Shown here piece by piece: positions 1 through 32,000 of a stretch of 32,000 nt of DNA. The notes beneath the pieces were generated by a model. That model was given only the letters and a program-made list of their open reading frames with translations. It was not told where the DNA came from and did not search any database. Positions within the stretch are counted from its first letter, which is position 1, and every line of letters begins with the position of its first letter. This DNA comes from Paenibacillaceae bacterium (GTDB taxonomy: Bacteria; Bacillota; Bacilli; Brevibacillales; Brevibacillaceae), in the NCBI GenBank assembly GCA_041920505.1, contig JBHGXV010000049.1, positions 88,734-120,733 of the forward strand. The letters run 5' to 3'. The translations under genes were made by a program, and so were the position numbers.

Positions 1-1180
1 ACTGACGCTCGTAATACTGCTCCAGCCCGGACACGCCGACGCGGTCAGTCGGACTGTACCCCTGAGCGAGGTATTCGTTCAGCTCCTGGGGCCGGATGGC
101 GTTGATGTAACCGAGGATGTGCGTCGCGATCGGCCCGCCGTCCTCGTCCTTGCGAATCTGCCGGATTGGCTCGACAATGACGCTGATGCCCGGCAACTCC
201 GTGCGCCGTTCCTCGATTTTAAACATCTCTTCCTGCGAGATGTTCACCTTGATCCTGCGGGGAATGTAGCTGGCGATGCCGTACGAACGCATCGCGTTCA
301 AAATCTCCAGCTTGCGCCACTGGAACTGGCGCTGCTCCGCCGAAAGCGGCAACGGCACGTTCAGATCGAACATCGCCGCCAGCTTCAAGAGCTTCATGTC
401 GTCCAGTTTGTTTAGTTCAGAGGGATCGGGCAGCGTCCGCAGTTGTGCCTTCAGGTTCTTTTTCAGATTGTCGCGCGCGTCGCTGTCCAGCGTGAGCGGC
501 ACCTTCAGATTGGCCTTGAACGCCTGCTGCAACAGATCAAAATCGGAGATGTCCTTGTCCTTGGCGTCCGCCGGATCGCTCATCGCCTCAATTTGCGCGG
601 CCAGTTTCTTCTTGAGACTGTCGCGCTGTTCCTCCGTAAACGGCACGTTAAACCTGAGCCCGACGGCCATCGCTGTTTTGATCAGATCCGCGTCGGAAAA
701 GGTGTCGATGGCCGATAAGGCAGGCAGAGCCCGAAGTCTCGGCTCGATCATCCCGATCAGTTTGGCCGTCTCGGCAGGGCCGAACGAAACGGGCAGCGAT
801 GCGTGCAATTCCAGCGCTTTTTTCAGCAATTCCTTGTCCGTCCCCGGTTGTTCATCATCCATCTTCAGAATGCCGGCAAGCTTTTCCGCCACCAGCTCCT
901 CGTCGATTTTCTGGTTTTGCTCCTGAACGTACGTGACCGTGTACACCGGACGGTTGGAGACCAGCACCTCCCCGTTTCGGTCGAGAATGCGGCCGCGCGG
1001 TGCGGGAATCGGCAACTCGCGGGTGCTGTACTTCTCCAGATCGTGCTTGTATTGTTCGCCCTCGACCAACTGCACGTAGGCGAGGCGCAAAATAATCGCC
1101 GCAAAGAACAGGAACACGATAAAGAACAGGATGTTCAGTCTCACCGGGATATGAGACTGTTCCGCTTTCTTTTCTCCCAC
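1..1180 (-). CDS. Penicillin-binding protein 2-type transpeptidase (elongasome PBP). N-terminal about 393 codons; the 3' end runs off the window.
   Basis: Not in the ORF track because it has no stop inside the window. My minus-strand translation from GTG at 1180 gives VGEKKAEQSHIPVRLNILFFIVFLFFAAIILRLAYVQLVEGEQYKHDLEKYSTRELPIPAPRGRILDRNGEVLVSNRPVYTV... and is still open at nt 1-130 (IATHILGYINAIRPQELNEYLAQGYSPTDRVGVSGLEQYYERQ). It shows a TM anchor, the RGxIxDRNG motif and the HILGY...SGLE block typical of the PBP2/MrdA dimerisation domain. RBS AAGGGGTGAGG lies upstream. It sits directly after mreD. Confidence 0.85.
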   Translation of the reverse strand, partial: MGEKKAEQSHIPVRLNILFFIVFLFFAAIILRLAYVQLVEGEQYKHDLEKYSTRELPIPAPRGRILDRNGEVLVSNRPVYTVTYVQEQNQKIDEELVAEKLAGILKMDDEQPGTDKELLKKALELHASLPVSFGPAETAKLIGMIEPRLRALPALSAIDTFSDADLIKTAMAVGLRFNVPFTEEQRDSLKKKLAAQIEAMSDPADAKDKDISDFDLLQQAFKANLKVPLTLDSDARDNLKKNLKAQLRTLPDPSELNKLDDMKLLKLAAMFDLNVPLPLSAEQRQFQWRKLEILNAMRSYGIASYIPRRIKVNISQEEMFKIEERRTELPGISVIVEPIRQIRKDEDGGPIATHILGYINAIRPQELNEYLAQGYSPTDRVGVSGLEQYYERQ

Positions 1181-1223
1181 ACACCTCACCCCTTCGTTCC
1201 CGCTTCAAAGGCCCGCCCGCGAT

Positions 1224-1751
1224 CTACTCGCGCTGCCCTTCCTTGCTGATCCGTATGGACGCGCACATCTTGGACAGCGGCGCATACACCAACAGCGCAA
1301 ACGCCAGATTCAGACCGACACTCGGGAGAATGCGCTTCGCCACAATCCATTGCACATCAACAGGCGCCGCCGAAAATAACCGGTATAGACTGTACAAAAG
1401 CCACTCGTGTCCAAACAGCACAAGCACCGTGGTCGCGACCACAACGGCCACGCTGCGGTGAAACAACAGAAAAATCAACCCGGCAAAATAGCCGGCAGCC
1501 ATCATCGACAAGGTGTGGAAGCCGATCACCTTGCCAAACAGCACGTCTTGCAAAAAACCAAAACACATGCCGTACACAAGCCCTTCCCGCCTGCCGAGAA
1601 ACAGCGCGATCAAAATAACGCCGACAAGCGCAAAGCGGGGTTCCGTCATCCACGACAGACCCCATGCGCTCGGCGTCAGCAACTGCAGCACCGTTCCTTC
1701 CAGCAAAAAGAGCAACAGCAGGGTAAGCGTCAACCAGACGCGCGGCATCAT
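1224..1751 (-). CDS. mreD: Rod shape-determining protein MreD
   Basis: 175-aa polytopic hydrophobic protein. Its ATG overlaps the mreC stop (ATGA at 1748-1751). The position after mreB-mreC is canonical. Confidence 0.85.
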   Translation of the reverse strand: MMPRVWLTLTLLLLFLLEGTVLQLLTPSAWGLSWMTEPRFALVGVILIALFLGRREGLVYGMCFGFLQDVLFGKVIGFHTLSMMAAGYFAGLIFLLFHRSVAVVVATTVLVLFGHEWLLYSLYRLFSAAPVDVQWIVAKRILPSVGLNLAFALLVYAPLSKMCASIRISKEGQRE

Positions 1752-2650
1752 TGGCCACCTCCGGACGGCTCCAACTCGCCTGTCGGCGTGGTGACAAACG
1801 CGCGCTCGACGACCATCACCTCGTTGATCTGGGTGAAGTCCGCGCTCGGTTGCACGTACGCCGTCTGCGTCAGACCGTAGTCGCCGGGCTCGACGCGCAC
1901 CACCGTGCCGATCACCAGCCCGCGCGGCACCACGCCGCCCATTCCGGATGTGACAACTTGCTGGTTTGCTTCAATTTTCTGTCCGAGCGGGATTTTCCGC
2001 ATCACCAACAGCCGTTCCCGAGGATCGTACTCTTCGATCACCCCGGGGCTTCGGGTGTAGACGGTCTGCCCGTTCACCTGCTCCTGCCCGAGAATCAAGG
2101 CGGAGATGTGGTCGCTGCGTTCGATGTTGGTCAACAGTTCCACCGTGGAAGAAAAGTTGGCCACGCTTTGCACCCGGCCGATCAGCCCGGTGGCGGTGAT
2201 CACGGCCATGTCCTTTTTGATGCCGTGTTTGCTTCCCTTGTCGATCGTAATCACGTCATTCCAGTGATCAGACGTGCGCGCCACCACCTCGGCCACGCGG
2301 AGCTGATAGTCGTGCAGCCTGGTTTTGGCATCGAGAAGCGTCCGAAGCCGCTGGTTTTCCGCCTCCGTCAACTGAAGCTGCGCGGTCACCTGGGCGTACT
2401 TTTCCAGGCTTGCCTTTAACGCCCGGTTTTCTTCATAAACGTGATAGGCGGCACGCACCTCGCCAAAAAAGGCAGAAACAGCTTGAGCAGGGCGATAAAA
2501 CAAGCCCTGCACCACGCTGAACGTATCTTTTAAAAATTTTTCCGGCCACGTCAGGGCGGCTCGTTCCCGCGACGTGAATCCCATCACGGAGATGAGCAAA
2601 ACGAGCCCGACGAGCACGATCATCAGTCGCTTGTTACCGAAGAACGACAT
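1748..2650 (-). CDS. mreC: Rod shape-determining protein MreC
   Basis: 300 aa with an N-terminal TM (LMIVLVGLVLLISVMGF), a coiled-coil segment (ENRALKASLEKYAQVTAQLQLTEAENQRLRTLL) and a beta-rich C-terminal domain (GLIGRVQSV..., VVTSGMGGVVPRGLVIGTV). RBS GGGAGA lies 8 nt upstream. Confidence 0.9.
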   Translation of the reverse strand: MSFFGNKRLMIVLVGLVLLISVMGFTSRERAALTWPEKFLKDTFSVVQGLFYRPAQAVSAFFGEVRAAYHVYEENRALKASLEKYAQVTAQLQLTEAENQRLRTLLDAKTRLHDYQLRVAEVVARTSDHWNDVITIDKGSKHGIKKDMAVITATGLIGRVQSVANFSSTVELLTNIERSDHISALILGQEQVNGQTVYTRSPGVIEEYDPRERLLVMRKIPLGQKIEANQQVVTSGMGGVVPRGLVIGTVVRVEPGDYGLTQTAYVQPSADFTQINEVMVVERAFVTTPTGELEPSGGGQ

Positions 2651-2666
2651 GATTCACGTCTCCCGC

Positions 2667-3785
<1,119 letters not shown>

Positions 3786-4487
3786 TTACAGGTATCCCTG
3801 CTCTTTCAGGCTGATGTAACGTCCGTCTCCAATGATCAGATGATCCAACAGCGCAATGCCGACCAGTTCGCCGACGTCGCGCAGCGTCCGGGTGACGGCG
3901 ATGTCTTCCTGGCTGGGCGTCGGATCACCGCTCGGATGGTTGTGCAGGCAGATGATGGAGGCGCAACTGCGCTTGATCGCTTCCTTGTACACTTCGCGCG
4001 GATGGACGATTGAGGCGTCCAGACTGCCGACAAACACCGTCTGTTTGCCGATCACCTGATTCTTGGTGTTGAGAAACAGGCAAATGAAGTGCTCCTGCGT
4101 CAGGTGGCGCATCTCCGGCATCATCAGCTCCGCGACGTCGCGCGGCAAGCGGATCGACGTCGAGCGCTCCCGCACGCCGTTTCGGTACAGTCGCCTGCCC
4201 AGTTCAAACGCGGCGTGCAGTTCAACCGCTTTCACCGGCCCGATCCCCCTGATCCGGACCAATTCCTCGTGGGAGGCCTGGGCCAGACCGCGCAAATCGC
4301 CAAAGGTGGCCAACAGGCGCTGGGCCAGCGCGTGCGCCGTTTCACTCCCCGTTCCTGTCCGAAGCAAAATCGCCAGCAACTCGGCGTCGGCGAGCGGCGC
4401 AGGTCCATGAAAGAGCAGTCGCTCGCGCGGACGTTCGTATAAAGGGACGTGTTTCATGCCCGTTTTGTTGCAGGTACTGTTTTCCAT
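3786..4487 (-). CDS. radC: RadC-family JAB/MPN-domain protein (UPF0758)
   Basis: PLYERPRERLLFHG...LADAELLAILLRTG (HhH region) plus the JAMM-like motif HNHPSGDPTPSQEDI. The start at ATG 4487 (MENSTCNK...) has RBS GGGAGA 7 nt upstream. The ATG at 4457 is an alternative. Confidence 0.88.
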   Translation of the reverse strand: MENSTCNKTGMKHVPLYERPRERLLFHGPAPLADAELLAILLRTGTGSETAHALAQRLLATFGDLRGLAQASHEELVRIRGIGPVKAVELHAAFELGRRLYRNGVRERSTSIRLPRDVAELMMPEMRHLTQEHFICLFLNTKNQVIGKQTVFVGSLDASIVHPREVYKEAIKRSCASIICLHNHPSGDPTPSQEDIAVTRTLRDVGELVGIALLDHLIIGDGRYISLKEQGYL

Positions 4488-4562
4488 GCATCCGTCTCCC
4501 CTCGCAGGTACTTGCGGCACGCGCTACCGGGTGACGGATCATGAAGTGATGGCAGACTGCCG

Positions 4563-5153
4563 CTATCCTTCCAAAAATGTCACGCCAAAACGGGACAGCA
4601 ACCGGGCCGTCAGGTTCAGCGGCAGACCGACGACGGTAAAGTAATCGCCGACGATTCCCTCGACGATCGTCGCGCCAATCCCCTGGATGGCGTACGCGCC
4701 CGCCTTGTCCATCGGTTCGCCGGTGGCGATGTAGGCGCGAATCTCCCGCTCTGACAGGGGCCGGATCTGCACCCGCGTCGACTGATGGGCCACTTCGGTC
4801 CGCCCTGTGGCGGCATCCACCAGAGCCACTCCGCTGTACACGGTATGCTCCCGCCCCTGCAACGACTGAAGCATCCGAAACGCTTCCGCCTCGTCACCGG
4901 GCTTGCCGAGAATCCGACCGTCCAACACCACGATCGTGTCCGAGCCGAGGACGACGCCTTCCCCGACTTTCCCGGCAACGGCCCTGGCCTTCCTTAGAGA
5001 GAGCGTCTCCACGACCTCGGCCGGGCTCATCTCTTGTTCAACCGTCTCGTCCGCGTCGCTGGTCATCACGGTAAACGGCAGACCTAGCGTCTGAAGCAAC
5101 TCCCTGCGCCGCGGGGAAGACGAAGCCAAAATCAACGTCGCTGTGCTCTGCAT
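4563..5153 (-). CDS. maf: Maf-like nucleoside triphosphate pyrophosphatase / septum formation protein
   Basis: MQSTATLILASSSPRRRELL...GKPGDEAEA...KAGAYAIQG are the Maf family signatures. The track's start at 5165 adds 4 residues. ATG 5153 is preferred because of its resemblance to the typical Maf N-terminus. Confidence 0.9.
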   Translation of the reverse strand: MQSTATLILASSSPRRRELLQTLGLPFTVMTSDADETVEQEMSPAEVVETLSLRKARAVAGKVGEGVVLGSDTIVVLDGRILGKPGDEAEAFRMLQSLQGREHTVYSGVALVDAATGRTEVAHQSTRVQIRPLSEREIRAYIATGEPMDKAGAYAIQGIGATIVEGIVGDYFTVVGLPLNLTARLLSRFGVTFLEG

Positions 5154-5166
5154 GCGTTCTCCCATC

Positions 5167-5409
5167 CTATTTCATTCTGCGGTAGAGCCAAAAGGCAAGG
5201 GCGAGTCCGCCAATGCTGGCCAGGTTTAGTTTTACCTGAAACGTCAAATCGTACTTCACGACCTCCAAATCGGCGGAGGGAGACCACGTAATCAGCTTGC
5301 TTGCTTTCATGAACGGCAGCCAGGGTGATAGCACCTCGCCGAGTATGCTGCCAAACAACAGCCCCGCAAGCAGCACGACAACCAAGACCAGCGTCTCTTT
5401 CCCCTTCAT
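5167..5409 (-). CDS. Small two-TM membrane protein (DUF4321-like, recalled from memory)
   Basis: 80 aa: MKGKETLVLVVVLLAGLLFGSILGEVLSPWLPFMKASKLITWSPSADLEVVKYDLTFQVKLNLASIGGLALAFWLYRRMK. The track's ORF (to 5649) overlaps the terminator and promoter mapped upstream, so the internal ATG at 5409 is used. The family name is recalled, not searched. Confidence 0.6.
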   Translation of the reverse strand: MKGKETLVLVVVLLAGLLFGSILGEVLSPWLPFMKASKLITWSPSADLEVVKYDLTFQVKLNLASIGGLALAFWLYRRMK

Positions 5410-5465
5410 TCTCTCTCGTCCCTCGTCCCTTCGCTGGGAAGGGAAAAAGATTTTAACCACATTCA

Positions 5466-5494
5466 AGTGTAGCAAATGGGGGGGAGGGAGACAA
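5466..5494 (-). promoter_or_regulatory. Candidate sigma-A promoter for the DUF4321-maf-radC-mreBCD-pbp2 transcription unit
   Basis: On the minus strand: TTGTCT (5494-5489), 17-nt spacer, then TGCTACACT, an extended -10 (TACACT at 5471-5466). It lies about 55 nt upstream of the 5409 ATG, just downstream of the terminator at 5522-5573. Confidence 0.5.
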
Positions 5495-5521
5495 TCCCCG
5501 AATCCGTTCGTGACGCTATCG

Positions 5522-5573
5522 TATAAAAAGACAGACCCTTGTTGCAAGCAAGACTTGCCCCAACAGTCTGTCT
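5522..5573 (-). terminator. Rho-independent terminator after the SPOR-domain gene
   Basis: On the minus strand: TGA stop, GAAAAG, then AGACAGAC...(inner GCAAG/CTTGC pairing)...GTCTGTCT followed by TTTTTAT. The outer 8-bp arms are 5566-5573 and 5529-5536. Confidence 0.7.
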
Positions 5574-5579
5574 CTTTTC

Positions 5580-6509
5580 TCAGGATGTTGTTTGCACCCA
5601 GCGGGCGCAGTTCTCCAGATAGGCGAGCACCCCCGCCTGCACCTGCCACGCGTAGGATTCGGCGTTGGCCGGTTTCAGTTGATCGAGGGCCGTCATCGCC
5701 TGGTTAAGTCCGTTCACCATGCCGGTGACGTACGGTTGCAGGTCGTCCGGCAAGGCGGCCTGCACGGCCCGGCCTTCCTCGACAAAGCGAAGGTGGGTCT
5801 CTTTCCACTTGGCCAACTCTTCGGCGTCCACCGGTTTGTCTTTCTGCTGGCCGTTTACCGTCCGAGACGACCAGGCGGCCAGATTGCGGGCCAACTCTGT
5901 TCCGTCGGCAAAAAAAGACTCCAGCTTGTCGGATGAACCATCCGCCGCTTTTGGCAACGCCTGTTTCAGCGCGAGCGGTTTGTCCAATCCAGGGAGCTTC
6001 CATTCTTTTACATATACATCCATTTGCCTGTTCTTGTAGAACGTTGCCAGTCCGAGAATGTCGTCCCGGTTGGGAGCGGTGGCGACAAACAGGTACTGTT
6101 TGCCCGCCGATTCGTACACGAAGTGCGGAAGGCCCTGCTGTTTCAGCGAGGACACCGCCTGGCCGGCGGCATCAGCGGAGGAAAATACGCCCGCCTGCGC
6201 CATGATAAACGTCTGCTCGGGCAAATGAACCGCCATCGTCACCGCGCCACCCGAGGCCTGGGACGAGGTGTCGGCGGCGTCTGCCGGTTTCGCGCCGTTG
6301 CCGTCCGCCGCCTCGCCGCCTTGGGGGTTTGGCGCGGTCAAGGTCTGCACAGTCCCGTCCAGCACGGACAGATAGGTGCGGGACATCTGCTCCTGCGTAA
6401 ACACGGTAAGCACGACAAACCCGAACAGCAATCCGACGGCGACACCGCCGATGGTGGTAAGAAGCAGCCTGAATCCCGGCCTTCCCAGAAACAGCCTGCC
6501 GCTGTCCAT
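5580..6509 (-). CDS. SPOR-domain membrane protein at the spoIIB position (possibly the 3' two-thirds of a longer gene, see findings)
   Basis: 309 aa with a TM (LLLTTIGGVAVGLLFGFVVLTVF) and a SPOR-like block (FIMAQAGVFSSADAAGQAVSSLKQQGLPHFVYESAGKQYLFVATAPNRDD). It lies between the prepilin-peptidase locus and maf, as spoIIB does in B. subtilis. Confidence 0.7.
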   Translation of the reverse strand: MDSGRLFLGRPGFRLLLTTIGGVAVGLLFGFVVLTVFTQEQMSRTYLSVLDGTVQTLTAPNPQGGEAADGNGAKPADAADTSSQASGGAVTMAVHLPEQTFIMAQAGVFSSADAAGQAVSSLKQQGLPHFVYESAGKQYLFVATAPNRDDILGLATFYKNRQMDVYVKEWKLPGLDKPLALKQALPKAADGSSDKLESFFADGTELARNLAAWSSRTVNGQQKDKPVDAEELAKWKETHLRFVEEGRAVQAALPDDLQPYVTGMVNGLNQAMTALDQLKPANAESYAWQVQAGVLAYLENCARWVQTTS

Positions 6510-6665
6510 CCGCTGCTCAAGCCAGCGGCGGATCAGCAGGCGCGGACGAAACGACCGGCTGCCGCCCTCTCTCTCTGTTCCCTCCCCGTCCGGATCGGCG
6601 TCGTCGCCCGCCCAAACCTGCTCTGGTCCGTACGGGGCCGCGTCTGCCTCTTCGGAGCCGTTCCC

Positions 6666-6938
6666 CTACTGATCGGCAGTTTCTTTTCTTAGCGCCGCCT
6701 GCCTGCGCAACTGGGACAATCGCTCCATCGCGTCTTCTCCCTCGGTACCCGGTCCGGACGGCTCTTCTGCGCCCTCCTGGTCGCGCGGCAAGGTTTCATC
6801 CTCTGCCTGTTTTTGGGCAACAGCGTTCGCCGGATGGTTTGTCCACTCGCCTGCGCGGCCGGGCGCGTCCGGTTTTTGGCCCGGCTGGTTGTGCAACTTG
6901 ACGGAAATCCGTGTGGGACTGATCGCTTTTATCTCCAA
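6666..6938 (-). CDS. Small acidic ORF, same frame as the SPOR gene and separated from it by a single TAG; probably the N-terminal part of that gene
   Basis: A TTG at 6938 is preceded by GAGGAGG with an 8-nt spacer, giving (M)EIKAISPTRISVKLHNQPGQKPD...EDAMERLSQLRRQAALRKETADQ then TAG (6668-6666). The track's longer version starts at 6992. Confidence 0.4.
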   Translation of the reverse strand: MEIKAISPTRISVKLHNQPGQKPDAPGRAGEWTNHPANAVAQKQAEDETLPRDQEGAEEPSGPGTEGEDAMERLSQLRRQAALRKETADQ

Positions 6939-7027
6939 TGAAAGAACCTCCTCGCTCCCCGAATCTGCTAGTATCAGCATACGAGGAAGCAAAGGAGGTT
7001 ATGACAGTTTGTCCGCCGTTTCGCTCT

Positions 7028-7744
7028 TTAGTAAAACGGGTTCGTACGGTTGGCCGGCTGCGGCGCGATGATCGGCAACGGGTTCGGGAAGTACGGCTTC
7101 AGCACGGGGGCATAGTACGCGGTCAGCGTAAGCTCCGCCGTGATCTGCCGGTACTTGTCGTCCTGCGGATGGAAGTAGATGAAATTGCCGCCTACGCCGT
7201 TCATTTTCACCTGCTCGACGCGAATCGCTCTCGGCAAGGAGAGCACTTCCCGGAAAAACCGGTAGACCTGCTCGTACGTCCCGGTGATTTTGGTGGAGAT
7301 GCTGACCGTCTCAAGCCCCGGATACTCCTGCTTGTTTCCGTTCGTCCCTTCGCTGAGCGGGGTGAAGCTGACTGTATTCTGAGCGGAGGCGCCCTTTGTG
7401 CTTCCGTTGGCGCCGTCCTTGTCCTCGCTGTTTGACAGCCCGACTCCTTCCATGCTGACCCCGCTGACCGTCTCCACCCGGGTCATGTCCAACATAATCT
7501 GGTCCAGGTAAGGCGCTTCGGGAATTTTTTGCTGGTAGCCCGGCGGAAATCGCGCCGCTTCCGTCTCTGTTTTCTGAGTGGACGCCCGCCTGAGCGCCTG
7601 GAGAAACGACTCTTCCTGCTGCAAATTTTGCTGCAAGGTTTCTGCTTCCTTTTTCAGCGGAACGGTAAAAAAGTAGTAGAATCCCCCCGCCAGCACAAAC
7701 AGCGCCATCAGGATCAACAGAACCGACTGCCGGTTCAACGTCAC
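7028..7744 (-). CDS. pilO: Type IV pilus assembly protein PilO
   Basis: 238 aa: N-terminal TM (VLLILMALFVLAGGFYYFF), coiled coil (KKEAETLQQNLQQEESFLQAL), then IPEAPYLDQIMLDMTRVETVSGV and a C-terminal ferredoxin-like region. It follows pilM-pilN. Confidence 0.75.
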   Translation of the reverse strand: MTLNRQSVLLILMALFVLAGGFYYFFTVPLKKEAETLQQNLQQEESFLQALRRASTQKTETEAARFPPGYQQKIPEAPYLDQIMLDMTRVETVSGVSMEGVGLSNSEDKDGANGSTKGASAQNTVSFTPLSEGTNGNKQEYPGLETVSISTKITGTYEQVYRFFREVLSLPRAIRVEQVKMNGVGGNFIYFHPQDDKYRQITAELTLTAYYAPVLKPYFPNPLPIIAPQPANRTNPFY

Positions 7745-7773
7745 AGGGAACCCCTCCTTTCACGAACAGTTTG

Positions 7774-8433
7774 TCAGTGCGGATTCGCGGCGCTGGCGGG
7801 CTCCTCTTGCGGAGCGTTCCCGTTCCCCGCCGCCTTGGGCGCGTCGGCGGACGGACGGTTTTTCTTGACCGCCAGTTCAAACGTAATCTGGTAGACGGGC
7901 GCCACCTTGCCGTCTCCGATCAGTCCCTCGGAGGCTTCGCCCTTGCTCTTTCCGAGCGACCCTACCTTTGTCAGCGTAAACGAGTCGGAGTGCTCCAGCG
8001 CCTGCATAAACCCGACCACTTCCTCGACGGTGCCGAATTTGGCGCTCAGTTTCAGCTTGTCCGGCTGGTTGAACTCAAGACTGTTCAGCACGCCGCCCGT
8101 CGGCATCAACCGGGCAATCGTATCCAAAAGCGCGTTGGTGTCGACCGATGCCTGATCGATCACCGTCGGCAATTCGACGAATCGGGCGATGTCCGGCTTG
8201 TCCGCCGACTGCTGGTTTACCGTCTGCAACTGTTGCTGCAAACGGGTCTTTTCCGCCTTCACTTGCTCAATGCGCTGCGCTAACTCCGCTTTCTGGGCCA
8301 GCGCCTGCCGGTAGTCGTGATACAAAAATCCGCCTCCGGCCAACAGCACGGCGAGACCGGCCAGCGCGATGAGAGGGACTTGCCTGATCTTCCGCTTCGG
8401 TCTGGGCAACAGGTTGATGTTGATCGTCGTCAC
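7774..8433 (-). CDS. pilN: Type IV pilus assembly protein PilN
   Basis: (GTG) TTININLLPRPKRK carries the INLLP signature of the PilN N-terminus, followed by a TM, a coiled coil and a C-terminal domain. The GTG start overlaps the pilM TGA (GTGA at 8430-8433). Confidence 0.85.
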   Translation of the reverse strand: MTTININLLPRPKRKIRQVPLIALAGLAVLLAGGGFLYHDYRQALAQKAELAQRIEQVKAEKTRLQQQLQTVNQQSADKPDIARFVELPTVIDQASVDTNALLDTIARLMPTGGVLNSLEFNQPDKLKLSAKFGTVEEVVGFMQALEHSDSFTLTKVGSLGKSKGEASEGLIGDGKVAPVYQITFELAVKKNRPSADAPKAAGNGNAPQEEPASAANPH

Positions 8434-9491
8434 GGTTGATTCACATCCTTCATCCCCAGCCCGACAGCGACAGAAAACGGCAGCGGCGAGAAGCCCTGTT
8501 CCATTGCCGTCACCCGCTCATGGCCGCACACGTGCACCGGCACCGACAGCCGCTCCTGCAGGTACAAGGCCACTTTGCCAATGTCGCCAAATTCGCCTGA
8601 AACGCAAATCTGTTCAATCTTTTTGCGTCCCTCGTTCATCGAATACTGGTAAAAGCTCATGATCCGATTCACTTCGGCAAACAGGTCATTGGCGTACCCG
8701 CTGAACTGTCCCTGCTGCTCCAACAGCGTCACGCCCTGACGGGACAGCCCGATCGACTCCTGCGGCCGGGTCTCGTCGTGAAACGGCACCGGAAGCGGGA
8801 TGTAGCGCATAAACTCGGGAATCCCCCCGGAAAAGATCGCGGCGTCGACGCCGGTCAGGGTAATGTGCAAAAGCAACACACCCGGCCCTTTCACCGTCGG
8901 CAACTCCCCCTCCAGCGCACGGTAGAGAGCGAGCGGTTCGATGTCGACCGCCACCGGCTTCAATCCCGCCAGCCGCGCCGCATCCACGTACCCTTCCACC
9001 GCGTCGCGCGGGGCGGCCACGACCAGCACGTGCAACTGTTCGCGCGGTGTTTCCCCGGTCTCCTGGGCGGCCGCGGCTTCGCCGGGCGAAAGCTGCTCGG
9101 GCGCAAGCTTGACGTAATCGAAGACGGGATCGGCGAACGGCAGGTGCAAGGTGTTTTCCATCTCCACCTCCAACAGGTCGCGAATCTCCTTGTCGGGAAC
9201 GAGCGGAATCGGCGTCCGCCGCATCACCACGATCGGCAGCGGAACGGACAGGACGACTTCTCTACCTTTGCAGCGCCAGTCGCGGACGATTTTTTCCAGC
9301 TCGAACGAGACCCACTCCAGGTTGTGCAGCCGATGGTTCTGAATCATTCCGTGCTCAATCGGAACGGTGGCGTGCCGGCGAACCCGGATGGCGCTGCCGA
9401 CCCGCACTTCCACGAGCCGCATCGCGTACGGCAAAAATTGCAGACCCAGCCGCCATTTTGTTTTTCTCGCGGGGAACAAACGCCATGCCAT
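8430..9491 (-). CDS. pilM: Type IV pilus assembly protein PilM (actin-like ATPase fold)
   Basis: 353 aa from ATG 9491, with RBS AGAGGTGA 5 nt upstream. The track start at 9572 would overlap pilD. Size, position upstream of pilN and the soluble two-lobe composition fit Gram-positive PilM. Confidence 0.75.
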   Translation of the reverse strand: MAWRLFPARKTKWRLGLQFLPYAMRLVEVRVGSAIRVRRHATVPIEHGMIQNHRLHNLEWVSFELEKIVRDWRCKGREVVLSVPLPIVVMRRTPIPLVPDKEIRDLLEVEMENTLHLPFADPVFDYVKLAPEQLSPGEAAAAQETGETPREQLHVLVVAAPRDAVEGYVDAARLAGLKPVAVDIEPLALYRALEGELPTVKGPGVLLLHITLTGVDAAIFSGGIPEFMRYIPLPVPFHDETRPQESIGLSRQGVTLLEQQGQFSGYANDLFAEVNRIMSFYQYSMNEGRKKIEQICVSGEFGDIGKVALYLQERLSVPVHVCGHERVTAMEQGFSPLPFSVAVGLGMKDVNQP

Positions 9492-9516
9492 AGTTTCACC
9501 TCTACTGGGTACAAAA

Positions 9517-10284
9517 TTACAAAAACAGCGACAGATACGCCCTGAGCAACCCCGCACCCCAGAAATGGGCAACCAGGGCTCCCGCGCACAAGGCCGGAGC
9601 GAACGGGATAGCCCCCTTCCACCGGGCTTTTCCGGCGGCCATCAGGGCAACGCCCGCCACAAGACCAATCAACGAAGCGAAAAACAGTGCGACCAGCACG
9701 CCTGGCCAGCCGACCGCCAGGCCGAGGACGCCGAACAGCTTCACGTCCCCCATCCCCAGCGCGCCCGGCTTCACCGTGGCGACGGCGAGCAACAGGCCAA
9801 ACCCGACCGCGCCGCCGATCAGCCCGCTCGCCCACGCCTGCGGCTCGGCAAGAAGCCCTAGCGCCAGCACCAGCGGAAAAAACCAGAGCAACACGCGATT
9901 CGGCACCAGCATGTACACGATGTCGCTGATCGACACGATCATGCACAAGGAAACGAGCGAAATCGACAACAGTAGGCCAAAAAAATCGCCTTTGTGCGTC
10001 GCATAGGCGAGCACAAAGAGCACTCCCGCTGCCAGTTCGCCGACAGGATACAATCTGGCGATGCGTTCGCCGCACGTGGCGCACGTTCCTTTTCGCAAGA
10101 GAAACCCGATGACCGGAAGCAAATCGACCGCATTCAGCCGCCTGCCGCAGTGCGGACAGCGCGACGGCGGCGTCACGACCGACTGCTTCTTCGGCACCCT
10201 CAGGGCCACCACGTTGAAAAACGAGCCGAACGCAAGGCCGAGGAGGAAGAAAAACGGGTAGAAAAACAGGTCCAGGGGCGTCAT
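9517..10284 (-). CDS. pilD: Prepilin peptidase / N-methyltransferase (A24 family; PilD/ComC)
   Basis: 255 aa and polytopic. It has two Cys pairs (CPHC...CATC) in the first cytoplasmic loop and a GMGDVKL (GxGD) active-site motif. RBS AAAGGAGAAGG lies upstream. Confidence 0.92.
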   Translation of the reverse strand: MTPLDLFFYPFFFLLGLAFGSFFNVVALRVPKKQSVVTPPSRCPHCGRRLNAVDLLPVIGFLLRKGTCATCGERIARLYPVGELAAGVLFVLAYATHKGDFFGLLLSISLVSLCMIVSISDIVYMLVPNRVLLWFFPLVLALGLLAEPQAWASGLIGGAVGFGLLLAVATVKPGALGMGDVKLFGVLGLAVGWPGVLVALFFASLIGLVAGVALMAAGKARWKGAIPFAPALCAGALVAHFWGAGLLRAYLSLFL

Positions 10285-10304
10285 CGCCTTCTCCTTTCAC
10301 GGGG

Positions 10305-10344
10305 TCAAACAGGAAAAAGGACACGACACCACGGGTGTCGTGTC
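10305..10344 (-). terminator. Rho-independent terminator/attenuator between pilA and pilD
   Basis: Perfect 11-bp stem (10320-10330 GACACGACACC paired with 10334-10344 GGTGTCGTGTC) with a 3-nt loop. On the minus-strand transcript it is followed by CCUUUUUCCUGUUUG. It ends about 20 nt upstream of the pilD RBS. Confidence 0.7.
10328..10344. repeat. 17-nt direct repeat, copy A (ACCACGGGTGTCGTGTC), forming the loop and one arm of the terminator hairpin
   Basis: 16/17 identical to 10686-10702. Read directly from the sequence. Confidence 0.8.
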
Positions 10345-10396
10345 AGTGTGTAGACAAAGTTCGGTATGTCATGGGTGATGGTTCCCGCTCGCTCTC

Positions 10397-10539
10397 TTGA
10401 CGACCAGCGAAGAAGTTGGCAGTGTCCGCTCCGAAACGCGACGCGGGCAGGGGTCAAACATCTGGGTAACTCAAAGAAGTGAGACTTGTGACCCCTGTTT
10501 TTCCCCGCGTCTGCGTTTCTCCGCTAAGCAGGTCGTCAA
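10397..10539. repeat. Long imperfect inverted repeat, giving a rod-like RNA/DNA structure of about 143 nt
   Basis: Outer stem of 9 bp: 10397-10405 TTGACGACC with 10531-10539 GGTCGTCAA. Inner stem of about 24 bp: 10433-10456 GAAACGCGACGCGGGCAGGGGTCA with 10489-10519 TGACCCCTG-(tttttc bulge)-CCCGCGT-C-(t)-GCGTTTC. Apical loop of 32 nt. Asymmetric internal loop of 27 nt versus 11 nt. There is no convincing ORF on either strand. Confidence 0.6.
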
Positions 10540-10685
10540 AGGAGCTCGCGTTGGCCCCATCACTCCATGCCTCGTACTTTTTCTACAACTTCGCTTGATC
10601 AATATGAGGCCTCCGGCCTGTGGCAACTCTGATTCCTTGCGGAACATCAACAATTAAAAAAGGTTTGTCATCAGTCTGATTCAAT

Positions 10686-10702
10686 ACCACGGATGTCGTG
10701 TC
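10686..10702. repeat. 17-nt direct repeat, copy B (ACCACGGATGTCGTGTC), 8 nt downstream of the pilA stop codon
   Basis: 16/17 identical to 10328-10344. Here the complementary hairpin arm is missing or diverged, so only half of the hairpin is duplicated. Confidence 0.8.
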
Positions 10703-10710
10703 GTTGTCGT

Positions 10711-11280
10711 TTAAGGTGTGGAAGGCTTTGCTTTACTAGCCTTCGAAAAATCGACCTTATCGATATCTTCTTCTTTTACATATTCTAAATCAGAGTCAGC
10801 TCCAGCACTATCCAGTTTAATGTAATATCTATAAGTTGAACCATTCTTAGTTACATACACAGCAGTATTGGTGTCATCGTATTCATTTCCACTGCTGCTT
10901 TCTGGATCAACGATTTTGGAAAAATATCCATCATCTTTCAACTGGTCTAATGTGATTACCATATAACTGTCCGCAGCCAAAGTATCTCCTTGTTGCAATA
11001 GTCTTTCACCATCATCGTTCACTCGGGTTGCTGTAATAGCTGTTGTGCCCGTATTCGGCTTGAATCCACTAATCGCCACTTTTTGTTTAGCAGCTTCAAT
11101 CATCTGTCTCGCATTCGCCTTATGCGCTTCCTTCTTGGTGTTCCCCGTAATCCCCGTAATCGCCGGAACGGCGATCGCTGCGATGATCCCGAGGATGACG
11201 ATGACCGCGAGTAATTCGATCAAGGTCAAGCCCCGCTCGTCTTTGACAAACCGTTTGAGCCACTTTTTGATCGTTTCCAT
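10711..11280 (-). CDS. pilA: Major type IV pilin (prepilin with class III signal peptide)
   Basis: METIKKWLKRFVKDERG/LTLIELLAVIVILGIIAAIAVPAI has Gly-1, Glu+5 and a hydrophobic alpha1-N helix. Total length is 189 aa. It sits immediately downstream of pilC and is followed by a terminator, consistent with a highly expressed major subunit. Confidence 0.9.
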   Translation of the reverse strand: METIKKWLKRFVKDERGLTLIELLAVIVILGIIAAIAVPAITGITGNTKKEAHKANARQMIEAAKQKVAISGFKPNTGTTAITATRVNDDGERLLQQGDTLAADSYMVITLDQLKDDGYFSKIVDPESSSGNEYDDTNTAVYVTKNGSTYRYYIKLDSAGADSDLEYVKEEDIDKVDFSKASKAKPSTP

Positions 11281-11303
11281 CTGATTTCATCCTTCCCTTG
11301 GCA

Positions 11304-12512
11304 TTAATGTATGGTTTCATAAATTTTAAACATCGGGAGCATGATGGAGGCGATGATCGTCCCCACCACCGCTGACACCGCGAGAAGCATCAGCGGTTCG
11401 ATCAGCGACTTCAGCTTGTCGACCGTGTTTTCCACGTCGGCTTCGTAGAAGTCGGCGATCTTGGCCAACATCTGGTCTAAGGCCCCGGTCTCTTCGCCGA
11501 TGGCGATCATGTGCGTCACCAGAGGCGGGAACACCCATGACTTGCGCAGCGGATCGGAGAGGGCTTTCCCGGAGCGCAGGCTTTCCTTGGCCTCGTCTAT
11601 TACCTGGGCAATAACCGCGTTGCCTATTACCTTTTCTACCACAGTGAGCGCCTGAAGGACAGGCACAGAACTGTGAAACAACGAACCGAGCGTGCGGGTG
11701 AAGCGGGCGATCGCCGCCTTGCGGAACAGGATGCCGAAGATTGGCATGCGCAACTTGAAGTAATCAAAGGCGTAGCGCCCCTTCGGCGTCCCCAGCACCA
11801 GCCGGACGGCGATCACCAGCGAAGCGACGGCGGCAACCCAGATGTACCACTCCTGCACCATGCTGGAGCTTACGCTCATGACGGCTCTGGTCAACGCGGG
11901 CACCTCGGTCCCGGCCGCTTTCAGCATGTCCGCAAACTGGGGAACCACGGTCGTCAGCAAAAACGCGACGGCGATGACGGCGACGATGCCGACGATGATC
12001 GGGTAGGTCATCGCCGACTTCACTTTTTCGACCGTAAAATACTCTTTTTCGAACTGGATAGCGAGCCGATCCAACACCTCGTCCAGGTTCCCGGCCGTCT
12101 CCCCGGCGCGGACCATGTTGACGAAAATCGCCGGAAACACCTTGGGATACTCGGCGATCGCGGCCGAGAGCGCCATGCCGTTGCGCAGCTTGTCGGCCAC
12201 TTCTGACAGCGTGTTTCGCAACGCCTTGCTTTCCGATTGATTGCTCAGGATGTTGGTCGCATCGACGATGGACACGCCCGCGCGGATCAGGGTGGCAAAC
12301 TGGCGGCAGTAGATGACGAAGTCTTCCATCTTCACCGGTTTGCCCAGGGTGATCTCCATCTGCCACACCGATTTTGGCTTCTCCTCGACAGCTTTGACGA
12401 TGTAGCCGCGCTTCTTCAATTCGGCGACCGCCGACGCCTTGGACGGAGCGGCCAGCGTACCCTTCTGCCGTCGGCCCCGCTCGTCGATCACCTGGTACGC
12501 GTAATCCGGCAT
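11304..12512 (-). CDS. pilC: Type IV pilus platform protein PilC (GspF family)
   Basis: 402 aa with the duplicated T2SS-F architecture (FCRQFATLIRAGVSIVDA... and FTRTLGSLFHSSVPVLQAL...IGEETGALDQML) and 3 TM segments. Confidence 0.92.
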   Translation of the reverse strand: MPDYAYQVIDERGRRQKGTLAAPSKASAVAELKKRGYIVKAVEEKPKSVWQMEITLGKPVKMEDFVIYCRQFATLIRAGVSIVDATNILSNQSESKALRNTLSEVADKLRNGMALSAAIAEYPKVFPAIFVNMVRAGETAGNLDEVLDRLAIQFEKEYFTVEKVKSAMTYPIIVGIVAVIAVAFLLTTVVPQFADMLKAAGTEVPALTRAVMSVSSSMVQEWYIWVAAVASLVIAVRLVLGTPKGRYAFDYFKLRMPIFGILFRKAAIARFTRTLGSLFHSSVPVLQALTVVEKVIGNAVIAQVIDEAKESLRSGKALSDPLRKSWVFPPLVTHMIAIGEETGALDQMLAKIADFYEADVENTVDKLKSLIEPLMLLAVSAVVGTIIASIMLPMFKIYETIH

Positions 12513-12516
12513 CCGT

Positions 12517-13563
12517 TCACTCCCCTTCCGGCAGGTAGAGTTTTGCCTTTTCGGCGGAGATGAGCCCTTGTTGCATCAGCTCTTTGATCGACATCTCCAA
12601 CGTATGCATGCCTTGGGCCTTGCCCGTCTGCATCAGGCTCTTGATCTGATGCACCTTTTCCTGGCGGATCAGGTTGGCGACGGCGGGCGTGTTGACGAGA
12701 ATCTCCGTCGCCGCCACCCGCCCCTTGCCTTCCGCCTTGGGAAACAGCCGCTGGGACACCACGCCGACGAGCACGGACGCAAGCTGGATGCGGATCTGCG
12801 GCTGCTGGTGGGCGGGAAACACGTCGATGATCCGGTCGATTGTCTGGACCGCGTCCGAGGTGTGCAAGGTGGCGAGGACCAGGTGGCCGGTCTCGGCCGC
12901 AGTGATCGCGGTGTGGATCGTTTCCAGGTCGCGCATCTCCCCCACCAGGATGACGTCCGGGTCCTGCCGCAGCGCGGCGCGCAGGCCGTTGGCGAAGTTG
13001 TTGGTGTCAAAGCCCACTTCCCGCTGGTTGATGATCGACCGGCCGTGCCGGTGCAGATACTCGATCGGGTCTTCCAGCGTGATGATGTGGCGGGACATCG
13101 TCTGGTTGATGTAATCGATCACGGCGGCAAGGGTCGTCGACTTCCCGCTGCCCGTCGGTCCGGTCACCAAAAGAAGCCCCTGCGGCTTTTGCGCTAATCT
13201 GGTCAAAATCTCCGGCATGTTGAGACTTCTAAGCGACGGTACCGTCGTCGGAATCACCCGGGCCACCAATCCGATGCAGGAGCGTTGCATGTAGGCGTTG
13301 ACCCGAAACCGGCTGACGCCGGGAACGCCGTAGGAGAAGTCCAGTTCGCCGCGATGGAGGAACAGTTCATACTGCTCCGGCTTGATCAGGGTGCGGGCCA
13401 TCTGCTCGGTCATCGCCGGTGTGAGCAGCGTTTGTCCGTAGCGCTTCAGTTCGCCGTCGACGCGGAAAATCGGCGGCGCGCCCACCGTGATGTGCAAGTC
13501 GGACGCGTGTGAAGAGTACGCGAGTTTGAGCAAGTGGATGATGTCAATCGACTTCTCTTCCAT
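12517..13563 (-). CDS. pilT: Twitching-motility retraction ATPase PilT
   Basis: 348 aa. ASDLHITVGAPPIFRVDGEL, Walker A GPTGSGKSTT, Asp box, Walker B ILVGEMRD and the His box TGHLVLATLHT are all present. It lacks the long N-terminal domain of PilB. Confidence 0.93.
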   Translation of the reverse strand: MEEKSIDIIHLLKLAYSSHASDLHITVGAPPIFRVDGELKRYGQTLLTPAMTEQMARTLIKPEQYELFLHRGELDFSYGVPGVSRFRVNAYMQRSCIGLVARVIPTTVPSLRSLNMPEILTRLAQKPQGLLLVTGPTGSGKSTTLAAVIDYINQTMSRHIITLEDPIEYLHRHGRSIINQREVGFDTNNFANGLRAALRQDPDVILVGEMRDLETIHTAITAAETGHLVLATLHTSDAVQTIDRIIDVFPAHQQPQIRIQLASVLVGVVSQRLFPKAEGKGRVAATEILVNTPAVANLIRQEKVHQIKSLMQTGKAQGMHTLEMSIKELMQQGLISAEKAKLYLPEGE

Positions 13564-13572
13564 GACAGCCTC

Positions 13573-15231
13573 CTATTCGTTGACAGCGACGCGCAGCACT
13601 TCGTCGATCGTGGTCTGCTCCTGAAGCACCTTCAAAAGGCCGTCGTCGATCAGCAGGATCATGCCGTTCTTGACGGCGTGGTAGCGGTATTCCTTGGCCG
13701 GACGGTTTTCCAGGATCAACCGGCGCAGGCCGTCGTCCACCAGAAGCACCTCGTGGATCGCCAGCCGCCCCCGGTACCCGGTCATGTTGCAACTGCCGCA
13801 TCCCTCGCCCTTGACCAGCTTTTGCGGCTTCAATCCCCGCCGCATGAGCAGCGTGCGCTCGTGCTCGGTCGGTTCCACCTCCCGCTTGCATTCGTTGCAG
13901 ACGCGCCGCACCAGCCGCTGGGAGACCACGCCGGTCAGCGCGGACGCGACAAGGAACGGATGGATGCCCATGTCGACCAGCCGGGTGATCGTGCTGGCCG
14001 CGTCATTGGTGTGCAAGGTGCTGAGCACCAGGTGGCCGGTAAGCGCAGCGCGGATCGCGATCTCGGCCGTCTCCAGATCGCGAATCTCCCCGACCATGAC
14101 GATGTTCGGGTCCTGGCGCAGGATGGCGCGCAGCCCTTTGGCAAAGGTCATGCCTGCGGCGGGATTCACTTGCACCTGGTTGATGCCGTCCAGTTGGTAC
14201 TCCACCGGATCTTCAACCGTGATGATGTTGACTTCCTCGGAATTGAGGTGGTGAAGCCCGGCGTACAGCGTGGACGTCTTCCCGCTTCCCGTGGGGCCGG
14301 TGATCAGCACCAGGCCGCTCGGGCGTTCGATCATGTCCTTGAACAGCTTGTGATTGCGCTTGTTGAAGCCCAATCGGTCTATATCATTGATCGCCTGGGA
14401 CAAGTCAAGCAGGCGGAGCACCACTTTTTCTCCGTAGACCGTCGGCAGCGTGGACACGCGAATGTCGATCTCTTTCATGTTGACGTCCAGCTTCATCCGG
14501 CCGTCCTGCGGAATCCGCCGCTCGGCGATGTTGAGATTGGCCATGATTTTCAGCCGGGCGCTGACGATGCCGGACATGTGGCGGGGGAGCGTCCGCTCCG
14601 TCCGCAGGACGCCGTCGATGCGGAAGCGCACGCGCAAGTTGTCTTCCTGCGGGTCGAAGTGGATGTCGCTCGCCCGCGTCTGCACGGCCTGCTGGATCAG
14701 TTGGTTGACCAGCCGCACCACCGGCGAATCCTCGTCCACCAGCTCTGTTTCCATCGCCGCCTGGTCGGTCGGCAAATCCTCCATCAGTTCGTTGACCGAC
14801 TCCTGCAAACTGTAGTAGCGAATGATGGAGCGCTGGATTTCGTCCTTGGTGGCGATCGCCGGTTCGATCTGAAATCCGGTCGACATCCGCAAATCTTCGA
14901 TGGCGAAGTAATCCAGCGGGTCCACCATCGCCACCATCAGCTTGTTACCGTCTTTTTTGAGCGGAATGCACTGGTAGCGTTTGGCCATCGCCTCGGTGAT
15001 CACGCTGGTCAGCGACTGGTCAAATTTGTACTTGAACAGGCTGACGTGGGGAATGCCGAGCTGGAACTCCAGCACCTCGATCAACTGGTTTTCCGATATG
15101 TACCCCTGCTGCAGCAGGACGTCCCCCAGCTTCTGCTTGCTGACCTTTTGCTCCTGCAAGGCCTTCTGCAACTGCTCTTCCGTGATCAACCCGCTTTCGA
15201 CAAGCAGGTCGCCAAGCCGTTTGCGTATCAT
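13573..15231 (-). CDS. pilB: Type IV pilus assembly (extension) ATPase PilB/GspE with an N-terminal MshEN-type domain
   Basis: 552 aa with Walker A GPTGSGKTST, Walker B IVMVGEIRD, His box TGHLVLSTLHT and the tetracysteine zinc motif CNEC...CGSC. The N-terminus carries tandem RLGxxLVxxGLI...Q motifs. The ATG overlaps the upstream stop (ATGA). Confidence 0.93.
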   Translation of the reverse strand: MIRKRLGDLLVESGLITEEQLQKALQEQKVSKQKLGDVLLQQGYISENQLIEVLEFQLGIPHVSLFKYKFDQSLTSVITEAMAKRYQCIPLKKDGNKLMVAMVDPLDYFAIEDLRMSTGFQIEPAIATKDEIQRSIIRYYSLQESVNELMEDLPTDQAAMETELVDEDSPVVRLVNQLIQQAVQTRASDIHFDPQEDNLRVRFRIDGVLRTERTLPRHMSGIVSARLKIMANLNIAERRIPQDGRMKLDVNMKEIDIRVSTLPTVYGEKVVLRLLDLSQAINDIDRLGFNKRNHKLFKDMIERPSGLVLITGPTGSGKTSTLYAGLHHLNSEEVNIITVEDPVEYQLDGINQVQVNPAAGMTFAKGLRAILRQDPNIVMVGEIRDLETAEIAIRAALTGHLVLSTLHTNDAASTITRLVDMGIHPFLVASALTGVVSQRLVRRVCNECKREVEPTEHERTLLMRRGLKPQKLVKGEGCGSCNMTGYRGRLAIHEVLLVDDGLRRLILENRPAKEYRYHAVKNGMILLIDDGLLKVLQEQTTIDEVLRVAVNE

Positions 15232-16832
15232 GGTGTTCCCCCCGTGCCGTTGGATTGGGAGTTCGGCGTCAACACGGGAATGTCGGCGGGACGCGCCACA
15301 TTGGGGTCATTGGCAAAGTCACCCAAACCGCCCGACTGAGCCCCGGGCGAAGAGGCGGACGAAGCCGGCGCGTTTCCGCCGGCGGGCGAGTCGGCGGACG
15401 TTCCTCCCGTCGGCCCGAAAATGGCCGTTTGACCGTTGCCGTGATCGAGGATCTGAGTCGGTGTGCCTATATACACAATACGCGGAATAGGTCTGTAGTA
15501 GTCCTTCGACACCAGTTGATCCTTCTCCTGCCCGGATTCGCGTTTTTCTCCCGTGTCTTTGACGCGGTACACCTGCGCGAGCACGCCTTCTTCCCCGGGC
15601 TGTGCCTCCCGTTGCTCGCCGGTGGGCAGCTCGCCGTCGATGAGAAACACCGTCTCGGGCTGGAAGGTCTCCACGCTTTTTACGACCACATCCGTATCCG
15701 TCTTGTCCTGCCGGTTGCCGTACAGGCCGACGACGAGCGCGTTGCCGTCGATCCGCGCGTGGATGTAGACCGGATGCGCAAACGTGTTTTCCAGCTTCAG
15801 GTCCATTTCCCCGTCCCAGATCGCCGCGTCCAGCCCCGGCTTCGCGTACGGCTGCGGCCGCAGGTGCGCATGCCGCTCGACGATGGCGAGATTGGCTTTG
15901 AGTGCCGCCCAGTACAGCGTGGAGGCCGTCTGTCCGATGCCCAGTTGGATGCCGCCTTCCTTGTGTTTCAGCGGCTCATCCTTTGTCCCGATGTAGCCGC
16001 TCCCCTCTCCGAACGGGCCCGCTTCCTTGGCAAAGGAAAAGACCTGGCGGCTGGCGATGACGTGCCCGTCCAGCCGGGCGACAGCGGCGGCGATGTTTTT
16101 TCGCGCGGTCTCAACTCCGGCGGGAAGCGGCGTCGACGCCTGGGCCAACAAGGTGTCGATCTCCTTGAGCGCATCGCTCATCACCGCCGGCTGCTCCTCC
16201 TTCACCGCCAATGCCACCGTCCGGTCCGGCAGGAAACGTCCCAGCGCCAGTTCGATGCTTTTCAGGCTCTCTTCCACCAGTACGGTTTGTCCCAGGCGGT
16301 GCGGCGTAAACCGGATCTGTCCCCCCGCGATCTCTAGTCTGGCGTTGGCCGCGGACTGGTCCGCTTCACGCTTGATCGCCTGCAGCCGCTGTTCGGCCGC
16401 CTGCCGGTCCCACCGGTACTTCAGCTCCACCGCCGGATTGACCGGCTCATCCAGGAGGCTGTCCCACCACTTGCGCCACCCCTGCGCGCGCCGGGAGGTT
16501 TCCACGAGCGACTGACAGGTGGCGTCGACGTCGTAGGTCAAACCGATCTCCTGCGGTGTTAGCGTCCAGGAGCGTTCCGCCGCCGTGAGCCGGATCGGTT
16601 TGCTCTCTGCCGCCCGCAGCAGAGCCGAAAGACGCTGCCGCGCTTCCTGCTCTGTCAACGCCCCGAGCGACAGCCCGCCCACACGGACATCGGGTGCCAG
16701 CCTGTCCGGGGCGATTGCCGCTTGGATCGGGCCGCCCGCCAGAAAGGCGAGCGCAATCGACAACAACACCATCAACAGGTAAAGGAAGAGGGCATATGCG
16801 CGATCTGTGACGTGTAAGCGAATTCGTTCCAT
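15228..16832 (-). CDS. VanW-family protein, YoaR-like architecture: TM, putative PG-binding region, VanW domain, G5 domain and a low-complexity tail
   Basis: TM: AYALFLYLLMVLLSIALAFLAGG. VanW block: GGIQLGIGQTASTLYWAALKANLAIVERHAHLRPQPYAKPGLDAAIWDGEMDLKLENTFAHPVYIHARIDGNALVVGLYG. G5-like block: FQPETVFLIDGELPTGEQREAQPGEEGVLAQVYRV...PRIVYIGT. The ATG at 16832 is preferred (RBS GAGGTGAAGG) over the track's GTG at 16841. The stop overlaps the pilB ATG. Confidence 0.8.
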   Translation of the reverse strand: MERIRLHVTDRAYALFLYLLMVLLSIALAFLAGGPIQAAIAPDRLAPDVRVGGLSLGALTEQEARQRLSALLRAAESKPIRLTAAERSWTLTPQEIGLTYDVDATCQSLVETSRRAQGWRKWWDSLLDEPVNPAVELKYRWDRQAAEQRLQAIKREADQSAANARLEIAGGQIRFTPHRLGQTVLVEESLKSIELALGRFLPDRTVALAVKEEQPAVMSDALKEIDTLLAQASTPLPAGVETARKNIAAAVARLDGHVIASRQVFSFAKEAGPFGEGSGYIGTKDEPLKHKEGGIQLGIGQTASTLYWAALKANLAIVERHAHLRPQPYAKPGLDAAIWDGEMDLKLENTFAHPVYIHARIDGNALVVGLYGNRQDKTDTDVVVKSVETFQPETVFLIDGELPTGEQREAQPGEEGVLAQVYRVKDTGEKRESGQEKDQLVSKDYYRPIPRIVYIGTPTQILDHGNGQTAIFGPTGGTSADSPAGGNAPASSASSPGAQSGGLGDFANDPNVARPADIPVLTPNSQSNGTGGTP

Positions 16833-16837
16833 TTCCT

Positions 16838-18067
16838 TCACCTCTGTCGCTTCGGCTCATCCCCATCTTCGGCACCCAGCTCGTCCAACGCCAGCAGCAC
16901 GTCGGATGCCGATTGGCTGTGTTCGTTTTCCGCGGGCTCCCAAGCTTTCGCCAGCTCGTCACGCATCGGCACCAGTTCTTCCATCTGCAAGACGGCAGGC
17001 GTCTCCTTCATCGCCAGCTTGTCCTCGTGCGCCGGTCTGAGGTAGACGCTATCCGACGGTTCTTTCCGGGGCGCGGCTACCGTCATCGGCTGTTCTTCCT
17101 GAGGACGCTGCCAGGTCTCGTCATCCAAAAGCGACGAGAGGTCGGAGACGAGCAACTCCTCATCCTCTCTCCAGTCGGACTCGTCCGCCGCCATAGCGGG
17201 ATGCTCGGGCTTTTCCCCGTCAACTTCGCTCCCCTCGTCCACCAGCCGCTCCAGGGAACGGCGGCGCAGCCATTCTTCCACCTCATCTTCTGTTTCCGTC
17301 AGATCCTGCCCGATGGCCGGGGCGAGGGCGGCGGCGGGTATCGCCGCCGGTTTTTCATGGCTCGCGGTCGGGTACGCCGCTTCCGCGACCGCTGATTCCG
17401 CGACTATCGATTCCTGCTGTGTCTCATCCGCGCCGTCTGCCGCTTGCCCTGCGGTTTGCAGATCGCTTGCCTGCAACGGCACCTCACCTGCACCGTCCGG
17501 CTTCAGCTCCGTTTCTTTCGCCGTCTGCGTCTCGTCTTCGTGTTCTTCGCTCTGCCGGTCGGCTTGCGACTCGGCGGCATGGGCCAAAAACTGGCGGATC
17601 AACTCGTCGATCGCTTCCTGATCGCTGGTGTAGATCGCGCCTTCGGCCGCTTCCTCGGCTCCCGCTTCGTCCGCGCGGGCAAGCGGGGGCAAGGATGCTG
17701 TATGCCTTGCATCCCCTTCCGGTCGGGGCATCACCGTCGTGGACATAAACGCGTCTTGTCCGCTGTCCGCCGCCAGTGAGGGTTCCTCAAGTGCCGTGGC
17801 CGCGTTGTTGACCGACCGCCACAGGTAGACACCCCCCAGCAAAAAGACAACGGCCGCCGCACCGTACCAGACGAGCGGAAGCCCCGCTTGGGCGACGCCG
17901 AAGAAAAACAGCAACACGCTCAGCATGGCGAACCAGGTCGCCCGGCGAAAGCTCTGTTCGATTCCGATCGGCAGGGGCAGCAGCCGTTTGCCGATCAGGG
18001 ACAAACAACCGCAGATACCCACAGCAATCCATGCTTTAATCAAACCGGCACCGCCTTTTCCTTTCAT
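16838..18067 (-). CDS. Membrane protein with 3 predicted N-terminal TM helices and a highly acidic low-complexity tail of about 325 aa; no family recognised
   Basis: 409 aa. TM candidates are LIKAWIAVGICGCLSLIG, ATWFAMLSVLLFFFGVAQAG and LVWYGAAAVVFLLGGVYLW. The remainder is E/D/A/Q-rich (for example DEAGAEEAAEGAIYTSDQEAIDELIRQF, ETEDEVEEWLRRRSLERLVDEGSEVDGEKPE). It is the first cistron of the minus-strand pilus operon, and its TGA lies inside the VanW RBS/start region. No strong RBS precedes ATG 18067, so the start is uncertain. Confidence 0.6.
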   Translation of the reverse strand: MKGKGGAGLIKAWIAVGICGCLSLIGKRLLPLPIGIEQSFRRATWFAMLSVLLFFFGVAQAGLPLVWYGAAAVVFLLGGVYLWRSVNNAATALEEPSLAADSGQDAFMSTTVMPRPEGDARHTASLPPLARADEAGAEEAAEGAIYTSDQEAIDELIRQFLAHAAESQADRQSEEHEDETQTAKETELKPDGAGEVPLQASDLQTAGQAADGADETQQESIVAESAVAEAAYPTASHEKPAAIPAAALAPAIGQDLTETEDEVEEWLRRRSLERLVDEGSEVDGEKPEHPAMAADESDWREDEELLVSDLSSLLDDETWQRPQEEQPMTVAAPRKEPSDSVYLRPAHEDKLAMKETPAVLQMEELVPMRDELAKAWEPAENEHSQSASDVLLALDELGAEDGDEPKRQR

Positions 18068-18394
18068 TACAAAAATTTCTGGTTCATTCGACTTATTTCG
18101 CGACGACGAATGGTATTTCCTGCCTGTTCACAATATGGTACTTTTTCTTTAGGAGATTCTTGGCAAACGTTGCCGCTGTTGTCACCGAACCTCAATCCGC
18201 GCTATACTGGATACTCGTCACCATCAAGCCATTCACTGGGTTTCTTTGCCACAATCTTTTTAAAAAAAGAGCGAAAAAAAACAACTGCAATCTACTACCG
18301 TACATCTTACAATAGTCCTAGACACTCTGAAAACAGGAAGGGCAATTTTTCTACAGAAATTTTAAAGAGAACGTCGAGCAATCGGGGGATGGAC
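18068..18394. promoter_or_regulatory. AT-rich divergent control region between the pilB-side operon and the minor-pilin operon
   Basis: 327 bp without a credible ORF. It is markedly AT-rich and contains A-tracts (TTTTTAAAAAAAGAGCGAAAAAAAAC at about 18257-18282). Genes diverge from both ends. Confidence 0.55.
18179..18208 (+). promoter_or_regulatory. Candidate sigma-A promoter for the plus-strand minor-pilin operon
   Basis: TTGTCA (18179-18184), 18-nt spacer, TATACT (18203-18208). This would give a leader of about 180 nt. Confidence 0.4.
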
Positions 18395-18901
18395 GTGGAA
18401 AAGACATGGCGCTGCGAGCGCGGCTCTTCGCTGATTGAGGTGATCTTTGCGATACTGGTCATCTCTGTGATTTCGCTTTCGTTTATCAAGTATTTCTATC
18501 AGGCGGAGCAGACGTCCGCCGTCTCCGACCGGAAGCTGATCGCCGCCAATCTGGCGCGGCAAGTGGCGGAACAGTACAAGACGAGGCCTTTTTCCGACCT
18601 CCTGAATCTTGCCGACCCTGACCGGTCAACACCCGGCGCTCCTCCTCCCGCTCCCTACTACGACGACAGTCTGCCGGACAACACAGTCAATGGGGTTACC
18701 TACCACACATTTGTCGAGGTGCAATCCCTGCGCGAAGACGCCCGTCTGGGGGCTTATGCCGATCGATTGCTTCGGCTTCGCGTCACCGTTTTTTGGGATT
18801 TGTCGGACAAGAATGACTTCCGCTCCCGTCCGCTTGATTTTCGCAAGCGCATTTCGTCAACGGTGGAAACATTTATGACAAGAGAGGATCTGCGCCGATG
18901 A
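18395..18901 (+). CDS. Minor (pseudo)pilin with a prepilin-type N-terminal cleavage/methylation domain (PilV-like)
   Basis: (GTG)EKTWRCERG/SSLIEVIFAILVISVISLSF has Gly-1, Glu+5 and a hydrophobic helix. GGGGGA lies 5 nt upstream of GTG 18395. The in-frame ATG at 18389 is an alternative. The track's 17888 start is an artefact crossing the intergenic region. Confidence 0.75.
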   Translation: MEKTWRCERGSSLIEVIFAILVISVISLSFIKYFYQAEQTSAVSDRKLIAANLARQVAEQYKTRPFSDLLNLADPDRSTPGAPPPAPYYDDSLPDNTVNGVTYHTFVEVQSLREDARLGAYADRLLRLRVTVFWDLSDKNDFRSRPLDFRKRISSTVETFMTREDLRR

Positions 18902-19539
18902 AAGCACTTCCGCACTGGAAACGCGAAGAAGGATTGAGCCTGGTCGAGTTGCTGGCTGGCTTGCTGCTGTTTTCGGTAGTCATCACCATGTTGTACGGTG
19001 TCCTACTGTCTGCGATCTCCCTTCAGCAAAAGGTGTCGGCGGAAACCAGCTTGCGCAATCATGCCGACCTTTTGGTAAACAACATTCTTCAATCGTTGAA
19101 AGACATGGATCAAGTCATTGACGTGACAGAATACTTCCGGCAAAAGGGCATTTCTGACACTGACGTCCCCAGTGCCATCTGGATGACGGAACTGGTCAAC
19201 GAAGGTACGGAAAGCCAGACGTTCGTTCACTATCTCCTGCTGATTCAGAGAGATTCCGCGCATCCCTCTGTCTATCATCTAATCCGGGAAACATACACCA
19301 ATCGGGACACCACGATCAGTGACACCCACCACATCAACGGTGCGATCCATCCTGACAACCAGACGCAACTGGACGACTCACAGTATCCCCTTGTGTCCGG
19401 CTCACGCATGAATGTCACCTACTACGAAGGATACGAGGTTGAGAGCGTGCTCGACCTGCATGTATGGATGGCCAAACTGGGGAAAGATGGCAAGCCGTTG
19501 GATCCGTACGAATTTCACAGCCGGATCAACGTGAACTAG
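18898..19539 (+). CDS. Minor pilin with a prepilin-type N-terminus (PilW-like)
   Basis: MKALPHWKREEG/LSLVELLAGLLLFSVVITMLYGVLL has Gly-1 and Glu+5. The start overlaps the upstream stop (ATGA at 18898-18901). Confidence 0.75.
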   Translation: MKALPHWKREEGLSLVELLAGLLLFSVVITMLYGVLLSAISLQQKVSAETSLRNHADLLVNNILQSLKDMDQVIDVTEYFRQKGISDTDVPSAIWMTELVNEGTESQTFVHYLLLIQRDSAHPSVYHLIRETYTNRDTTISDTHHINGAIHPDNQTQLDDSQYPLVSGSRMNVTYYEGYEVESVLDLHVWMAKLGKDGKPLDPYEFHSRINVN

Positions 19540-19557
19540 CCGAAAGGGGGCAACCGC

Positions 19558-21423
19558 GTGAAGATTGCCAAGGAAGAGAAAGGATACGCCGCCCTCGTCG
19601 CGATTCTGGTAATCCTGCTGTTGACCATCATCGGCACCAACCTGTTGTCTACCGTGATGAGCAGTCTTGTTCACGTGCGCAAGACGGAATCGCGCGGCGA
19701 GGCGGAATATTTTGCCCGGATGGGGATGGACGAGGCAATGGCCCGTCTTTCAAAAGCGATCGAGGAAGTCAACGAACAGGTCGCCAGCCATCCCGACTGG
19801 ACGATGGCTCCCTCCGATTCGATTGCCAGTACATATCAGACCATCCTCGACAGCCATTTTCCGATTGGGGCCAACCAGTTCCAAACGGTAACCGGCCCGA
19901 ACGGTGAACAGTGGCTCACCTCAGAGCCTGTCACCGTGGACAGCGGTATCAATGGATCGTACGAAATCATGGTCAACCGGAAAGTGATCCGCTCGTGGCA
20001 GGAGGACTCTCCCTACGTGGAGCGCTTCCTGATTCGCGTCATCGGCAAATCGACATCCGTAATTCCGGAAACGAAAGTATTAGAAGCAAAAGTATACGTC
20101 AACACGTATCCGGGCGAGTTCCATTACGTCCTCTCGTCGCCGGGCCCCATCACCGTCAACGGGGCCGCCTACGTCGAAGGCGACGCATACGCTGACTCGT
20201 TTACCCTGTGGGATCACGCGGAATACTTTTACAACGGTGTCACCTACGAGAAACATACGGCCCAGCCTACCTCTTATCCCGCGTTTGTCGGAACCATTGG
20301 CGTGCCGTACACCACGCAAGAGGATTTGAGAAACAACCGGTTTTTTGCCAAGGATGAGACGGGTGATTCCCCGTCAAATTTCGATCCCGACGTAAAGGAT
20401 ATTACCTCTGACTGGTACAAGCGCTTTTCCATGTCGCCGCGGTTGTCCCTGACGATGAAGCCGGATTTCAATTTGGATGATATGGGGGGTATCGCCGCCA
20501 TCGTCGATAAAAAGGCTAGCTTCACTGTGGCCTTACCTTTCATAAAGGACCCGTTTCCACGTGACCCGGAAATAAATCAGCGGTTTGTAGAAGTTGGGTT
20601 TAATTCTGAACCAATTAAAGAAAATAGCATTGTCGTGGAAGGCGGTCTTTTGCTGAAAGACAACGCCACTCTGGAGTCTGTGAAAGACGTAGAAGTGAAC
20701 GGTACCTTGTTTATGGAAAAAAACCTGGACGGGGACAAGAGTCTTGCGACGTTGAAGGCCGACCGCATCTACATCCACGGAGATAGCAGCTCAAACTCGG
20801 CCTCGACCAGCTTAAGTGGCAATCTCGAGGTCGGATCGTACATCTATATCAGGGGAGACGCCGTGATTCAGGATCTGCATTTCACGGGGAAGATGTACAT
20901 CGACGGCAACCTTACGATCCAAGGCAACTTCGATATGAACGGCACCATTTACGTGAACGGCACGGTGGATATTACAGAGGAAGACGCTTCCGCCAACTGG
21001 GACCCCAAACCTGACTCAACCGTTGTGATCTTGTCCTCCGGCAAGATCGAGGCGTACAACCTGAATCTGTTTAACGATACTCCACGAAAGATGCATGCGT
21101 TCCTCTACAGCGAGCAGGACATGACGCTGTACGGGATCGGCAGCAACATGACGTTCATCGGCGGACTGCACGGCCGATCGATCACGTTGAACGCGGTGAA
21201 GGGTACAGTGAATGATTTGGGCAGCGGCACGCTGAGTATCCAAAGTCAGGAGGGGTTGAAACCAAAGGACTCCCGGCTAAAAATCCTGTTTAACCCGGCT
21301 CTGTATGAATCACCTCCTCCGGGATTGCCGACAAGCCGCACAGTCTCGATTACAACCGTTTCGTACGAATTGGACACGTTCGACGCCGATCATGCCAAAG
21401 AGTTATCTCCGGCGTTGCGCTAA
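19558..21423 (+). CDS. Large PilX/PilK (GspK-like) minor pilin lacking Glu5, with a beta-helix-like C-terminal region
   Basis: (GTG)KIAKEEKG/YAALVAILVILLLTIIGTNLL is a PilX_N-like hydrophobic N-terminus with Val, not Glu, at +5. RBS AAAGGGGG lies 7 nt upstream. The C-terminal third shows recurring G(N/D)-h-x-h strands (GNLEVGSYIYIRGDAVI, GKMYIDGNLTIQGNFDMNGTIYVNGTVDI). Confidence 0.7.
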   Translation: MKIAKEEKGYAALVAILVILLLTIIGTNLLSTVMSSLVHVRKTESRGEAEYFARMGMDEAMARLSKAIEEVNEQVASHPDWTMAPSDSIASTYQTILDSHFPIGANQFQTVTGPNGEQWLTSEPVTVDSGINGSYEIMVNRKVIRSWQEDSPYVERFLIRVIGKSTSVIPETKVLEAKVYVNTYPGEFHYVLSSPGPITVNGAAYVEGDAYADSFTLWDHAEYFYNGVTYEKHTAQPTSYPAFVGTIGVPYTTQEDLRNNRFFAKDETGDSPSNFDPDVKDITSDWYKRFSMSPRLSLTMKPDFNLDDMGGIAAIVDKKASFTVALPFIKDPFPRDPEINQRFVEVGFNSEPIKENSIVVEGGLLLKDNATLESVKDVEVNGTLFMEKNLDGDKSLATLKADRIYIHGDSSSNSASTSLSGNLEVGSYIYIRGDAVIQDLHFTGKMYIDGNLTIQGNFDMNGTIYVNGTVDITEEDASANWDPKPDSTVVILSSGKIEAYNLNLFNDTPRKMHAFLYSEQDMTLYGIGSNMTFIGGLHGRSITLNAVKGTVNDLGSGTLSIQSQEGLKPKDSRLKILFNPALYESPPPGLPTSRTVSITTVSYELDTFDADHAKELSPALR

Positions 21424-21432
21424 TTCTGGATA

Positions 21433-21475
21433 AAAAAGACCACGATCCCTGCTCATCGGGAATCGTGGTCTTTTT
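21433..21475. terminator. Bidirectional rho-independent terminator between the convergent minor-pilin operon and the vWA gene
   Basis: AAAAAGACCACGATCCC, loop, GGGAATCGTGGTCTTTTT. The 9-bp core is 21438-21446 paired with 21462-21470, plus a CCC/GGG extension with one bulge. An A-run lies on one side and a T-run on the other. Confidence 0.8.
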
Positions 21476-21480
21476 GCGAA

Positions 21481-24400
21481 TCACAGTTTTTTCAGCTTCG
21501 AGCTGACGACAAACGTTCCGCTTAATTTGTAGGTGTTGACGACCTGTTTGCCGCCGCGTCTGGTATAGTTGTCGGTAATCCGTATATACACCTCATACGG
21601 TTTGTCTTGTCCGGTGATCACAATCTGGGAGGACTTGAGCGGCAACCAGTTGTTGATCACGGGCGGAGTGCCGGTGGATACATCCACGACAGCATACTCG
21701 ATTTTGCTGATGTGCCAATCCCAATCACCGGCGGATTCAGGGTCGATCGTCATATTTCGGTTAGCGTCAAACAGCGTACCCAATCGCAGCTTCGCTGTAT
21801 CGGAAGGTTCCGCGACATCGGAAGCAAAGTACGAGATCCCAGCATGATCTTTTTGCAAGGTGATGACGATCGGTTTGTTCGAAACGGTGGCAGAGGCCGT
21901 CGGTACGGCTGCCAGACGATATCCCGGACTGATGAAGAACACATCCCATTTTTGGGCGACGTGACGCGTTTTGGTTTGCTCGTTTTCCGGATCATAGACC
22001 TTGTCGTAGGCGTCTATGACCACCTTGTAAAAGCCCGGACCACCGTCAATGAAGATGTCAGACGCTTCCCAAAGCGAACCGGACGTGGCGGTCAGCGTTC
22101 CCCCCGTGACTGTGGAACCGTCGGACACCGTATCGCCGCTAATGTTCAGTTTGATAACCTTATACTCTACTTTGTCTACTCCGCTGACGTCGTCTGTCAC
22201 ATTCACCGCAAGCGAAATGTAGCGGTTGTCGTCATTCTTCGTGGCCTGGCGGATAAAGCTGTCGTCTACGATTATGCTCGGCGGCGCGTCGTCCAGCGTA
22301 TAGGTCTTGCTTGCCACCTGCCCCGCTTTGCCGAGTGAATCGACGGCCTGCGCATACACCGTCACACTGCCCTGATTGATCACAGGCGTGTCGTAGGTGC
22401 CCATGGCTCCGGAAAGTGTCTGCTTGTTGCCGCCTACCGACGTCCATACATCGATATGGTCAATCGGGTTCGTGTCCGTGGCGGTAATCGTAATCCCCTT
22501 CACGACCTTTTGAACCGCATCAACCGTACCGCCGCTGATGGTGACCACAGGGCCGGACTTGTCGATCTTGATCGTCTGCTCCGTCCAGTCGTTATCCGAC
22601 GCGCGTGCCTTGTAGCCGATGGTGGTGACGCCCTCCCGATTGATCAGGATCGGTCCCGTATAGGCGGTGGGGTCGCCGTTGTTGATCGTATAGACGCGCT
22701 GGCTCGTAGCAAAACTGTCAGGGAAGACCAGCTTGACGTACACATCCCGATCCAGCCAGTTGCTTACGTCCGTCACCGGCTGTGTCAACTGGGCGTCGTA
22801 GAAGACGAGGAACTGCGTTTGCTGATCAACCACGGTTACTTGGCTAGTGGCCGATTTACTCGGGTTGTCGACCGAGGTGACGGTAATCGTCGCCGTACCC
22901 GGTCTTACCCCGGTTACCGTCCCGGATTCGTCAACGGTTGCCACGTCGGGGTTGCTCGATTGCCAGGTGACCGACCTGTTCGTCGCGTTTGACGGGGTGA
23001 CCGTCGCGGTCAAGGTCGTTCTCTCTCCGACCTGCAAGTTGACGTTTGCGGGGGAGACCGTAACCCCCGTGACCGGGATCGCGGATTGAACCGTCACAGA
23101 GACGCGAACGGTTTTGTCCACGGCAAATCCGCCTGTTGCCTGTACCTCCACCGTGTAAACGCCGTTGTCGGCAAGTTCGATCCTGTATGGATCAGTAAGA
23201 GACTGCCAGCTACCTGCTGACGAGCCTTTCGTCACCCGATACTTGTACGAAACCTTGCCGCCGGAGTCAGGAACAAGCCGATCGATCGACACAATGGCAG
23301 GCCCGCTGGACACAGCGCCGCTCGCAAGCGATCTCCCGCTCAGTTTCTCCGTTATGACGAGCGAGGGAACAAGCGGCAACTCTGCCGTCAGGTCACGGTT
23401 TTCCGTGACATTCCGGTAGGTGACCAGCACAACCGTGTTGTCCGTATTCTCCTTGAAAGCCATGCTTGTCACCGGATACACAAGGCTTCGTCCGTCCTGT
23501 TCGAGAGTGACGGCGTCAACCGCCGTGTTGCCCTCATCCGCAACCTTCCTGATTTGCCCCGCTTCGTTTGCCTCATAGGTAAACCCTCTGTCGTCATGAA
23601 GTTTGACCGTGAGTTTGACGGGGTCCAGCGGAGCCTCGACGGCGATACTCTTTTGCTCTCCCTTGTACGAATATTGCAAGAGCGGGTTTTGCAGACGCTC
23701 GTTTAGCGCCCAGTCCACGGATACGCGCAGTGTCCGGGTTTGCCCGGTCGAAGGCTGAAACACTCCGTTATTGATGTTGACCGGATCGAACGTAATTTCT
23801 GCACGTGTCCCATCTGCTTCCGGAGAGGTGCGGACAAACGAATCGCCCGAATTCACCACGGTAATTCCTTTGGGAAGATGTTGCACCAACGTAACGTTGG
23901 AAAGTTGCCCTTGATCTGATTTGTCCAAATCACCAATTGGCGCAATCGAATACCGGATGTCAAAGACATTGTTATTCAGATTGGTTTGTACGGATTTTAC
24001 CAGTCCGGACACGTCAGAGCCATAGCTCATCGTTGCCTGGAAAGTCGGTTCTTGCTTGTCAACCACTTTGATATGAACCGGGTGGATGTTTTTGACTTCC
24101 CTGACCGTCCCGTCGAAATACCGGTAGGTTAGCGTCATGTCGTTAAACACGTAGTTCCCGGTTTCGAGAAACTCCAGCGGCAGCATGTACGATTGCGGAC
24201 TGGGCGTTGGCCCGCCGACCGTGTACGGGACGTCGTTCATGTTGATGACCGCGTAGTCGCCATCCACATACGCCTTGGCTCCCGCAGCCAGCCGTACCCG
24301 GTCTTTTAGCTGCTGGTCCTTGATCCGGACTTTCAGTTGCACCTCGCTCAAGGCCAAACGATTGATATCGTCGGTAATGGAGCGGAATACGCTGCTCAGA

Positions 24401-25425
24401 TTGTCCGCGGTCCCGTGTTGAGCGACGGCGCCGGTTATCGCCGACAGCGATTGAAGGTAGTCGAGGTCTACCTCTTTGTTTTTGCCGCCAATATCGCCAA
24501 AGCCGATCGAGTAGAGCTTGACGTTTGCTTTCGCCAGTTCGGTTGCCATCTCGCGGCCGTGTTGAATAATTTCATTCTGAACACTCTCGTACGTTGTGTT
24601 GTCAAAGCGAAGCGTTTTTCCGTTGTTCTCGAAATACTTGTCATAGTCCCCGTTTGTATACAATTCGTAATGAACTTCTCTCTCTCCATTGACATCTACA
24701 TATTTTTTCCAGATTCTAAACCAATCCCAGTCATCATAGTAATAATACTTCCCGTTCAACAGCACGTTTTTCTTCGAGAAAGTCGGAAACCCGTCTGTCA
24801 GGAAGACAACGTATTTGCGGTTGGGTGAAGATTGCAGAATTTGTCGCGCCTTATCGAGCGAAGTGGTGTAGTTCGTACCCCCTTCCGCATCCAACGCGGT
24901 TACCTTTTGCATCACGATCTTTTGAAAGGCGTCATTCGCATTGGTCGTCAGGGTGTAGACGGCTTTGTTCGCCTCTACAATGTCACTGTCAAACGGAACC
25001 AGCGCCAACCTGTCTCCGATATTTTTCGCGCCGGCGTTTACGCTTTTGAACAGATTGACGGCCTCCTGAACGGCGTCTTTTGCCAGATCCATCTTGGACT
25101 TGGACTTTTTGCCGGAGCCGATTTTATCATTCATCGAACCGGATTTGTCGACCACGAAGACGACGTCTACCGGTTGGCGGGTCGTATCCGTCACCGTTCC
25201 TCGCGGCGTAAGCGTGATGTTGAACGCTCCCTGCGCAGGACCGTCAGCCGGTTTGGCGATTTCCGACTGGGCTGCCTCCACGCTTACATCCAGCGATGCC
25301 GGATTTGTATTCCCCGCGCCATTCCCGTTGTTGCCCGCAGCCGCGGCCAACCCGGTCACAAGCCCATTGCCCGTAACAAGCGACACCACCAAGAGAAGTG
25401 CCATGCACAGACGTATGTACCGCAC
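21481..25425 (-). CDS. Secreted 1314-aa protein: Sec signal peptide, von Willebrand factor A domain and multiple Ig-like domains (one clear Big_2)
   Basis: (GTG)RYIRLCMALLLVVSLVTGNGLVTGLAAAAG is the signal peptide. The vWA MIDAS elements are DVVFVVDKSGSM (DxSxS) and YVVFLTDG. A Big_2-type module (IPVTGVTVSPANVNLQVGERTTLTATVTPSNATNRSVTWQSSNPDVATVDESGTVTGVRPGTATITVTS) lies at about nt 22840-23085. The remainder is beta-rich. There is no LPXTG, no prepilin N-terminus and no C-terminal TM. Confidence 0.85.
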   Translation of the reverse strand: MRYIRLCMALLLVVSLVTGNGLVTGLAAAAGNNGNGAGNTNPASLDVSVEAAQSEIAKPADGPAQGAFNITLTPRGTVTDTTRQPVDVVFVVDKSGSMNDKIGSGKKSKSKMDLAKDAVQEAVNLFKSVNAGAKNIGDRLALVPFDSDIVEANKAVYTLTTNANDAFQKIVMQKVTALDAEGGTNYTTSLDKARQILQSSPNRKYVVFLTDGFPTFSKKNVLLNGKYYYYDDWDWFRIWKKYVDVNGEREVHYELYTNGDYDKYFENNGKTLRFDNTTYESVQNEIIQHGREMATELAKANVKLYSIGFGDIGGKNKEVDLDYLQSLSAITGAVAQHGTADNLSSVFRSITDDINRLALSEVQLKVRIKDQQLKDRVRLAAGAKAYVDGDYAVINMNDVPYTVGGPTPSPQSYMLPLEFLETGNYVFNDMTLTYRYFDGTVREVKNIHPVHIKVVDKQEPTFQATMSYGSDVSGLVKSVQTNLNNNVFDIRYSIAPIGDLDKSDQGQLSNVTLVQHLPKGITVVNSGDSFVRTSPEADGTRAEITFDPVNINNGVFQPSTGQTRTLRVSVDWALNERLQNPLLQYSYKGEQKSIAVEAPLDPVKLTVKLHDDRGFTYEANEAGQIRKVADEGNTAVDAVTLEQDGRSLVYPVTSMAFKENTDNTVVLVTYRNVTENRDLTAELPLVPSLVITEKLSGRSLASGAVSSGPAIVSIDRLVPDSGGKVSYKYRVTKGSSAGSWQSLTDPYRIELADNGVYTVEVQATGGFAVDKTVRVSVTVQSAIPVTGVTVSPANVNLQVGERTTLTATVTPSNATNRSVTWQSSNPDVATVDESGTVTGVRPGTATITVTSVDNPSKSATSQVTVVDQQTQFLVFYDAQLTQPVTDVSNWLDRDVYVKLVFPDSFATSQRVYTINNGDPTAYTGPILINREGVTTIGYKARASDNDWTEQTIKIDKSGPVVTISGGTVDAVQKVVKGITITATDTNPIDHIDVWTSVGGNKQTLSGAMGTYDTPVINQGSVTVYAQAVDSLGKAGQVASKTYTLDDAPPSIIVDDSFIRQATKNDDNRYISLAVNVTDDVSGVDKVEYKVIKLNISGDTVSDGSTVTGGTLTATSGSLWEASDIFIDGGPGFYKVVIDAYDKVYDPENEQTKTRHVAQKWDVFFISPGYRLAAVPTASATVSNKPIVITLQKDHAGISYFASDVAEPSDTAKLRLGTLFDANRNMTIDPESAGDWDWHISKIEYAVVDVSTGTPPVINNWLPLKSSQIVITGQDKPYEVYIRITDNYTRRGGKQVVNTYKLSGTFVVSSKLKKL

Positions 25426-25530
25426 AATTCCAACCCCTTTCCTCTCCCGTCACCAGCGGAAAACCGCAGTCCCGATCTTTCGACCTATTTTCTGAGTATA
25501 TATGTAATTGTACCACGTTTTTCCGGCCAA

Positions 25531-25564
25531 TAAAGCAAAAACTCGCCAAAAGAAATGGCGAGTT
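25531..25564 (-). terminator. Rho-independent terminator after murC
   Basis: 9-bp perfect stem (25540-25548 AACTCGCCA paired with 25556-25564 TGGCGAGTT) with a 7-nt loop. On the minus strand it is followed by TTTTGCTTT. Confidence 0.75.
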
Positions 25565-25590
25565 GCAGAAAATTCAATAGGTTGTTGGAC

Positions 25591-26982
25591 CTATTTGCAC
25601 AAATGTTCCGCCAGCCAGTACGCCGACTTCCAGATGTCGCCGGCCCCCATCGTCAGCACCAGGTCGCCCGGCCGGATTTCGTTGACCAGAAGCTCCTGCA
25701 CTTCCTCTTTGGTCGGCAGGTACTTGGCGCGTGGATGGCTGTTGACGCGGATTTTTTCCACCAGCACCTGTGAACTGACGCCTTCGATCTGCTGTTCACC
25801 GGCAGGCGAGTAGATGTCGGTGATGATCACTTCGTCGGCTTCGGCAAACGCTTTGCTGAATTCGTCCATCAAAAAATAGGTGCGCGTGTAGCGCTGCGGC
25901 TGGAACACGGCGATGACGCGGCGGCCGGAAGCGCGTGCCCCGCTGATGGTGGCGATGATCTCGGTCGGATGGTGCGCGTAGTCGTCGACGACGAGGATGT
26001 CGCGCGCTTCTCCGACGATCTGGAACCGGCGCTTGGCACCGCGAAAACTCTCCAGCGCGGCCGCGATCCGCTCAAACGGAACGCCCGCCTGGAGGCAGAC
26101 GATCATCGCCGCAAGCGCGTTGGCGACGTTGTGCTTGCCGGGAATGTTCAGCAACAGTTCGCCCAAACGTTCGTCGCCGCGCCACACCTGGCACGTGGTG
26201 CGGCGGTCGCCGCAGACGATCTCTTTGGCGGTGTAGTCCGCCTGCGGCATGAACGCCGGGTCGATGCTGTAGGTAATCGTGGTGCGGCCAATCGTCGGCA
26301 CCAGTTCGCGCACATAGACGTTGTCGATGCACAGTATCGCCTTGCCGTCCGGTTTGAGATGGCTGAGAAACTGGACATACGCCCGCTTCAGGTTCTCAAA
26401 CTGGCCGTCGAAGTGTTCCAGATGATCCGCTTCGATGTTGGTCACCACGGCCATCGACGGGCGGTATTCGAGGAAGGAGCCGTCGCTTTCGTCCGCTTCG
26501 GCGACGACGAACTCGCTCTTGCCCGCCTTGGCGTTGGTGCCGGCGTTCATCAATTCGCCGCCGATGATATAGGTCGGGTCCACCCCGCATTCTTCCAGGA
26601 TATGGGCGATCATCGACGTGGTCGTGGTTTTGCCGTGCGCGCCCGCCACAGCGATGCCGGTGCGCTCGTTGAGGATGCGGGCCAGCATCTTGGAACGGTG
26701 GAGAACGGGTATGCCTTTGGCCTTGGCTTCCACAATCTCCGGATTGTCTTTGGGAATGCTGGTCGAATACACCACCAGATCCGCACCCTCAACGTGTTTC
26801 GCATCGTGCCCCAGCATGACGACGGCGCCGCGCGCCTTCAGCTTTTTGGCCAGTTCGTTCATCGCGACGTCGGAGCCCGTCACCTTGATCCCGAGGTCGA
26901 GTAGGACGCGGGCGATCGCACTCATGCCGTAACCGCCGATGCCTACGAAGTGGACGTGTTGTACCTGATCCACTCTATTCAC
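25591..26982 (-). CDS. murC: UDP-N-acetylmuramate--L-alanine ligase
   Basis: [38 protein letters not shown]..., [13 protein letters not shown] (P-loop), and HHPTEI near the C-terminal domain. The start overlaps the folC 3' end by 8 nt. Confidence 0.95.
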
Positions 26983-28342
26983 CTGCCTCTTCTACGGTTA
27001 TCTGTAAGAACGTGCGCACTTGAGCGATGAAGTAGAGCGAGCCGCAGGCGACGAGCATATCGTCCTGGTGCCCAGCTTCGGTCATCCAACCACGCAAAAA
27101 GGAGCGCCAATCCAAGACAAGTGAAATCCGATCAGGATCCAGGCCGCCCGCGCAAAACGCGTCCCGCAGCACCTCGGCTTGGGCCGCGCGGGGCGCTTCA
27201 AACGAGGTGAGGTGGATCGCTTCGGTGTTCGGCCCGTGCGCCGCCCAGGCGGCTGCCATCCGGGACAGCGGCTTGTCAGCAAGCGCGGCGACAAGCACAT
27301 GCACTCGCACGTGGTCGGGAACCAGCTCGCGCAGGCTTTTCGCCAGCGCCTCCATCCCTTCCTGGTTGTGTGCGCCGTCGAGAACGACCAACGGCCGATT
27401 CGACACGACCTCCAGACGTCCCGGCCAACGTGTTTGTTGCAGTCCGCGGGAAATTTCTTCTTCCTCCAACATAAAGGCAAAAAACTCTTTCAACAGGTCG
27501 ATCGCCATCAAGGCGACACCGGCGTTGGTCACCTGGTGCCCACCGTTCATCTCCAGGGTGTAGACCGACTCGCGCGGATGGAACACGCTTTGGTAGCGGA
27601 ACTGCTGGCTGCCCAACCGGACCGTCCCGGGCAGCGGTTCGGCGTGAAACTCGCGCCCCAGCCGGTAGAGTGAACTGCGCTTGGCGCGCGCCGTCTCTTC
27701 GATCACGGCGAGTGAGCGCGGCTCAAGGTCGCCCAGCACCACCGGGACGCCGGGCTTGATGATGCCAGCCTTTTCCCTGGCGATCTCCTCAATCGTGGCA
27801 CCGAGCACGTCAGTGTGGTCCAGGCCGACATTGGTAATGACCGAGACAAGCGGGTGGACGACATTGGTCGAATCCAGTCTGCCGCCCAGCCCGGTCTCCC
27901 AGACCACCACAGACGGACGGACGCGCTCGGCGAAGTACAAAAGCGCCAGCACGGTAATCACTTCGAATTCCGTCGGCGAGCCGTATTCGGTTTCGGCGCA
28001 CCGCTCCACCAGCGGTTTGAGCCGATTCGCCAGTTGCAGCAGGTCTTTCTCTGGAATCATCTGTCCGTTGTAACGGATACGTTCGCGAAAATCGACAACG
28101 TACGGAGACGTGAAGGTACCCACGCTGTAACCGGCCTCCATCAGCATCTGCGTCAGATAGGCGCAGGTGGAACCTTTTCCGTTCGTTCCCGCCACGTGTA
28201 CGAAGGCGAGCCGCCGGTGCGGGTGATCCAACTCGGCAAGCATCCAGTTCATGCGTTCCAACCCCGGTTTTTGCCCGAACCGGAGCAACCCGTGCAACCA
28301 ATCAAGCGCTTCCGAATAGGTGACAAAAGGTTCAGCCTTCAT
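26975..28342 (-). CDS. folC: Bifunctional folylpolyglutamate synthase / dihydrofolate synthase
   Basis: [63 protein letters not shown] closely resembles the FolC N-terminus as I recall it from B. subtilis. ATG 28342 is preferred over the track's 28363. Confidence 0.92.
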
Positions 28343-28391
28343 ACGGTATGACTCCAATCCCATAAATATGACAGTCGCTCTCGCTTCATGC

Positions 28392-31061
28392 TTACTGTTT
28401 CAACTCGGACAGGCGGGCCAGCACTTTTTCCCGTTTGTCCACGTAATCGGCCAGCTTGGCTTTTTCTTCTTCGACCACCTTGGTCGGCGCCTTGGAGACG
28501 AACCCTTCGTTGGCCAGTTTTTTCTCGATCCGCTCCACTTCGGCGTGCAGGGTGGCCAGTTCTTTCTCCAGACGCTTCACTTCCTGTTCGAGGTCGATCA
28601 GACCGGCGAGCGGCAGATACAGCTCGGCGCCGGTGACGACGGCGGACATCGCCTTTTCCGGCGGCGTCAGGTCGGCTGAGATCACCAGTTTCTGCGGGTT
28701 GCAGAAACGAACGAGGAACTCTTCGCCGCGCGTAAGCCGCTCCAGCGCGACCGTGTCGCTTGCCTTGATCAACAGCTCGATCTTCTTCGACATCGGTACG
28801 TTCACTTCGGCGCGGATGTTGCGGACGCTGCGGATCACGTCCATCAACAGGTTCATCTCCGCTTCGGCTTCCGCGAAGATCCAGTCTTCACGCACCTTCG
28901 GCCAGGCGGCGACGGTGATGCTCTTGCCTTCGTGCGGCAGGGCCTGCCAAATCTCCTCGGTGATGAACGGCATGAACGGATGCAACAGACGCAGTGTCTG
29001 ATCCAGCACGGTCACAAGCACCGACTGGGTGGTCTTCTTCGCGGCCGCGTCGGAACCGTAAAGCGGCAGTTTGGCCATCTCGATGTACCAGTCGCACAGA
29101 TCGTCCCAGATGAAGTTGTACAGGCAGCGTCCGGCCTCGCCGAATTCGAACTGGTCCATGAGCCGGGTGACGTCGGCGATGGTTGCCTGAAGCCGGGTCA
29201 AGATCCACTTGTCAGGCGCGGACAATTCGCCGGACAGGTCGATGTCGCCGTAGGTGAATCCCTCCAGGTTCATCAGCGCGAAACGAGAGGCGTTCCAGAT
29301 CTTGTTGGCGAAGTTGCGGCTGGATTCCACCTTTTCCCAGTAGAAGCGCTGATCGTTCCCCGGCGAGTTGCCGGTCGCAAGCGTGAAGCGCAGGGCGTCC
29401 GCACCGTACTTTTCGATCACTTCCATCGGGTCGACGCCGTTGCCGAGCGACTTGGACATCTTGCGTCCTTCCGAGTCGCGGATAATGCCGTGGATCAGCA
29501 CGGTCTCAAACGGGTTGCGTCCGGTAAACTCCAGCCCGCTGAAGATCATCCGGGCCACCCAGAAGAAAATGATGTCGTAGCCGGTCACCAGCACGTTGGT
29601 CGGATAGAAATACTTCATGTCTTCGGTATCGTCCGGCCAGCCGAGCGTGGAGAACGGCCAGAGCGCGGAGCTGAACCAGGTGTCGAGCACGTCCTCGTCC
29701 TGTTTTACGTTGCGACTGCCGCAGTTCGGACACTCGGTGACGTCCGTGCGGGAGACAATCTCGTGGCCGCAGTCCTCGCAGTACCAGGCCGGAATGCGGT
29801 GGCCCCACCACAACTGGCGGGAGATACACCAGTCGCGGATGTTTTCGATCCAGCGCAAATACGTGTTTTTAAACCGCTCCGGCACGAATTTGACGCTGTC
29901 GGGGCTGGCGGCACTGGCCAGGGCGGCGTCGGCCAGAGGCTGCATCTTGACGAACCACTGGGTGGACAGGTACGGCTCGACGACAGCGTCGCTGCGTTCG
30001 CTGTGGCCCACCTGGTGGATGTGTTCCTCGATCTTGAACATGACGCCCTGCTCGGTCAGATCCTTGATGATCTGCGCGCGGCAGGCGAAGCGGTCCAGTC
30101 CCTGGTACGGACCGGCGTTTTCGTTCATCGTGCCCGTCTCGTCCATGACGACGACCTGCGGCAGGTTGTGGCGCAAGCCCAGTTCGAAATCGTTCGGGTC
30201 GTGCGCCGGGGTGATTTTCACCGCGCCGGAACCGAATTCGGGATCGACGTAGTCGTCGGCGACAATCGGGATCTCCCGGCCTGTGATCGGCAGGATGACG
30301 GTCTTGCCGACGAGGTGCTTGTAGCGCTCGTCATCCGGGTGAACGGCGACGGCGGTGTCGCCCAGCATCGTTTCCGGACGGGTGGTGGCCACTTCGATGT
30401 AGCCGCTGCCGTCGGCGAGCGGGTAGCGCATGTGGTGCAGCGCGCCCTTTACTTCCTTGTAGATGACCTCAATGTCGGACAGCGCCGTGCGTGTCACCGG
30501 GTCCCAGTTGATAATCCGCTTGCCTCGGTAGATCAGCCCTTTTTCGTAGAGGCGGACGAACACTTCGCGCACCGCGCGGGAAAGCCCTTCGTCCATGGTG
30601 AAGCGCTCGCGCGAGTAGTCAAGCGCAAGTCCCAGTTTCTCCCACTGTTCGCGGATGTGACGGGCGTAGATGTGCTTCCACTCCCAGACTTTTTCCAGGA
30701 ACTTCTCCCGCCCGAGTTCGTGCCGGGAGATGCCCTGTTCCCGCAATGTGGCCTCGACGCGGGCCTGGGTGGCAATCCCGGCGTGGTCCATACCCGGCAA
30801 AAACAGCGCGCTGTAGCCCTGCATCCGCTTCGCGCGGGTGATGATGTCCTGCAAGGTCGTGTCCAGCGCGTGACCGAGGTGCAGCTTGCCGGTTACGTTC
30901 GGCGGCGGAATCACGATGGTAAACGGTTGTTTGTCCGGATCGCGCTCTGCCTTGAAAAAGTCGTTCTGGATCCAGTACGGATACCACTTGGTCTCCGCCG
31001 CTTTCGGATCGTAGTTTTTGGGGAGCTGGTTGTCAACGTTGGGGGTCGATGGCGTCGACAT
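28392..31061 (-). CDS. valS: Valine--tRNA ligase
   Basis: [30 protein letters not shown]...[14 protein letters not shown] (HIGH), KMSKSLGN (KMSKS), and a C-terminal coiled coil. The start at ATG 31061 has RBS AAAGGAGG 8 nt upstream. The track's extension to 31250 reads through the T-box leader. Confidence 0.97.
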
Positions 31062-31387
31062 CAGAAAAACCTCCTTTGGGCAATGGTCGAAAAACAAAAA
31101 AACCCTTTCATCCAAAGGACGAAAGGAGTTGTTTCGCGGTACCACCTTTGTTAGCGCAAACCGGTTCGGGGTTGCGCTCACTCGAACATGATAACGGCGT
31201 ACACGCCGATCCCGACTACTGGCGGGCCCTGCAAGGCCAGGCTGGTTCATCGGAATGACTCCCGGGCGACCTTCGACCGTTCCGCCTTAGAGAATCTCGC
31301 AGCAACATGATTCTCCCTCTCTGCCAAGGCATCCAGCGTCTACTCTTCCCGTTCATCGCTTTTTACGATATGAAAAACTCTACTCTC
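31062..31387 (-). promoter_or_regulatory. T-box riboswitch leader (Val) with an intrinsic terminator
   Basis: On the minus strand: the stem I start AGCGAUGAACGGGAAGAGUAG, then the T-box sequence AAAGGUGGUACCGCGAAAC (31149-31131), then a terminator CCUUUCGUCC-UUU-GGAUGAAAGG followed by GUUUUUUUG (31094-31125). The candidate specifier GUC followed by a purine lies in GAAGGUCGCC (31270-31268). A second GUC is at 31277-31275. Confidence 0.85.
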
Positions 31388-31393
31388 GAGAAC

Positions 31394-31422
31394 ATTATAG
31401 CGGACGGCGCACGCCGCGTCAA
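31394..31422 (-). promoter_or_regulatory. Sigma-A promoter of the valS-folC-murC operon
   Basis: On the minus strand: TTGACG (31422-31417), 17-nt spacer, TATAAT (31399-31394). The -35 element overlaps the TGA stop of the upstream STAS gene. Confidence 0.75.
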
Positions 31423-31742
31423 ACGTCCGCTCCCAGTTGCTTCACGTCCACGCCGAGCGCTTCGGCAAACCCGAGGACGCGCAGGATGTCGTAGATGTCC
31501 TCCTGCACGTTGACGATCTCCACGTGTTTCCCGCTGGCGAGCAGATCTTTGGTGGTGTAGAACAGGTTGCCGATGCCCGCCGAGTCAATGAACGTCACCT
31601 CGGTAAAATCAAGGGTGACGGACTGGTTGCGCTCTCCCACAGAGCGAAGCAGACTGCCTACGGTTTTGCCCACAGCCATGTCCAATTCACCTGTCAAAAA
31701 AATCGTGGCCTGCTGTTCGTTTTCGGTTACCTGGTAACTCAT
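31419..31742 (-). CDS. STAS-domain anti-sigma-factor antagonist (SpoIIAA/RsbV-like)
   Basis: MSYQVTENEQQATIFLTGELDMAVGKTV...VTLDFTEVTFIDSAGIGNLF contains the conserved phosphorylatable Ser in the DSAG(I/L)G context. ATG 31742 has RBS GAGGAGAG 8 nt upstream. Confidence 0.85.
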   Translation of the reverse strand: MSYQVTENEQQATIFLTGELDMAVGKTVGSLLRSVGERNQSVTLDFTEVTFIDSAGIGNLFYTTKDLLASGKHVEIVNVQEDIYDILRVLGFAEALGVDVKQLGADV

Positions 31743-31831
31743 CTCCAAAGCTCTCCTCTCACGGCGATTCCACCGGAAGTACCGCTCAACAGTTGCTTCC
31801 CTTTCTCGTTTTTTCCCGCAAACCGGCGGGA

Positions 31832-32000
31832 TTAAACCTGGTCTTCGCGAAACGTAAGTTCCAGCACGATTTTGGTGCCGTCGGGTGAACTGTTCAGAAA
31901 GATCTTGTCGGCGTAGGCCATCATCAGATGAAAGCCCGCCCCCAGCGAGTCGCGCGTCGAATAGCCGTTGACCAGCATCGCCTGCGGCAACTGGGACAGG
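31832..32000 (-). CDS. C-terminal fragment of an HATPase_c-type protein (anti-sigma factor/serine kinase-like partner of the STAS protein); the 5' part lies outside the window
   Basis: My translation gives ...LSQLPQAMLVNGYSTRDSLGAGFHLMMAYADKIFLNSSPDGTKIVLELTFREDQV then TAA. The G-x-G ATP-lid-like motif followed by a terminal beta-strand fits the C-terminus of GHKL-type kinases. Its adjacency to the STAS gene supports a partner-switching module. Confidence 0.55.
   Translation of the reverse strand, partial: LSQLPQAMLVNGYSTRDSLGAGFHLMMAYADKIFLNSSPDGTKIVLELTFREDQV

What the first reader, a model, noticed from the sequence alone, without database searches (positions are those of the whole stretch)
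15228..16841. VanW/G5 (YoaR-like) cell-wall protein sharing an ATGA overlap with pilB, possibly with the conserved VanW cysteine replaced
The stop codon of a TM plus VanW plus G5 protein overlaps the pilB ATG (ATGA at 15228-15231), and its own start lies within the stop region of the preceding cistron. This arrangement, suggestive of translational coupling, makes it part of the pilus transcription unit rather than a neighbour. VanW domains have no established biochemical function, and I am not aware of them as described T4P components. A Gram-positive pilus must cross a thick peptidoglycan layer without a secretin, so a wall-binding or wall-remodelling accessory is plausible. From memory, the most conserved VanW block is GGG(V/I)CQ(V/T)S(S/T)TLY. 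Here it reads LGIGQTASTLY (nt 15912-15941), so the Cys position appears to be Gly, which could mean a non-catalytic scaffolding variant.
Basis: partly seen in the sequence, partly recalled or inferred. Interest (0 to 1): 0.7.

Follow-up and report, generated by a model that had tools for sequence, protein, structure and literature searches.

The report
Inactive wall-crosslinking enzyme in pilus operon
The first gene of this Gram-positive type IV pilus operon encodes a membrane-anchored cell-wall protein built like a peptidoglycan cross-linking enzyme but lacking its catalytic cysteine, and this "dead enzyme" sits directly before pilB in six named Bacillales genera, which makes it a testable candidate for how these pili are anchored in, or pass through, the thick wall.

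Summary
A 534-aa gene (15228-16832, minus strand; ATG 16832 is a better start than GTG 16841) encodes TM + PG_binding_4 + VanW + G5 + a disordered tail. Its TGA overlaps the pilB ATG (ATGA, 15228-15231). The VanW block reads LGIGQTASTLY, with Gly300 where 132 of 166 aligned VanW proteins have Cys.

VanW has been an established LD-transpeptidase catalytic domain with a Cys-His-Asp triad since 2024, and C. difficile Ldt4 has the same architecture. So this protein is a nucleophile-less Ldt4-like protein.

New here:
- A VanW+G5 gene lies immediately upstream of pilB in 7 of 9 Bacillales loci sampled through PilB (Brevibacillus, Aneurinibacillus, Ammoniphilus, Anaerobacillus, Robertmurraya, Bacillus methanolicus). 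It is absent in one Paenibacillus and one Tumebacillus.
- All 13 pilB-adjacent proteins lack the Cys (G, S, T, V, D or N). Most also lack the His.
- They form one Cys-free clade.

Best reading: a non-transpeptidase, wall-binding accessory of the Bacillales type IV pilus machine. Residual hydrolase activity in the Gly subclade is not excluded. No paper in the searched library links VanW to pili. This is a new variant of a known kind, of moderately high interest.

The parts
15228..16832 (-). Gene for the 534-aa nucleophile-less VanW (Ldt4-like) protein. An alternative GTG start at 16841 would add 3 residues.
   Evidence: public gene call of 534 aa; N-terminal alignment.
16731..16793 (-). N-terminal transmembrane helix (about residues 14-34), preceded by basic residues. 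This predicts N-in topology with the ectodomain outside.
   Evidence: Hydropathy maximum 2.72 at residue 14; helix 10-40 in the AF2 model. The topology is an inference from the positive-inside rule.
16242..16568 (-). PG_binding_4 (PG4) domain, residues 89-197.
15720..16103 (-). VanW domain, residues 244-371, full-length match to the profile.
   Evidence: Pfam PF04294, 99 bits against a cut-off of 27, profile positions 3-130 of 130. AF2 with a 99-sequence alignment gave pLDDT 89.6 and pTM 0.86.
15912..15944 (-). Former active-site block LGIGQTASTLY. The Gly300 codon at 15933-15935 occupies the catalytic Cys column of GGGVCQVSTTLY.
15828..15866 (-). Retained His323 (15864-15866) and Asp335 (15828-15830), in the columns of the only His, and one of two Asp, conserved at 90% or more in canonical VanW.
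   Evidence: The assignment to the published triad is inferred from conservation, because residue numbers for His and Asp are not given in the paper's text.
15462..15683 (-). G5 domain, residues 384-457.
   Evidence: Pfam PF07501, 29.8 bits against a cut-off of 23. Foldseek matches to solved G5 domains (4fzq, 6oh1, SasG, Aap, RpfB) at E about 1e-5 to 1e-4.
15231..15461 (-). Disordered C-terminal tail rich in Pro, Gly, Ser and Ala, with the conserved short motifs FANDPNV and PADIP.
   Evidence: pLDDT below 50; composition; motif conservation.
15228..15231 (-). ATGA overlap of the VanW-gene stop and the pilB start.
16838..18067 (-). Upstream 409-aa ORF: hydrophobic N-terminus followed by a long acidic low-complexity region. 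It is probably the first cistron of the unit. The position is conserved but the sequence is not.
   Evidence: no family hit; ORFs of 292-567 aa at the same place; no tblastn hit.
18156..18185 (-). Sigma-70-like promoter match in the AT-rich divergent intergenic region. It is a consensus match only.
13573..15231 (-). pilB assembly ATPase with an N-terminal MshEN / c-di-GMP-binding motif.
   Evidence: T2SSE 460.9 bits and MshEN 78.6 bits. TIGR02538 660 bits, just below its 675.65 cut-off, and NF053729.
12517..13563 (-). pilT retraction ATPase.
   Evidence: TIGR01420, 496 bits against a cut-off of 319.
11304..12512 (-). pilC platform protein.
   Evidence: T2SSF 214 bits; NF052607 395 bits, below its equivalog cut-off of 700.
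10711..11280 (-). Major pilin candidate.
   Evidence: N_methyl 30.5 bits; TIGR02532.
10320..10344 (-). Strongest terminator-like hairpin on the minus strand (11 pairs, 7 G-C), directly after the pilin gene. No comparably strong minus-strand hairpin lies between 18067 and this point; weaker matches (3-4 G-C pairs) at 18025, 17927, 17865 and 13188 do.
   Evidence: pattern match only.
7028..10284 (-). pilD (9517-10284), pilM (8430-9572), pilN (7774-8433) and pilO (7028-7744).
18389..21423 (+). Divergently transcribed set of three minor-pilin-like genes. The start of the first is approximate.
   Evidence: N_methyl motifs and hydrophobic N-termini; the same arrangement.

Best explanation
The gene encodes a bitopic membrane protein with the architecture of the VanW-type LD-transpeptidase Ldt4 of C. 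difficile (TM, PG4, VanW, G5, disordered tail). Its acyl-carrier cysteine has been replaced by glycine. It belongs to a Cys-free VanW clade that is co-inherited with, and almost certainly co-transcribed with, the pilB-pilT-pilC-pilin-pilD-pilMNO operon of Bacillales.

The most likely mode of action is as a pseudo-enzyme:
- The N-terminal helix keeps it in the membrane next to the assembly platform.
- The PG4, VanW and G5 ectodomain and the flexible tail reach into the thick wall.
- The ectodomain holds peptidoglycan, probably stem peptides in the former donor groove, without cross-linking it.
- This would fix the pilus machine to the wall against extension and retraction forces, and/or mark and keep open the site where the fibre passes.

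Shown here: the architecture, the loss of the Cys, synteny, clade structure and conservation pattern. Inferred: co-transcription, wall binding, and any role in piliation.
For: - Architecture: Pfam PG4, VanW and G5 all score above their cut-offs. This is the same domain order as Ldt4 (PMC11348318).
- Loss of the nucleophile: Gly300 sits in the only conserved Cys column of 132 canonical VanW proteins. The Cys is required for cross-linking in Ldt4 and Ldt5 (PMC11348318).
- Other canonical near-invariant residues are also changed (R243A, N268A, G296Q, G297L).
- Operon linkage: ATGA overlap with pilB. The gap is 48 nt or less in every other locus. No strong minus-strand terminator-like hairpin lies before 10344.
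- Synteny: 7 of 9 loci sampled through PilB (65-70% PilB identity) have a VanW+G5 gene immediately upstream of pilB. All 5 genome loci and one metagenome contig found from the VanW side are also pilB-adjacent. VanW identity falls to about 20-27% while the position is kept.
- Clade: the 13 pilB-adjacent proteins carry G, T, V, S, D or N at the Cys column, and only the Gly subclade keeps the His. In an NJ tree their common ancestor spans 30 tips, none with Cys (52 of 60 bootstraps).
- Control set: the 24 S/T-type VanW loci outside the clade show no pilB in their flanks.
- The fold is intact: AF2 pLDDT 89.6.
- Within the Gly subclade, the former active-site stretch 290-350 is the most conserved part (52% invariant columns against 8-29% elsewhere). 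This points to a site still under selection.
Against: - No experiment exists, and no RNA data for co-transcription.
- Peptidoglycan binding by PG4 or G5 has never been demonstrated (stated in PMC11348318).
- The strongly conserved pocket with His323 and Asp335 retained in the Gly subclade could equally mean residual catalysis rather than mere binding.
- The type IV pilus operons of Paenibacillus glycanilyticus and Tumebacillus flagellatus lack the gene, so it is not universally required.
- The survey is small (16 loci), and I could not extend it to Clostridia or Geobacillus.
Confidence: 0.5

Rival explanations
1. The protein is still an enzyme, but a hydrolase. With Gly in place of Cys, the retained His323-Asp335 pair would activate water, so the domain would act as an LD-carboxypeptidase or LD-endopeptidase. 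It would trim or open stem-peptide links locally, thinning the wall where the pilus must pass.
For: - Ldt4 C286A and Ldt5 C298A lose cross-linking but still convert tetrapeptide to tripeptide (PMC11348318).
- His and Asp are invariant in the Gly subclade, and the pocket region is its most conserved part.
- Four clade members carry Ser+His+Asp, a possible alternative triad.
Against: - Most of the pilB-linked clade has also lost the His (N, A, T, G, Q or S), and the Cys column drifts freely among G, S, T, V, D and N. Catalysis therefore cannot be the conserved function of the clade.
- Four further canonical near-invariant residues are changed in the window protein.
- The residual activity of the Cys-to-Ala mutants was described only as 'some' product.
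Confidence: 0.22
2. It is a general wall-maintenance protein whose position before pilB is only a matter of gene order. It would have no specific role in pili.
For: - VanW-family proteins are common housekeeping wall proteins in Bacillota (PMC11348318).
- The pilus cluster lies in a cell-envelope neighbourhood: Mur ligases upstream and mreBCD downstream.
- Two pilus operons manage without the gene.
Against: - The position is held across six named genera while the sequence diverges to about 20% identity.
- All clade members with known context are pilB-adjacent, and none of the 24 non-clade S/T VanW loci is.
- The gene overlaps or abuts pilB.
Confidence: 0.12
3. It is an active LD-transpeptidase that uses another nucleophile or another cysteine.
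For: - The fold and the His/Asp residues are intact.
- One Cys exists at about residue 108, in the PG4 region.
Against: - That Cys is not conserved even among the closest homologues.
- Gly cannot carry an acyl group.
- The Cys is essential for transpeptidation in Ldt4 and Ldt5 (PMC11348318).
Confidence: 0.03

Closest known systems
C. difficile Ldt4 (CDR20291_1285), a VanW-type LD-transpeptidase (Bollinger et al. 2024, PMC11348318)
   Same: The domain order is identical: TM helix, PG_binding_4, VanW, G5, C-terminal disordered region. The His and Asp columns of the triad are retained.
   Different: - The catalytic Cys is replaced by Gly, and four other near-invariant canonical residues are changed.
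- The gene is encoded inside a type IV pilus operon, whereas the ldt genes of C. difficile are not in an operon (paper's text).
- It belongs to a separate Cys-free clade.
B. subtilis YoaR and enterococcal VanW (uncharacterised or accessory VanW proteins)
   Same: They share the Pfam family. Public annotations of close homologues read 'vancomycin resistance protein YoaR'.
   Different: - The protein scores 41 bits against NCBIfam vanW-gen, whose cut-off is 365.
- No van genes are nearby.
- Whether YoaR has the Cys was not checked here.
- YoaR and E. faecalis VanW were among seven foreign VanW proteins tested for LDT activity, of which four gave no signal. The text does not say which.
[quoted passage not shown]
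   Same: This is what it probably works like: a wall-binding module attached to the pilus machine that helps to place or stabilise it (references listed in PMC4471445; PMC10653833).
   Different: - The folds are unrelated; no LysM or AMIN hit was found.
- Those proteins serve a secretin in a diderm envelope, whereas here there is no secretin and the wall is thick.
- It is not a member of those families.
Degenerate peptidoglycan-enzyme folds reused as non-catalytic factors (for example the dLytM proteins EnvC and NlpD; own knowledge)
   Same: An enzyme fold of wall metabolism has lost catalytic residues while the protein is retained under selection.
   Different: The fold and the partner system are different. 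No activator role is shown or implied here.

Membership tests
VanW domain family (Pfam PF04294) | Match to the family profile above the gathering score. | tested here: met
   99 bits against a cut-off of 27, profile positions 3-130 of 130.
VanW-type LD-transpeptidases (Ldt4/Ldt5 kind) | Membrane anchor plus PG_binding_4 plus VanW ectodomain (plus G5 and a disordered tail in Ldt4). | tested here: met
   compared with the description in PMC11348318.
VanW-type LD-transpeptidases (Ldt4/Ldt5 kind) | Catalytic cysteine in the GGGxCQ block, which is required for cross-linking. | tested here: not met
   Gly300. The column is Cys in 132 of 166 aligned proteins and is the only conserved Cys column.
VanW-type LD-transpeptidases (Ldt4/Ldt5 kind) | Conserved histidine and aspartate of the triad. 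| tested here: met
   His323 and Asp335 (also Asp344) occupy the conserved columns. Their spatial arrangement was not measured.
VanW-type LD-transpeptidases (Ldt4/Ldt5 kind) | 3-3 cross-linking or tetrapeptide-probe incorporation activity. | not testable with these tools
   This needs the TetraRh or muropeptide assay of PMC11348318.
Glycopeptide-resistance accessory protein VanW (NCBIfam NF033128, NF033122, NF033123) | Score above the equivalog cut-off, and location in a van gene cluster. | tested here: not met
   41.1 bits against a cut-off of 365. The neighbours are pilus genes.
Type IV pilus gene cluster of Bacillales (accessory component) | Conserved position in the pil operon across genera. 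| tested here: met
   7 of 9 PilB-sampled loci, and 6 of 6 VanW-sampled loci.
Type IV pilus gene cluster of Bacillales (accessory component) | Physical association with the machine, or a piliation phenotype. | not testable with these tools
   This needs genetics, pull-downs or cryo-ET. No multimer prediction tool was available.
LysM/AMIN peptidoglycan-binding pilus accessories (TsaP, FimV, PilQ N-terminus) | A LysM or AMIN domain. | tested here: not met
   No such Pfam hit at E of 0.01 or better.

The most novel reading that the evidence does not exclude
The Cys-free VanW clade is a dedicated, so far undescribed component of the Gram-positive (Bacillales) type IV pilus machine. It would be a pseudo-LD-transpeptidase that couples the assembly platform to peptidoglycan and creates or guards the passage of the fibre through the thick wall. 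In the Gly subclade it may do so by a transpeptidase-to-hydrolase switch. This would fill, in monoderms, the role that secretin-associated wall-binding proteins play in diderms. It would also give a first function to the 'non-LDT' VanW homologues that the 2025 LDT review lists as unexplained.
Probability: 0.35. Interest if true: 0.8.

Novelty: new variant of a known kind. Interest (0 to 1): 0.64.

Why it matters
- How type IV pili of Gram-positive bacteria get through, and brace against, a thick wall without a secretin is unresolved (own knowledge of the field). No wall-directed component has been assigned to these machines in the papers I could search.
- The VanW domain was recognised as an LD-transpeptidase only in 2024. 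The 2025 review states that VanW proteins without transpeptidase activity have unknown roles (PMC12729407).
- A Cys-free VanW clade locked to pilB in six named genera connects the two questions.
- It gives a single gene to delete, a single residue to revert (G300C), and an established assay to run.

Tried and rejected
- Word-indexed protein searches gave only 12 VanW hits. Repeating with a 24-sequence alignment (A4) returned the same 12, so that search was wasted.
The narrower A5 worked, but apart from one pilB-linked contig it mostly retrieved distant soil VanW proteins with Ser or Thr at the Cys column. I used these as a negative control set.
- The first AF2 run, with a 10-sequence alignment, was poor in the VanW and G5 parts (pLDDT 60.8). 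It was replaced by a 99-sequence run on residues 200-475.
- No solved VanW structure was found by sequence or by Foldseek, where only the G5 part matched.
- The Rfam scan found no riboswitch near the operon, only a T-box before valS.
- Rejected, glycopeptide-resistance VanW: the score is far below the cut-off and no van genes are present.
- Rejected, sequencing error at the Cys codon: Gly is shared by 13 sequences.
- Rejected, GTG 16841 as the start: ATG 16832 fits the RBS, the public gene call and the homologue N-termini.
- The source organism could not be named. Its PilB is 88% identical to that of Brevibacillus ginsengisoli.
Full report
**1. What is in the sequence**

- The minus-strand ORF 15228..16841 is real.
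- Its TGA (15230-15228) overlaps the pilB ATG (15231-15229) as ATGA.
- At the 5' end, GTG 16841 overlaps the TGA of a 409-aa upstream ORF. The in-frame ATG at 16832 is the better start: it lies 5 nt after that stop, follows GAGGTGA, is used by the public gene call (534 aa), and aligns with the N-termini of all homologues.
- Pfam gives PG_binding_4 (residues 89-197, 57 bits), VanW (244-371, 99 bits, whole profile) and G5 (384-457, 29.8 bits), all above their cut-offs.
- A hydrophobic helix at about residues 14-32 and a disordered tail rich in Pro, Gly and Ser complete the protein.
- Downstream on the same strand lie pilB (with an MshEN c-di-GMP motif), pilT, pilC, a pilin, pilD, pilM, pilN and pilO.
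- Upstream, and divergent, are three minor-pilin-like genes and a 1314-aa VWA/Big_2 protein.
- The only promoter-like matches near the 5' end are in the AT-rich divergent region at about 18156-18208. The strongest minus-strand terminator-like hairpin is at 10344-10320, right after the pilin gene; only weaker matches (3-4 G-C pairs) lie between. These are pattern matches only.

**2. The missing cysteine**

- The block LGIGQTASTLY is encoded at 15912-15944.
- A profile of the protein and its nine closest homologues was searched against 1.84 billion representative proteins. It found 14,469 relatives.
- In an alignment of the best 150 plus others (166 sequences), the column of Gly300 is Cys in 132, Gly in 13, Ser in 12, Thr in 7 and Val in 2.
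- Among the 132 Cys-bearing sequences, this is the only Cys column conserved at 90% or more. His323 is the only conserved His column, and Asp335 and Asp344 are the conserved Asp columns.
- The window protein keeps His323, Asp335 and Asp344. It has changed Cys300 to Gly and also four other near-invariant positions (R243A, N268A, G296Q, G297L).
- All ten closest homologues (46-54% identity; Brevibacillus sp. SYP-B805, B. fluminis, B. ginsengisoli and uncultured relatives) read GIGQ. The change is therefore fixed and is not an error.

**3. What VanW is now known to be**

- Bollinger et al. (PNAS 2024, PMC11348318) showed that VanW is an LD-transpeptidase catalytic domain with a conserved Cys, His and Asp.
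- They also showed that C. difficile Ldt4 is TM + PG4 + VanW + G5 + a disordered region, which is exactly the architecture found here.
- Ldt4 C286A and Ldt5 C298A lose cross-linking but still make some tripeptide.
- A 2025 review notes that some VanW proteins have no transpeptidase activity and that their roles are unknown (PMC12729407).
- The protein is thus an Ldt4-like protein without its acyl-carrier residue.
- It is not the glycopeptide-resistance VanW: it scores 41 bits against a cut-off of 365, and there is no van context.

**4. Synteny**

- Sampling through the VanW side: all five species-representative genome loci with the GIGQ motif are Brevibacillus, and each has pilB-pilT-pilC directly downstream.
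- Sampling through PilB, which does not presuppose VanW: nine homologues of 65-70% identity were looked up.
  - Seven have a VanW+G5 gene immediately before pilB. These are Brevibacillus sp. SYSU BS000544, B. composti, Aneurinibacillus terranovensis, Bacillus methanolicus, Anaerobacillus sp. MEB173, Ammoniphilus resinae and Robertmurraya.
  - Two lack it: Paenibacillus glycanilyticus and Tumebacillus flagellatus.
- A metagenome contig adds one more positive (L015).
- The gap to pilB is never more than 48 nt.
- The divergent minor-pilin genes and an upstream non-conserved ORF recur. In three loci a PRC-barrel protein is inserted.
- By contrast, the 24 other metagenomic VanW loci with Ser or Thr at the Cys column, which lie outside the clade, show no pilB in their flanks.

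**5. The whole pilB-linked lineage is nucleophile-less**

- The 13 pilB-adjacent proteins carry G (5), S (3), T (2), V, D and N at the Cys column.
- The His is kept only in the Gly subclade and is N, A, T, G, Q or S elsewhere. The Asp column is D or E.
- In the Bacillaceae-type members, only the C-terminal half of the VanW profile is still recognisable.
- All keep the N-terminal helix, G5 and a disordered tail.
- The nearest relatives of the window protein in the representative library (P0134-P0146, P0149, P0153; Aneurinibacillus and Brevibacillus) are all Cys-less. Several lie on the same contigs as PilB hits.
- In a neighbour-joining tree of the VanW+G5 region (87 sequences), the common ancestor of the 13 linked proteins spans 30 tips, none with Cys. 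This holds in 52 of 60 bootstraps.
- Four other Cys-less VanW proteins fall outside the clade, so they are independent losses.
- The simplest history is one loss of the nucleophile at the base of a pilus-linked clade, followed by drift of the remaining catalytic residues.

**6. Is the domain still doing something?**

- With a 99-sequence alignment, AF2 models residues 200-475 at pLDDT 89.6 and pTM 0.86. Gly300 sits at the N-terminus of a confidently modelled helix.
- Foldseek against the PDB matches only the G5 part (HP0197-G5, IgA1 protease G5, SasG, Aap, RpfB). No VanW structure has been solved.
- Within the Gly subclade, the stretch 290-350 around the former active site is the most conserved part of the protein. 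It has 52% invariant columns, against 8-29% in the other regions.
- So the pocket is under selection in this subclade, either for binding or for a different chemistry.

**7. Interpretation**

- Best supported (confidence about 0.5): a non-transpeptidase, wall-directed accessory of the Bacillales type IV pilus machine.
  - It would be anchored in the membrane beside the platform.
  - Its PG4, VanW and G5 ectodomain and tail would hold peptidoglycan.
  - This would fix the machine and/or define the fibre's passage.
  - It works like the LysM/AMIN wall-binding accessories of diderm pili (TsaP, FimV, PilQ) but is not a member of those families.
- Main rival (about 0.22): in the Gly subclade the His-Asp pair plus water makes it an LD-carboxypeptidase or LD-endopeptidase that thins the wall locally. 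This fits the residual activity of the Cys-to-Ala mutants and the conserved pocket. It does not fit the loss of His in most of the clade.
- Minor rivals: a housekeeping wall protein that is only a neighbour (about 0.12), and an active transpeptidase with another nucleophile (about 0.03).
- No experiment bears on any of these. Peptidoglycan binding by PG4 and G5 domains has itself never been shown.

**8. Novelty**

- Full-text searches for VanW with type IV pili, for VanW with pilB, and for G5 domain with pilB and pilT found no paper linking them.
- The one paper mentioning both treats them as separate insertions.
- The 2011 survey of Gram-positive type IV pili does not mention such a gene.
- Within the limits of that library, the pilus-linked Cys-free VanW clade appears undescribed.
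- I class it as a new variant of a known kind: the VanW family on one side, and wall-binding pilus accessories on the other.

Noticed in passing
window 16838-18067 (-): The upstream 409-aa ORF has a hydrophobic N-terminus (2-3 helices) followed by about 320 aa of strongly acidic low-complexity sequence. It has no family hit. An ORF of 292-567 aa occupies the same position in sister loci, but without detectable sequence similarity. The layout recalls the TM + acidic region of FimV/HubP polar organisers.
   Followed up: partly
L009 3623-4348, L014 3804-4592, L042 3859-4617: In three sister loci a PRC-barrel protein (PF05239) of about 250 aa is inserted between the upstream ORF and the VanW-like gene. 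It is absent from the window.
   Followed up: partly
window 15231-15461 (-), and the C-termini of homologues: Short conserved motifs occur inside the disordered tail. The Gly subclade has F(A/E)NDPN(V/M) and P(A/P)DIP. The Brevibacillus/Aneurinibacillus S/T group has PxDI(x)P plus a C-terminal (V/I)IYLN. These may be docking motifs.
   Followed up: no
P0134, P0136, P0137, P0144 (Aneurinibacillus and metagenome relatives): Some members of the pilus-linked clade combine Ser at the Cys column with retained His and Asp. This could form a Ser-His-Asp triad, so not every clade member need be inactive.
   Followed up: no
window 18389-21423 (+) and 21481-25425 (-): A divergent operon of three minor-pilin-like genes lies here, together with a 1314-aa VWA + Big_2 surface protein. 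A similar VWA protein flanks the cluster in Brevibacillus sp. SYP-B805 (L002) and Ammoniphilus resinae (L041). It is possibly a pilus-associated adhesin.
   Followed up: partly
window 31112-31365 (-), 28392-31250 (-), 26975-28363 (-), 25591-26982 (-): A T-box leader (109 bits) precedes valS, followed by a folC-like gene and a MurC/Mpl-like Mur ligase. The pilus cluster sits between valS-folC and DUF4321-maf-radC-mreBCD (1224-5649). In Tumebacillus, valS-folC directly abut pilB.
   Followed up: partly
window 13573-15231 (-), PilB residues 5-57: The PilB N-terminus matches the MshE-type c-di-GMP-binding motif (NF053729, 2e-22). This suggests c-di-GMP control of pilus assembly.
   Followed up: no
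window 10320-10344 (-): A strong terminator-like hairpin (11 pairs, 7 G-C) lies directly after the pilin gene and before pilD. It could act as an attenuator giving excess pilin transcript.
   Followed up: no
L016-L039 (soil metagenome contigs): Other VanW lineages with Ser or Thr at the Cys column exist outside the pilus-linked clade and have no pilB nearby. Loss of the nucleophile has therefore happened several times in the family.
   Followed up: partly
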